64,000 bases of DNA. Origin: Selaginella moellendorffii. Lineage: Eukaryota > Plantae > Lycopodiophyta. The first letter of the stretch is position 1; each line of letters begins with the position of its first letter. The stretch lies in assembly GCF_000143415.4 (NCBI RefSeq), contig NW_003314283.1, positions 799,955 through 863,954 on the forward strand, read 5' to 3'. The notes under the pieces were generated by a model, which made no database searches, was not told where the DNA came from, and saw only the letters and a list, made by a program, of their open reading frames with translations. A program made the translations under genes and the position numbers. Of this stretch, positions 1 through 64,000 are shown one piece after another.

Positions 1-702
1 GTGCAAAGCCGCTGGTCTCTTGTGCGGTGATGAAGATCATGAGCTCTTTCAGCACCACCATGACCACCATCACGACAGGAGCGCTATGGAATCCTCCACT
101 TGAGATCTTGCCGAGAGGACCTTCTTCCAGCTCAAGACGCTTGTTGGTGCCAAGAACATACAGGTGCCACCGCCGCTGTGCTGGGAAAACTCCATCCCTG
201 TGAGTAAACAACTCCATCTGCTGCTAGAGCCTGCGCTTGCATCCATGAATCTGTCCCAGCTCCTGAGCCAGTCTCCATTTGCAGTGACGAGCAAGGATAG
301 CCTGGCGATATGCTGGTATCAAGCATGAGACCAACGCTTGTCACATCTCGGCAAAGTCAGGCCTCTTCGACCCTCCACAAGCTCGACTTGAAGTATACGG
401 TCAACACTCTGGAGTTTTATCCAAACAAGCCATTCCAGGTGGTGGAGACGAGCGTGGTGGCTGCAAATGGATATCTGGCCTGTCATCCATGACTTTCCCA
501 TTCGCCATCTTCATGTGCCACACAATACCGAACAGTCTCGTGTTGGAGGTGGATCTACTGAGAAGTTCTTCCAAAAACACGAAGCGTGCCATGGTGTATG
601 GATACCTCTGATTTTGCGCCTTCTCACATCTCTTTTAAGATTCTTAATACCAAGCGAGAGGTTTGTCACTGGCTTCCTACTTCTCATCTTGTGTGGTATT
701 AA
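1..702 (+). pseudogene. BURP-domain gene, third copy, 5' part outside window, disrupted
   Basis: Colinear with 3923-4700. CGA>TGA stop at 101-103 plus several deletions/frameshifts. Still ends ...CHWLPTSHLVWY* (TAA 700-702). Confidence 0.85.
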
Positions 703-1169
703 GCACCAAGCCTGAATGCTAGCGTGATTATATAGTAGAGTGTGATCACTAGGAGAATAAGGATTATGTGACTCTCCATGCCTTAAACGTCTTTTAATGA
801 GCCATCCTGAGGCTGAGGATCTTCTTCCCAGCGAAAGAAGAAGACGTGATGCTGAGCGTCCACTAGATCTCTTATGAGGACCACAACGGAGGGCCATCCC
901 AGCGAAGTGGTGGCAACGAGCAAAGTCTAGGAATCCACATCATTGTATGGGGTGGAGTGCAGGCGCGCTGTGTCGCTTGTGTTGGTCTCTCCGCCTGGGC
1001 AGAGCGATGCCACACCCTGCGCTCGTGCTGGCACCTCCAATCCATCCGTGGACACCAAAGCTCTTGGTTAATAATCATTAAATTAAATTTGTTTATGATA
1101 AGCTTTAAGAATCGGGATTTGGCTGGAATAAAGATTGGCTTCCTTGCCATACCATACATTTGAGAACAT

Positions 1170-1385
1170 AACCTTGGTTCATTATAGTCGATGTTCTAAC
1201 TTGTCTGAATGATATATGTACTTCAGGCATCTACAGCAATTCAAATGTTCAAGGACAAAGGGGCCACATTGCAATCTCAGTCCTTGATTTTTAGCAACAA
1301 GGCATGGAGAGGCTCAAGACTCTCTAATGTACAGCCCATGCATAGCAAAACGAATACAAACCTTTTGCTCTTGTACCACAATTTC
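1170..1385 (+). pseudogene. Relic paralog of the repetitive peptide precursor
   Basis: Same intron 3' end (ctgaatgatatatgtacttcag) as the precursors, then ASTAIQMFKDKG (cf. AAAALRTLKDNE) and a single LLLY-H core-like motif. Exon 1 is degraded. Confidence 0.6.
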
Positions 1386-2686
1386 TCGCATGCACACCAT
1401 AGCCCTCACCTTGGCTCACCTCAAACCCATATTTTAATTACCACTAATGGCTCGTTATTTTTGGTTTGCTTAGATATATTTAGAATATGCTTAGATATTC
1501 TAAGATATTCTACCATTTAACAGTTGTTATTCATTTAAATAATCTTGTATTTATAATTTATAAACATTTAAAAACCCTTTCTAGTATATTCATTTTTATT
1601 CTATCATCTAATGGTTTTGTGTTCATAAATTACAAACATGCTTATAATTATAAACTTTATTTTGGATTAATAAGTAATAATAAAACTACTATTAAGTAAA
1701 CCAAGCATTGCTACTCTCAGTTCAATGAGACAAAGTTTAAGAAATGTCATTTCTAATCAGTGTTTAATGTTAATTTTTTTATTAAAAAAGTAACCATTTT
1801 GTTGAGGTACCCCTCTTTCTCATTGTTGCCATCTTCTGGATTTTCATAAAACCACTACAAGGAGTTAGGGTTTGGCGTTCTGTCTTTTAGGTTTTGTAAC
1901 AAATTAGTGTATTTTCCATTTGACAGAATATTTGGTCAACAGTCGTTGCTATATGTGCGGGCCCCATGAATTGCAACTCACACTTTTTACATACAAAATT
2001 CATATTAACCTTTAAGTTAAAAGGATCCACATTGACAAATTTGTAACAACCTCAATGGAGGAGAACTCTCAGAAGGGAGACACCATTCCCATCATTTCTC
2101 CTAATACACAATGATTAGCATTTTAACATTAATGTCTAATAGTATGCAAATGTCTCAATCTAGACAAGTCATTAGGTGCTACCTTACATAAGTATATTAG
2201 AATATAAACCACCGTGATATATCAGAAACTAAATTGCATAAAAAATAATAAAATGAAAGCAAACCACGTTCACAACAAATTATTAATACTAATGCCTCTT
2301 TTTTTAATTAAATTATTTGATTTTTAAATTGTGCTAGAGTTTATGGTTCATGCACCTAAGAAAAATGTTACTTTCTACATGAAGATGTCTACATATTTAT
2401 CTATGAAGAATGAGATTAGAAATAGATAGAAATGTTTCCTTATGAGATTATAGGGTATTATTTGAATGCTTACAAATAAAATATAAGCTTGATTCTGTTA
2501 ATAAGTTTTTAAGAAAACCTTTTCTGATTTCAAAGGGTTTTTTTTAATTGTATTTTATTTGTGTCTTTTTTATTGTAAGGCTCTACTTTAAACTTCATAT
2601 TCTTATTATCTTAATACAGTAGAGCTTTGCAAAATATCAACGGTATATAGTAAGAGATCTTTGTCTCCTAGCATAAAGGATCTTAG

Positions 2687-3322
2687 TCAAACTTCACTTT
2701 CCAGGAAGGACTCGGGATTTGCCTGCTTCGCTTCCTTGTTATAGAAGAAAAAGGCCTCGGGATTAGCCTGCTTTACTTCCTTGTTATAGAAGACGAAGGA
2801 CTCAGGATTTGCTTGCTTTTCTTCCCTATTTGCTTGCTTCGCTTCCTTGTTATAGAAGACGAAGGACTCTGGATTTGCCTGCTTTACTTCCTTGTTATAG
2901 AAGACGAAGGACTCGGGATTTGCCTGCTTCACTTCCTTGTTATAGAAGACGAAGGCCTCGGGATTAGCCTGCTTCACTTCCTTGTTATAGAAGACGAAGG
3001 ACTCAGGATTTTCTTGCTTTTCTTCCTTATTTGCTTGCTTCGCTTCCTTGTCATACAAGAGGATGGACTCGGGATTTGCCTGCTTCGCTTCCTTGTTATA
3101 CAAGAAGAACGACTCGGGATTTGCCTGCTTCGCTTCCTTGTCATACAAGAGGATGGACTCGGGATTTGCCTGCTTTGCTTCATTGGTGTACATTACCTCT
3201 CCAGGCACTTGCTTTTCATTGTCCTTGAGTGTACGTAGTGCTGCAGCTGCCTGAAGTACATATATCATTCAGAAAACTTAGAAGCAGAGATTGATCTCAC
3301 CGTGAAAAACAAGAAGACTGTA
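2687..3322 (-). CDS. Repetitive secreted peptide precursor A (putative burpitide/cyclopeptide alkaloid precursor); start codon in the N gap
   Basis: Exon 1 partial 3301->3322 (..TVFLFFT), 50-nt GT-AG intron 3251-3300, exon 2 2687-3250. 15-aa repeats E(A/V)KQANPE(S/A)-xxxY-(N/D)K. Cores in order: ILLY, FFLY, ILLY, FVFY x5, FFFY. Confidence 0.85.
2705..3180. repeat. 45-nt coding tandem repeat of precursor A
   Basis: Unit gactcgggatttgcctgcttcgcttccttgttatagaagacgaag, with two 18-nt linker-only insertions. Confidence 0.95.
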
Positions 3323-3619
3323 NNNNNNNNNNNNNNNNNNNNNNNNNNNNNNNNNNNNNNNNNNNNNNNNNNNNNNNNNNNNNNNNNNNNNNNNNNNNNN
3401 NNNNNNNNNNNNNNNNNNNNNNNNNNNNNNNNNNNNNNNNNNNNNNNNNNNNNNNNNNNNNNNNNNNNNNNNNNNNNNNNNNNNNNNNNNNNNNNNNNNN
3501 NNNNNNNNNNNNNNNNNNNNNNNNNNNNNNNNNNNNNNNNNNNNNNNNNNNNNNNNNNNNNNNNNNNNNNNNNNNNNNNNNNNNNNNNNNNNNNNNNNNN
3601 NNNNNNNNNNNNNNNNNNN
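3323..3619. other. Assembly gap (N run)
   Basis: Run of Ns hiding the precursor A start codon and most of the shared promoter. Confidence 1.
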
Positions 3620-3694
3620 AAATACTGAACAAGTGGAAACATCACACCCACAAGAGTTCATATTATAATTATAGACTTTGCAATTCCAGAACTC

Positions 3695-4700
3695 ATGGCG
3701 GACACTTTGTTGGTTCTCATGTTCCTGGCATTATGTGTGATAAGCTTCACGAATTTCATAACTCTTCGAATCAAATCCAACTGATTGTGCTCTCCGCCAG
3801 GGATACTTGGAGGGATTCCAACTTCCACGCTCCATTCGTGAGAGGCTATCGCCCCTTGACGACGCTTCAGCGCTGCACATCAAGCAGGAACTCCAAGCTT
3901 CCAGCAGGATATCACACGAGTCGTGCAAAGCCGCTGGTCTCTTGTGCGGTGATGAACATCACTCCCTTCGTCAGCTTTTTCACCACCACCATGACCATCA
4001 CGACAGGAGCGCCATGGAATCCTCCACTCGAGATCTCGCCCAGAGGACCTTCTTTCAGCTCAAGACGCTTGTTGGTGCCAAGAACATACAGTTGCCACCG
4101 CCACTGCGCTGGGACAACTCCATCCCTGTGAGTAAATTCCTTCATCCGCTACTAGAGCCTGTGCTTGCGTCCATGAATCTGTCCCAGCTCCTGTCCACCA
4201 TGCACTTCTCGAGCCAGTCTCCATTCGCAGCGACGAGCAAGGATAGCCTGGAAATGTGCTCCTCCCACGGGGGGATCAAGCACGAGATCAAGGCTTGTCA
4301 CGTCTCGGCAAAGTCCATCCTGGATCAGGCCTCTTCGACCCTCCACAAGCTCGAGTTGAAGTATGTGGCCAACACTCTGGAGTTTGATCCGAACGAACCA
4401 TTCCAGGTGGTAGAGACGAGGGTGGTGGCTGCAGATGGATCTCTGGCCTGTCACCCCATGACTTTCCCATTCGCCATCTTCATGTGCCACACAATACCGA
4501 ACAGTCTCGTGTTGGAGGTGGATCTACTGAGAAGTTCTTCCAAGAAGACGAAGCCTGCCATGGTGAAAGTTCCTGCGGTTTGCCATATGGATACCTCTGA
4601 TTTCGCGCCTTCTCATATCTCTTTTAAGATTCTTAACACCAGGCCCGGCGAGGGAGAGGTTTGTCACTGGCTTCCTACTTCTCATCTCGTGTGGTATTAA
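3695..4700 (+). CDS. Stand-alone BURP-domain protein A (putative copper-dependent peptide cyclase); intron-1 donor mutated
   Basis: Signal-peptide exon MADTLLVLMFLALCV 3695-3739, exon 2 3801-4700. FF motif, then CH-x10-CH-x30-CH-x25-CH-x8-W. The donor reads AT at 3740 where copy B has GT. Confidence 0.85.
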
Positions 4701-5029
4701 GCTCCAAGCCTGAATGCTAGAGTGAATATATAGTAAAGTTTGATAACAAGGAGAATAAGAATTATGTGGCACTCCATGCCTCAACCGTCTTTTAATGAGC
4801 CAGCTTGAGACTGAGGATCTTCTTCGCAGCGAAAGAAGAAGACGTGATCGACTCCAAGCTGAGCGTCCACTAGATCTCTCATGAGGACCACAAAGGAGGG
4901 AGGGCCACAGTAATCCACATCTTTGTATGGGGCCGAGCTTGGGGGACATCCGTGGACACCATAGTTTGGAGCCAGATTGTTATAAAAAGCTCCTGGTTAA
5001 TAGCATTATATTATGATTCTTCCCAGGTT

Positions 5030-5140
5030 TTACCAGAAGAAAGAATTGGGATTTGGCTGCTTGGATCCTTCCATACCAGAACAAAGCTTCAGGATTTGGC
5101 TTCCTTGCCATGCCAGAAGAACGACTCAGGTTTTGGGAAC
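5030..5140 (-). pseudogene. Relic precursor repeats with Trp-containing cores
   Basis: Minus strand reads PKPES-FFWH-GKEA / KPNPEA-LFWY-G / KQPNPNS-FFW* across frameshifts. Confidence 0.7.
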
Positions 5141-5163
5141 ATAACATTTTGATAAAAAAAACC

Positions 5164-5409
5164 ATGGCTTGGTTCATTACAGTGCAATCTCAGTCCTTGA
5201 TTTCTAGCAACAACTTCAATGTACACCAAGAGAGCCTTAATATATTATACACTTTTCTCAACTTTGCAGATCTCAACTTTGCAGAATATCAACTTTTTAA
5301 AATCTCAACAGATCTCAACTTTGCAGATCTCAACTTCGCAGAATATCAAGTTTTAAAATCTCAACAGATCTCATCAGAAATCAACTTTGCAGACAACGCT
5401 GTAAATTAA
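5164..5409 (+). other. Short ORF starting MAWFITV with LNFA(D/E) repeats (copy A)
   Basis: The first 7 codons match precursor exon 1 (MAWLITV). Followed by the 15-nt repeat ctcaactttgcagat. Confidence 0.35.
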
Positions 5410-5574
5410 GAGATCCTTGTCTTCTAGCATAAATCGCAACTGGTGTCATTCAATCATCCACGTGAAACATCACTCTCCAGCAAGTTTTCAATAACACTTT
5501 TGCAGACAAAGTTTAACAATGACGTCGTACTTGTTTTGGTATATTTCTACTTTAACTATAGACTTGGACTAACG

Positions 5575-6342
5575 CCGGACACTTGTTTGGTTCTCGTATT
5601 ATGTGTATTAAGATTGACAACTCTTACAATCAAATCAAAACGATTGTTTACGAGATTCCATCTTCCACTATGACGCTTCAGCTCTGGCTATCAAGCAAGA
5701 AATCGAAGCTTCCGGCAGGATGTGACGTGAGTCAGTCTATTGTGCAGTGATGAACATCACTCCCTTTGTCAGCTCTTTCACCGATTCAGCGAAAGTGAAT
5801 CATTTTCTGTACATTGGACCCAAACATTTTTCCACTTTGCACAACTCTGTGGGGATAATAGGTTTTTGCATATTTGAAGGTAAGAGAGAGTGATTTTAAA
5901 ATTTGGACATTCTTCAAACCCCGAGTGCAACCATTTCTGAAAAATCCTAAAGAATATTGAACCAAATGATGACGTCATTATTTCGCCTTTTTGATTCCGG
6001 ACGAACGTTTGGTGCAAGGATAACCTGGCGATGTCCCAAGTCGCCGGGATCAAGCACCAGATCAAGTCTTATCACGTCTCCACAAAGTCCACTTCGACCC
6101 TCCCAAGCTCGAGTTGGACACTCCAAACGAATTATTCTAGGTGGTGGTGGCTGCATCGCCTGTCACCCCATACTTTCCCATTCACCATCTTCATGTGGCA
6201 CACGATACGGGAGAAGTTCTTCCAAGAAGACGAAGCCTGCCACGGTGAAAGCTCCAGTGGTTTGTCTTATGATTTCGAACCTTCTCACATCTCTTTTAAG
6301 ATTCTGGCCCGGCGAGGTACTTCTCATCTCGTGTGGTATTAA
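5575..6342 (+). pseudogene. Degenerate BURP-domain paralog
   Basis: Fragments GIKHQIKSYHVSTKS, ACHP..FPFTIFMWHTI, PSHISFKIL..TSHLVWY*. Many frameshifts; CH motifs partly lost. Confidence 0.85.
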
Positions 6343-6655
6343 GCTCCAAGCCTGCCAGGAAATGGAATGCATGATCGAAGCAACTACATAAAATTACCTT
6401 GAGCGGTAATCCCTTGTGCGTGTGAGATCGATCACAAGGAAAATAAAGACGTCGTTGTTCGTTTATCTCTTTGGATAGTTCCAACGCTAATCGAAAATAG
6501 ATTGTGGAATAGAGTTCTCTTAGAGAGCGGCTACAAGGCAAACAAGGATAAATTTCTTCCAAGAGGTATAAATGCTTGCGCGAACCAGTCGACACCCCGT
6601 AACAGAATTAGATACGTTGTTTCTGTCAAAGTTTCATTTCACTTATTTTAGATAC

Positions 6656-7985
6656 TTACGTGTTTGATTTCTTCACCTGTGGAAAGAAAAAAAAGATCAA
6701 ACAAAGAGAAAGAAGCGAACATTCAGTACCTTCTTCAGGTATAACTTATGGAACTTGAGCGCTTTTTGGCACGCTCGGTATGCGTCTATCTTGCCGCTCA
6801 TATTGTTCAGAGCCTGCGACGCATATTGTTACCAGGGAAAATGAGGAAAAAAAGGAAAAGCATTAAACTTTTCCTCACCCTCACGACTTCGTCCAGGCCT
6901 TGAATTCTCTTTATAAACTTGGATCGTAGCAGCACCAAGATCCCGGCTACAAAGAAAACTGCCAGGGACGGATGCTCGTTGAGGGCTCTTGGCGATCCAT
7001 ACTTAATGTTCCGCTTTGCAAATCTACCTCCAGCTCTATAGTCCGGCTGTACGTTGTCAATGTGACCATCTGGGGACTCCATGTAGAGAATTTGAACTCG
7101 AAAGCCCACATCATCTACAAAGAAAGAAAAACTCGCGTGGGCGAAAGAACATCAACATTTCACAACGGTTGGACTTACCTTCCAGAGGCTGAGCGTATCA
7201 ACGACCGAAAACTCCCGGCGAAAGTTAACCATGAGCATTCGAAACGCAAAAACATAGTTGCTCCCTCCAAGTGCCTCTACAAAAAAAGGTCGGCAAAGAC
7301 CTTCATCTTCGAAATCCTCACCTAGAGTTCTATGAAGCTTTGGATCGATTACTCGCATGGCAGCTGCGAGGAAGGAGAGCTCCTTCTGAACCCCCATCAT
7401 CTTATTCGTGCACCTGAAATTTTCCCGCTTGCCAACATCAAACGTGATAAACTTGGTACTAAGCGATATAAAATCTTGAGAAGCGCTTTGCAGAAAACGT
7501 ACCACTCGACGCATCAGGCACTTGAAGCACCAAAAGGCGTCAGCCTCGTCCGGGAAAAGGAGCACCATCGGCGAGCAAAGATCGCTCATACCTTGACAGT
7601 AGCCAACCTCCTCGTCGATCCAAGCGTACACTGCCAGGATGTCCCAGAGCTTTCCCAAGTTCTTGGGATCCTCGTAAAACTCTAAAACTCTATCCGTGCG
7701 AACTACATCCAGTCCTGCAAAGCGAAAGTTATGAAAAATAATCATACCAATCTGGTGGAGGAGGACTTTCCACTGGACAATCTTTGCGCTCGGCGATGGA
7801 TCCAGCACTCCATTTATTGTCTGCTCTTCAATGGATTCTGCTAATACTTGGACAGAAAGTGAAAAGCCCGAAGCAAACAAAGAAGTAACCACCTGGGTTA
7901 TTCTCCTCCATGGAAACTCCGTCGGCATTCATTCGCGGCGATATCACAACTTCACCACTTCCAACGGCCGCATCCATTCGTTTAC
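6656..7985 (-). pseudogene. TBC-domain RabGAP, 5'-truncated copy
   Basis: GLDVVRTDR, GYCQGMSDLCSP and FAFRMLMVNFRREFS motifs. Lacks the ~600 bp of 5' exons present in copy B and has small deletions. Confidence 0.8.
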
Positions 7986-8103
7986 ACACTCTACACGCTC
8001 TAAACTCTCGTTAAGTAATCGTACGAATATGCTCCATTCTTTGCTCCAGTTCGAATCGCGTAGCTAACGTTTAATTTTAATTCCACATTGTAACTATATT
8101 GCC

Positions 8104-9710
8104 ATGGACAAAGCCCAGTGCGTGGAGCTCATTCGATCGTGCAAAAGCCTCCCAATGGCCCAGGAGATCCACAAACGCATCCAGGCGAATCCACCACTCC
8201 ACGAGAGCCTCTTTGTCTACTGTTTAACCAGTTTGGCAGTCTCGTAAATGCCCGAAGCGTGTTTGATCGCATCGAGAACAAGGATGTTTTCTCGCTGGTT
8301 CTTATGCTCTGCGGCTACTCTCGCAGCGGGCAAGTTTCCAATGCAAAAGCCATCTTTGATTCCATGCCCGAAAAGAATCTTACAAGCTGGAACGCTATGA
8401 TGGCAGCATATGCCAAGAATGGGTATATGGACGAGGCAGAACTACTGTTTCAAGAGATGCCGTTTCACGATGCCGTGTCATGCAACACGCTCATAGCTGC
8501 ACACTCGCAAAGAGGGAATTTGGATACTGCGAATGAGATCTTTGATGACATGCTTTTTAAAACTCTACCATGCTGGAATGCCATGCTGTCTGCATATGCC
8601 ACAGGCTGGCATCTTGTACAAGCAAGACAGACATTTCACTCGATGCCTGCTCGAAATCTGATCTCTTGGACATTATTCTTAAACGCACTAATCATGGAGG
8701 ATGATCTTCAAATGACTAGAAGTGTTTTAGCGAAATGCCCTGCTGGAATCTGTTTGCCTGTAACTCAGTACTTTCCGCATATGCCCGAAAGGGGAATCTT
8801 CTCGAAGCCATGCTAACCTTTGACACAATGCTCGAGAGGGATATAATCACTTACACAAACATGCTGGAAGCTTTCATCCACAACGGTTGCCTCTTTGAAG
8901 CCAGCAATTTGTTCTCGCGGATGCCATAGCGGGATCTTGTGGCCTACACCGTAATGGAATCGGCCTATGCTCAAAAGGGCGAGCTCGAGAGAGCCGAGGC
9001 CATCTTCAACTCCATGCCGCAGCGTGATCTGGTCGCTTGGAACGCCATGATCCGGGGCTTACTCCCAACACGGCCGAGTCGAGCAAGCAAAGTTTCTCTT
9101 TGATTCCATGGCCGAGAGAAACTTGGTCTTCTGGACCTCAATGCTCACGGCTTACACAATAAGTGGCTACTTCTCGCAAGCAGAGCAAAACTCCGTCTCG
9201 TGGAATGCCATCCTTTGCATGTATGCTCAGCACGGCCATTTGAGCTCCGCAAGGAAGATTTTCGATGCCATGCCCGAGCAAGGAGTGGTATCATGGAGCG
9301 CCATGCTCGCTGCCCACGTAAGAAACTTGTCCTCTTCCCGTGCTCTCGAGCTCTTTGACGAGATGAAAGCTTTGCATTGTCCCGACGAAGCTAGCTTCTT
9401 CTCAGCTATGGTTTCGTTTGGACAGCAACGCTGCATCTCCAGAGCCAAGTCTTGCTTTGGTTCCATGGTGGCCGATATGAAGTGGCGCCATCAAAGCAGC
9501 ACTACTCTTGCATGGTGGATTTGCTCGTTCGATCTGGGAGAAGTTTGGAGGCCGAGGAACTTGTGTTTGCCATGCCTTTTAAGCCCAGTAACTTGGAATG
9601 GTCGTGCTTGCTGCGTGAAAGAAACTCCAGTTCGATGTTAATCACCAGAGGCAAGATCAAGTTCCTCGGATGGAGCGGTTTACGTGCTGCTTGCCAATGC
9701 ATTAACTTGA
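8104..9710 (+). pseudogene. PLS-type PPR gene, disrupted copy of 17598-19262
   Basis: Near-identical to the intact copy but with frameshifts and a CAG>TAG stop near 8927. Confidence 0.9.
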
Positions 9711-10136
9711 AAGCTAATATGAAACCTGTACATTAAAAAGATGGCTCATTTCAAGTTTTGCTATTGTGCCTCTATGTCTCCTCCAGTTTGGGTTGCCACA
9801 CGGAAGAGGGCTGTGGTCGTTCTATGAGGCTGATGACCCCAATGCTTCTCCGCTTGCTCTTGCTCAATGGAGGTTTTTGTTCAAGATAGACGCATCTATA
9901 CTAGTAATACTAGCACCTTTATACAAAAAGATGCAAAGAAGCTAGTTATTAATATTAGTGCTTGCTTCCTTGTTTCAAAAACTTGAGCGTCCACTAGATC
10001 TCTACCACAAAGGAGGGCCATCCCAGCGAAGTGGTGGCAATGAACAAAGCCTAGGAATGCTGGCACCTCCAATCCATCCGTGGACACCAAAGCTCTTGGT
10101 TAATAATCATCAAAGTAAATCCGTTTATACCCTCAT

Positions 10137-10230
10137 TTATGATAAGCTTTTGCTCCTATACCAAAAGAAAGAATCGGGATTTGGCTGCTCATACCAGAAC
10201 AAAGCATTGGGATTGGCTTCCGTGCCATGT
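10137..10230 (-). pseudogene. Relic precursor repeats with LFWY and FFWY cores
   Basis: In one frame: EANPNA-LFWY-EQPNPDS-FFWY-RSK. Confidence 0.7.
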
Positions 10231-10239
10231 TCTAACTTG

Positions 10240-10390
10240 TCTGAATGATATATGTACTTCAGGCATCTACAGCACTTCAAATGCTCAAGGACAAAGGGGC
10301 CACACTGCAATCTCAGTCCTTGATTTCTAGCAACAAGGTAATGTACGCATAGAAAAACGAATACACACCTTTTGCTCTTGTACCACAATG
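10240..10390 (+). pseudogene. Relic precursor paralog (copy B of 1170-1385)
   Basis: Acceptor ...gtacttcag, then ASTALQMLKDKGATLQSQSLISSNKVMYA*, then frameshifted TNTHLLLLYHN. Confidence 0.6.
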
Positions 10391-10724
10391 GAGCCTTTCT
10401 CACATGCACACCACAGCCCTCAAACCCATATTTCAATTATCACTACCCACCCTGCCCCAGGCTTGAGATCGGGGCTGGGTTCTTTATTTTTATTATTATA
10501 GATTACTATTTTATTAATTTTTCTTAAATATCAAGAAAGAAGTTTAAGAAATGTCACTCTTAATCTTTGTTTCTAATCAGTGTTTAATGTTAATTTTATT
10601 TATTAAAAAGGCAACTTTGCCATCTTTTTGGATTCATAAAACCGCTACGAGGAAGTTTTGTAGCGCCCCTTTTACACCCCAAGCATTTGCATTGGTTGTG
10701 GCTAAATGCAACACTTTAATGCCA

Positions 10725-10841
10725 TTTAGGGCCTAATGGCGCCGGTGGGCATTTTAGGCCCAGGTGGCGTGCGCTAGAGCCCCGGCTATTTGGCCCCCAA
10801 CGGTGCCCGTCTATTCGGCTATTGCGCCACCAAGCCCTAAT
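10725..10841. mobile_element. Possible MITE-like GC-rich insertion specific to unit B
   Basis: Imperfect inverted ends ttagggcctaatggcgc / gcgccaccaagccctaa. Absent from the matching unit A region (~1860-1905). Confidence 0.35.
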
Positions 10842-11645
10842 AAAAAATTTAAAAATTAAGAAAAAGTTCAGTGTATTTTACATTTGACAGAATATTCTGT
10901 CAACAGTGTGGACTTGGCTCCCTATACCATGAATTGCAACTCACACTTTTTACATACAAAATTCATATTATCCTTTAAGTTAAAAGGATCCACATTGACA
11001 AATCTGTAACAACCTCAATGGAGGAGAACTCTCACAAGGGAGACACCATTCCCCATCATTTCTCCTAATACACAATGGTTAGCATTTTAACATTAATGTC
11101 CAATAGTAAGCAATTGCTCAATCTAAACAAGTCATTAGGTGCTACTTTACATATGCTAAATAGTATTAATATTTTGTTGTGAACGTGGTTTGCTTTCATT
11201 TTTATTATTTTTTATGCAATTTAGTTTTTGATATGTCACAGTGGTTTACTAATGCCTCTTTTTGTTAATTAAATTATTTGATTTTAAAATTGTGCTAAAG
11301 TTTATGGTTCGTTTGCTCCTAAGAAAAATTTTACTTTCTACATAAAGATGTCTACATATTTATATATGAAGAATGAGATTAGAGATAGATAGAAATGTTT
11401 CCTTGTGAGATTATAGGGTATTATTTGAATGCTTACAAATAAAATATAAGCTTGATTCTGTTTATAAAACCAATCAATGACATGCTGGGGTAACATGGTT
11501 AATTTAAACTGAATTATGTTTAAAGGTTAGAAGGACATTTTTCTGATTCGAAAGGGTTTTATTTTTTTTATTGTATTTTATTATCTCAATACATTAGAGA
11601 TTTGCAAAATATGAACGCAAGAGATCTTTGTCTCCTAGTTCTTAG

Positions 11646-12208
11646 TCAAACGTCACTTTCGAGGAAGGATTGGGGATTTGCCTGCTTCGCTTCCATGTTA
11701 TACAAGAGGATGGACTCGGGATTTGCCTGCTTCGCTTCCTTGTGATACAAGAGGATGGACTCGGGATTTGCCTGCTTCGCTTCCTTGTTATACAAGAGGA
11801 TGGACTCGGGATTTGCCTGCTTCGCTTCCTTGTCATACAAGAGGATGGACTCGGGATTTGCCTGCTTCGCTTCCTTGTCATACAAGAGGATGGACTCGGG
11901 ATTTGCCTGCTTCGCTTCCTTGTTATACAAGAAGAACGACTCGGGATTTGCCTGCTTCGCTTCCTTGTCATACAAGAGGATGGACTCGGGATTTGCCCGC
12001 TTCGTTTCCTTGTTATACAAGAGGATGGACTCGGGATTTGCCTGCTTTGCTTCATTGGTGTACATTACCTCTCCAGGCACTTGCTTTTCATTGTCCTTGA
12101 GTGTACGTAGTGCTGCAGCTGCCTGAAGTACATATATCATTCAGAAAACTTAGAAGCAGAGATTGATCTCACCGTGAAACACAAGAGGACTGTAATGAGC
12201 CACGCCAT
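11646..12208 (-). CDS. Repetitive secreted peptide precursor B, 170 aa (putative burpitide/cyclopeptide alkaloid precursor)
   Basis: join(12173-12208, 11646-12122) with a 50-nt GT-AG intron 12123-12172. Signal peptide MAWLITVLLCFTAAAA. Eight 15-aa repeats with cores ILLY x7 and FFLY x1. Confidence 0.9.
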
Positions 12209-12487
12209 GGTTTCTATGAAAATGTGGTGTTCTTGGATGTCCTTTTATAGTAAGGCTCTACTTTAAACTTCGTATTCTTATTATCTTAATACATTAGAGC
12301 TATCAAAATATCAACGCTGTATAGTAAAAGATCAGGATCTTCTTGGTCAGACGTCACTTTCCAGCAAGTTTTCAATGAAAATTTAAGTTCGTCCTTATCT
12401 CTTATACATAGAAAAATACTGAACAAGTGAAACATCACACCAACACAAGTTCATATTATAATTATAGACTTTGCAATTCCAGAACTC
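12209..12487. promoter_or_regulatory. 279-bp divergent (bidirectional) promoter region between precursor B and BURP B
   Basis: Start codons at 12208 (-) and 12488 (+). TATA-like ctataaaagg on the minus strand at 12241-12250. Confidence 0.6.
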
Positions 12488-13493
12488 ATGGCGGACACTT
12501 TGTTGGTTCTCATGTTCCTGGCATTATGTGTGGTAAGCTTCACGAATTTCATAACTCTTCGAATCAAATCCAACTGATTGTGCTCTCCGCCAGGGATACT
12601 TGGAGGGATTCCAACTTCCACGCTCCATTCGTGAGAGGCTATCGCCCCTTGACGACGCTTCAGCGCTGCACATCAAGCAGGAACTCCAAGCTTCCAGCAG
12701 GATATCACACGAGTCGTGCAAAGCCGCTGGTCTCTTGTGCGGTGATGAACATCACTCCCTTCGTCAGCTTTTTCACCACCACCATGACCATCACGACAGG
12801 AGCGCCATGGAATCCTCCACTCGAGATCTCGCCCAGAGGACCTTCTTTCAGCTCAAGACGCTTGTTGGTGCCAAGAACATACAGTTGCCACCGCCACTGC
12901 GCTGGGACAACTCCATCCCTGTGAGTAAATTCCTTCATCCGCTACTAGAGCCTGTGCTTGCGTCCATGAATCTGTCCCAGCTCCTGTCCACCATGCACTT
13001 CTCGAGCCAGTCTCCATTCGCAGCGACGAGCAAGGATAGCCTGGAAATGTGCTCCTCCCACGGGGGGATCAAGCACGAGATCAAGGCTTGTCACGTCTCG
13101 GCAAAGTCCATCCTGGATCAGGCCTCTTCGACCCTCCACAAGCTCGAGTTGAAGTATGTGGCCAACACTCTGGAGTTTGATCCGAACGAACCATTCCAGG
13201 TGGTAGAGACGAGGGTGGTGGCTGCAGATGGATCTCTGGCCTGTCACCCCATGACTTTCCCATTCGCCATCTTCATGTGCCACACAATACCGAACAGTCT
13301 CGTGTTGGAGGTGGATCTACTGAGAAGTTCTTCCAAGAAGACGAAGCCTGCCATGGTGAAAGTTCCTGCGGTTTGCCATATGGATACCTCTGATTTCGCG
13401 CCTTCTCATATCTCTTTTAAGATTCTTAACACCAGGCCCGGCGAGGGAGAGGTTTGTCACTGGCTTCCTACTTCTCATCTCGTGTGGTATTAA
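12488..13493 (+). CDS. Stand-alone BURP-domain protein B (putative copper-dependent peptide cyclase), 314 aa, intact
   Basis: join(12488-12532, 12594-13493) with a 61-nt GT-AG intron. Signal peptide, His-rich HHHHDHHD, FF start motif, four CH dipeptides and terminal W. No core repeats within the protein. Confidence 0.92.
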
Positions 13494-13809
13494 GCTCCAA
13501 GCCTGAATGCTAGAGTGAATGTATAGTAAAGTTTGATCACAAGGAGAATAACGATTGTGTGGCACTCCATGCCTCAAACGTCTTTTAATGAGCCAGCTTG
13601 AGACTGAGGATCTTCTTCGCAGCGCAAGAAAGAAGACGTGATCGACTCCAAGCTGAGCGTCCACTAGATCTCTCATGAGGACCACAAAGGAGGGAGGGCC
13701 ACAGTAATTCACATTTTTGTACGGGGTCGAGCTTGAGGGACATCCGTGGACACCATAGTTTGGAGCCAGATTGTTATCCAAAGCTCCTGGCTAATAGCAT
13801 TATATTGTG

Positions 13810-13900
13810 ATGCTTCCCAAAGAAAGAATTGGGATTTGGCTGCTTGCCATCCTTCCATACCGGAATAAAGCCAGAAGAAAGACTCAGGCTTTGGGAACGT
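13810..13900 (-). pseudogene. Relic Trp-core precursor repeats (copy B of 5030-5140)
   Basis: PKPES-FFWL.. and DGKQPNPNS-FFG fragments. Confidence 0.55.
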
Positions 13901-13920
13901 AACATTTTGATAAAAGAACC

Positions 13921-14196
13921 ATGGTTTGGTTCATTACAGTGCAATCTCAGTCCTTGATTTCTAGCAACAACTTCAATGTACACCAAGAAAGCCTTAATAT
14001 ATTGTACACGTTTCTCAACTTTGCAGAACATCAACTTTTTAAAAGCTCAACAGATTTCAACCTTGCAGGTCTCAACTTTGCAGATCTCAACTTTGCAGGT
14101 TTCAACTTTGCAACTCTCAACTTTGCAGGTCTCAACTTTGCAGGTCTCAACTTTTCAGATCTCAACTTTGCAGGTCTTAACTTTGCAGAATATTAA
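13921..14196 (+). other. Short ORF MVWFITV... with expanded LNFAG pentapeptide repeats (copy B)
   Basis: 15-nt tandem repeat ctcaactttgcaggt at ~14050-14190, open in frame with a precursor-like start. Confidence 0.35.
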
Positions 14197-14379
14197 CGCT
14201 GTAAATTAAGAGATCCTTGTCTTCTAGCATAAGCGCAACTGGTGTCATTCAATCATCCATGTGAAGCATCACTTTCCAGCAAGTTTTCAATGACAATTTT
14301 GCAGACAAAGTTTAACAACGACGTCTACTCGTGCTCTACTTGTTTGGTATATTTCTACTTTAACTATAGACTTGGACTC

Positions 14380-15198
14380 ACGGTGTTTGGTTCTCGTATT
14401 ATGTGTCTTAAGATTGACAACTCTTACAATCAAATCAAAACGATTGTTCACGAGATTCCAGCTTCCACCCTCAATCCATGAGACCCTTACGACGTTTCAG
14501 CTCTGGCTACCAGGCAAGAAATCAAAGCTTCCCGCAGGATGTGACGTGAGTCGTGCAAAGCCGCCGGTCTATTGTGTGGTGATGAACATCACTCCCTTCA
14601 TCAGCTCTTTCACCAGCCAGATTCAGCGAAAGTGAATAATTTTTTGTACATTGGACCCAAAGATTTTTCCACTTTGCACAACTCTGTGGGGATAATAGGT
14701 TTTTGCACATTTGAAGGTAAGAATGCACGCTTGAGAGAGTGATTTTAAAACTTGGACATTCTTCAAACCCTGAGGGCAACCATTTCTGAAAAATCCTAAA
14801 GAATATTATCCCACGGACTTTCATTTTTCTTAACACAACCAAATGATGACGTCATTACTTTGCCTTTTTGATTTGGCGATGTCCCAAGTCGCCGGGATCA
14901 AGCACCAGATCAAGTCTTATCACGTCTCCACAAAGTCCACTTCGACCCTTCCCAAGCTCGAGTTGGTGGAGACGAAGGTGGTGGCTGCATCGCCTGTCAC
15001 CCCATGACTTTCCCATTCGCCATCTTCATGTGGCACACGATACGGGAGAAGTTCTTCCAAGAAGACGAAGCCTGCCACGGTGAAAGTTTGTCTTATGATT
15101 TCGAACCTTCTCACATCTCTTTTAAGATTCTCAACACCAGGCCCAGCGTGGTAGAGGTCTGTCACTGGCTTCCTACTTCTCATCTCGTGTGGTATTAA
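14380..15198 (+). pseudogene. Degenerate BURP-domain paralog (unit B)
   Basis: ACHPMTFPFAIFMWHTI...PSHISFKILNTRPSVVEVCHWLPTSHLVWY*. Frameshifted upstream. Confidence 0.85.
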
Positions 15199-15526
15199 GC
15201 TCCAAGCCTGCCAGGAAATGGAATGCATGATCGAAGCAACTACACAAAATTACCTTGAGTGGTAATCCCTTGTGAGTGTGAGATCGAAAATAAAGACGTT
15301 TATCGTTGTTCGTTTATCTCTTTGGATAGTTCCAACGCTAATCGAAAATAGATTGTGGAATAGAGTTCTCTTAGAGAGCGGCTACAAGGCAAACAAGGAT
15401 AAATTTCTTCCGAGGTATAAATGCTTGCGAGAACCAGTCGACACCCCGTAACAGAATTAGATACGAGATTTGCCCCGACCTTTGTTTCTGTCAAAGTTTC
15501 ATTTCACTTATTTTAGATACTTGTTA

Positions 15527-17413
15527 CTATGTGTTCGATTTCTTCACCTGTGGAAAGAAAAAAAGATCAAACAAAGAGAAAGAAGCGAACATTCAGTACC
15601 TTCTTCAGGTATAACTTATGGAACTTGAGCGCTTTTTGGCACGCTCGGTATGCGTCTATCTTGCCGCTCATATCGTTCAAAGCCTGCGACGTATATTGTT
15701 ACCAGGGAAAATGAGGAAAAAAGGAAAGCATTAAACTGTTCCTCACCCTCACGACTTCGTCCAGGCCTTGAATTCTCTTTATAAACTTGGATCGTAGCAG
15801 CACCAAGATCCCGGCTACAAAGAAAACTGCCAGGGACGGATGCTCGTTGAGGGCTCTTGGCGATCCATACTTAATGTTCCGCTTTGCAAATCTACCTCCA
15901 GCTCTATAGTCCGGCTGTGCGTTGTCAATGTGACCATCCGGGGACTCCATGTAGAGAATTTGAAGGTCGGGATGGTACTCGAAAGCCCACATCATCTACA
16001 AAGAAAGAAAAGCTCGCGTGGGCGAAAGAACATAAACATTTCACAACGGTTGGACTTACCTCCCAGAGGGTGAGCGTATCAACGAACGAAAACTCCCGGC
16101 GAAAGTTAACCATGAGCATTCGAAACGCAAAAATATAGTTGCTCCCTCCAAGTGCCTCTACAAAAAAAGGTCGGCAAAGACCTTCATCTTCGAAATCCTC
16201 ACCTAGAGTTCTATGAAGCTTTGGATCGATTACTCGCATGGCAGCTGCGAGGAAGGAGAGCTCCTTCTGAACCCCCATCATCTTATTCGTGCACCTGAAA
16301 TTTTCCCGCTTGCCAACATCAAACGTGATAAACTTCAATGAACGGTACTAAGCGATATAAAATCTTGAGAAGCGCTTTGCAAAAAACGTACCACTCGACG
16401 CATCAGGCACTTGAAGCACCAAAAGGCGTCAGCCTCGTCCGGGAAAAGGAGCACCATCGGCGAGCAAAGATCGCTCATACCTTGACAGTAGCCAACCTCC
16501 TCGTCGATCCAAGCGTACACTGCCAGGATGTCCCAGAGCTTTCCCAAGTTCTTGGGATCCTCGTAAAACTCTAAAACTCTATCCGTGCGAACTACATCCA
16601 GTCCTGCAAAGCGAAAGTGAGCACGCGAAACAGAAAAATAATCATACCAATCTGGTGGAGGAGAACTTTCCACTGGACAATCTTTGCGCTCGGCGATGGA
16701 TCCAGCACTCCATTTATTGTCTGCTCTTCAATGGATTCTGCTAATACTTGGACAGAAAGTGAAAAGCCCGAAGCAAACAAAGAAGTAACCACCTGGATTA
16801 TTCTCCTCCATGGAAACTCCGTCGGCATTCATTCGCGGCGATATCACAACTTCGCCACTTCCAACGGCCGCATCCATTCTCTTACACTCGGCCTTGAGCT
16901 TCAAGTATTTGTCACTGTAAAAACCAACGCGGTTTCTCTCGCAGATCAAATCCAATCGATAAAACAAGCCAAAGTATCTACCGTCGCGATTGACGAAGCT
17001 CTTCCCTTTCGGCAGCATTGCTGCCGGGGGAGTAAACACCCAAAAGAAACTCCCAGACGTGAGCGCGAATCTCCGACGCAACGCCCTACAGGAAAGAAGA
17101 AGAGACTTCGCTACTGGAAATGCAGCACAAGATTTACCCCTCTTTCGATGTGCCGAAGAACTCGCTTCACATTGAGCCGCCCTTGCGCGTCAAACGCAGC
17201 CCGCCATTTCTCCGCCGAGAGCTTCCTCCGCCTCCGCCTCTAAATCGATCAAACCACAGCTCAGATCGACACAAATCCAGCCGAGAATCCGTCACAAACC
17301 GGCACGGAGCTCGTCGCCACATCCTGACACTCGCTCCGGACCCTGTAAATCTCGGAATCATCCTCCATAGAGAAGCCTTGCCTCTGCTCGCTCGCGCAGG
17401 CCAGCAGCGGCAT
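15527..17413 (-). CDS. TBC-domain Rab GTPase-activating protein (multi-exon)
   Basis: LSAEKWRAAFD, VWEFLLG, LDVVRTDR, YCQGMSDL, FAFRMLMV.FRREFSF motifs; last exon VKKSNT*. The start codon is approximate. Confidence 0.85.
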
Positions 17414-17597
17414 CCTGCGCCTCACGGATCGCGCAGATCGACAGCCCGGAGCCTCCGCATTGCGTCGCGGAGCTCTACACTCTCTATAGAACCCTAAACT
17501 CTCGTTAAGTAATCGTTCGAATATGCTCCATTCCTTGCTCCGGTTCGAATCCCGTAGCTAACGTTTAATTTTTATTCCACATTGTAACTATGTTGCC

Positions 17598-19262
17598 ATG
17601 GACAAAGCCCAGTGCGTGGAGCTCATTCGATCGTGCAAAAGCCTCCCAATGGCCCAGGAGATCCACAAATGCATCCAGGCGAATCCACCACTCCCACCAC
17701 ACGAGAGCCTCTTTGTCTCCAACAATCTCCTCGCACTGTTTAACCAATTTGGCAGCCTCGTAAATGCCCGAAGCGTCTTTGATCGCATCGAGAACAAGGA
17801 TGTTTTCTCGCTGGTTCTTATGATCTGCGGCTACTCTCGCAGTGGGCAAGTTTCCAATGCAAAAGCCATTTTTGATTCCATACCCGAGAAGAATCTTACA
17901 AGCTGGAACACTATGGTGGCAGCATATGCCAAGAATGGGTATCTGGACGAGGCAGAAGTTTTGTTTCAAGAGATGCCATTTCATGATGCCGTGTCATGCA
18001 ACACGCTCATAGCTGCACACTCGCAAAGAGGGCATTTGGATACTGCAAAGGGGATCTTTGATGACATGCTTTTTAAAACTCTACCATGCTGGAATGCCAT
18101 GCTGTTTGCATATGCCACAGGTCGGGATCTTGTACAAGCAAGACAGACATTTCACTCAATGCCTGCTCGAAATCTGATCTCTTGGACATCATTCTTAAAC
18201 GCACTAATCATGGAGGAAGATCTTCAAATGACTAGAAAATGTTTTAACGAAATGCCCTGCTGGAATCTGTTTGCCTGTAACTCAGTACTTTCCGCATATG
18301 CCCGAAAGGGGAATCTTCTCGAAGCCATGCTAACCTTTGACACAATGCTCGAGAGGGATATAATCACTTACACAAACATGCTGGAAGCTTTCATCCACAA
18401 CGGTTGCCTCTTTGAAGCCAGCAATTTGTTCTCGCGGATGCCACAGCGGGATCTCGTGGCCTACACCGTAATGCAATCGGCCTACGCTCAAAACTGCGAG
18501 CTCGAGAGAGCCGAGGCCATCTTCAACTCCATGCCGCAGCGTGATCTGGTCGCTTGGAACGCCATGATCGGGGCTTACTCCCAACACGGCCGAGTCGAGC
18601 AAGCAAAGTTTCTCTTTGATTCCATGGCCGAGAGAAACTTGGTCTCCTGGACCTCAATGCTCACGGCTTACACAATAAGTGGCTACTTCTCGCAAGCAAA
18701 GCTCGTCTTTCTCGACATGTCCGAGCAAAACTCCGTCTCGTGGAATGCCATCCTTTGCATGTATGCTCAGCACGGCCATTTGAGCTCCGCAAGGAAGATT
18801 TTCGATGCCATGCCCGAGCAAGGAGTGGTATCATGGAGCGCCATGCTCGCTGCCCACGTGAGAAACTTGTCCTCTTCCCGTGCTCTCGAGCTCTTTGACG
18901 AGATGAAAGCTTTGCATTGTCCCGACGAAGCTTGCTTCTTCTCGGCTATGGTTTCGTTTGGGCAGCAAGGCTGCATCTCCAGAGCCAAGTCTTGCTTTGG
19001 TTCCATGGTGGCCGACTATGAAGTGGCGCCATCAAAGCAGCACTACTGTTGCATGGTGGATTTGCTCGTTCGATCTGGGAGAAGTTTGGAGGCCGAGGAA
19101 CTTGTGTTGGCCATGCCTTTTGAGCCCAGTAACTTGGAATGGTCGTGCTTGCTACGTGAAAGAAACTCCAGCTCGATGTTAATCACCAGAGGCAAGCATG
19201 CTTTAAGATCAAGTTCCTCAGATGGAGCGGTATACGTGCTGCTTGCCAATGCATTAACTTGA
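17598..19262 (+). CDS. PLS-class pentatricopeptide repeat protein with E-like C-terminus, 554 aa
   Basis: Intronless ORF of ~31-aa repeats (F..MP.RDLVAWNAMI.AY.Q.G) and a C-terminal HY.CMVDLL.RSG motif. Confidence 0.93.
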   Translation: MDKAQCVELIRSCKSLPMAQEIHKCIQANPPLPPHESLFVSNNLLALFNQFGSLVNARSVFDRIENKDVFSLVLMICGYSRSGQVSNAKAIFDSIPEKNLTSWNTMVAAYAKNGYLDEAEVLFQEMPFHDAVSCNTLIAAHSQRGHLDTAKGIFDDMLFKTLPCWNAMLFAYATGRDLVQARQTFHSMPARNLISWTSFLNALIMEEDLQMTRKCFNEMPCWNLFACNSVLSAYARKGNLLEAMLTFDTMLERDIITYTNMLEAFIHNGCLFEASNLFSRMPQRDLVAYTVMQSAYAQNCELERAEAIFNSMPQRDLVAWNAMIGAYSQHGRVEQAKFLFDSMAERNLVSWTSMLTAYTISGYFSQAKLVFLDMSEQNSVSWNAILCMYAQHGHLSSARKIFDAMPEQGVVSWSAMLAAHVRNLSSSRALELFDEMKALHCPDEACFFSAMVSFGQQGCISRAKSCFGSMVADYEVAPSKQHYCCMVDLLVRSGRSLEAEELVLAMPFEPSNLEWSCLLRERNSSSMLITRGKHALRSSSSDGAVYVLLANALT

Positions 19263-19589
19263 AAGCTAAATATGAAACCTGTAGATTAAAAAGATGGCTC
19301 ATTTCAAGGGCTTTATTTCACAATGGCACTTGAGTAAGTTCTGGTTTTGCTGCCTCTATGTCTCCTTCAGTTTGGGTTGCCACACAGATAGTCGATTGGC
19401 TTCCTGGTCAGCCCATGGTCAGCCTTAATCAGTATGCTGGAAGAGGGGTGTGGTCTCTTCTACTGGTTCTATGAGGCCGAATGTTCTCCACTTGCTCTTG
19501 CTCAATGGAGGAAGATAGACACATTTAATAGCACTTTTATACAAAAAGGTGCAAAGATAGTTAAAGAAGCTAGTTATTAATATTAGTGC

Positions 19590-20590
19590 ATCCAATAGAG
19601 ACAACGATTTTTACATGGGAAAGCTATGCAGGTTTCTTTCCTTATGAAGTTGTCAAATTTGGTTGATTATTCATTCTGTAGGTCTTTATATTCCAACTTT
19701 TGGCACTGGAGATTTTGGCTAAAACCAAGCACCTATATCAACCTTAAGGGAATTGCTGTAAGTGCCAAATGATAGTTATCAACTTCTTTTATAATTGTTT
19801 TTGGGCTGTATAGATTGGAAATGTGTGGACTCATTCAACAAATTGATGGTCCTAGCATGTATGAGTTTTAATATACCCACTCAGTGATCTCGGAGGAAAC
19901 ATAGAAGGCCATGGATTGTCACGACACGAAACCACTCAGTGATCTCGGAGGAAACATAGAAGGCCATGGATTGTCACGACACGAAATCTTATGATAATGT
20001 AGAACAAAGTGTTGATTCGAGCAAGGAAATATAAATCTATACAACATTCTGGAGGACAATCTCCAGGACTGTGTCAAAAGCTCACATCAGTTCACTCTGA
20101 ACAAGGTATGCAAAACCAGACTGAAAATTTTCCTACATTTTTACATTTAAGGTCACAACAGTTGCATCAAAATAAGATTGGTTTTGGGGAGAACTTTCAG
20201 TGCACAGACCCCATTGATTTCTACCTTAACAGGGAGGCTGTAAAAATTGCCCTTCACACCTGCCACCCAAAATGGTGGTTGAGCTGCGCCAAGTAAGTCT
20301 TTATGTCAATCTTGCCTTTTGCTTTGGTACTAAAGTTTAGATTTGTTTATATAGTATTCCATATAGTCAAAAGGACGTTGCAGCATAGATGCTGCCGCTA
20401 TAAGAAGCTGCTCATGAGCCACCTGAAAATCTAGAACTTTAGGCAAGAGAGTCATTTCATCTCTTTCAAACTTTTTATAATTAATTGAACTTTTGTTGTT
20501 GAGCAGTGGAGATATGGATAGTGTTGTCCCAACTTCCAGGACCAAAGCATAGCTGAAAGCTCTCAATCTCTCAGTGACAGTTTCATGGAG
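19590..20590 (+). pseudogene. Serine carboxypeptidase-like (S10) gene remnant
   Basis: Fragments resembling DFY..GESYAG, LYIP.LA, INLKGIA/IGN, YTHSVISEE and SGDMDSVVPT..LKALNL. Stops, frameshifts and an internal ~55-bp tandem duplication (19877-19988). Confidence 0.75.
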
Positions 20591-21109
20591 TGTTTCTATA
20601 CGATAATTTTTTAAAAGGCCTTGACTTATTCAAGGCCTTCATTGCTGGAAGTTTACTCATATTCTATCTAAAATATAAATGAAAGATTTATTATTTAAAT
20701 TGAATATAATTTTTTCAATATTTTATTGACATTGTGTTCAAAGTGTTTGGGAGGCTTAAGGTCTAGATTATCTTTGTATAGTCCGTCAAAACATCTTTTT
20801 TATAAGCTCATATTAAACATGTATACATGTACACAAACTTATCCTTTGAAATGTATACATTCTATAAGCATAAGGCCTATTAAATCATATATATAATATA
20901 TAGCTTCTGGAAATAGGTAGGACAACATGCTTGTTTATTTTAAATTGCTCAGTTGGGTGCCAAATGATTTAAAACGTGTACAAATAATAATAAAACATTT
21001 AGAAAATTATACTACAATTTAAAATTGTCTTTTAAAGCCTTTAATTGTATCATTAAAAATTTCCATCTGATTATTTATTTTAGTATTTTATTTTATTAAT
21101 ATATTCAAG

Positions 21110-21686
21110 TCATACCAAATCAGTTCTTGAAGAAGGTGGAGGGCAAAAGAATAAAGACCCAAAATGATTTTTTACCAGAAAGTTCAAATTTATAAATGAT
21201 GTCTTAGGATAGTGTTTTGGAGTTGGACAGCTTGCATATAAAATAGAACCAATTAATGTAATGGAGTTTATATCACAAGATATGGTAAAATCAGCTCCTC
21301 TATTTAGCCTTCCATCAATATTTGATATACCATTTGAAAGATCAAGCATAACAATGCCAAATCCTCCATCCCCAGTTTTTGTAGTAGCAACGAGCATAAC
21401 AATTTTAACATTTTTATATACCCTTAAAAATATATTTGAGGAACTTGCTTCAAATCTACCACAAATATCCTGTAAAACAAAAAAAACATTATGACAACAA
21501 TAAAAATAAAAGTCCTACATGTGGAATTTGTTCTACAGAAATAGTATCTGTAATATTCATCCATAATTTAGTCCTATTAGTACCAACAATCTTATCCATA
21601 GATTCACTTGAATTAAATCCATAAGTACTAAAACAAGCTATAAGTATTATTAGCAGTAGCAAACATATATTTGTGATATGTGCCAT
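21110..21686 (-). CDS. Secreted cyanovirin-N homolog (CVNH) lectin, 175 aa
   Basis: join(21519-21686, 21110-21469) with a 49-nt GT-AG intron. Signal peptide, then CGRFEASSSNIFL...MLVAT.KTGDG...LDLSNGISNIDGRL...DFTISC...ILYASC...INLNFLVKNHFGSL, matching the two-repeat CVNH pattern. Confidence 0.8.
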
Positions 21687-21899
21687 ACCTTTCCCATTAA
21701 TACTTCTCGCTATATATAAATCAAAAGTTGGTGTTACTTTCTATGTAATGTCATAGTTATTAATGAATGAAAACTAAATGAACCATAATATTCTTAGGGA
21801 CCACAAAAACAATATTCTTATTACCCAATAAAAGAAATTATTCTTCTTAAAGTGAAGCTTTTAATTTTTTGTGATCTCATTAATTCAAGAATTTTGGGA

Positions 21900-22900
21900 A
21901 TCTACCTGTAGATTCTTATATCCAACTCGTAAGCATAATCATATTCTGTAAAAGATGCCATATTTCACATTTCCTTGCAAATTCAAGAATACATAGATCT
22001 ATTGGCCTCATTAACCCAAGAGATTAACTGTTCAAGTAGTGATTATCCCAAACTCACTTAAGAACCAAAAGGGATTTGTCTACTATATGAATGTGCATGG
22101 TCACTGTTGACATCTAAGACATGACATTCTCCCCACATAAGCCTTGACTAGATGCCCTCACTTGATAATGAGGATTACATCATTAGCCCTTATGCATAAT
22201 AAAAACTTCATTCTTGTTCACAAAGATAACATGGTAGTGATTAACACTCCTTCTTGGGCTGGCTTGATGGCTTATCCTCTTCAGCCTCTGGAAACATCTA
22301 AAAAAAATCTATTTGCGGTTCATTCCTTGTAAACACACTTTCAACTGATAAACATAATAGATTCTCACCTTTAATAGCTACTTTATTTAATATGCTATTG
22401 TACTATCTCATTCCAAAAATCGATAAAAACTAGAATAACATAGAAAGAACTTATCATTTCTCCTGTTTTGTACCTCGAGCTTATTGTACTTACAAATTCC
22501 TCTTGGAAATCTATAGATTAAATTTTTAATTTTTCTATATTGATTCAAAACCAAATCCAAGTTAAAACTTGTTCTGTGATGCCTTCTGTGTATAAGTCCT
22601 ACTATATTGGTTTTTATTGTAGGCAACCTTTACAAGTATTTTTCCAATTGCCCCTATTACTTAGAAATGCTATAATACAATATCTCCTCAACCACTTAGA
22701 TAAGTTGTCTAGTCTAGCCATCTGCTTGAGGATGGTCATCACTAATCAGTGTAAGAAGAATTTTTGTGAGCTCAGAGAAACTCCTCTAAAATCTGCTTGT
22801 ATAATTAAAATCTCTATCACTTAATTATATTTGACATAATATAACTAGATTCTTATGCAAGGGAGGGATTGCCATGTATATTGCTACTCATAGCCTCTAA
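21900..22900 (-). mobile_element. Highly decayed retroelement-like sequence
   Basis: AT-rich with weak pol-like fragments; no intact motif. Confidence 0.3.
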
Positions 22901-25900
22901 TTGATATTTTTATAATACTCCCCATAATACTAATGTGTCTCCATTTCTGTCTTTACTATTTCAAAAAATATATCATGATTGTTATGAATGTGACTTTGGG
23001 TATCGAAAATTATCTATTGACTAGTTCTTTCAAATATTTTTTCGTTACTGCTACGATAGTAGGAGGTTAGTATTCTTGGACCCTTTATCAGTCCCTCTTA
23101 TGCTAATGGAGTTAACTGGGCATTTTGAGTATACTTAAACCAGACAAGTATAAGTATGGAATTCCTACGTGTTATTAACTAAGCATACTTAGCCTGGTAA
23201 AAAGTTTTTGTCTTATTATGTTTTTCACTGGCTAGTGACAATAACCCTTGTGTATTGAGACTAATCCCTCAATATTGCTAGATGATAGCTTACTATGTTT
23301 GCCAAACATCCTCGCTATCATGCACTTTATATTAGTTCTATTTGGTCCTAATTATTGTTTATGGTAAGTGTTTAGATTTGCTAATTTGGCATATCTACGG
23401 AATGTAGAGATTGTTTTGAATACAATGGTATTTGTCCCATGTCTAAATTCACAATCTAGTGCCATTCTATATTTAATAAGTCTTGAGTTAATCCTAGAGA
23501 CTAACTTCTAATACTAAAGATGAGTAAGGGTGAAAGCCCAAAGCATACATTCCTTAAGGGGGGTTATAGGGGGTTTTAAATGTATAGTAGGGATAGTGAG
23601 TAGGTTAAGTATGGTTGACCAACCTAAGGCATAATCTAGTTATAAGGAATCAACTCCTTGAAGTGTCGAAGGCTAAAGGATCCCTGAGAGCATGACCAAA
23701 ATGATAAAGAGTTCATTGGATGAGACCGAGACTGAAATCAAGTCCGAGACCGACTCTAAGACTGAGTTGGAGACCGAGTCCAAGATCTAGTCCGAGACCG
23801 AGTCCGAGACAAAGTCCGAGATCGGGTCCAAGACCGAGTTCGAGATAAAGTCCAAGATCCGGTCCGAGATCGAGTCCAAGACCGAATCCGAAGTTGAGTA
23901 TGAGATCAAGTATGAGATCAAGTCCAAGATCGAGTCCAAGACCGAGTCCAAATACTAATACAGGTCGTGGAAACTAGTTTTGAAGGAACTCTTCAGTAGT
24001 GCTTCAAAAATGAATTGAGGTTGAGACTGAGGCTGAGGGGCCTTGCGTGGGAGTGAGCATGGACTCGGGTGGTGCCGAAGGGGCCACCCAAGGAAGTGCT
24101 CAAGAGCAGCTCCCACTCCTGGAAGGGAAACTGACTGCAGTGCTCCCCGCTCATGTGAAGTAGTCCCCCATTTAAGTATCTTGTGGCTCATTGGTCCTCG
24201 CCCTTCCTAGGGGCTTGGGCCTTCCCTTTGGGATGGAAGTGGGGGGGGTAGAGGTACCCATACCATGCCATTAGGCCACGGTGTTTCCCCTGGCGTCCCG
24301 AAGCAAGTGTTGCACCCAAGGCTTGGGATTTAGAGGGTCCCATAATCAAATCTTATTGAACCAAGGGATGTTAAGAACCTGTGGTGTGCTTGGCTGCTTG
24401 TGCTTGCGGGGAGTGTAGCCGAACCTTAAGTCCAATCTAACTTAGGAAGAGGGATTGGGAGAGATTTGGGAATCCGTGGATGGATGGATAATGCTCTGTT
24501 GATCGTGCAGTGAGTAATTGAAACTAAGTAGGACCAAGTAGGAGCTGGTACAATAGGTGGAAACCTTGGCGAGGGAACTTAGCTAAAGCCAAGGTAGTGT
24601 TGGTTGGATAGACGAGGTAAATTAGCAAATTAAAAAGGAAAAAGTGTGGCTTACAATTTGGTATTGGAGCCTTTTCCTTAGTTCTAGCAAAGGATAGAGG
24701 TGCATTGCTGTGAGATGGCAAAAGTAGGGTGTAAAAGAACCAAGGCAGAGATGGAACCTCTGTCAGAGCTGAAGCCTCCTGTTGAACAAAAGGCTAGGGA
24801 TGAGGAATCCTTGCATGAGGAGGATTCCAGTGAGGGAACTTCCAAATAGGAGTCTAGTGGCGAGGCTTGGTTGTCCAAGGTTTGATTAGATGTTCTAGAA
24901 GGATAATTGGCATAGACCAATGCCCTGCTGGAGACTCTCGTACGCAAGTTAAAGCGTGACGAGAGGCGAAAGAAAAAGCGAAAGACTATGGATGCTGGTA
25001 GTGCAGAAAGTGCAGACCCTTCGGCAGGGACTGAGGCAGAACCAAACAAGGTCGAACAAACCAAAGTGGAATCCATCTCTCAAACAGTTCCCAAGTACAA
25101 ACCAAAGCCCCCATCAGTCTTCAAGGGAGTGAATGATTATAAAGTGGTGGAGGATTGGTTTTACGATATGGAGAACTACTTTTGAGCATTGCAGTTACCG
25201 AACTCGAAGAAGGTTCCATATGCAAAACCATACTTGGCAGATAATGCTAAGTTTTGGTGGAGAATGACAGAGGCCAACGAAGAACCGGTGGCCACTTGGG
25301 AAATGATGAAGGCGAGGATTTGTGTGATTTATGTTCTTTTGAATGCTACTCTACACCTAAGGGATGAGCTGAGTAAGTTAAAGCAGATTGGAATCATTCA
25401 AGAGTATGTGAATGGGTTTATGGCAAAGAGGATACTTGTCACAAATATGGTTAACATGAATGCATTCCATGTTTTCATATTAGGCTTGCAAACCTGGGCT
25501 TGAAGCGAAGTGATGCGTTGGAACCCGACCAACTACAAGGAAGTGTTGAATGTGGCCATCAAGGTGCATTTCAATGATAACTTGCAAAAGGGGAACACGA
25601 CAGGGTCGGGGTCCATGTTTAGCAAATGGGCCAAACCAAAGGGGATATATGGCAAAAATAAATTCAAGAAGAGTTTCTTTAAGAATGAGTCATCGGGGTT
25701 CTGGAAAGGCAGATTCGGTGGCCAGTGAGCAAGTATGTGGGGGAGTCAAGCAAAATGGGACAAGCCCACAGATAAGAAGGTCAAGTTTGTTAGTAGCCTA
25801 GGAAACAACGTATGCTTCAACTGTGGTGAAGCAGGACACTTTTTGAGGGAATGTCTATACCCGAAGAAAGCCAGAGCCAATATGGCCATTAAGTTGGGTG

Positions 25901-28900
25901 AAATTTAAATTGAGGTACGTGATTCAGTCCCTAACTCAAAATTACTCATTACATAAGCAACTTTGGTAGAGAGTTGTTCTCGATATCTACTAGCCCTCCA
26001 AGGGAAGCTCAGGGGTAGCTTTGTTAAGATTTTTATTGACACAGGTGCTTTGGATAATTTTGTGGCTGCAAACATAGTCCGGCAAGCTAGATTAACAGTG
26101 CAATAGTTGGGCGAACCAAGGACTATAGAGTTTGTTCAAGGTAGCCAAAGCATCAATGAGGTACTTCGATAAGCAAGAGTCAAAGTAGAGACATGGAAAG
26201 TAGACATGGATTTCACCATGTTGGACATGGCGGGATTTGGCGTAATCTTTGAGATGGATTGGTTCAATCGATTCATGGTAGCCCTGCATGGACAAAGTGG
26301 GAACCTTGTGGTAATGGTGAATACCCGAGGAGAATGATCCAGAGTGGAGGCCTAGGATCTAAAGGTAGAGCAATGTAAGGCCAAAGACTCCTGCTTGAAC
26401 CTGGTGCCCACAAAAGGATAACTCACTAAAGGAACCAAGGCAGTATTTCTGTGCTTACTCTCGATGAAGAGTGACAAAAAAATGGGATTAAAAAAAGTGC
26501 CTTTGGTGATCTAGTGGGTGTTGGACTAATTCCAAGATACCATGCTGGAGGAGCTACCGGCGGGGTTACCCCCTGAACGACCGATAGAACATAAGATTGA
26601 GCTGGTCGAGGGTGCTAAGGTGGTGGTTCATCCCCCTTATCGATTGAATGAAAAGGAACTTGAGGAGCTCAAAAGCCAACTTGAGGAGTTTGTGGGAAAA
26701 GGGTATGTTAGGTTGAGCAAGTCACTGTATGATACACCGGTGTTATTTGTGAAAAAAAAAGATGGATCTATGCACATGTGCATAGACTACCAATTGCTTA
26801 ACAAATATATAAAGGAGAACAAATACCCTTTACCAAGGATTGAGGACTTGTTCGATAGGTTGGGAAAGGCAAAATACTTCTCGAGGATCAACCTAAGGTC
26901 AGGATACTACCAGATTAGGGTAGTAGAGGAAGATGTTAAGAAGACAATCTGTCAGACAAAGTATGGAAGCTTTGAGTTTCTAGTGATGCCCTTTGGGCTG
27001 TGCAATGCACCAACAACGTTCTCAGTGTTGATGAATCATATTTTTGTACCCTATTTGGATCATTTTTTGGTCGTCTACATTGACGACATCTTGATCTATA
27101 GCGAAATGCTAAAAGAGCATGCCGAACACTTAACAAAGGTGTTTGAGAAACTAAGGGAACACTAGCTATATGCTAAAGAAAGCAAATGTGACTTTGCTTA
27201 ACAAGAGGTAAAGTTTCTTATGCATATGGTAGGCAAGGACAGGCTCAAGGTGGACCCTGAGAAGGTTCAAGCGATCTAAGAATGGGAATGACTATCGAAT
27301 GTACACAAGTTAAAGGCATTTTTGAGGCTATGCAACTACTCCCAAAAGTTTATCAAACACTATTCAAGAGTAACTCTGCCTTTAACGGACTAAATGGGAA
27401 AATTATATGTGAACAAGACGTAGATGAGTTGTCCACTTAATTCCTCACGAGTGGCCTTTTTATTCCAAGTACTATGCAAACCCTTCCACCATCATGACAG
27501 TGGAATGCGAAGTGGCATTCATCCACCTCAAAGGGAAGTTGAGGAAGGCTCCTATGTTGGCATTACCAGACTTTGGTAAGGACTTTGAGGTAAAAACAAA
27601 TGCTTCAGACTTTGTGTTATGCGCAGTGTTGAAGCAAAACAACCATCCAATAGCATTCTTCTCGAAGAAGTTGGACAAGGCTCAGCGAAAGTGGCTTGCC
27701 CATGAGAAGGAATTGTTTGTGGTGGTCAAGGCACTCAAGGAGTGGCAACACTACCCTAGGAGAGAGTTCAAAGTTTACATAGATAATATGGTAACGAAAC
27801 ACTTTTTGTCACAGTCTGACCTAAAAGGGAAACAAGGTCGGTGGGCCAATGCTTTTGCCAAGTTTGATTGTGAGATTCTGTACAAGCCTGGGAAGAGCAA
27901 CATTGTGGTGGATGCTCTAAGTTGAAAAGCGAGCTTGAAATTGGTGATATCCAGTGCGACAACAACCTTTTGGGATGATGTGCGGATAGCATATAAGAAT
28001 GATGGTCTAGCACAAGAAGTGTTGCTAAGGAACCTAGAGGCATGGGAAGCTCATCAGAGAGGTGAGCTGCCAATGGAAGAGAAAACAGGCTATGCGGAAC
28101 ACAGTGGACTCATATATTATAAACAAACAAGGGTGTACATTCTAGAAGGGGAACTAAGGAAGGTAGCCTTAAAAGAATGTCATGACGGACTTTTTGTGGG
28201 ACATGGCGGAATGCCCAAGATGATGGGTTTAATCAAGAGGAAGTATCACTGGCGAGATATAGCTAAGAACATCCAAAACTATGTAAAGACATGTCTAATA
28301 TGTTAGCAGATCAAAGCCGTGACTAAGGCTAGTGGGGGTTTGTTACAAAGCATTCCAATTCTAGATTGTCCATGGAAATGTTTTACAATGGACTTTATCA
28401 TGGGACTCCCTCGAAGCGAGGGGTTTGATGTGATATTTGTGGTGGTGGACCGGTTTTTGAAGATGGCACATTTAATACTCATCATAACAAAAGTGGATAT
28501 GGAAGGTGTGGCGAAACTGTTCTTTGAACAAGTGGTTTGAGTGCGGGGAAGGCTAGAAGAGATTATCTCATATCGAGATAAAATCTTCATTAGTAGGTTA
28601 TGGAGAACTCTTCTAGAATAGTATCGCACCAAATTGAAATTCAACACAGCCTATCACCCATAGATAGGTATTGGGTATTAAGTCAAGGTTGATGGCACTA
28701 ATACTTCTTGACAGATGGACAAATGGAAAAGGTGAATATGTAGTTGGAGGATTATTTGTGATGCTATATCTCAGGAGACTAAACATATTGGGTAAGTCAT
28801 TTGGGACTTGCGAAAATGTGTTATAACAACTCATCATATTTGAGTATCGGGGTGAGTCTATGGGAAGTCATCAATGGGTAAGTTATTAAAGGTCCTATGG

Positions 28901-29369
28901 AACTCGGCATGGCCGAGTATCATAGAGAGTTACCCGAAATGGACATTCATGACAGAAAGGCTCAACATTTGGAATCTAGTGAGGGATCCCTTAGAACAGG
29001 CTTAGTGCCAGGATGTAGAGTTCCAACCTAGGGAGAAAGTGTGGCTGAATACTAAGAACTTAAGACTACCAAGTGGGATCAGCTAGAAGTTGACCCAAAA
29101 GTAAAAATGCATGTATTCATACAAATGAACTGATTCTGAGTTCCTTGAGCAAGTTCATGGGGCTTTACGAGATTGAGGCACGAATTGGTAAGGTGGCTAA
29201 TCGCCTCTGACTTCCTCGAGAGATGGGGAAGATGCACCCTATGTTATATGTGAACTTACTTAAGCTGTACTTTGAGGATCTGCTTCACAAGGACCAAATA
29301 AGACCTTTACCTAAGGTTATCCAAGGGGAAGAGGAATGCAAAGTTGAGACCATCCTCAATATGTGCAAG

Positions 29370-30527
29370 TGTAGCGCACGTGGTTTTTACCCTTTATCCT
29401 ATGGTGATTTACCATAGGATAACACCCTGGAGCAGAACCTAAACCCTCTATGTGCCACGTGATAGATGCTATGTGTCACATGCCACATGTCCAAAGAAAC
29501 GTGGTGTGGAACTTGAGTTTCAGGGCCTTGGGCCACTAAACGAAGGAACGGTGCCAAACTCTAAAGCTTGGAGCCAAGGAAGAATGGCACTGGGGCATGG
29601 AACGACTCCCAAGCATATAGCCCAAGGAGTGAAGGGGTAGAAGCCCAGAGCGACTTGGAACAGTCCTAGGGCAACCAGCATCCCATTGCCAAGACTAGCA
29701 CGCAAAACAGAGCCAAACGAAGTCTGGTGCTATTTCGGCATACCGGTGGCCTAACGCAAGGACATGGGTACTCCACCAGCTAGCATAGAATGGAACTTGG
29801 GCTTAGACCCAAGCCAGACGTAGAACAAAGACAGACACATAAATAAGAGCTAGACTATGCCTCAGGTTAGTCGGCCATGCCCAACCTACCCACTATCCCT
29901 ACTATACATTTGGAACCCCCCACATCCCCCCCCCCCTTGANNNNNNNNNNNNNNNNNNNNNNNNNNNNNNNNNNNNNNNNNNNNNNNNNNNNNNNNNNNN
30001 NNNNNNNNNNNNNNNNNNNNNNNNNNNNNNNNNNNNNNNNAATGTCCCTAGATTGCGAATTTGGATATGGGACGAACACCATTGTATTCAAAACAATCTT
30101 TACATTCCGTAGATATGCCAAATAAGCAAATTTGGACACTTTCCATAAATAACATTTGGGACCGGAATAAGACTAACACAAAAGGCATGATAGCGAGGGT
30201 GTTTGGCAGACACGGTAAGGTATCATTTAGCAAATATTGAGGGACCAATCTCAATATAATGAGGGTTCTTGATACTAACAAGTGCAAACCAATGACACAA
30301 GTTTCTCAAACCAGGCCGAGTATGCTTAGCAAGAAACACATAAGTTTCCTACCTTATGTTTATCCAATTTAAGTCCGTGTTCATTGACCAGTTTCTCAAC
30401 TAGCTCAAGTGGGAATTGATAACGGGTCTAGCAATACTGACCTCTTGCCATCATGGCAGTAAGGAAAGAGTGTCCATAAGGACTAGCTGACAAGTATTTT
30501 TCGATACTCGAAGTCATATTCGCGACA
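29370..30527 (-). mobile_element. Family-2 solo LTR (contains a 100-N gap) inserted in the chromodomain of element 1
   Basis: TG...CA ends with TSD GCAAG at 29365-29369 and 30528-30532. Confidence 0.85.
29941..30040. other. Assembly gap (100 N)
   Basis: Run of Ns. Confidence 1.
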
Positions 30528-32409
30528 GCAAGAGCAAGCAACAAGGATGCGAGGTGAGGGAGTTCTATGTGAAATGGAAAGGATTTCCACACTATGAAAT
30601 GGGAACTAAAGGAGAACCTAGCAAACGCGTGGGATATAGTGAAGGAATTTTTGCAAAGTAGAACTTTATGTACTTATGCAAAATTCAATTAAAGAATCTA
30701 TTTTGAGAAATTGAGCAATGTCATATGTTGGGACTTGAAGGCATGTTGAAGGTAAGCTAATTAGCATGGGTTAACTAGGTCGACCAAGCATAGGAAACTA
30801 CGCTCGACCCCCTGCAGGGATGTCGAATCCGTAGACGTATTCTACAGAGGTTGGGTTCGAGTCCCAACCCCCTAGTAAAGCAAGGCTGGGTTCAGGTCCC
30901 AACCCTATACTAGGGCGTGGTGAGAGGAGGGGTGTAGGGACACCTATACTTTGTTGTCATGGGCTCTTGGCCGGGGAGGCTAACTTAGGCATACCGCTAA
31001 GTGGGGGGATGCCCCCGGAGACATGGTCAACAAGTTGTAGAATTAAAAAGAGTCGTTCGATGTGGGCATCAAACTTCTTCTATGGGTGGTGGAGTTGTAA
31101 GGAATCAACTCCCCGAGGTGTCGAAGGCTAAAGGATTCCCGAAAGCGCAATCAAAATGATAAAGAGTTCATCGGATGAGACTGAGTTCGAGATCGAGTCC
31201 AAAACCAACTTTAAGACCAAGTTCGAAACTGAGTTCGAGACCGAGTCCAAGACCGAGTCTCAGATTGAGTTTGAGATCTGATATCGGGTCCGAGATCGAG
31301 TCCAAGACAAGATCTAAGACAGGGTCCGAGATCGGGTTCGAGATCGAGTCCGAGATCAAGTCCAAAACCGAGTTTGAGATCGAGTCCGAGATTGAGTTTG
31401 AGACCGAGTCCAAATACTAATATAGGTCGTGGGGTGAAAGCCCAAAGTGTGTGTTTCCCAGTCTCCCGGGGGGGGGGGGGGGGGGGGGGGAACTACAGGG
31501 GGTTTCAAAAGTATAGTAGGGATAGTGAGGTCTAGGAACCAGTCTTGAAGGAACTCTCTAGTGGTGCTTCTAAATTGACTTGAGGTTGAAACTGGGGCTA
31601 AGGGGCCTTGGGTGGGAATGAGCATAAACTTGGGTGGTGCCAGAGGGGCCACCCAGAGAAGTGCTCAAGGGAAACTCGCACTCCCGGAAAGGTTGGAAGT
31701 GAGGGGGTAAAGGTACCTATACCATGCCGTTAGGCCACAGTGTTTCCCCCCGGTGTCCCGAAGCAAGTGTTGCACCCAAGGCTTGGGATTTAGAGGGTCC
31801 CATGATCAAGTCTTATTGTACTAAAGGATGTTAGGAACCTGGAGGCTTGGTGTGCTTGGCTGCTTGTGCTTGCGGGAAGTGTAGCCAAACCTTAAGTCCA
31901 ATCTAACCCGAGGAGGGGGATTGGGAGAGATTTGAGAATCCGTGGATGTGGATGGCTAACGCTCTATTGATCATGCAGTGAGTAGCTTGAATTTGGAATT
32001 GAACTCCAAGCCCATTGCATTACAAAATGAAGGTCTAGTACAATCCCACAAGCACGAGCTCCCCGTATACAATACTTGCACACAAAATGGTGTCAGATGG
32101 TGTTTGGCACGATTTTGGCATATCGGTGGCCTAAAGTGAGGAGGATCAACACATAAGGCATGATAGTGAGGGTGTTTGGCAGATATGGTAAGCTATCATG
32201 TAGTGATATTAAGGGACTAGTCTCAATATCGTAGGGATTCCCAACACTAGCATATGCAAGTCAATTAATGGGTTTTTCTAACCAGATCAAGTATATTTGA
32301 CTAATAGCATTCATAAATTTCATCCTTATGCTCATTTGGTCAAGTGCACACATGATGACCAATTTCTCAACTAACTTGAGTAGAGACCATAAAGGCAACT
32401 TTCATATAA

Positions 32410-34116
32410 TCATCTATATCTGCTGCTATGAAATAGTTTTCTATATTGTAAACCTAGTCTTCCAAAACTTGATAATCCCGCATACCTCTTGAAATTGGGT
32501 GGTTTTAGAGGCTTAAACTTTGAAATTTGTGCAACCTGGGGCAATTGCAAAACTTTATCATCCTTAGAACTTGAAGAAAAGTTTGGTTTCTTAAGTTTAG
32601 TTGGTTTAGTTGTTTCAGCTTCTTTCTTCCTCTTCTTGTTCTCCTTTTTCAACTTGCGAACTTCCCTTCGCAAATTCTAGATCTTAGTTTCCTTAGCCAT
32701 ATGCTGCAGTGACATAGCATTTGGCTCTTCCTCTTCTAACTCAGCGTCAACCTCTTCCGCAATATCTTTAAGTAGGAGTTTCCTCCTCTTAATTCACCCA
32801 TCTAAAAGTTTTAGCATCATTAATATGGTTCCTTTTCACCATCCCGCTAACTGCATGCATGCCTCTATTAGTAATTGAACATGTATATAACATTCTTACT
32901 AAATGGTGCAATCCAACTAATCTTACATAGGTCACTTTGGATCTACTAGAAAAGTCTTTGCGTATGCAACTTGAGTTAGAAAATCTGACAAAAGTTGAAT
33001 AAGAATCAATGAGATAATTTCTCTAATACCAAATGTAGCGTACTTGAATTTGGAGTTGAACTCCAAGCCTGTTACGCTACAAAACGAGGGTCCAATACAA
33101 TCCTATAAGCACCAGCTTCTCGTATCTAGCATCTGCATGCAAAATGGTGTCAAACAATGTCTGGCACGATTTTGGTATACTAGTGGCCTAACGTGAGGAG
33201 GAGGGTACTCCACCGACTAAAGTAGTATAGAGCTTGGGTTTAGACCCAATCTGAATGCAAAACAAGAAGCAACATAGTTTAGTGGAAGCTAAACTAATAT
33301 CTCAAGTGGTCGGACATGCATTCTAACCACTATCCCTATTATACATTTGGAACCCCCCATAACACCTCCACCCCCGAGGAACACACACTTTGGGCTTTCA
33401 CCCCTAGCCTCCTTTAGTACCAGGAGTTAGTCTCTGGGACAAACATGAAATTTACTAAATATAGAATGGTGTTAAATCACAAATCCGGAAGTAGGAACAA
33501 CATTATAAAGTTCAAGACACTCTCTACATTTTATATATATGCCTCTTAGATGGGTTTAAACACTTACCATAAATAGCATATGGTTCTAGAATGGAACCAA
33601 CACATAGGGCATGATAATGAGGGTGTTTGCTAGACACGGTAAGCTATCTATAAGCTTCTAAATTTGAACTTCCCGAAAGGTCACCTAACCCAGTATTATT
33701 CAAACCCAAGGACACTTATCCCCAAATATCCCAAGACCCTTAACCAATTAGAAAAGGGGGTGCACTCTTATTCATGGGCCCTTTCCCTTTATATTTGAAT
33801 CCCATGGACTGTCTCTCGAGTCATTCCCTTTGGTTGTTTACACTATCATATAGCGATATTAAGGGACTAGTCTCAATATTGTGGGGGTTCCCAACACTAG
33901 CAAGTGTAAGTTAACGAATGAATTTCTCTAACCAGGTCAACTATGCTTGATTAATAGCATTTAAGAATTTTGTCCTTATGCTCATCTAGTCAAGTGCACA
34001 CGTAATGACCAGGGAAATAGCAATACTAACCTCTTGTTATTATGGCAATAAAGAGAGAGTGTCCATAAGGACTGGCCGACAAACATCTTTCGATACCTGA
34101 AGTCACATTTGTGACA
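32410..34116 (-). mobile_element. Truncated LTR element (family-2-like LTR, PBS, gag start)
   Basis: LTR 33034-34116, minus-strand PBS-like tggtattag at ~33023-33031, gag-like FKPLKPPNFK..EDWVYNIENYF. Confidence 0.7.
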
Positions 34117-34722
34117 CTATCCTTGTTCTACATCTGTTTTAAATCTAAGCCCAAATTCCACACTATGCTAGCTAGTGGAGTACCCATATCCTCATGTTAG
34201 GCCACCGGTATGTTAAAATAGAGCTAGATTCTATTTAGCTTCGTTTTAAATGAAGGAATGGAGCCAAATTCCTAAATATGGAGTTAAGGAGTGAAGGAAT
34301 TGGAGCACGAAGGAACTTTTGAGTGTACAACCTAAAGAGCAAAGGGATAGGAGTACTGAGCAACTTGAAACAATCCTAGAGCATTTAACATTTAATGCTA
34401 GGACCAACACACAGTGGCTCAATGCCCTAAAACTTGGGTACTCCCTTGTCCTTGGACATGTGGTATGTGGCATATAGAGGGTTTAAATTCCACTTTGTGG
34501 TTATCCTATAGTTAATCACTATGGGATAAAAGGTGAAAACCATATGTGCTACATTTGGTATCAAAGGATGAGTCTTAACAAGTACTATCCAATGAAATGA
34601 TTTCTTGGGTGATTTGTGACTTGTGCAGTATGAGAAAGAAGTGATGATTCATAGAAGAATTCTAGAAATATGGAGCTCATGGGCAACTAATCTCATTGCA
34701 TACGCAAAGATGAAGACAATAA

Positions 34723-37700
34723 TGTAAAGAACCAACTCGCCAAGGTGTCGTAGGCTAAAGGAGCCCCGAAAGCATGGCCAAAATGATAAAGAGTTCATCG
34801 GATGGGACCAAGTCTAAGATCGAGTCTAAGACCGACTCTAAGACCAAGTTCGAGATAGTGTCCGGAATCGAGTCCGAGACTGACTCGGAGACCGAGTTCG
34901 AGACGGAGTCCGAGATCCGAAACCGGGTCCGAGACCGAGTCTGAGGTCGAGTTCGAGGTCGGGTCCGAGATCGGGTCCGAGATCGAGTCCGAGTCCGAAT
35001 CCGAAGGATCGAGTCCAAGATCAAGCCAGAGACTAAGTTCGAGTACTAATACGGGTCAAGGGGTGAAAGCCCAAAGCATGCGTCTCCCGGGGGGGGGGGG
35101 GCTGCAGGGGGTTCCAAAAGTATAGTAGGGATAGTGAGGTCTAGGAACCAGTCTTGAAGGAACTCTCCAGTGGGGCTTCCAAATCGACTTGAGGTTGAGA
35201 CTGGGGCTGAGGGGCCTTGGGTGGGAGTGAGCATGGGCTTGGGTGGTGCCGGAGGGGCCACCCAGGGAAGTGCTCAAGAGCAGCTCCCACTCCCGAAAGG
35301 GAAACCGACTGCAGTGCTCCCGGCTCATGTGGAGTGGTGCCCCACTTGAGTACCATGCGGCTCATTGGTCCTCGCCCTTCCTAGGGGCTTGGGCCTTCTT
35401 TTGGGATGGAAGTGGGGGGGTAGAGGTATCCATACCGGGGCGTTAGGCCACAGTGTTTCGCCCCGACATCCCGAAGCAAGTGCTGCACCTGAGACTTGGG
35501 ATTTAGAGGGTCCCATGATCAAGTCTTGTTGTACCAAGGGGGGTTAGGAACCTGGAGGCTTGGTGTGCTTGGTTGCTTGTGCCTGCGGGGAGTGTAGCCG
35601 AACCTTAAGTCCAGTCTAACCCGGGGAGGGGGATTGGGAGAGATTTGAGAATCCGTAGATGGATGGCTAACACTCCGTTGCTTGTGCAGTGAGTAGCTGA
35701 ACCCAAGTAGGACCAAGTAGGAGCTGGTACAATAGGCGAGAACCTTGGCGAGGGAACTTAGCACAAGCCAAGGCAGTGTTGGTCGGATAGACGAGGTAAG
35801 CTGGCAAATTGGAAAGGAAAAATTTGTGGCTTACAATTTGGTATCGGAGCCTTTTCCTCAGTTCTAGCGAAGGATAGAGGCGGATTGCTGGGAGATGGCA
35901 AGGGCAGGGCGTAAGCGAACCCAGGCGGAGACGAAACCTCTGCCGGAGCTGGAGCCTCCGGTCGAATAAGAGGCTATGGATGAGGAATCCTTGCATGAGG
36001 AGGACTCTAGTGAGGAAACTTCCAAATAGAAGTCCGGTGGCGAGGTTCGGTCATCCAAGGCTCGATTGGATGTGCTAGAAGGACAGTTGGCACAGACCAA
36101 TGCCTTGCTGGAGACTCTCGTACGGAAGCTAAAGCGTGACGGGAAGCGGAAGAAAAAGAGAAAGACTACAGATGCTGGCAGCGCAGAAGGTGCAGACCCT
36201 TCGGCATGGACTGAGGCAGAACCAAACAAGGTCGAACAGACCGAAGTAGAATCAGTCCCTCAGGCAGTTCCCAAGTACAAACCAAAGCCCCCACCGGTCT
36301 TCAAGGGAGTGAATGACTACAAGGTGGTGGAGGATTGGTTTTACGATATGGAGGACTACTTCCGAGCATTGCGATTACCGAGCTCGGAGAAGGTCCCATG
36401 TGCAAAACCATACTTGGCAGATAATGCCAAGTCTTGGTGGAGAACGACGGAGGCCAATGAAGGACCAGTGGCCACTTGGGACATGATGAAGGCGAGGATT
36501 CGTGCAACATACGTTCCTCCGAATGCCACTCTGCATCTGAGAGATGAGCTGAGTAGGCTGAAGCAGACTGGAACCATCCAGGAATATGTGAATGGGTTCA
36601 TGGCAAAGAGGATACTTATCACGGACATGGGGGATATGGATGCGTTCCATGCCTTCATATCAGGTTTGCAAACCTGGGCTCGCGGTGAGGTGATGCGTTG
36701 GAACCCGACCAACTACAAGGAAGTGTTGGATGCGGCCATCAAGGTGCATTTCAATGATAACCTGCAAAAGGGGAACACGACGGGGTCGGGATCCACATTT
36801 AGCAAAGGGGCCAAACCAAGGGGAATGTATAGCAGGGGGAAATTCAAGAAGAGTTTTTCTAAGAATGAGTCCTCGGGGTTCCGGAAAGGCAAATCCGGTG
36901 GCCAGCGAGCGAGTGCATGGGGGAGTCAAGCGAAAAGAGACAAACCCACGGGTAAAAAAGTCAAGTTGTATAGCAGCGTGGGAAACAACGTATGCTACAA
37001 CTGCGGTGAAGCGGAACACTTTTCGAGGGAATGTCCCTACCCGAAGAAGGCCAGAGCCAATATGGCCATCAAGTCGAGTGAAGTCCAAATTGAGGTATAT
37101 GATCCAGTCCCTAACTCGAAGTTACTCATTACATGAGAAACTTTGGTAGAGAGTCGTTCGCGACATCTACTAGCCCTCCGAGGGAAGCTCGAAGGTAGCT
37201 TTATTAAAATCCTTATTGACACGGGTGCTTCGGATAATTTTGTGGCTGCAAACATAGTCTGGCAAGCCGGACTAACGGTGCAGCGGCTAAGTGAACCAAG
37301 GACTATAGAGTTTGTTGAGGGTAGCCAAAGCACCGATGAGGTACTTCGACAAGCGAGAGTCGAAATAGGGACATGAAAAGTAGACATGGATTTCACCGTG
37401 TTGGACATGGCGGGATTTGACGTGATCTTCGGAATGGATTGGTTTAATCGGTTCGTGGTAGCCCTGCATGGACAAAGTAGGAACCTTGTGGTACTGGCGA
37501 ATGCCCAAGGAAGAAGATCTAGGGTGGAGGCCCAGAATCTAAAGGTAGGGCAAAGCAAGGCCAAAGATTCCTACTTAAACCTAGTGTCCATGAGAGGACA
37601 ACTCACTAAAGGAACTAAGGCAGCCTTTTTATGCTTACTCTCGGTGAAGAGTGACAAAAAGACAGGGACGGAAGAAGTACCCTTAGTGATCCAGCGGGTG

Positions 37701-40700
37701 TTGGACCAATTCCAGGATACCATGCCGGAGGAGCTACCGGCGGGGTTGCCCCTCGCACGACCGATAGAACATAAGATTGAGCTGGTCGAGGGTGTTGAGG
37801 CGGTGGTTCATCCCCCCTATCGTTTGAACGAAAAAGAACTCAAGGAGCTCAAGTGCCAACTAGAGGAGTTGGTGGACAAAGGGTATGTTACGTTGAGCAA
37901 GTCACCGTATGGGGCGCCAGTGTTATTTGTGAAAAAGAAAGATGGATCTATGCGCATGTGCATAGATTACCGGCTGCTCAACAAGTATACAAAGAAGAAC
38001 AAGTACCCTTTGCCAAGGATTGAGGACCTGTTTGATAGGTTGGGAAAGGCAAAATACTTCTCGAGGATTGACCTAAGGTCAGGATATGACCAGATCAGGG
38101 TAGCTAAGGAAGATGTCGAGAAGACAACCTGTCGAACGAGGTATGGGAGCTTTGAGTTTCTGGTGATGCCCTTTGGGCTGTGCAATGTGCTGGCAACGTT
38201 TTCGGCGTTGATGAACCACATCTTTGTACCCTATCTAGATCACTTCGTGGTCGTCTATATCGACGACATCCTGATCTATAGCGAGACGCTAGAGGAGCAT
38301 GCCAAACACTTGGCAAAGGTGTTTGAGAAACTAAGGGAACACAAACTGTATGCTAAAGAGAGCAAATGTGACTTTGCTCAACAAGAGGTAAAGTTTCTCG
38401 GGCATGTGGTGGGCTAGGACGGGCTCAAGGTGGACCCGGAGAAGGTCCAAGCGATCCAAGAATGGGAACGACCATCGAATGTACATGAGTTGAGGGCGTT
38501 CTTGGGGCTATGCAACTACTACCGAAAGTTTATCAGACACTATTTGAGAGTAGCCCTGCCCTTAACGGACCAAACAGGAAAAGGGAAGATGGTATGGACA
38601 GTGGAATGCGAGGCGGCATTCGTCCACCTCAAAGGGAAGTTGAGGAAGGCTCCCGTGTTGGCATTACCAGACTTTGGTAAGGACTTTGAGGTAGAAATGG
38701 ATGCTTCGGACTTTGCGTTGGGCGCAGTTTTGAAGCAAGACAACCATCCAGTAGCGTTCTTCTCGAAGAAGTTGAACAAGGCTCAACGGAAGTGGCTTGC
38801 CCATGAGAAGGAATTGTTTGTGGTGGTCAAGGCACTCAAGGAGTGGCGACACTACCTTGGGAGACACTTCAAGGTTTATACGGACAATGTGGCAACAAAA
38901 TACTTCTTGTCACAGCCCGACCTGAGAGCGAAACAAGGTCGGTGGGCCAATGCCTTGGCCGAGTTTGATTGCGAAATTCTGTACAAGCCTGGGAAGAGCA
39001 ATATTGTGGCGGATGCGCTAAGTCAAAAAGTGAGCTTGAGGTTGGCGATATCCAGCACAACAGCAACCTTCTGGGACGATGTGTGGACAGCATATGAGAA
39101 CGATGGTCTAGCACAAGAATTGTTGCTAAGGAATCTAGAGGCACGGGAAGCTCACCAGAGAGGTGAGCTGCCAACGAAAGAGAAAACGGGCTATGCGAAA
39201 CGCAACGGACTCATCTATTACAAGCAAACGAGGGTGTATGTTCCAGAAGGGGAACTAAGGAAGGTAGCCTTAGAAGAGTGTCATGACAGACCTCTTGCGG
39301 GACACGGCAGAGTGCCCAAGACGATGGGCTTACTCAAGAGGAAGTACCATTGGCCAGATATGGCTAAGGACGTCCAAGACTATGTAAAGACATGTCCAAC
39401 ATGTCAACAGGTCAAAACCATGACTAAGGCTAGTGGGGGCTTATTGCAAAGCATCTCAATTCCAGATTGTCCGTGGAAATGTCTTACGATGGACTTCATC
39501 ACGGGACTTCCCCCAAGCGAGGGGTTTGATGCGATATTCGTGGTGGTGGACCGATTTTCAAAAATGGCACATTTCATACCCACCACAACGGAAGTGCGGA
39601 AGGTGTGGCGAAGCTATTCCTCGAACAAGTGGTTCGAGTGCGGGGAAGGCCGGAAGGGATCATCTCAGATCGAGATAAGATCTTCACTAGTAGGTTCTGG
39701 AGGACTCTCCTGAAACAGTATCGCACCAAGTTGAAATTCAGCACAGCCTATCACCCACAAACAGGTATGGGGTAGTCAAGTTTGGTGGCACTAACACTTC
39801 TTGACAGACGGACAAACGGAAAGGGTGAATAGGTAGCTGGAGGATTATTTGCGATGCTATGTCTCGGGAGACCAGACCGATTGGGTAACTCATTTAGGAC
39901 TTGCGGAAATGTGTTATAACAACTCACCACATTCGAGTATCGGGGTGAGTCCATGGGAAGTCATCAACGGGCGAGCTATTGAAGGTTCTGTGGAACTCGG
40001 CGTGGCCGAGTATCATGGAGAGCTACCCGCAGTGGAGGCATTCACGGCGGAAAGACTCAACATTTGGAATCTAGTGAGGGATTCCCTGGAACGGTCTCAA
40101 CAAAGGCAAACCAAGTACGCGAACCTAAAGCGCCGGGATGTAGAGTTCCAAGTTGGGGAGAAGGTGTGGCTGAACACCAAGAACCTCAGGCTACCAAGTG
40201 GGATCAGCCGGAAGTTGACCCAAAGGTAAAAATGCATGTATTCCTGTAAATGAATTGATCTTGAGTTCTTTAAGCAAGTTCGTGGGGCCTTATGAGATTG
40301 AGGCACGAATCAGTAAAGTGTCTTACCGACTCCGACTTCCTCAAGAGATGGGGAAGATGCACCTAGTGTTCCACGTGAACTTACTCAAGCCATACTTTGA
40401 GGATCCGCTTCGCAAGGACCAAGTAAGACCTTTACCTGAGGTTATCCAAGGGGAAGAGGAATACGAAGTCGAGGCCATCCTCAATGCGCGCAAGAGCAAG
40501 TGACAAGGACGCGAGGTGAGAGAGTTCCATGTGAAGTGGAAAGGATTTCCACACTGCGAAGCAACATGGGAACCAAAGGAGAACCTGGCGAACGCGCGAG
40601 ATCTAGTGGAGGAATTTCTACAAGGTAGAACTTTATGTACTTATGCAAAGTTCAATTAAAAATATCAATTTGCAAAGTTGAGCAAGTGGCATATGTTGGG

Positions 40701-42202
40701 ACCCGAAGGCGCGCCGAAGGTAAGCTAATTAGCATGGGTTAGCTAGGTCAACCAAGCGTAGGGAGCTACACCCGACTCCCTGCGGGGATGTCGAATCCGT
40801 AGACGTATTCTACGGAGGTTGGGTTCGAGTCCCAACCCCCTAGTAAAGCAAGGCTGGGTTCAAGTCCCGACCCCATACTAGGGCGTGGTGAGGTGAGGAG
40901 TATAGGGACACCTATATTCCGTTGTCATGGGCTCTTGGCCGGGGAGGCTAACTTAGGCACACCGCTAAGTGGGGGGATGCCCCCGGAGACATGGTCAACA
41001 AGTCGTAGGATAAAAAAAAAAAAAAAAAGACGTTTGATGTGGGCATCGAACTTCTTCTATGGGTGGTGGAGTTGTAAGGAACCAACTCGCTGAGGTGTCG
41101 TAGGCTAAAGGAGCCCCGAAAGCATGACCAAAATGATAAAGAGTTCATCGGATGGGACCAAGTCTAAGATCGAGTCTAAAACCGACTCTAAGACCGAGTT
41201 CGAGATAGTGTTCGGAATCGAGTCCGAGACCGACTCAGTGACCGAGTTCGAGACGGAGTCCGAGATCCGAAACCAGGTCCGAGACCGAGTCCGAGGTCGA
41301 GTCCGAGGTCGAGTCCAAGATCGGGTCCGAGGTCGAGTCTGAGATCGAGTCCGAGTCCGAATCCGAAGTCGGATCCGAGATCGAGTCTGAGATCGAGCCA
41401 GAGACTAAGTCTGAGTACTAATACGGGTCAAGGGGTGAAAGCCCAAAGCGTGCGTCTCCCGGGGGGGGCTACAGGGGGTTCATAAAGTATAGTAGGGATA
41501 GTGAGGTCCAGGAACCAGTTTTGAAGGAACTCTCCAGTGGGGCTTCCAAACCGACTTGAGGTTGAGATTAGGGCCGAGGGGCCTTGGGTGGGAGTGAGCA
41601 TGGGCTTGGGTGGTGCTGGAGGGGCCACCCAGGGAAGTGCTCAAGAGCAGCTCCCACTCCCGAAAGGGAAACCAACTGCAATGCTCCCGGCTCATGTGGA
41701 GTGGTGCCCCACTTGAGTACCATGCGGCTCATTGGTCCTCGCCCTTCCTAGGGGCTTAGGCCTTCTTTTGGGATGGAAGTGGGGGGTTAGAGGTACCCAT
41801 ACCGGGGCGTTAGGCCACAGTGTTTCGCCCCGACGTCCCGAAGCAAGTGCTGCACCTGAGACTTGGGATTTAGAGGGTCCCATGATCAAGTCTTGTTGTA
41901 CCAAGGGGTGTTAGGAACCTGGAGGCTTGGTGTGCTTGGCTGCTTGTGCCTGCGGGGAGTGTAGCCGAACCTTAAGTCCAGTCTAACCCGAGGAGGGGGA
42001 TTGGGAGAGATTTGGGAATCCGTAGATGGATGGCTAACACTCCGTTGCTCGTGCAATGAGTAGCTGAACCCAAGTAGGACCAAGTAAGAGCTGGTACAAT
42101 AGGCGAGAACCTTGGCGAAGGAATTTAGCACAAGCCAAGGCAGTGTTGGTCGGATAGATGAGGTAAGCTGGCAAATTGGAAAGGAAAAATTTGTGGCTTA
42201 CA
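34723..42202 (+). mobile_element. Full-length Ty3/gypsy chromodomain LTR retrotransposon, family 1, copy 2
   Basis: LTRs 34723-35835 and 41073-42202 (TG...CA), TSD AATAA both sides, PBS tggtatcggagc 35839-35850, PPT gggtggtggag. gag with CCHC knuckle, PR (LIDTGAS), RT (YIDD), RNaseH, IN (HHCC, DDE), chromodomain (YEVEAIL...VKWKGF...TWEP). A few stops and frameshifts. Confidence 0.96.
34810..35040. repeat. Hexamer tandem array (ccgaga/ccgagt/tcgagt) inside family-1 LTRs
   Basis: Also at ~23725-23950, ~31180-31410 and ~41160-41410, with variable copy number. Confidence 0.9.
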
Positions 42203-45200
42203 AATAATTTGAGTGGGTACACATTTGGGTGCTAAAACTTCGCATTCATTCCTTGGGTATGAATTTGATTACTTTTTTGTACCATATTATATGAGCTTTT
42301 GCTTAGGCTCATAAGTTGGATTAAGATGTTCCATTTACACGAGTTTGCGCTTGGGCTTATGAGTGAGGTATATTAGCAATTCAAGATTACACTTTGAGTT
42401 GTCAAGATTAATGTTAGCATATCAGTGGTTACCATGAGTTGAACTATGTACCATAAGTGAAAGTAAACATCCCCTAGGTTTCTAATAATGGCAAATAGGC
42501 TGGTCCATAAATGTTTAGCATAGCATTAGTGAATCCTTCCTATGCATGATTATAAGTGGATGAATCAAAACTGTAGAGATTAATTTATTGGTTCAAGTAG
42601 TCATTGTTGTGCTCTCTCATAAACTTTTCTTGGATTGAATTGAAGTAGTGCAAATGCAAGCTTAAGGTTTAATCAAGTTGAGTCCAAAAAGAGAGTTATC
42701 AAGGACGAAGGATCAATTATGTAAAAAAAAAATTTCTTAGAGAGATGATTTGTAACAAAGTGTTAACTCATTGCTCGTGTTTACATCATGCAATCAAGAG
42801 TCCCTACTTTGATGCATATTAGTTATAATGGTTTTACAAGTGGTGAATCATAGGATAGATAGTGGTGAAACACTAAACCATTTTGTTTATGCTTGCTATT
42901 GAAGACTTGGGTTACAATGCTTAACTTTTTTTCAAGGAACCTTGCTATTGCTCCTTGAATAGCTTGATGTTAAATTACTGTTGAGTTTAGTTAGAAAAAG
43001 AGTGGAATAAATTTATCCATATTGTGAACAAAGTTAGTGATGGTAAGTGTTGTAAATCTCTATTGGTGAAGTGTGGTATTTATGTTGCATTTTGTCAAAT
43101 AGAATTAGCATTTGATACTCATATAAAGTTATAAAGTAATAATGTGGGCTTGCTCGTGGTATTGTTCAATTGATGATCAAGTCATTGTGATTCTTTATAT
43201 CATATTCATATAATAGTGAACAATGTGTTTATGAAGTTGCTTGGTTAAATGATAATTAACCCCAAAGTGGTTGATGGTGAAGCTAGTCTATTTACATGTA
43301 GTAGTATTACAGTAACTTTGACTAGATTCACAATAGTTATCCATTATGCTAAACTTAAGTTGGTATCTTGTTTCTTTACTCATAAAGTGTTGGAAAGGGT
43401 TATAGCATTCACTTGCTATGGCTTGTTGGTAAATCCATTACACTTGGAGTAGATTATTGGATGGTGAAGGTATGAAGCTAAGGCATTGGTATTGTTAACA
43501 CTTGTGTTAGTGGAAATAGCATTACTATATTGAGTGATAAGGAATTTTCCTTAGAGCTTGATTATCCATGTCATTTTTTTTGTTAATGTTTTAGCTTTAT
43601 ATTGGATCTTAAACATGGTTGAAGAAGAGTGTTAGTGCAATATAAATATTCAAAAATTTGGTCTTTGTAATCAAGTCTTATATGTTCATTTTCCAATTTG
43701 TGAATATCGATGTTGAATGTTGGAAATATAAGCATGATGTTTGATGCTTAAACATACTATTGGGTCATAAGAATTTGTGTTGAAATGAACATATGTGAAG
43801 TTATTAATAGGAGGAAGTTAATTGAGTTTTGAAAGTTTGTATTCTTAGATTGAGAGTTATTTTTTCTCTAGGATGGAAATTTTCCACAAACTTTGTTAGA
43901 CTTTTTCAATGGCTAATCTGTTAATCACTTTGCTTGAAAACCATTCTGTTTTTATAAGTCAATAAAAACTAGTGAAGGACTTTGATTAGCTTAGACCTTA
44001 GTTGGTAGTTTGTATGATGCAACTTGAAAGGGATATTAACTTTTGAGTCTAAAGAAATTAAATTGGATAGAGTCTAGAGTTGGTGTAAAAAAGTGGCCAT
44101 TACCCTTTTCTAGAAAGATGACATTTATGCCTTTCTTCTATAACATTATGCTAGGTGGCAGTTTACACCTTGCATTTTGTTAAACTTTATAAGAGTAGTG
44201 AGCTTTTACTAATACTAACTTAGTCTTGATGGCCTTGCACTTTAGCTGAGGATGGTGATGTCTAGCCTAGTTGTTTGAATTTGAGGTGTTAATACCTATA
44301 TTATAGCTTTGTTTATGAGGAGGTTATGTACCAATATGAGTCTATCTCATAGTCTTTACTATAGTTTCAACTAAATGTTGATCATGCATAATTAGCATCT
44401 TCAAGGCATGCTCAGAGTTGTTAGCTAAATGCATTAGTGAGTTTATTGCAGTTGAGTTGGATTCAAGTGGTCATTTAATTCATACTTATCCATGAACCTT
44501 TATCTTATATCTAGGGTATTATATTCATATTGGACAAGTATATGACTTGATGGCATAAGTTTAGTGTTTGAGTTTTGTGAAGGGTAAATTAAAGAAAGAT
44601 TATTGATTGTTCTGCAACTAGTAATTACTTGTAGATTTTGTCGAGGAACGTTAACACTTGCTTCACTTGATGATGATTTAGTGGTGATAAGTTTACTTTA
44701 CTAGATGGTGTTACGGAGGATTGTGTCATTAAACTTGCATGATTTTTCCATGTTAGCATATCGATTCTACCTTTGTTGATATCATTTAGTTATGTTTAGT
44801 CTATGGTGTTAGATTTCATTGAGTTGTGGACGTGGTGAATCACTCATTGATGATGTGTTATTTATAACTGAATATTGTTGAAGGATTGATTTTAGATACT
44901 GACTAAGGTATTTTCAACTTTTTGTAACTTGATTGTTAGAGAGCTTTGAGTGATGATTCACTCTTGCTTTCTTTTAGCTTTATTCTAGTGTTGATGGTAT
45001 TAAAGTGATGCCTTATCATTGATATTACTGATGTGGAGATTCAAGTGAAATAAAATGTCTCTCTGTAAGATTGATATTAAGTTTCATTAGTCTTGATGCA
45101 AATAATATTAATACTTAGGCTATAGCTTTGTGTTATTAACATTCGTGCAATTGCTAGTTAGCAACTATATTGGCATTCAAACAAACTGAGTAGTAGTTAA

Positions 45201-48200
45201 GTTAATTGTATCTTAGAAAGTTGTTTAATAGGGGTTGAGTTTTAAGCTTTTCCTTGAAAAATGATTCAATTATGGATTATACTAACTTTACGAGAGGAAG
45301 AGTTAGTGATCAATAATGAAGATGTTAGTTCCTTGTTAGATTTAAGTTAGGGATATATAAATCATTGATGATTCTTTTCATGTTTGTTACAAAGTGAGTT
45401 ACGTTTGGTTGTAAATGGATTCATAAAGGATCGTTTGATGATCACTTGTTAAGCATATCTTCGTTGTGCTTAACTTTTGGATTGATGCAAACATATTTTT
45501 CATTAGCTTTGGCATTATGAAGTATAGTTTTTAGATGTGTTGAGAAGGATATTATGTTGTATTATAATTTCTTCTTTAGCATTGAAGTTAGTTCATATGA
45601 GACTCATGATCATTGTTAGGCAAGACTTGGCTATAAACTTCTTCAAACTTTTAGTTCTTTGAGTTTATACTCATTGTTTCATTTGTTAAAAGTTGTTAGG
45701 GAAGGTATTTTAGTTTATTATCTTCGATGTTAAAGGTAGTATTTGCATCTAGCAATCATTGATAATGGATGACTATCATCTTGGGATAGTTTATTGTTCT
45801 CGTTAAGAGTTTTACCTAGTTATTGTTGGTGATGAATGATTTGCTATACTTTGGGATAATGGATTATTTCTTTGATGATGATTATGCATGTCTCTAATAA
45901 TAAGATGATTAATGATCTTTCATGATAGTTAGTTGTTCTCATTGATAGCTTTTGGCTTTTCGCAATACCATATATTTTTGTGGTTTGCTCTAGATTGGTC
46001 TCTTGAGTTTGAGACATCGATAGGATGTTGCTAAAGTTTGTTTAAGCAACTTTAGTTCTTCATATTATTGACCAAGATCTATTCAAATTGGTTAGTGTGA
46101 TAGTTGGCATGAACATTGTGTTTGTTAGTTTTTGCAATGTTTATTTTGTTCTATTAACTATTGCTATAGTTGGTTCTGATAGATTGGATATTATTTCTTT
46201 TAGATGATAAATTCGTGAGTATTTTATTTGTCAGTCGATGATACTTTATGTTCTTTTAGATGTCTTTTATAAGTTGTTTAATATACTATTTGCAATATTT
46301 AATAGTTAATTTTATCATTAAGTTTTCTTTATGATACATTAGCTATTGAATTTGCTGGATGATGAATTCTAAGTTTTCCAATTATGATGATCTTGGCCTA
46401 TACTATAATTCTCATTTATCAAATAATAACTTAGAATACTTTTGTGTTCTAATCTAAGATTTATTCACTAATACTTAAGTCTCTAATATATCATTGTTTA
46501 TGACTTTGATATTGTCCATCTATTGATCTTTGGGTTTAGGCCAATATAAGCAAATTGGCTTCAACACTTTGTGTGCATGGTAAAATCTTTAGTTATAGGG
46601 TTAACTATTATCGACTGGTCACATCACTTACCTCTCTCTCGATGTTCCTTATTTTATTAAAAAGGGCATGATCATAATTACCTATTTATAATCTATTTAA
46701 ACCTTACTGATAAGTTTGGTTTCTTTGCTCAACAGGGTTAGGGCCTCTAGCTTCTCTCTCTATGCCATATGTGGGTAGGGGCTATTACTCTTTTGTAAGC
46801 TGGGTGACACCTAGAGCAGCAAAGGTGGCTAACTCTATTAGTCATTTTCTTGTCGGCAATGGCCAGAAAGTGTTTGAGTGTAGTGCATTTGCATTAGACA
46901 GAGAGGTTACCTTAACTTATTTAAATTGGTGTATTTCTCACAAAATATGAATACCATGAACTTTTTCTAGAGTTATTTCCTTGGCGGTATTCTAAACTAG
47001 AGTATGTATTGACGAGAACGTCGATCTTCCCTGGGGGGAGAGTGTTGCAAATGTGACTTTGGGTATTGAAAGTTATTTGTCCACTAGTTCTTTTGGATAT
47101 TCTATTACAATGGCAAAAAATTGGTATTGCTGAACCCTTTATCAATCCCTTTTGTGTTAATGAAGTTAACTAGGCATTTTGAGTATACTTAGACCAAACG
47201 AGCATAAAGACAAAATTCCTACATGCTATTAGCTAAGCATATTTAACCTAGTAAGGAGTTACTGTCTTATTCTATCTTGCACTAGCTAGTGACAAGAACC
47301 CTTGCGTATTAAGACTAATCCTTTAATATCGCTAGATGATAGCTTATTGTGTCTGCTAAACACCCTCACTATCATACACCTTGTATTAGTTTCATTTGGT
47401 CCCAATTACTATTTATAGTAAATGTCTAAATTTGCTAATTTCGTATATCTATGGAATGTAGATATTGTCTTGAACATAATAATGTTTATCTCGTGTTCAA
47501 ATTCACAATTTAGCACCATTCCATATTTATTAAGTCTTGAGTTAGTCCCAGAGATTAACTCTTAGTACTAAGGATGGCTAAGGGAGAAAGCCCAAAGTGT
47601 GCATTCCTCAAAAGGGGGTTATAAAGGGTTTTAAATGTATAGTAGAAATAGTGGGTAAGTTGAGTATAACTAACTAACCTAAGGCATAATTTAGCTTCTG
47701 TTTACGTGCCTATCTTTATTTTGCATCAAGCTTGGGTTTAAACCCAAATTCCACACCATACTAATTGATGGATTATTCATATCCTTGCGTTATGCCACTA
47801 ATATGCTAAAATAGCGCCAAACTCCATTTGGCTTTGTTTTGCATGTTGATCCTAGCATTAGGATAGATGTTCTAAGACTATTCCAAGTCACTCGATGCTC
47901 TTGTCCTTTTTTTTTTTAGGTTGTACACTTAGGAGTTACTTTATGCTCCAGTTCCTCTGTTCTTTAACTCCATGCTTAGGAGTTTGGCTCCATTCCTTTA
48001 TTTAGTGGCCCAAGGCCTTGAAACTTAGGTTCAATTTTGCTGTCCTTGGACATGTGGTATATGGCACGTGGCATGTGACATATGGCACATAAGGGAGGGT
48101 TTAGGTTCCACTTCGTAGTTATCCTATGGTTAATGACCATAGGCTAAAGGGTAAAAACCACATATGCTACAATATTAATCTTTTAAAAGTATGATATTGC

Positions 48201-48779
48201 AGCGTATAGCGAAAGTAATACATGGATTGTTATTTCTTGAGAGGAATTAATCTCTTAAACTTGGTTAATCAATTCACTCTGACTTAAACTTCCTTTGAGT
48301 CTTTTGACAAATATGTAATTTTATTACTGTTGTGAAATAGATAAGTATAGTTGCTGATAACTCTATATATTTGACAATACTCCAAAAATGTTTCTTTATG
48401 AATTTTCAATAAAAGTTTATATTTTCCTCTTCAAAAGTGATTACTAGCCTCTAGGCAGAATAATGGACAAGGCTGATTAACTTATCACCTCGATGAAGAT
48501 AAATAACCATTATATATATATATATATATATAACCATACCATTATTGCAAGGATCCATCCAAATATAGTAATTGCTTACATCTTATCATAAATTAGTCAC
48601 GAGCATTTAACCAAAAGACAAAGAGATTAGGGATTGGGAATTGGGAGTTTTTCCAAATTCCATAATCTTAAATTCAGCTAACAATTACAAGCACATTAAC
48701 GCTACACAGAGTTGGAGCGCCCCCCCCCCCTCTTTTATATGTTATCTCGTACTATGCTCTACTGCACTGTATTGACAAA

Positions 48780-49400
48780 GTAAGTTAGCCAACATTAATA
48801 TGTACACCAGACTTGAAGATGTTGCAGAAGAATGAGAGTAAGCAAAACGCTACATCAATAAGGTAATTTTACTTTCTAAAACTCAAACGGATTCAGAGTC
48901 CGTACAAGCCATATTACATGTTCTAAATCCATGGGAGTGGTCAGACTGCAGGTAAGGCCACCTTCTATGCTTATTTATACCAAACTTTTCTATTACCTTT
49001 GCAGCAATTATATCAGTCGAATCTACAGCATTAAAGATATTCGAAAATCCATGCTACCTTTGTACACGAAGCTAGTCAGCCGCCTGAGTATTTGGAGCTT
49101 TGGTCTTTTATATCTTGTATTTTAATTTCTTTTGTTCCTAACGGTGGTGTTATTCCAACCATAGGCACTCGAAGATGGGTGAGGGCTCTCAATCTCACTA
49201 TCTAAGTCCCTTGGAACTCCAAGGAAGAGTAAGTATAAGTTTCAAACATTAGAAACCAAACGTTAAGGTGGGACGATGGGCTGAAGTTTACGACGGTTTG
49301 ACTTTCGCTGCAGTGCATCGAGCAGGACATATGGTACTGAGTACACAGTCACAACGAGGACTCGATTTTAAGGCTTTCTCTCTGGAAACCCACCACCGCG
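48780..49400 (+). pseudogene. Second serine carboxypeptidase-like remnant (C-terminal exons)
   Basis: WSDC, SMLPLYTKL..LSIW, VIPTIGTRRWVRALNL and VGRWAEVYDGLTFAAVHRAGHMV (catalytic His motif). In-frame stops. Confidence 0.75.
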
Positions 49401-49509
49401 CTTTCACAAACAAGGATCTACGTAAAAAAACAACCTGCAAAACTTTCTAAAGAATAAATTCTTGGTGCTGGGGTTTCATTCATAACGTTCTTCTAGCTAC
49501 CAAGTATAG

Positions 49510-50100
49510 AGAACGTTTGGAGCTCAATCGACTTCTCCAGATCTTGAGAAGCCATCAAGGAATCAGCAAGGACATACCAGGTGTATTTTGGAGAGTTCTG
49601 CAACAAGCTAAGTTGTCTCAAAGACGGGAAATGGCTCCATGGTCTTGTTTCCAGTTCCCGCATTTGGATTGGATCAAACACATTTTGGAAACACACTCTT
49701 AAGTCTATATAGCAAGTGTGGGGCGATCCAGGAGGCTTTACAAGTTAGTATGGAGCAGAGAAATGTTGGTGATGATCTCGGCATTTGCCATTTGATGAGG
49801 CATAATTGCTTCACTCGGCTCTGACGTTCGTAGACACGGACTTAGTCTTTGGAAACTTATGAGAAGTGTGGATGTCTCCGGAAAGTGTTTGAGCGGATGA
49901 TCGTGTCTCCTGGACGTGGATGGTGGCCATGCACGCTCAACACGGTGATTGCCAGAAATCGTGGTTTTTGGAAAGATGTAGCAAGGTGGCGTCAAGGCAC
50001 TTTCACGGTGGTTTTGTTTGCATGTTCGCTGGAGCGAGTTTGGGATAGAACCCTCGAGAGATCATTACACTTGCATGGTTGATCTCTTGGGACGGGCTGG
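49510..50100 (+). pseudogene. PPR gene fragment
   Basis: GLDQTHFGNTLLSLYSKCGAIQEALQV and YEKCG.LRKVFERM pieces spread across frames. Confidence 0.6.
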
Positions 50101-50489
50101 GAGAGTGTTGACGATCGAATTCCTCGACTAGCAAGCCGGATCTAGCTGTGCTCTTGAATTCGTGTAGGAGTTTTGCGGATTGGGAGCGAGGATAAAGGAT
50201 TGCCGGTGGCGTGCTCGATCACGCAGATTCCAGCTACTTACAAATTCGCAACTTTAAAGTTTATTGTTCCATAGGATTGGTGTGGCGATCTACGGCTGTG
50301 GTAGTTTATCTTTACGCCACGTGGCGGTTCCTTATTGGCAATATTTTGAGGAATCAAACGGATATGCTTCGCCATGGCGGAAGAATAGGTCAGTCTGGAG
50401 GAGACGCTGGTCATCCAACGCAATGCGCCCGTCTGGATTGAGGATCTACCGGTAAGGAAGGATATCACAGCTCCCTCTTCGCGCCGACA

Positions 50490-52584
50490 ATGCTGCTGGA
50501 AGTGGGATCGCTGCGCAGCGCGGGCAATGGGAGCTACTGCCTGGCCACATTTCCCGGCCGGAGTGCCAAGAACAGGCAATCGCGCGTAACGATTGTATGC
50601 GCCCGGGGCAAGGCGATTGATGGCAGCAGCAGCAGCAGCGGCACCAAGAGATTCCCTTTGGGTGGCACCAGAAAGAAGATCAAAGACGAGGAAGGCAGCG
50701 ATGGCGAGCAGGAATCATCGAATGGCGCTCTGAATTTCGGCACGCAGCTCTTAAATCTCCCCTCCAGGAGGGACAAATCTTCTCCCCCGGTAAAGAGTGG
50801 AACCAAGAAAGAGCTCGCTTTGTCACTGGGTCTTCTTCGCCGAGCTCCCGACGCTAAGACAGTGTTTGTGGCTGGAGCAACTGGTCAGATCGGCGCTCGA
50901 GTCTCGCAGCAGCTACTCCGGAGTGGATTCACAGTCCGTGGAGGTGTCCGCGATCTCTACTTCGCCCAGCAGCTCGCGGAGTTCGCTACGCAGTATGGGG
51001 TGAGTGGAAAGATAGTTTGGTTTATATCCCTTGGAGGAGATTTCTCACAGTGTTCTCCGGCGCGCAGGTGATCAGCAGGGACGAAGCACGGAAGATCAAC
51101 GCAGTGGAATTCGATTTCAAGGACGTAGAGTCGATAGCAAAGGCTATAGGGAACGCAGGCAAGGTGGTGGTGACGGTCGGTCCCTCGGAGGATGGTCCTC
51201 GGGGCAAAGTCTCGGCAAAGGATGCCCTCCAAGTTCTAGAGGCGGCCAGTGTAGCACAGGTGGGGCATGTTGTGGTGGTGGCCGAGGCTGGCGGTGCGTC
51301 GAGCAGCGGCGGCGGTCCGCTGGCCTTGATCACGGATTTCTTCAGTAAGTTGTTCAGCAAGGGTGCAGAAGTCTCGACTGATTCGTTGCTCGATAGTGTT
51401 GTGGACACGGAGCTGAGGTTTACGTTTGTCAAGGTGAGCTCCACCGAGGGTGTGGATGATTTCAGCCCCGACGGAGAGAATGTAGTGCTGCTGTCTGAAG
51501 GGACGTATAACCAAGGCACGGGAAAGGTACCGATCGAAACAGCTTGCTCCTTTTCTCTTCTTACGCATTGGAGTTTCTTGTGTTCCAGGTATCGAAGTCT
51601 CAGCTCGCGTCTGTTGTAGCGGGGATCTTTGCAAACATTGCCATAGCAGAGAACAAGGTTAGTTCCCGTTCCCATGCACGTAATACGTAAAAGGGGAGTT
51701 CCTTACAAAGTTTGGCTTTGCGTTTTAGGTGGTCGAGGTTGCCACTGTTGAACCTGGATCATCCAAACCCATTGAAGAACTACTAAGGTGCTCAAGTTAT
51801 CTTTTCCTTCCTCTGTATGATTCTTCTAACCCGCGCCCCTGCCAGTGCTATACCAGAGGATGGAAGACGAGCTGCATTGGCGGAGGCGCGAGCCAAAGCG
51901 GAGGCCGAAGAGCGGCAGAGACAGCTTCGGGAGCAGGCAGAGGCCGAAGCCAAGAAAGCGCTGGAAGAGGCGAAGGATGCCGCTGCTCTCGCCAACGAGC
52001 TGGAGGAAGAGGCAAAGGAGCTGGCTAAACAGGAAGCACAGGCGGTTGCCAACGCTCAAAAAGCCAAAGACAAAGCCAAGGCCGCGGCAGCGTCGCTGGA
52101 AGCTCTGGGGGCAAAGATGAAGGATATTGGAGCTTCCATCAGCGAGACATCGCAGAATGGCTTCGGCGGTTTCTTCAAGCGAGGCATGGCTGGTCCTCCG
52201 GCCGAGGAAGAAGAAGATGTGGAGAGCAGCGGGACATCCCAGAATGGCTTTGGTGGTTTCTTCAAGAGAGGCACAGTGGCTGCCAAGAAAGAAGAAGAGA
52301 GTCAGGAGGAGGAAGAAGAGAAGCCAAAGTTTGGTCTGGGAAACTTGTTTACGAGGAGCAAGGACACAGCATCATCAGCCGAGACTCCATCGCCAGCAAA
52401 GAAAGTTCCTTCTACCAAAACGAAGACCCCAAGTCCTCCAAAGAGACGATCGCCACCACCGCCACCACCGCCAGCGATGAGGACGAAGGCTCCGAGAGAG
52501 ACGAGCAAGGCCCAAAGCTCGGCAGGAAAGAAGAGTGTGCTGGGAGGATTGTTCAAGCAAGACACGATATATATCGACGAGTAA
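50490..52584 (+). CDS. PTAC16: Plastid transcriptionally active 16 homolog (NAD(P)-binding Rossmann fold plus coiled coil), multi-exon
   Basis: Transit-peptide-like N-terminus, TVFVAGATGQIG, ESIAKAIGNAGKVVVTVG, C-terminal GGLFKQDTIYIDE. Confidence 0.88.
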
Positions 52585-52684
52585 CACGATAGTATATTGT
52601 ACAAACCATGATATCGTCTGTAAATCAATCAAAAAGAGATATTTTGCGTTGTATGCTTTTGTGTGGAGGAAGTTGCTTGCTGCT

Positions 52685-54501
52685 ATGGCGCAAAGTGGTG
52701 TGTGTGGGATTGAGAGAGCAAGGCTGTGGAGAGATGGAGGAGGAGTTTGTGCTTCTTTGAAGAATCGACCATGGCCATTGTCTCGTTTGAGAAGATTTAA
52801 GATTTCTTTGGTAGTAGCAGCAGCAGCTACTGGCGAGGAGGCCCTGATTGATGCGTTGGTTGGAGTTGGAGGGCGAGGCCGGAGTGCCAGCCAAGAACAA
52901 CTCAAGGTGAATTTCATTGTTTTACCAGAAACCATTTTCTATATTTATATTATATTGTATTTATTTTTCCAGGCAATTGCGAATGCTGTGACAGCACTTG
53001 AGTCGGAAGGAGGCATCGAAGAACCTGTGAGTGATTCAAAGGAAAGAGTGAGATTTTGAAGATTCGATTTGTGAAGACAAAGTCGGAGTTGATCGAAGGC
53101 GTATGGAGATTAATGTACACAACAAGGCCCAGCACTGCATCCCCGATTCAAGTTAAACCTTCTACTACAACCATTCGTTCATTTTATTCACTGCCTGGAC
53201 TTTTTTGTAGAGGACTTTTGTGGGAGTGGATGCATTTACAGTTTTCCAAGACATCAAACTCAGCGATCGCAGCGATCAAAGAGTGTCAAACATTGTAAAG
53301 TTTTCTGAGAAAATTGGTGAGCTCAAAGTGGAGGTAAGCAAACATAGTCTGCTCGTTTCTTTAACTTTGGAGAAATCTTCCAGGCCGAAGCCTCAGTTGC
53401 TAGCTCCAAAAGGATCAACTTTCGTTTCGACCGGGCCGCATTCTCTTTCTCGTTCCTTCCATTCAAAGTTCCATACCCGGTTCCTTTCCGTTTGCTGGGT
53501 GACGAGGCCAAAGGATGGCTCGACACAACTTATCTCTCTCCCTCTGGAAATATTCGAATCTCAAGAGGCAACAAGGTACACAATTAGACGATTAGTATAT
53601 CACTATCACATTGGTTTCTCCAGGGGACAACCTTTGTCCTGCAAAAGACCTTGGACCCCCGACAGCGGCTGCTTGCAGCTATATCCTCCAAAAAGGACGT
53701 CGAAAAGGTCTAAGAAACGAGATCTTAGTTTCTTTCAAGACTCATACTTGTTTGATCTTGAAGGTGATTGAAGAGCTGGTTGAGCTCAACTCGACGGAGT
53801 CCCCGGCAGAACTGGACGCATTGGCAGGGAAGTGGAAACTAGTTTGGAGCTCGCAAGTAACTCACAAATTACTTTCACACCTTTTCTAAAATACTTGGCA
53901 AGTTTTGTAACAGGGCAGCGACGCAAACTGGCTGCAAAAACTCACGTCGGGCCTCCCGAGCTGGCAAGTAAGTTTAAGTGTTGATGCTAATATAAGAAGA
54001 CGAAAAGATCTATAGGTACAAAGATCCATACATATTTACATAAAAGAATGTGCTGCAGATTGTTAAAGCAGCAAGCGGCGATCTCGAAAATCTGGTGGAG
54101 CTGCTGCCCGGATTTCTGAGCCTGAAAGCCAGAGCAACGTCAGAGTAAGCACTTTGTCTTCCATTCATAATTGCGATTAAATTACCATTAACGTGCTAAA
54201 TCCAGAGCCACCTCTAAAACGCGGCGTCATGTACGGATACAAGGAGCGGCCGTACAGCTGTTGGGCGGATCGGTTTCGGTTCCTCTCAACATCGAAGGCG
54301 CCGGCTACGTAGAGCTGACGTGAGCATATTCTGTCACCTAGACAAATATTCTGCCATCACCCGCGGCATATTCTGTCTCTTTGACGTACATTCCGTCACG
54401 ACCTTTTTTTTTCTTTCAGGTATCTGGACAAGAGGATGAGAATTAGCAGAGGGAACAGAGGGAGCACATTCGTGCACGTCCGCGACGACGACCAGAATTG
54501 A
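52685..54501 (+). CDS. FBN10: Plastid lipid-associated protein/fibrillin with two PAP domains (FBN10/PAP12-like), multi-exon
   Basis: GRGRSAS, LIEGVWRLMYTTRPSTASPIQ, RVSNIVKFSEKIGELKVE, FKVPYPVPFRLLGDEAKGWLDTTYLSPSGN and a final YLDKRMRISRGNRGSTFVH. Confidence 0.85.
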
Positions 54502-54896
54502 TCCATTATATGTTTTTGATTGATTGATTGAATTGATTGACAACAACAACGAACGACGATGGAAAATTATGCCTGTTCTACATGATCTTCCCCTTCCCCT
54601 CCTCCTGTAATAATAATAGTAATAAGTATTGTTCATACAAGCCCCCGCCCCATCCCCGTGTGATCTTATATAAAACTTGGTACAAATACTGTTACTTGGA
54701 CCTCCTCGTGTTTTTTTTGGGATGTTTTTTCCTTCCATAGCTTCGAATGTAGCAACTTTTGTGTGTCAGATGTGCGGCCTGTGACTGATTATACATGCCC
54801 GACTCCAAAGTGAAAGAGGAAAGAAAGACTAGAGCTGAGTGAGAGCGTTTGTAATGCACCTCGCGCGCGAAGTAGCAAAGCCCCCGAGCTTTGCTC

Positions 54897-57155
54897 TCAC
54901 CTCTTGTTGATGTTAGCCCGGGAAAGAATGCGCTTCCCGAAAGGGCTGCTGCGTAGCACTGGAACGTGTGGGCGAATAGCGTCCACTAACGCCGTGTGTA
55001 AAGATCCCTGCAAACGTTTCCAAGCACGAGATGGAGCAAAAATCGCTTTTTTCTTTGAGGTACCTTTGCGACAGAGAGAGCACACTGGATGACGTAGTTC
55101 GCAAAAGGATCCTGGAGCAGCTGGCTCAGCAGGGAGCTGGTGATGATCTCGCGAATGATCAGAGCGCGCGAGTCCTCGGACGACTGCTTGAGGCACTTCT
55201 CCACGACATTGCTGCTAAACTTTTGCATGGCGAGCAACGCGAAGTTCCCTTCCAGCCTGTAGATGACGTCCAGAGTTATCCAAGATTGTTCGAGGTCGAG
55301 GATGTACTGAACGACATAGTTACTGCAAAAGGGAAAGGACGGCGTTTAAAGTTAAGGCAAAACCCCAAGTGTAAGTGCTGTACCCGTATTGGTCTTGCGA
55401 AAGAATCAGAGCATTTGCGGCGATCTCGGAAACAAGAAAATGGCACTGTGTTCCCGAGGCAAAGTCAATACAGCGCTGGAGTACGCAGCAGCCATGCCTG
55501 TGTGTACCAATATCCACACAGTGCCGTGCCGCCGCATCAATAATAAACTGCGATCAGAGAGTTGTCAACGAAAACGAGAAATCTTTGGCACTGCTCGTAC
55601 CTGGATATCTTCGTTACTGAGCTTTTGCAAGCATTTCTGGACGACGTGATTTCCATTAGAATCCTTGATAAGAGTCACTACGCCTTGCATGAGCGAGCTT
55701 GTCACCATGGAAACTTGCTCTGGCGACTTGAGTGTCTCTATCAGTTTTTGAACAGCACGTGTACTGCAAACAGCAACAGACACAAGAGTTAGTGATTGGA
55801 AAAGAAAAAAAAGGAAGAAACACAGTCAGTCAGTCATGAAAAATTCTCTATTTTCTTCCTTTTTCTCTCGGTCTCTCAACATCATACCCGTGCATATTCA
55901 AGGAGATGTTGACGAGCTCCCCGTTTCTGGTGACGACACGCAAAATCTCCCTGCGCTGCGTGTCGTTGGAAACCTCCAGGAGTTTTTGGACGAGGTAGTT
56001 CCCGAAAGGGTCAGTCATCAAGTCTACAAGGTGATCAATCACCTCCGCAAAGATCTTGTCAATCTCCTCCAAACTCCCCTCACTAAACTTCTTCTGCAAG
56101 AACCGGCAGCCGTGCTGATCCTTGGCGGTCTCGTAAATCCGCCCCTCAATCTCCTCCAGCGACGTAAACTTCTGCTGCTGCTGTTGCGTCGAATCGTAGA
56201 GCCCCCTGAATTCCCCGCTAAGATCACTCTCCTGCGACTCGGTGCTCGCCGAGCGCTTCTCACTGCTCGTCTCATCGTCACGGGCAACCTTCCTCCGGGC
56301 CAAACTCATCGACGCAAACGAGTTGGACAACCCCTTAATCGACGGCGCTTTCCTGCCCGAGAGCGATCTCTCCGCCATGGACGCAGCCAGCGAAGAAGGT
56401 TGATCCCTGGCCGTGGTGTGAAGAAACGGGCAGTTCTCTCCCCGGCTACAAACTCCCTGTAAGTAGAACCGACACACATTCCTATTGCTGCCAGCTCCGG
56501 AGCGAGGAGACCCCTCCAGATTCCCTGACGCTTGAAGTGCTTCCTGGTAACGCTGCTCGGACGAGCACCAAAAATTCCGGAGCGCTGCCAATTGCTGTAC
56601 CTGCCTGGCAAGAGGATTCTCCAGCGAAGAATATCTTACACCGCCACCGCCATTGGCGCGATGGTGAGAGTAGAATCCTCCTGCTGCCCCTGGATTGCCA
56701 TAGAACTGATCACCGTGCTGCTGCCCAGCGTAGAAGGCGGCGTCGATCATCAGCTTTTGCTGCTGCTGCCTCTGGCGAGCCCTCTCCTCGGCAATCTGTT
56801 GCTGGAGAAGAAGCCGCTGCTGGAAGAGCGCTACCATGTCGAGATTATCGTCATCCACAGCGTCTTGCTGGAACCGATTGCTGCGATCGTATTCTAGGAA
56901 GGAGGAATTGTTTACCAGGTGATGCTGATGCCACGCCGCTGCCGCCTGGTGGTGATCGTACACGAAAGGCGCCGCTCCCATCGCGCTAGTGTACATTGCG
57001 CCGTCGTCGTCGCGGTCGGCTGCGATCTGGAAATCCCTGGACATGATCAGCGGCGCCGTGCCGTTCTTGCCGGGATCCAGCAGCGCGTAATCGAGACCTC
57101 GGCTCCCAAGATCGTCGCGAGAAAAGCTGGATGACGATGCTGCGGATGAATGCAT
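54897..57155 (-). CDS. Pumilio/PUF RNA-binding protein with an upstream CCCH zinc finger, multi-exon
   Basis: CRFYLQGVCSRGENCPFLH, then PUF repeats (DQHGCRFLQ, DPFGNYLVQ, NGNHVVQ, HGCCVLQ, FSSNVVEK, FANYVIQ). Confidence 0.9.
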
Positions 57156-57538
57156 GGCGCCGCTGGCGCGATCGACGATCCCGCTGCTGGCCGGCCAAGA
57201 ATCGCGCTTCCCTATCTAGGATCGATCGATCGATCTATCGCGGCGAGGGAAATAAAAAAGGGGGATGGCCTAAATTGGCCACATTAACCCAAACCCGGAG
57301 CTGTCCGTGCCGTTTGAGCCATCGCCCTAAACCTTAAACCTCCCGCCCGTACGGCACGTTTGTGTGGTGGCGGTCGTGTACGGTCGTCGTTTTGAATGCC
57401 GGGGGGCGTTTTAGAGAGAAACTTCTAGCCGCCTAGATACGGCGCCAACCAGCCTACGGGTGGGACCCACGTGGCGCCGCCGCCATGGGCATAGACACAT
57501 GTTTCTCTTTCTCTCACGCCATCAGGAACCCTAAATTT

Positions 57539-57858
57539 TCACGACGAGGATCCCCCAAATCTCTCATTGAGCAGGGATTTAAATTCCTGGTAGCTCAGCT
57601 GCTGCTGGCCGCCCTCCCGCAGCGCTTGGTGGAGCTCCGCGCGCCGCTGCGCCTCGATCAGGGTCACCTTGTCATCTGGAGCGCAAATTCCTCTCAACAA
57701 TCCGGAATCCGATTCGAGCAGCAAGGGATGGATGCGGGGTACTTACAGAAGCCCGTCTTGATCATGAAACCCTCGATCGCCGCGCCGAAAATCGCCGAGA
57801 CGATGGCGACCTTTGCGTACCATTGGCGGTGCTGGACAAGATCGCGCAAGAGCGGCAT
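57539..57858 (-). CDS. Small membrane protein, SMIM4/UPF0640-like, 82 aa
   Basis: join(57747-57858, 57539-57675). Protein MPLLRDLVQHRQWYAKVAIVSAIFGAAIEGFMIKTGFYDKVT..., with one hydrophobic helix and a GA.IE.FMIKTGFYD motif. Confidence 0.7.
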
Positions 57859-57948
57859 TGGTTTGACCTAGATTCGAGCCCGAGACCCCCTTTTTCAAAG
57901 GCCGAGATATAAACCCCCCTAGAACCCTTTAGACCACGTCTAGGGTTT

Positions 57949-59541
57949 ATGGAAGACGTGGGAGAATATCGGTTGCTTCACAAGATCGGCGTTGGATCGT
58001 TTGCCACGGTATGGAAAGCTATGCACAAGATCACTGGCGAGATCGTCGCGATCAAGGTGATCGTCCCGCGGATGGATCAGCTCCGCCAGCAGCTGGAACT
58101 GATCGCGCAGGAGCAAGCCATCATGAAATCGATCGCACATCCAAACGTCGTCAAGCTCCTGGGGATGATCAGCGAGGATGAGCACGACGAGCTCTCCACG
58201 AGGTACCTGGTGATGGAGTTCTGCGAGGGTGGCGATCTGGATCACTACATTCACCTCAACAAGAAGCTCAGCGCTGGGGTCGCGAGGACGATCATGCTCC
58301 AGCTATCGGCGGCGCTCCAAGAGCTCCGGAGGATGAACTTGATCCACCGGGACCTCAAGCCCCACAATCTCCTGCTCAAGAACAAGGTCGCGCCGGGGTC
58401 AGATCCAGAGGGAGAAGAGATCGTGGTGAAGCTCACGGATTTTGGGCTGGCGAGGAAGCTCCAGCCGCAAGGAATGGCGCAAACGATGTGTGGAACGTAT
58501 CTCTACATGGCCCCGGAAGTGATCTCGCACAACAAGTATGACGCCAAGGCCGATCTCTGGAGCGTCGGGGTGATGCTCTACCAGATGATCACTGGGCGGA
58601 GGCCGTTCGAGGCCTGCAGTAGCGAAGATCTCTTCCGCAAGCTCGGGAACAAGGTCCAGTTTCGAGGAGAGGATTGCTGGGATCCGGATTGCCGCGATCT
58701 TTGCGAGGGGCTGCTGAGGAAGAATCCCTTGGAGAGGATATCTTTCGAGGAGTTCTTCAATCACAAGTTCCTGCGAGGATCGAGCAAAGCTGCACTGGTT
58801 TGCGATGAATTAAAAGCCGACAGCGTTGCGATCTTACACCGAGCGCCAAGGCCACTGGAGACGATCCCCGGGGATCGCCAGCGGCCTGTGAGAGGGAGGA
58901 ATCCACTGATGGACTCGATTGAAGAGAGGATTGCCAGAGAGTATGTGATGGTGTCTAGCCCCAGCTCTTCAAAGAACAAGCATCCTCACTGCCCGATTCC
59001 AAAGCCAGCACCGCCGCCGCCGCGTGCGCATCCACCGAGCAAGAATTCGAGCAAGGAAGATCTGGAGCGCAGCGAAACCCTGCGAATCTGCGCCAAATTG
59101 CTCGGCGAAGTGGCAAGATTCAAGCTACAAGACAGTAAGAAGCTTGAATCCCTCTCGCTCTGCCTCGCCGCGCTTGGATCGCTCAAGCGCGCCTTGAGCA
59201 TTGCCACCACGCCCCAGCTCTTGGAGGATTTCTCGGCCGCCCTGGACGAAGCCGAGGCCGTAGCGGCGAATCTCGACAGGAGCTCGGATCAGGCGCTGCC
59301 AGATGCGGCGGAGATAATCTATCAGGCAGCGCTGGCGGCAGGGAGAGCCGGGGCAGTGGACGAGATCCTGGAGAAGCGAGGGCGAGCATCGGTCGAGTAT
59401 GCCAAGGCATCAACGTTGCTCTTCTTTCTCATCATGGATGACTCCCCGATCCACCTACATTCGTTAGATGTTGCTAGCGCACACCATTGCTTCCACGCTA
59501 TAACAGTGCGTCACAAGCAGTGCAAGAACGCCAGCCACTGA
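57949..59541 (+). CDS. ATG1: ATG1/ULK-like Ser/Thr kinase, intronless, 530 aa
   Basis: IGVGSFATVW, VAIK, HRDLKPHNLLL, DFG, KYDAKADLWSVG, AIM-like EYVMV, and an ATG1-type C-terminus (LPDAAEIIYQAAL..GRAGAVDE). Confidence 0.85.
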   Translation: MEDVGEYRLLHKIGVGSFATVWKAMHKITGEIVAIKVIVPRMDQLRQQLELIAQEQAIMKSIAHPNVVKLLGMISEDEHDELSTRYLVMEFCEGGDLDHYIHLNKKLSAGVARTIMLQLSAALQELRRMNLIHRDLKPHNLLLKNKVAPGSDPEGEEIVVKLTDFGLARKLQPQGMAQTMCGTYLYMAPEVISHNKYDAKADLWSVGVMLYQMITGRRPFEACSSEDLFRKLGNKVQFRGEDCWDPDCRDLCEGLLRKNPLERISFEEFFNHKFLRGSSKAALVCDELKADSVAILHRAPRPLETIPGDRQRPVRGRNPLMDSIEERIAREYVMVSSPSSSKNKHPHCPIPKPAPPPPRAHPPSKNSSKEDLERSETLRICAKLLGEVARFKLQDSKKLESLSLCLAALGSLKRALSIATTPQLLEDFSAALDEAEAVAANLDRSSDQALPDAAEIIYQAALAAGRAGAVDEILEKRGRASVEYAKASTLLFFLIMDDSPIHLHSLDVASAHHCFHAITVRHKQCKNASH

Positions 59542-59784
59542 TTTCTTTAAATTATATTAATACTAAATAATACTTCATTTATTAGTTTGTAGCCATAATT
59601 ATTTTTTATTTTTATTATTTTATTTAAAAGAGTGTTTTTTCTTTTACGAATATTTTATCTTATTATACCAAATGTTTCATTATAGTTTATTCAATTTGCA
59701 CTCAATGTTAATATGTGATTTCCAATGTATTTATTCATTTATCTAGATATAAAATTGATATTTTGGGGCTCAATATATCAAGTT

Positions 59785-60017
59785 ATGGGTAGTTCAAAAT
59801 TTTTAATTATATTACTACTTCTAGCATATTTAATAGTTACACAATCCCGTGATTTATTTAATAATACTATATCTAGAACAGGTAAATTATATTTAAACTT
59901 TTTCTAATTCATTTTTATAGTTATATTCTTTCAGTGCCATGTCTTCCACAATATCATGCATGTTGGCCAATATTTTCTGTATGTTGTGATGATAGAACTT
60001 GTGTTTTTGTTTGTTAG
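59785..60017 (+). CDS. Secreted six-cysteine knottin-type peptide, 59 aa
   Basis: join(59785-59881, 59935-60017) with a 53-nt GT-AG intron: MGSSKFLIILLLLAYLIVTQSRDLFNNTISRTVPCLPQYHACWPIFSVCCDDRTCVFVC*. Confidence 0.75.
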
Positions 60018-60879
60018 TATAGTTTGGTATTATTAAAAATTTCTTATACTAATTTGATTTCTATTTGTGGAAAAAGTTATTTATTAAAAATTAATTCATA
60101 TTTATACTAATATAAAACTTTCCATTTTATGATAATATATATTTTTGTTCTCAATTTTATATTTATAGTTCCCCCTTTTGCCTTTAGAAATCATTGAGGA
60201 TGTATGTTGAACAACATAGAAAAGACTACAAGCATTGACAATGTCAAGAATATTGATGTTATAGTTCTACTTGACTAAAAACTTTTATATTAGAAGCACA
60301 CCACCCTTCCTAACCTCTAATCCTACCAATTCCTGACTGATCCTAAGGTCTATTGCTCTAATTCTTGCTCTTCTTCCAATACCTAATTGTGTGCATCAAG
60401 ATCTTACTCTTGCTCTACATACACTTCTTCCATTATTTGAGTTATCTTGAGCCAACAACACTAGGTCGTTCTTGGGCTAACTTTCTCTAGTTATAGAACA
60501 TAGAAGTAGACACATTAGCTTGCATGTACACCATTTTGTAATTCTCTATATGTGAAGTAAAATCATAAGGTCTTCTTAATATAAAAACATAGATATAAAA
60601 CTCAGTTTGTGCCTGCATTTTATCCATAACTTTAGCTTTTGATCTCTCTGTTTTTGTTCTTCTTCAAGCTGGATTGTATAGTCAATCAAGGCATGTTCTC
60701 AATGCCTAGATGACAGCAGCATGTTCTTCACCTTGTTGGAGCTGGTGCATTGTTGGTTTCGCATAATCTAAGCTTTTGGAATGGGTTAATCTAACAGCCC
60801 AATGCTAAAGGTATTGCATTCCAAAAGGGAAGAATTTAGGATACCTTCCAAGTCATCTTGAAGATGTCATACATTAGGG

Positions 60880-61800
60880 CTTTCTGTTGTGTCCATTAGT
60901 GTAGTGTGCTTAATCCCAATTTATCTCATGGTATTGGAGTTGGGATAGTGCTATGGAAGGAAAACCATCCATCTGCAAGTTTGATGAAGAAGGTTTTGAG
61001 GGATTCAAGGTCCATTTTGAATCCTACCTCTTGTTTCATGGTTTATTGGGGGTTGTAGATAGGACAGAGCTGGGGCTCTAGCATTGTTGAGGTGCATGAC
61101 TGGATTCCAAGACTAGAAGGAGCATTGCAATGTGCCTGTTGCTACTTCATTAATTCCCAAATTCATTTTTGCAGCACTCTGGAAATGTTTGAGTACCTAC
61201 AGCACCAAGAGTGAGATGGATATCTTCAACATCCATTCACAAATAGACTCCCTTAGGGTAGAGGAAAATGGTATTATATAGATTTATATTGCCAAGCTCT
61301 AGGGCTTCTTCACACAGCTTGCAACTGTTGGAGAATGAGTATGGCCATCTCAACTCAGCAAGCAGCCCTTGAGCTTAGACTAGTTCCCTGCTAAAAGTAG
61401 TGAGTGCAATGTACTTGGCTTCTATGTTAGAAAACACTACCACAAGTTGTTGCTTGGAGGCCCATGCAATGACACTTCTTGAGAAGCAAAAGCAGATTCT
61501 AGAAGTTGAGAAATGGCCTTTATTGTTAGCAAAGATAACATTGATGTAGCATATCAATAATGCATCACCTCCCGAATAAAAAATGCACTTGGCAGCCACA
61601 AGCACAAAAAAGATACACACACTAGCCATTTTGATAACCAGTGAAAATGTTACATCATAATGAAGGCCATAGGCAAGATGAATTTCTTTTTGGGATCTAG
61701 CTTTTTCAAAAGTTGATCAAGGATATGTGTATAGAAAGTGGGACATATTAGGACTAGAGTCTATCCAAACCATGGTGTGAGCAGCATGCAACAGATTTGG
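60880..61800. mobile_element. Ty1/copia remnants (gag-like on +, RNase H-like on -)
   Basis: FESYLLFHGLLGVVD (gag N-terminus-like) and IAWASKQQLVVVFSNIEAKYIAL (copia RNase H-like). Confidence 0.6.
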
Positions 61801-62089
61801 TTTGGTAAGTGACACTCCTCACCACATATACAGTAGGGCTTGATTTGTATCAGAAGAGTGACCTTAAAACCCTCTACTACGAGCCAAGTCGAGAGCTTTC
61901 ATCAAGCCACCCAGCTCGGTTGTCCTTCACGCACGTCATTGTTCTTGGAACTCCTTCGATTGCTGTAAGTTTCTTTCCTTGTTCTTAGTTCTTCATATCT
62001 TACCGACAATTTATGTAGCTCGGGTATACTTCTTGGACGCAAGCTGATACGAAACATTATACATTTTATGGTGACCTCCTCTCGGGAAC

Positions 62090-63400
62090 TTGGGATGTAT
62101 GGGGAAGCATAGCTGGCCATAAAGGAGTATGTTTTCTATTCAAGTTCATGCATTGTTTAGCTGATTTCTTATCTTGGCATGCAGGCGTTAGTAGCAGCCG
62201 CTATTGGTAGCCATGGCAATCGAACAAAAGGAGAAAAGCTTTACAATTGCTTTACATTATTATTTCCTTCACTGTAAGTCATGTACATTTATTCCAGTTA
62301 CATACCGAGTAAAAGTCCTTGTGCAGGTTCCAACTTATAGTGCTGATGTGCCAAACACCTGCAAGGAACTTTGGGTGTTCGCTAATTCTCTTTTGTCTCT
62401 ATTTTCTTAAGTTTGGTCCTTTTCAGTTGGTATCATATATGGCGGGATTGTTTTTTCAATGCTTGGGCTAGTTGTTTGCTGCGCAGCAGCCCATACGGGA
62501 AAATAATTTTGTGCCAAACAAACCTTAAGAAGGCGTGAGGAGCTCTCGATCAATGGTTCCATATGCCTCTTGGAGCTCTACTTTGATCGGGCTTTGTTTC
62601 ATCACTGAAACACCTCGCTGGGAAAAGAGTTCAATTTTCTCCTCAATATTGGAAATGCCGATCGTAGCAAAGATCTTGCTGCGGCTCTTCAGAAACTAGG
62701 AGGAAAAGATTATAACATAAGCTCGGAGCTTTCAGAGATTCAGGTAATGGGAACGTTTAGTTTTCACTATAACATGAAGTGCATTAGAACGTTGCAGAGA
62801 TATCCGCTAGTTACAGAGCTATTTCAATTACGACTCTCCCAAGCTCTTTCTTCCTTTGTCTGTTTGTCTCAACACGAATATTTTTTCTGTATAGCCAGGA
62901 ATAGACCTCATGGCCTCACAGCAATTTACTGGAGTCAACACAGTCATGCTCTATGCCGTTGAAATTTTCCGTACAGTCTAGCTACTTCTTGCAGGATTTA
63001 TGTTAGCAAACGCAGCTTCCTTGGTTCTACCCATGTTGCAAGTAATTCTTGTGTATTGATTTTTTGCACGAAAGATCGTTTTCTGTATAACAGGTAACCG
63101 TGACACTCACCTTGGAAAAGGCTGGATGTTGCTGGTATGAGATCTATACTAACAGCGTCTAAATCATGTATAGTTATCATCCGGAGGCATGGCTCTCAGC
63201 GCTTTTCTTGTGGGATTCTCATTCTTTCTACGTGTAAGCTTAAAAAGATGCAATGACTTGCGAATGTTCGTGTAGCATTTTTTTTTCCTCGCGACAGAAC
63301 TCATTCATTACCTTCTGGTAAGAAAAACCTTTTAAGTAAGCGTTCTAACTAAGTGACGCATCTTTCGATCCCAGTGCAGAAGCTCCCAAAGCTAGCTATA
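62090..63400 (+). pseudogene. ERD6-like/MFS sugar transporter remnant
   Basis: Exon fragments VPTY.A, LQKLGGKDYNISSELSEIQ and GI.LMA.QQFTGVNTVMLYAVEIF, with frameshifts. Confidence 0.6.
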
Positions 63401-63569
63401 TGGTCTAGAGTTTGGTTTGAAAATTGAAAGAAGTCAATCCAATTTTATGTTGTATCGTTTTCTTTTGGTCCCGGAAAGTATGTCAACCGGAAGCCTTAAA
63501 TTGGGCGCCTTTCTAAATTGAAGATAGAAAATGGTGAAATTCCCTAAAACTTTTTAGGCGATTGGAGCT

Positions 63570-64000
63570 ATGGTTGAAAGCGTTATTGGACGAGAGAAAG
63601 GTCGTCCAAAGCGCCCCAGGTATGATCCAGATGGGATGGAGTGGCTATACGAAGACGAGAAATTCGATGTGGATGATCCACAGGATGTTCAGAATGCGTG
63701 CTATGGTATTCGGACCTTTAGCGGAGAGAGATTGGAAGATATGTTGATGAATGCTAGGAGGTTGATTGCACGGCGATGCTTCGAGGAGAAGGTGTTCCGT
63801 CTGGTTGAGCCCGAGAGCGACAGCGACTTAAGTTGGATTGAGCCAGAGGCTGTTGCGATGCGGGACAGTTTCCAGGATCTCGTGGCCCGTGTGTTCTTCC
63901 AGGGGACTCTGGTGGGAGGAGGCGCTTTGATTCATCCCGATGGCTCGATTCTCACATCGATTTCCTGTCTTCCCAAGCCCCGTGGGGATCCAGACCACGT
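63570..64000 (+). CDS. Partial ORF, possibly trypsin-like fold, runs off the window
   Basis: Open from MVESVIGREK... to ...VGGGALIHPDGSILTSISCLP, which resembles the G.G.lI.pdG.ILT.aHC strand of trypsin-like peptidases. Confidence 0.45.
   Translation, partial: MVESVIGREKGRPKRPRYDPDGMEWLYEDEKFDVDDPQDVQNACYGIRTFSGERLEDMLMNARRLIARRCFEEKVFRLVEPESDSDLSWIEPEAVAMRDSFQDLVARVFFQGTLVGGGALIHPDGSILTSISCLPKPRGDPDH

Follow-up and report, generated by a model that had tools for sequence, protein, structure and literature searches.

Results

Cassette A lies on Selaginella moellendorffii scaffold GL377587.1, within the 64,000-nt stretch of DNA analysed here (the window, whose numbering is used throughout), and consists of a precursor gene on the minus strand arranged head-to-head with a BURP-domain gene on the plus strand, approximately 280 nt apart. 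Precursor and putative cyclase are thus separate genes, as in the definition of a split burpitide system (PMC11253845); they occupy opposite strands and have their own signal-peptide exons and their own introns. Furthermore, core repeats are absent from the BURP protein (P0001), which supports the split layout, and the precursor is multicore, with a repeated recognition sequence and an aromatic-ending core in each of nine 15-residue xxxY units.

The precursor A gene has two exons. Only the last 22 of the 36 nt of exon 1 (3301-3322, minus strand; ..ITVFLFFT) are present in the assembly, as placed by alignment to copy B and to alt1, a cassette of the other haplotype. An intron of 50 nt follows (3251-3300, GT..AG on the minus strand), and exon 2, stop codon included, occupies 2687-3250, as defined by its translation and by a splice joint in RNA contigs (3249>3300, with the cut taken at +1). 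This joint (CT..AC on the plus strand) occurs in RNA contigs X1, X6 and X11, and copy B and alt1-4 have the intron too. RNA contigs extend beyond 3322 as loose ends, reading ..CCATGGCGTGGCTCAT on the minus strand, although these could also derive from paralogues sharing exon 1.

The encoded protein starts with a signal peptide and a short lead, after which come nine xxxY cores; a linker of the form ..KE(A/V)KQANPE(S/A) stands before each core. Exon 2 contributes the last residues of the signal peptide (AAAA), the 32-residue lead, the nine cores and a C-terminal tail, FLESEV. The repeating unit is 15 residues (45 nt), and Tandem Repeats Finder (TRF) gave a period of 45 with higher-order periods of 111, 156 and 201. 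The repertoire of five FVFY cores and one FFFY core proposed in the initial annotation was confirmed, since the minus-strand open reading frame (2687-3268) encodes, in order, ILLY, FFLY, ILLY, five FVFY and FFFY. Variation between units clusters in the four-residue cores and the linkers are constant; three of the nine cores are preceded by NPEA, with Ala at -1. What had been described as a linker-only unit (KEEKQENPES) does exist as a feature, not as a unit of its own but as a 21-nt tandem duplication inside a linker (3008-3049, minus strand; KEAKQAN/KEEKQEN; TRF period 21, two copies). TRF found a second such duplication at 2807-2846 on the same strand.

Queries were either exon references or P0001 as taken from the database. 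A homology search of a large protein database with exon 2 of precursor A returned no matches at E<=0.001 among 402 candidates, which is probably an effect of composition with no bearing on relatives. Pfam matches to the precursors (DUF1829 and others) all fell under the cut-off and were rejected as repeat noise.

Exon 1 of the BURP A gene (3695-3739, plus strand) encodes the signal peptide MADTLLVLMFLALCV, the first 15 residues of P0001, and ends at an RNA splice joint. The 61-nt intron (3740-3800; AT..AG as assembled) was placed by alignment of all six copies and by RNA joints in X1 and X6. Exon 2 (3801-4700) comprises 299 codons and a stop, and truly begins at 3801, compared with an open reading frame start at 3807. 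The spliced product is the annotated 314-residue P0001. It contains a BURP domain (Pfam PF03181, E=2.6e-43, profile positions 2-215 of 216) and four CH motifs, of the kind whose histidines bind copper in burpitide cyclases, at C232H, C244H, C276H and C303H (P0001 numbering), spaced CH-x10-CH-x30-CH-x25-CH-x8-W. A match was also found to PDB 8SY2, a BURP domain-containing protein (E=2e-8) that we take to be AhyBURP. For BURP exon 2, a word-indexed protein search found nothing outside the cluster to which the protein belongs. An exhaustive HMMER search of 1.8 billion representatives identified P0006, a fused, SkrBURP-like protein with cores ILLYPSY, VLFYRSY and FLLYPY, as the nearest relative of P0001 beyond that cluster (39% identical across 217 residues). 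P0001 and P0006 have every CH motif in common, and the motifs align to 8SY2 too.

A second cassette, B, is present in the window. Precursor B (11646-12208, minus strand) has exon 2 at 11646-12122, an intron at 12123-12172 and exon 1 at 12173-12208, and encodes seven ILLY cores and one FFLY. BURP B (12488-13493, plus strand) has exon 1 at 12488-12532, a GT..AG intron at 12533-12593 and exon 2 at 12594-13493. The other haplotype, scaffold GL377593.1, carries four cassettes (alt1-4), compared with two on the window haplotype. Its alt1 precursor is also chimeric; alt2 is entirely FVFY, with 14 cores, and a precursor of this type is missing from the window haplotype as assembled; alt3 is entirely ILLY, and B and alt3 are essentially ILLY only. 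All of these cassettes have the gene pair, lead peptide and introns in common, and their cyclases are at least 99% identical. Cassette A differs from B and the alt cassettes as the mosaic member, with ILLY and FFLY followed by FVFY and FFFY. The pairing of precursor and BURP gene is retained in six of six units over both haplotypes, and decayed copies of both genes are frequent in the array.

An assembly gap of 297 N (3323-3619) stands in for approximately 219 nt on the allelic scaffold. It hides the first 14 nt of the precursor A coding sequence, including the start codon, and the 5'UTR, and also covers the shared divergent promoter region and some of the 5' flank of the BURP gene. In copy B, the matching interval (12195-12413) is 219 nt. 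The left flank of the gap (window -6305 to 3322) matches GL377593.1 positions 29-9707 at 99.04%, and the right flank (3620-4943) matches positions 9927-11249 at 99.4%. Because both flanks are colinear, at 99%, with the gap-free allele alt1, where they lie approximately 219 nt apart, the gap is benign.

Each of the two haplotypes of S. moellendorffii has gene accessions of its own (PMC3442193), and we considered whether A and B might be such a pair. This was rejected, since A pairs with alt1 at 99% whereas A and B diverge by 5-12% outside the exchanged tract described below. By sequence comparison, A and B are tandem paralogues and alt1 is the allele of A.

The proposal that precursor A is a chimera of two precursor types was upheld, as pure ILLY (B, alt3) and pure FVFY (alt2) types both exist. 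The first cores that it has in common with precursor B (ILLY, FFLY, ILLY) belong to an exact 107-nt copy: 3036-3142 on the minus strand, encoding ILLY-D, FFLY-N and ILLY-D as units 1-3 of A, is identical to 11863-11969, units 2-4 of B. This tract departs from alt1, which has ILLY-N, ILLY-N and FVFY-N, and outside it precursor A is identical to this FVFY-type allele. However, the switch does not fall at the long linker, as had been suggested. In a unit alignment run as a check, alt1 changes from ILLY to FVFY one unit earlier, ahead of the long linker, and in all-FVFY alt2 long linkers recur periodically (units 1, 6 and 11). The long linker is thus part of an FVFY-type higher-order repeat, and its interpretation as a recombination scar was rejected.

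The BURP translations were indeed identical, as first noted: the open reading frames at 3807-4700 and 12600-13493 agree in protein and in DNA (0 of 894 positions different). The stretch without any difference from copy B extends over 987 nt (3741-4727, plus strand, against 12534-13520), and the flank 3' of it (4728-4942) is approximately 6.5% different. At one quarter of the flank rate, approximately 16 differences would be expected in the identical stretch (P ~1e-7). Furthermore, B 11951-13551 is 99.75% identical to alt1, and the flanks of this segment resemble other units. These comparisons point to a recently exchanged tract of approximately 1.6 kb, with an artefact of assembly the less likely source of the identity.

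Such an artefact would have arisen if co-assembled reads at the contig ends flanking the gap had produced the BURP identity or the B-like patch, and the real haplotype might then carry more units, like the other one. Both suspect stretches adjoin the gap: less than 300 nt separate the patch at 3036-3142 from the contig 1 end, and the stretch without differences starts 35-120 nt into contig 2, the first 35 nt of which hold four oddities. The A at 4745 is at odds with all RNA contigs covering that position, there are two cassettes here against four on the other scaffold, and B itself combines U3-, U1- and U4-like sequence in a three-way mosaic. However, the 5' end of A is no plain B read, for A has the FLFF-type exon 1 found in alt2-4, lacks unit 1 of B and runs on into alt1-type sequence. 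Moreover, alt1 was assembled without a gap and is likewise chimeric, the contig from 3620 to 29940 is unbroken across BURP A, precursor B and BURP B, the A/B-specific G at 4547 is found in RNA contigs of X1 and X11, and an RNA unitig crosses the A-specific junction with one mismatch. On this evidence we regard an artefact as improbable, and retain exchange between units as the preferred reading.

Transcription was assessed from RNA contigs, which are k-mer unitigs, most of which fail to separate A from its allele or paralogues. Contigs from runs of several studies cover 2535-2996 and 3146-3249 with no mismatches, including the A/alt1-specific 3'UTR (2535-2734). The introns of both the precursor and BURP genes were seen as joints in RNA-like contigs of separate studies. 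The contig crossing the A-specific join (ILLY-D, long linker, F; 2997-3065) came from X11, an independent 2025 study.

The only difference between A and B close to the BURP gene is at 3740, position +1 of the intron donor, which is A in copy A and G in B and alt1-4 in the six-copy alignment, and which abolishes the donor. If this A is real, BURP A is splicing-defective; as read from the sequence, the frame would shift if the intron were read through or if the GT lying two bases upstream served as donor. BURP A would then be a pseudogene, with BURP B or other copies serving precursor A in trans. That no other copy has this base, that the array is rich in decayed BURP and precursor copies, and that ArbB1 in coffee is a reported non-functional neighbour (PMC12186524) all speak for such a loss. 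In addition, RNA contigs over the BURP 3'UTR have C at 4745 and an alt1-type deletion of 48 nt after 4943, so the assembled BURP A form of the 3'UTR is seen in none of them and lacks confirmation from transcripts. Against a loss of function, 3740 is just 121 nt from a contig end and stands among other singleton differences, of which one, 4745, is contradicted by RNA contigs; the A may therefore be a contig-end error. Furthermore, both copies carry the same 314-residue product in the NCBI annotation, and an X11 contig with G at 4547 and an A/alt1-type 3' flank suggests that an A-type BURP is expressed. The contigs with the 61-nt joint (X1, X6) fit an origin in A or B equally, since they end 34-38 nt upstream, before reaching the markers at 3635-3654 that tell A from B, and position 3740 is spliced out with the intron. 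Overall, we consider it somewhat unlikely that BURP A has been lost in this way.

The initial annotation had also proposed that the enzyme stays fixed while its substrate diversifies. This holds in part. Near-identical cyclases do stand beside differing precursors: four annotated BURPs, beside chimeric, all-FVFY and short precursors, show at most three residue differences and have identical CH motifs, and the only change in a fifth copy, beside the all-ILLY alt3, is a 1-nt deletion near the 3' end. However, exchange or artefact would explain the identity of A and B, rather than constraint alone, and the copies are not strictly equal, given the G>A change at the intron donor of A. As BURPs beside such varied precursors differ by so little, it is a fair inference that one cyclase type would serve all cores.

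Discussion

Taken together, the results make it probable that cassette A is a genuine recombinant second copy in a tandem array of split burpitide gene pairs of the cyclopeptide-alkaloid type. The angiosperm split cassettes (ArbA2/ArbB2 of Coffea arabica, CamA1/CamB1 of Ceanothus americanus and ZjuPrec/ZjuBURP of jujube) likewise have a multicore precursor gene beside a stand-alone BURP gene (PMC10107690, PMC12186524, PMC12871766), and the split system is reported to be nearly ubiquitous in eudicots (PMC10107690). As in A, their cores are four residues long and end in Tyr, and CamA1 also has ILLY and FFFY. Precursor A has a hydrophobic residue (A/V) at -8 between charged ones, Pro at -3 and Ser at -1, as do ArbA2/CamA peptides, in which Pro(-3), Ser(-1) and one hydrophobic residue between charged ones are found (PMC12186524); the substitution Ser(-1)Ala reduced ArbB2 activity (PMC12186524).

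There are also clear differences. The host of A is a lycophyte, FVFY is dominant, placing Val at the presumed cross-link position, and the recognition sequence is KEAKQANPES, compared with KDFESKPGS in ArbA2 and KDFSVDPSGN in CamA1. Unlike in the angiosperm cassettes, the genes of A are head-to-head at their short spacing, and a search for tailoring enzyme genes across the 64-kb window found none. Angiosperm stand-alone precursors are characterized by the motif Ax6YWx7PMP, from the HMM of Lima et al. 2023 (PMC10107690). In precursor A the sequence after the signal peptide is the lead AAAALRTLKDNEKQVPGEVMYTNEAKQANPES, without YW or PMP; a related stretch, LPxSIxxxLSPL, occurs in the BURP protein instead. 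Because the motif is missing, we do not class the Selaginella precursors as homologous to those of angiosperms; the two may work alike and have split independently.

SkrBURP of Selaginella kraussiana, the source of selanines A and B, shares its genus with A and represents the type of the nearest BURP relative. Its cores start with ILLY, FLLY, FLFY or VLFY, and its product has a 14-membered ring joining Tyr-O to Leu-C-beta (PMC11253845, PMC10349150); the three cores of P0006 are among those reported for SkrBURP (PMC10349150). In SkrBURP, cores of six or seven residues (xLxYPSY or xLxYPY, with a second ring possible) lie within the cyclase polypeptide, whereas in cassette A a separate gene encodes them; they consist of four residues there, of which the second is Leu, Phe or Val.

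These comparisons also bear on whether the repeat protein is a RiPP precursor at all. An ordinary secreted repetitive protein could by chance lie beside a BURP gene with an unrelated role: it has no known product, BURP proteins without an assigned function are common, and the angiosperm precursor motif is missing (PMC10107690). Yet ILLY and FLFY open cores of the fused SkrBURP type, the gene pairing is kept in every unit of both haplotypes, variable cores alternate with constant linkers, and Pro(-3) and Ser(-1) agree with characterized substrates (PMC12186524). We therefore consider a chance neighbour very improbable.

Taking precursor A as a RiPP precursor, the predicted copper cyclase would bind the linker in the secretory pathway and link the phenol oxygen of Tyr-4 to the beta-carbon of the second residue, be it Leu, Phe or Val; 14-membered rings would form, and proteases would then free them. 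For crosslinked FVFY, the predicted [M+H]+ of ~573.27 agrees with our calculation (573.2708), and the calculated values for cyclized FFFY, FFLY and ILLY are 621.2708, 587.2864 and 519.3177. Two published BURP cyclases accept several cores: CamB1 cyclizes ILLY, FFFY and ILWY, and ArbB2 turns over a Val-2 core weakly, with some product (PMC12186524). By this precedent, cyclization at Val may be expected for A. The initial annotation had called Val-linked rings uncommon. Val-2 is unusual as a dominant natural core, yet it is precedented, given the weak turnover by ArbB2 and a 2024 review that counts valine as one of the usual positions of the ether bridge (PMC11253845). In the literature searched there was no report of a cyclopeptide from S. 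moellendorffii, and the cyclopeptide-alkaloid papers searched gave nothing relevant for FVFY/FFLY or hydroxyvaline.

As for the array, we suggest that it evolves by ectopic exchange. An ILLY-type 5' part would have been joined to an FVFY-type 3' part to give precursor A, with the position of the switch specific to the haplotype, and the tract of approximately 1.6 kb, containing the 5' end of the precursor, the shared promoter and the BURP gene, would have been homogenized between units, which would make BURP A equal to BURP B. The direction of exchange is one that we infer.

More broadly, and tentatively, at somewhat less than even confidence, we propose that S. moellendorffii produces a family of 14-membered cyclopeptides bridged as Tyr-O-C-beta(Val/Phe/Leu), using two genes that arose by a split of a fused Selaginella-type BURP independently of angiosperms, with natural shuffling of a core library. 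If so, gene conversion would hold cyclase and promoter uniform while the core arrays recombine, and the haplotypes of one plant would differ in repertoire as a consequence; the all-FVFY gene would be on one haplotype only, and the chimeras would switch at different units. If FVFY is cyclized, this would be a natural cyclase that prefers or tolerates the valine beta-carbon, a tertiary C-H, as an ether-bridge site. Such an enzyme could be useful for making cyclopeptide-alkaloid analogues, as ArbB2 handles Val poorly.

In summary, the locus illustrates how plant RiPPs may diversify, with enzyme and promoter homogenized over tandem units, core arrays shuffled, and differences in repertoire that can be seen when the two haplotypes of one plant are compared. 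Furthermore, the split architecture in a lycophyte would mean that the pathway is not confined to flowering plants, and whether its origin was fused or split becomes testable within one genus.

Precursor and cyclase genes

Copy A consists of two divergently transcribed genes. The first, an ORF at 2687-3268 (-), translates as a protein of 15-residue repeats with cores in the order ILLY, FFLY, ILLY, FVFY x4, FVFY, FFFY and linkers of the form (N/D)KE(A/V)KQANPE(S/A). TRF found a 45-nt period, higher-order periods (111, 156 and 201 nt) and two 21-nt linker duplications (3008-3049 and 2807-2846), which are the 'linker-only units' of the initial annotation. The second, an ORF at 3807-4700 (+), encodes a BURP domain (Pfam PF03181, E=2.6e-43). 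A similar pair, copy B, comprises a precursor at 11646-12208 (-) and a BURP gene at 12488-13493 (+). Translation and DNA comparison confirmed that cassette A combines a core repertoire different from that of B with an identical cyclase, with 0/894 DNA differences between the two BURP ORFs.

Models for both genes were read from copy B, which is free of gaps. In the precursor gene, exon 1 (MAWLITVLLCFT) is followed by a 50-nt GT..AG intron and an exon 2 beginning AAAALRTLK; exon 1 and the start of exon 2 jointly encode a signal peptide. For BURP, exon 1 is MADTLLVLMFLALCV, the intron is 61 nt long and exon 2 begins GYLEGF; the spliced product is the annotated 314-aa protein P0001 (XP_024534238.1, XP_024534417.1), named 'BURP domain-containing protein BNM2C-like [Selaginella moellendorffii]' in the database. 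In copy A, precursor exon 2 (2687-3250), the intron (3251-3300) and exon 1 (3301-3322, truncated by an N gap) lie on the (-) strand, and BURP exon 1 (3695-3739), intron (3740-3800) and exon 2 (3801-4700) on the (+) strand. Single exons or the database protein served as queries in homology searches. In copy B, a TATAAAAGG box at 12244-12252 (-) lies approximately 40 nt 5' of the precursor ATG, within the 279-nt interval common to precursor B and the divergent BURP B; this interval is a compact bidirectional promoter. The copy A counterpart falls inside the N gap.

Transcription

RNA evidence came from four runs of four studies, as contigs of RNA-like size that carry no expression levels. The precursor intron is spliced (joint 3249>3300) in contigs of runs X1, X6 and X11, and the BURP intron (joint 3738>3800) in X1 and X6. 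Zero-mismatch contigs extend over the 3'UTR and C-terminal region (2535-2734) that are particular to A and its counterpart alt1 on the other haplotype, and over the FVFY units (2796-2996); both alleles at 2917 are present in X1. One X11 contig (record 14; 2997-3065, 1 mismatch) reaches across the long linker from ILLY-D to F, a combination unique to A, and 4547-G, which is specific to the A and B BURP genes, was seen in X1 and X11. The BURP 3'UTR contigs in X1 and X15 have the alt1 form, in which 48 nt (4944-4991) are deleted after 4943.

Haplotypes and the cassette array

Published genes of S. moellendorffii have their own accession for each of two haplotypes (PMC3442193). The window corresponds to GL377587.1:799955-863954. 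In its source assembly (GCA_000143415.2), a second scaffold, GL377593.1, also holds members of the BURP cluster of P0001, and 49 kb merged from it ('alt') was used for comparison. Window -6305..3322 matches alt 29-9707 (99.04%), 3620-4943 matches 9927-11249 (99.4%) and 4992-10227 matches 11250-16479 (97.4%). All three matches run colinearly and alt is gap-free; the gap flanks are therefore continuous in the allele, with approximately 219 nt between them; the equivalent interval in copy B is also 219 nt. The gap conceals 14 nt of precursor A coding sequence, including the ATG, and the entire shared promoter.

We rejected the possibility that A and B are haplotypes of each other, as they diverge by 5-12% outside one tract and the haplotype partner of A is alt1. 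On this sequence comparison, A and B are tandem paralogues. As assembled, the other haplotype has four cassettes versus two on the window haplotype (compared over window 1-20750). The alt1 precursor has ILLY, ILLY, FVFY, then FVFY x4, FVFY, FFFY (BURP protein P0003), and that of alt2 carries 14 x FVFY, units 1, 6 and 11 being followed by long linkers (P0002). In alt3, 8 x ILLY accompany a BURP annotated as 314 aa; alignment of this gene (L004:19897-20902, on a piece of GL377593.1) has a 1-nt deletion near the 3' end, at the equivalent of window position 4608, with a frameshift before the last CH motif. A short, uncalled precursor with FLFY and FVFY only (L003 upstream of 10001; alt 37600-37920) lies beside the alt4 BURP (P0005).

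Mosaic precursor and probable homogenisation of the cyclase

The suggestion that precursor A is a chimera of two precursor types was supported by comparing the units of A, alt1 and B. The FVFY-type 3' parts of A and alt1 are identical except for two substitutions (2917, 3012); the two diverge at 3050-3145, a patch in which A has ILLY-D, FFLY-N, ILLY-D and alt1 has ILLY-N (KETKR), ILLY-N, FVFY-N. Over 107 nt, the A patch reproduces B units 2-4 exactly (3036-3142 = 11863-11969), down to a synonymous TCG marker and the FFLY core, which is found in A and B only. ILLY-type units give way to FVFY-type units within unit 3 of A, and at the boundary of units 2 and 3 of alt1. The long linker belongs to the FVFY-type higher-order repeat rather than being a scar left by this exchange. 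Single steps separate the cores at the codon level (ILLY, ATC CTC TTG; FVFY, TTC GTC TTC; FFLY, TTC TTC TTG; FFFY, TTT TTC TTC).

The BURP genes of A and B do not differ over 3741-4727 (987 nt), whereas the adjoining 215 nt diverge by 6.5%; at a quarter of this rate, approximately 16 differences would be expected versus 0 seen (P ~1e-7). Furthermore, B shares 99.75% identity with alt1 over 11951-13551, a stretch that takes in the 5' end of precursor B, the intergenic sequence and the BURP gene. Unit B is itself a mosaic. Upstream, the B array is closest to alt3 (U3-like); downstream, B is allelic to alt4 (98-100%) and U4-allelic from ~15250 onwards. Thus, a unit-1-type tract of approximately 1.6 kb sits in B, the signature, to judge from these alignments, of gene conversion or a recombinant unit. 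The units are near-identical, and co-assembly of their reads could also have produced such a tract, but we consider this less likely than conversion or recombination.

Between 3655 and 4727, the two copies differ solely at 3740, where copy A has A, and B and alt1-4 have G. The BURP intron begins with this base, and the difference changes the donor from GT to AT. If real, BURP A would be without canonical splicing, and a nearby GT would shift the frame. However, 3740 lies 121 nt from the contig start, beyond four other singleton differences at 3635-3654, and another A-only singleton, 4745-A, is contradicted by all RNA contigs across it (X1, X11, X15: C); 3740-A may therefore be an assembly error. 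RNA contigs do not cover 3740, and that 3740-A is real seems possible, if somewhat doubtful.

The four annotated BURP proteins that were aligned differ at three residues at most, none in a CH motif; three positions distinguish P0001 from P0002, the protein beside the all-FVFY precursor. Across six copies, variable columns make up 1.7% of the BURP coding region versus 7.8% of the 3' flank. The proposal that the enzyme stays fixed while the substrate diversifies holds in part, in that near-identical cyclases stand beside differing cores, but homogenisation probably contributes as well as constraint. The pattern fits 'one enzyme type, many cores', presumably kept by both.

Decayed relics and neighbouring genes

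BURP pseudogene fragments with broken frames (31-79% identity to P0001) lie at 2-699, 5689-6339 and 14470-15195 (+); of these, one sits upstream of precursor A, and each intact BURP has one downstream, so that every 8.8-kb unit holds an older decayed cassette. Precursor-like remnants at 4980-5177, 10137-10436 and 13774-14034 (-) have Trp cores (NPEA-LFWY, NPNA-LFWY, NPDS-FFWY), adjoin inverted pieces of precursor exon 1, intron and lead, and may be relics of a third core type. Directly downstream of each BURP is a 15-nt minisatellite, TCTCAACTTTGCAGA (5256-5373 and 13976-14200, +), which varies in copy number between units and yields spurious LNFAG-repeat ORFs. RabGAP-TBC and PPR genes are duplicated with each cassette (7152-7928 (-), 8118-9641 (+), 15925-16338 (-), 17598-19262 (+)); of the PPR copies, that at 17598-19262 has an intact ORF of 554 aa and that at 8118-9641 is fragmented. 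The interval 22986-47694 contains retrotransposons of Ty3/gypsy type (gag, RT, RNase H, integrase) in nested, repeated copies, and a second N gap (29941-30040).

Predicted cyclisation

P0001 retains four CH motifs (C232H, C244H, C276H, C303H), which can be aligned with 8SY2, a solved structure of a BURP domain, and with P0006, the nearest relative of P0001 and its best match outside its own cluster among 1.8 billion representatives (39% identity). P0006 is a fused protein with cores ILLYPSY, VLFYRSY, VLFYPSY, FLLYPY and FLFYPY, which are those published for SkrBURP of S. kraussiana, where a Tyr-O to Leu-C-beta bond closes the 14-membered ring of selanines (PMC11253845, PMC10349150). It is plausible that the two genes arose when a fused ancestor of the Selaginella type split independently. 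The linkers described here have Pro at -3, Ser at -1 and, at -8, an A or V flanked by Glu and Lys, resembling features that matter in ArbB2 substrates, namely Pro -3, Ser -1 and one charge-flanked hydrophobic residue (PMC12186524). By analogy, the cyclase would link the oxygen of Tyr-4 to the beta-carbon of residue 2 (Leu, Phe or Val); the mass proposed for crosslinked FVFY was correct (573.2708, computed). No tailoring enzyme was found within the 64-kb window.

CamB1 cyclises ILLY, FFFY and ILWY (PMC12186524), and, given this and the ArbB2 precedent, tolerance of multiple cores is already established. Val-linked rings had been called uncommon; ArbB2 with Val at position 2 gives weak, partly undefined products (PMC12186524), and a review lists Val among the usual bridge sites (PMC11253845). 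The new element is a repertoire naturally dominated by Val cores, at which cyclisation is predicted from these relatives. In summary, cassette A is a real, interesting but incremental example of a known gene-pair type, with predicted chemistry, to which this locus adds a mosaic precursor, a switch point that differs between haplotypes, a probably exchanged 1.6-kb tract and, as assembled, a donor-site difference.

Follow-up and report, generated by a model that had tools for sequence, protein, structure and literature searches.

A probable split burpitide cassette pairing a repeat precursor with a stand-alone BURP protein in the lycophyte Selaginella moellendorffii

Introduction

Among the closest described systems, SkrBURP of Selaginella kraussiana is a proven fused cyclase that makes 14-membered rings by joining a Tyr oxygen to the beta-carbon of Leu, and an ILLY monocycle has been reported for it (PMC11253845, PMC10349150). 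In the eudicot systems of Coffea (ArbA2/ArbB2), Ceanothus (CamA1/CamB1) and Ziziphus (ZjuPrec/ZjuBURP), a stand-alone BURP protein is encoded next to a signal-peptide-bearing, multi-core precursor with Tyr as the last residue of each core. In vitro, the split cyclase CamB1 turns ILLY and FFFY into rings by linking Tyr4 to residue 2, and a hydrophobic anchor, Phe(-7), is essential for ArbB2 (PMC12186524). This split arrangement for cyclic peptide alkaloids has hitherto been described in flowering plants only, as a eudicot feature, while the sole characterised lycophyte system is fused.

Here we describe a locus in the model lycophyte Selaginella moellendorffii that shares the eudicot layout. 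The 64-kb window (the whole stretch of DNA analysed) is 100% identical to scaffold GL377587.1 and carries a repeat-rich precursor gene and a stand-alone BURP gene, here called precursor B and BURP B. We read the pair, with a probability of roughly 0.72, as a functional split burpitide cassette of the cyclopeptide-alkaloid type, the chemistry of which we infer. A literature search found no paper describing this precursor-BURP pair and no report of cyclopeptide alkaloids from S. moellendorffii.

Results

A divergent precursor-BURP gene pair

An initial annotation, made from the DNA letters alone, had proposed that a probable lycophyte host carries a precursor clustered with a BURP protein, transcribed divergently from start codons 279 bp apart. 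All of this is borne out: BURP B is 100% identical to S. moellendorffii XP_024534238.1/XP_024534417.1, the coordinates place precursor B (minus strand) and BURP B (plus strand) head-to-head at that spacing, and the same head-to-head arrangement recurs in 6/6 cassettes on two scaffolds. The features of the pair are as follows.

11646-12208, minus strand: precursor B gene, two exons, encoding a predicted 170-aa secreted protein
12173-12208, minus strand: precursor B exon 1, ATG plus 11 signal-peptide codons (MAWLITVLLCFT), in agreement with the NCBI 170-aa gene model
12123-12172, minus strand: precursor B intron of 50 nt with GT..AG ends; RNA runs X1, X5 and X10 show the joint 'skips 50, CT..AC (cut +1)'
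11646-12122, minus strand: precursor B exon 2 including the stop codon, with the end of the signal peptide, a short leader, eight spacer-core units and a tail; seen in RNA contigs
12209-12487, no strand: divergent intergenic region of 279 bp, presumed shared promoter of precursor B and BURP B
12488-13493, plus strand: BURP B gene, two exons, encoding a 314-aa stand-alone BURP protein
12488-12532, plus strand: BURP B exon 1, signal peptide MADTLLVLMFLALCV
12533-12593, plus strand: BURP B intron of 61 nt with GT..AG ends; 4/4 runs show the joint 'skips 61, GT..AG (cut +1)'
12594-13493, plus strand: BURP B exon 2, with an N-terminal conserved segment (CKAAGLLC), a core-free His-rich linker and the BURP domain

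NCBI gene calls already predict both the precursor and the BURP genes; the idea that the precursor was unannotated was accordingly rejected, 170-aa and 168-aa unnamed products being called on GL377587.1 and further precursors on GL377593.1. As side observations on the intergenic region, a relic of another precursor's 3' end can be read by eye at about 12280-12365, where the sequence resembles 11580-11660, and an odd back-joint, 12301>11619, occurs in RNA contigs of runs X5 and X6.

The precursor is a spliced array of short spacers and Tyr-terminal cores

Precursor B begins with a hydrophobic N-terminus (MAWLITVLLCFTAAAA), assigned as a signal peptide by eye, followed by a short leader, eight units that each pair an 11-aa spacer with a 4-aa core (seven ILLY and one FFLY), and a C-terminal tail ending in NPQSFLESDV. 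The spacer consensus is (N/D/H)KEAKQANPES, reading S, E, P, N, A, Q, K, A, E, K, N from position -1 to -11 before the core, and each core is followed by NK, DK, HK or NM. At the DNA level the repeats form a tandem array with a 45-bp period, 9.0 copies and 93% matches. Since this array is open in all six reading frames, the openness of its ORF proves nothing alone; what sets the frame is the orientation of the intron together with the ATG of exon 1, which is in frame.

Four RNA runs, each from a different study, contain transcripts of both precursor B and BURP B, with only loosely concordant contig depths. The precursor intron is exactly skipped in the contigs of three of these runs and the BURP B intron in those of all four. 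The spliced, signal-peptide-bearing 170-aa repeat protein proposed in the initial annotation is thus upheld as a two-exon model, and the spliced transcript whose lack had been named as grounds for giving up the reading was found, with the 50-nt skip, in 3/4 runs.

A protein search with the precursor found no relatives, and the exact 168-aa precursor sequence was absent from the protein collection searched. Whole-sequence Pfam matches (DUF4811, DUF1829, T2SSS_2 and others) have repeat-inflated scores and no convincing domain, and were set aside as noise. PF10950 (DUF2775) gave no match, even at E of 1 or below, in the four precursor sequences scanned, and strict and relaxed regular-expression searches of the precursor for the Ax6YWx7PMP leader motif found none. 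There is no Phe(-7) anchor of the kind defined for ArbB2 (PMC12186524), the closest hydrophobic residues lying at -12 to -15, in the preceding core.

BURP B has an intact BURP domain and belongs with SkrBURP

BURP B matches Pfam PF03181 with E 2.7e-43 and 148.5 bits (cut-off 27), and the match spans positions 2-215 of the 216 in the profile. Its Cys-His pairs, C232H233, C244H245 (X10), C276H277 (X30) and C303H304 (X25), followed by W313 (X8), fit the family pattern CH-X10-CH-Xn-CH-Xn-CH-X8-W; in a 64-sequence alignment each of the four pairs is invariant or conserved to 90% or more, and the protein carries the four His that bind copper in characterised cyclases. No 5-mer is repeated in its 314 residues, and the His-rich linker that leads from the N-terminal segment to the BURP domain contains no Tyr/Trp motifs, so the earlier description of a BURP protein with all four Cys-His motifs and no cores of its own holds good. 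In the PDB its sequence matches AhyBURP (8sy2, E 2e-8), and the AF2 model (pLDDT 86.4, pTM 0.83) has as its sole fold matches at E of 1e-9 or below the AhyBURP crystal structures 8sy2/8sy3.

Among 1.84 billion representatives, the top non-self match of BURP B is SkrBURP (QXY82431), at 152 bits (next match 119) and 39% identity over 217 residues, in the BURP domain. In the maximum-likelihood tree, in which the eudicot stand-alone proteins were represented by proxies from Cinchona, Malania and Oleaceae, and from which ArbB2 and CamB1 were left out, BURP B and SkrBURP are sisters (support 95/80) within a Selaginella clade (97/96), and joining this clade to the eudicot stand-alone BURP clade is rejected (AU test, p 0.0008). 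Placing the protein among known cyclases had been suggested as a check, and it returned a proven cyclase as the sister at 95/80. The clade also has an S. uncinata member that is a putative lyciumin (Trp-N) precursor.

We also considered whether the spacer is homologous to the SkrBURP repeat unit, as would be expected from gene fission. BLASTP gave E 2e-9, but permuted sequences reach the score: in 66/2000 cases when whole units were shuffled with the repeats kept, and in 430/2000 when the spacer only was shuffled. As permutation does not establish the similarity, fission is not claimed.

Cassette copies differ in their cores and keep near-identical BURP genes

Two cassettes lie in the window and four on scaffold GL377593.1, with differing core sets (FVFY, FFFY and FLFY), FVFY being the commonest core on GL377593.1. 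The second window cassette, A, has these features.

1901-9500, no strand: segmental duplicate of 10863-19041, with BLAST segments 79-94% identical and the lowest value in the repeat array
2687-3250, minus strand: precursor A exon 2, cores ILLY, FFLY, ILLY, FVFY (five copies) and FFFY
3695-4700, plus strand: BURP A gene, differing from BURP B at 1/1006 nt

Exon 1 of precursor A is lost in an assembly gap (3323-3619). The single difference between BURP A and BURP B, against about 5-6% in the flanks, is the first intron base; BURP A has the splice donor AT, not GT, and from its sequence may be non-functional. Each duplicate unit comprises a precursor, a BURP gene, a BURP pseudogene, RabGAP-TBC fragments and a PPR gene. 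Beside both window cassettes the second BURP copy has decayed to a pseudogene, and unit A also has a broken PPR gene. The precursor-BURP pairing is retained in 6/6 cassettes, which share one ancestral arrangement, so that the adjacency counts as one event and not six.

Across the 42 units of the six precursors, Tyr is present in 42/42, with an invariant TAT codon, and core residues 1-3 always have T at codon position 2 and are thus always hydrophobic. The amino-acid diversity of these three residues (0.50-0.58) is above that of most spacer positions, four of which are invariant.

A search of the window for tailoring genes turned up only PPR and RabGAP-TBC sequences, gypsy retroelements, an NmrA-like NAD(P)-binding protein, a PUF/CCCH protein and an ATG1-like kinase. 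Among window ORFs of at least 110 aa there was no methyltransferase, 2OG oxygenase or peptidase, though multi-exon genes could escape such a scan; the initial annotation had likewise seen no N-methyltransferase in the window.

Discussion

Proposed pathway

We propose that precursor and BURP protein would both enter the secretory pathway, where copper-loaded BURP, using O2, would couple the Tyr4 phenol oxygen with the residue-2 beta-carbon (Leu, Phe or Val), each crosslink costing 2 Da and closing a 14-membered ring in its core. Recognition may operate through the short upstream spacer, whose Pro at -3 and Ser at -1 are shared with Coffea ArbA2. Release of cyclo-ILLY, -FFLY, -FVFY, -FFFY and -FLFY, of which ILLY is also the core of frangulanine, could then fall to general proteases, and any N-methylation or decarboxylation would be encoded elsewhere. 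We found no precedent for a crosslink to a Val beta-carbon, as FVFY would need. Tandem duplication has multiplied the cassette; its cyclase copies remain near-identical, while the core repertoire varies between copies.

The split layout most likely originated inside the BURP lineage of Selaginella and separately from the split systems of eudicots. A broader reading, which we hold tentatively and at slightly less than even odds, is that lycophytes evolved their own split pathway, with a cyclase from the fused Selaginella lineage and a precursor family unrelated to PF10950. Recognition would then be a minimal 11-residue affair lacking the hydrophobic anchor needed by eudicot cyclases, possibly reading the preceding core, and cassette birth-and-death together with gene conversion of the cyclase would yield haplotype-specific libraries of 14-membered cyclopeptides, including a so far unknown Val-linked FVFY scaffold.

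Alternative explanations

The alternative that survives best, unlikely as we judge it, is that BURP does crosslink the Tyr cores but that the repeat protein itself, secreted and intramolecularly crosslinked, is the end product rather than a source of free cyclopeptides. Lima et al. left this very question open for most PF10950 'organ-specific' proteins (PMC10107690), we found no dedicated peptidase in the window, and the core flanks (Ser at -1, N/D/H at +1) differ from those in the precursors of Ceanothus and Ziziphus, which are Asn/His. The behaviour of SkrBURP argues the other way: its cores are freed in N. benthamiana without a dedicated protease, and the S. kraussiana plant accumulates free selanines as well as the ILLY monocycle (PMC11253845, PMC10349150). 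The composition of the precursor, almost wholly spacer and core units, is moreover the typical layout of a multi-core RiPP.

It is rather improbable that the locus is a split burpitide cassette that makes a different bond, whether a Tyr C-C link of the hibispeptin type, a link to residue 1 or 3 (giving a 13- or other-membered ring), or two rings across neighbouring units. BURP cyclases make C-O, C-N and C-C bonds, of a type that sequence does not predict (PMC11253845), and such an outcome could be accommodated by an identity to SkrBURP of just 39% and by the putative Trp-N precursor of S. uncinata in the same clade. Against this, both characterised enzymes acting on xLxY/xFxY cores, SkrBURP and CamB1, link Tyr4-O to the residue-2 beta-carbon, and a second aromatic acceptor, of the sort that the PSY extension gives SkrBURP, is missing from the cores here.

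Incidental adjacency, in which an unrelated, secreted low-complexity repeat protein was co-carried by tandem duplication with a BURP protein otherwise employed (for example in a non-catalytic, stress or cell-wall role of the kind proposed for BURP proteins of RD22/USP type), is very improbable: although many BURP proteins have no known substrate and six cassettes from one ancestral unit make the pairing a single observation, the same four-residue motifs are cyclised by the sister enzyme SkrBURP and the split enzyme CamB1 (PMC10349150, PMC12186524), Tyr and the hydrophobic character of residues 1-3 hold in every unit, precursor and BURP stayed intact while the second BURP copy of both window cassettes and one PPR copy decayed, and a genome with about six BURP genes (PMC8672867) makes chance adjacency unlikely.

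Significance

If the split-cassette reading is right, an intact and expressed cassette in a model lycophyte would mean that the separate-substrate, potentially multi-turnover form exists beyond seed plants. On this reading a well-studied model plant should contain compounds that are as yet unreported, their cores being scaffolds of the pharmacologically interesting 14-membered cyclopeptide alkaloids, and the unusually compact precursor (11-aa spacer, 4-aa core) would offer biocatalysis an attractive minimal substrate-enzyme pair.

Comparison with known systems

AhyBURP, a USP-type protein of peanut (PDB 8SY2/8SY3), resembles BURP B in fold (Foldseek E 1.6e-10, probability 1.00, target TM 0.62-0.65) and in its four Cys-His pairs, but is only about 17% identical in the structural alignment, is fused, and makes Trp-N links of the lyciumin/legumenin type.

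The likeness to the eudicot split systems extends from layout to detail. The CamA1 cores ILLY and FFFY are identical to cores found here, ArbA2 likewise has Pro(-3) and Ser(-1) before the core (KPGS/FLWGY compared with NPES/ILLY, the slash marking the core start), and Ziziphus likewise has tandem arrays of precursor and BURP genes. The S. moellendorffii precursor, however, falls outside PF10950 and lacks the eudicot leader motif Ax6YWx7PMP downstream of the signal peptide, a Phe or other hydrophobic residue at -7 with charged neighbours, and any Asn(-1)/His(+1) demarcation of its cores. ArbB2 needed a recognition sequence of about 15 aa, whereas the spacer here has 11, and the cyclase falls in the Selaginella clade of a lycophyte, apart from the eudicot stand-alone clade.

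SkrBURP, in turn, comes from the same genus, is secreted, and has multi-core arrays of hydrophobic xLxY/xFxY motifs that include ILLY. Its cores stand in its own polypeptide directly after the signal peptide and are processed autocatalytically, whereas here they are encoded by a separate, divergent gene; they have 6-7 residues (VLFYPSY, ILLYPSY, FLLYPY) and give the bicyclic selanines A/B, in contrast to the four-residue cores here; and its repeat unit is about 26 aa long, compared with an 11-aa spacer plus a 4-aa core. The N-terminal CKAAGLLC segment is kept in BURP B and missing from SkrBURP. SkrBURP and BURP B thus provide a within-genus fused/split pair in which to study the interconversion of autocatalytic and trans-acting cyclases.

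A divergent precursor and BURP gene pair is transcribed and spliced

Cassette B consists of a gene for a repetitive precursor and a gene for a BURP-domain protein (precursor B and BURP B), which lie on opposite strands with the BURP start 279 bp from the precursor, and which are organised as follows:

11646-12208, minus strand: precursor B gene, two exons
12173-12208, minus strand: precursor B exon 1, ATG plus 11 codons, hydrophobic N-terminus
12123-12172, minus strand: precursor B intron, 50 nt, GT..AG
11646-12122, minus strand: precursor B exon 2, in frame with exon 1
12488-12532, plus strand: BURP B exon 1
12533-12593, plus strand: BURP B intron, 61 nt
12594-13493, plus strand: BURP B exon 2

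Four RNA runs, drawn from as many studies, supplied RNA-derived contigs that were mapped onto 11400-13700. All four runs show an exact skip of the BURP B intron (61 nt, GT..AG), and three (X1, X5 and X10) an exact skip of the precursor B intron (50 nt; CT..AC when read on the plus strand). Transcription and the modelled splice pattern are thus established for both genes. Summed contig depth for the precursor far exceeded that for the BURP gene in every run, a figure that is inflated by the repeats and is no measure of expression. Upstream of 12233, in the precursor 5' UTR, transcripts from X1, X5 and X10 depart from the window with the loose end CAGAAGAAAAACTTAGCAGC... and show three mismatches in exon 1; their probable source is a different cassette, for example the duplicate copy in the window (cassette A) with its 5' end in an assembly gap. 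Contigs from X6 and X10 join 13504 to ~15258, the BURP transcripts continuing with sequence downstream of a BURP pseudogene, and a paralogue or haplotype without the pseudogene segment is a more likely source of this joint than a long non-canonical 3'-UTR skip.

On scaffold GL377587.1 of GCA_000143415.2, which matches the window with 100% identity, the NCBI gene calls include precursor B as exactly the 170-aa product and precursor A as a 168-aa product shortened by the assembly gap, both with no name and no Pfam family. BURP B shows 100% identity to XP_024534238.1/XP_024534417.1 of S. moellendorffii, 'BURP domain-containing protein BNM2C-like'.

Products of the two genes

The precursor B product begins with a signal-like N-terminus and a short leader, followed by eight units and a core-less tail. 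Each unit comprises an 11-residue spacer, with the consensus (N/D/H)KEAKQANPES, and a four-residue core, which is ILLY in seven units and FFLY in one. In the DNA the repeats form a 45-bp tandem array (9.0 copies, 93% matches), and because this reads open in all six frames, ORF length is no guide and the frame was set from the orientation of the intron and the ATG in exon 1. The spliced 170-aa repeat protein with ILLY/FFLY cores proposed in the initial annotation is borne out by the units read and by the exact intron skips.

BURP B (314 aa) has a signal-like N-terminus, a short conserved segment, CKAAGLLC, that stand-alone BURPs of, among others, Ginkgo also have, a His-rich linker without repeats, and a full-length BURP domain (PF03181, E 2.7e-43). 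All four Cys-His pairs are present. Their His residues are the ligands of the two coppers, and ArbB2, the split cyclase of Coffea, does not work without them (PMC12186524). Gene model, domain match and Cys-His pairs agree with the earlier description of a divergent, secreted-type BURP with four such motifs. The only significant fold matches of an AlphaFold2 model (pLDDT 86.4, pTM 0.83) were crystal structures of the peanut cyclase AhyBURP (E 1.6e-10 to 3.4e-9).

BURP B is most closely related to a fused cyclase

An exhaustive HMMER search with the BURP across 1.84 billion representatives recovered 703 relatives, the top non-self match (152 bits vs 119 for the next) being the 525-aa SkrBURP of S. 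kraussiana (QXY82431), in which precursor and cyclase are fused in one polypeptide; it is 39% identical to BURP B over 217 residues. A maximum-likelihood tree was built from 48 BURP domains, in which stand-alone BNM2-like BURPs of other eudicots (Cinchona, Malania, Oleaceae) stood in for ArbB2, CamB1 (Ceanothus) and ZjuBURP (Ziziphus). SkrBURP was sister to the S. moellendorffii proteins (95/80), the pair was joined by a putative lyciumin precursor from S. uncinata that is likewise fused (97/96), and the eudicot stand-alone BURPs fell within a separate angiosperm clade (100/99). A topology placing the S. moellendorffii proteins together with these eudicot BURPs, a group named after the tree had been seen, was rejected by an AU test (p 0.0008). 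The apparent similarity of the spacer to the SkrBURP repeat unit (BLASTP E 2e-9) fails a repeat-aware permutation test, and it therefore stays conjecture that the cassette arose when a fused gene split in two.

Duplication, probable gene conversion and core repertoire

The window contains a segmental duplication of ~8.8 kb (1901-9500 vs 10863-19041; 79-94% by BLAST segment, with the minimum across the repeat array), each unit of which carries a precursor, a BURP gene, a frameshifted BURP pseudogene, RabGAP-TBC fragments and a PPR gene. The cores of precursor A are ILLY, FFLY, ILLY, five FVFY and FFFY. BURP A (3695-4700) and BURP B (12488-13493) differ at 1 of 1006 nt (99.9% identity), a near-identity that reaches no further than 40 nt before the gene and 27 nt past it, the immediate flanks differing by ~5-6%; from the sequence, we read a tract so matched to the gene as gene conversion. 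The sole difference, at 3740 (first intron base, copy A) vs 12533 (copy B), changes the donor from GT to AT in A, and BURP A may be mis-spliced or the base an assembly error. Since the exons are identical, transcripts are not assignable to A or B.

BURP pseudogenes carrying frameshifts, stops and deletions lie at three sites, one downstream of each intact cassette and a third cut by the window start:

1-897: BURP pseudogene
5957-6391: BURP pseudogene
14242-15198: BURP pseudogene

They retain recognisable CH motifs and the C-terminal ...CHWLPTSHLVWY. The PPR gene of unit B is intact (554 aa, 17598-19262), and its unit A counterpart (8118-9641) is split into two ORFs. Precursor-like relics at 10137-10436, 13774-14034 and 5053-5140, with Trp-containing cores (such as ...LFWY...FFWY...) and precursor N-termini (MIYVLQAS...), are fossil precursors between cassettes. 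Two Ty3/gypsy-type retrotransposons with reverse transcriptase and integrase ORFs (26500-28650 and 36066-40230) are accompanied by flanking 12-nt GAGTCC-type microsatellite arrays.

Scaffold GL377593.1 (1067121-1116415), probably the other haplotype of the sequenced plant, carries four more head-to-head cassettes, vs two on the window's scaffold, with the following precursor cores:

ILLY x2, FVFY x5 (plus one after a variant NSES spacer), FFFY
FVFY x14
ILLY x8
FLFY and FVFY

Cassette copy number and core sets thus vary between what are probably haplotypes. Across 42 units stacked from six precursors, the core Tyr codon is invariant, as is codon position 2 throughout the core; this is T in residues 1-3, which are therefore always hydrophobic. 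Amino-acid diversity at these residues (0.50-0.58) is above that of most positions in the spacer, which has four invariant ones. A conserved spacer with a variable core is, at the sequence level, the pattern of multi-core RiPP precursors, the units being recent duplicates and not independent samples.

Proposed pathway and comparison with known burpitide systems

The analysis shows how the two genes are built, that they are expressed and paired, the domain, fold and kinship of the BURP, and the core/spacer pattern. We consider the locus most likely to be a working split cassette for burpitides, peptides cross-linked by BURP-domain copper cyclases (probability about 0.7), for which we infer the enzyme-substrate relation, the bond, peptide release and any N-methylation or decarboxylation. 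Precursor and BURP would both enter the secretory pathway, where the copper-loaded BURP would oxidatively join Tyr4-O to the residue-2 beta-carbon in each core, and host proteases would release 14-membered cyclo-tetrapeptides. Alternatively, the cross-linked protein itself may be the end product, the bond may be of another type, or the adjacency of the two genes may be incidental. As the initial annotation had noted of N-methyltransferases and decarboxylases, no tailoring gene was present among the ORFs scanned in the window; because tailoring steps of the jujube pathway are likewise unclustered (PMC12871766), this is no argument against the split cassette.

The gene models of precursor and BURP are already public, and no description of split burpitide biosynthesis in S. 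moellendorffii, or in any other lycophyte, was found in the literature searched; automatic flagging of the locus is conceivable with the plantiSMASH 2.0 rules for repeats that lie outside a BURP. SkrBURP is fused, autocatalytic and copper-dependent, forming a Tyr-O to Leu-C-beta 14-membered ring in cores such as VLFYPSY and ILLYPSY (PMC11253845), and a report describes a monocyclic product that SkrBURP makes from an ILLY core (PMC10349150). The definition of split systems comes from eudicots, in which they have been described as nearly ubiquitous (PMC10107690). The precursors of these systems mostly belong to PF10950 and have a common Ax6YWx7PMP leader motif. The Selaginella precursor has the same overall architecture; a Pfam scan of four Selaginella precursors gave no PF10950 match even at E<=1, and the leader motif, when sought, was not found. 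Cores are flanked by Asn and His in Ceanothus and Ziziphus precursors. Both FFFY and the frangulanine core, ILLY, are substrates of CamB1, which joins Tyr4 to residue 2 (PMC12186524); the two cores also occur in the Selaginella precursors. ArbB2 cannot do without a Phe at -7 and is also helped by Ser(-1) and Pro(-3) (PMC12186524); the Selaginella spacer has this Pro and Ser, whereas none of its 11 residues is hydrophobic. Set against the known split systems, the S. moellendorffii one, which probably arose independently of that in eudicots, would combine the same chemistry logic with a new lineage, a non-homologous precursor and a different recognition element.
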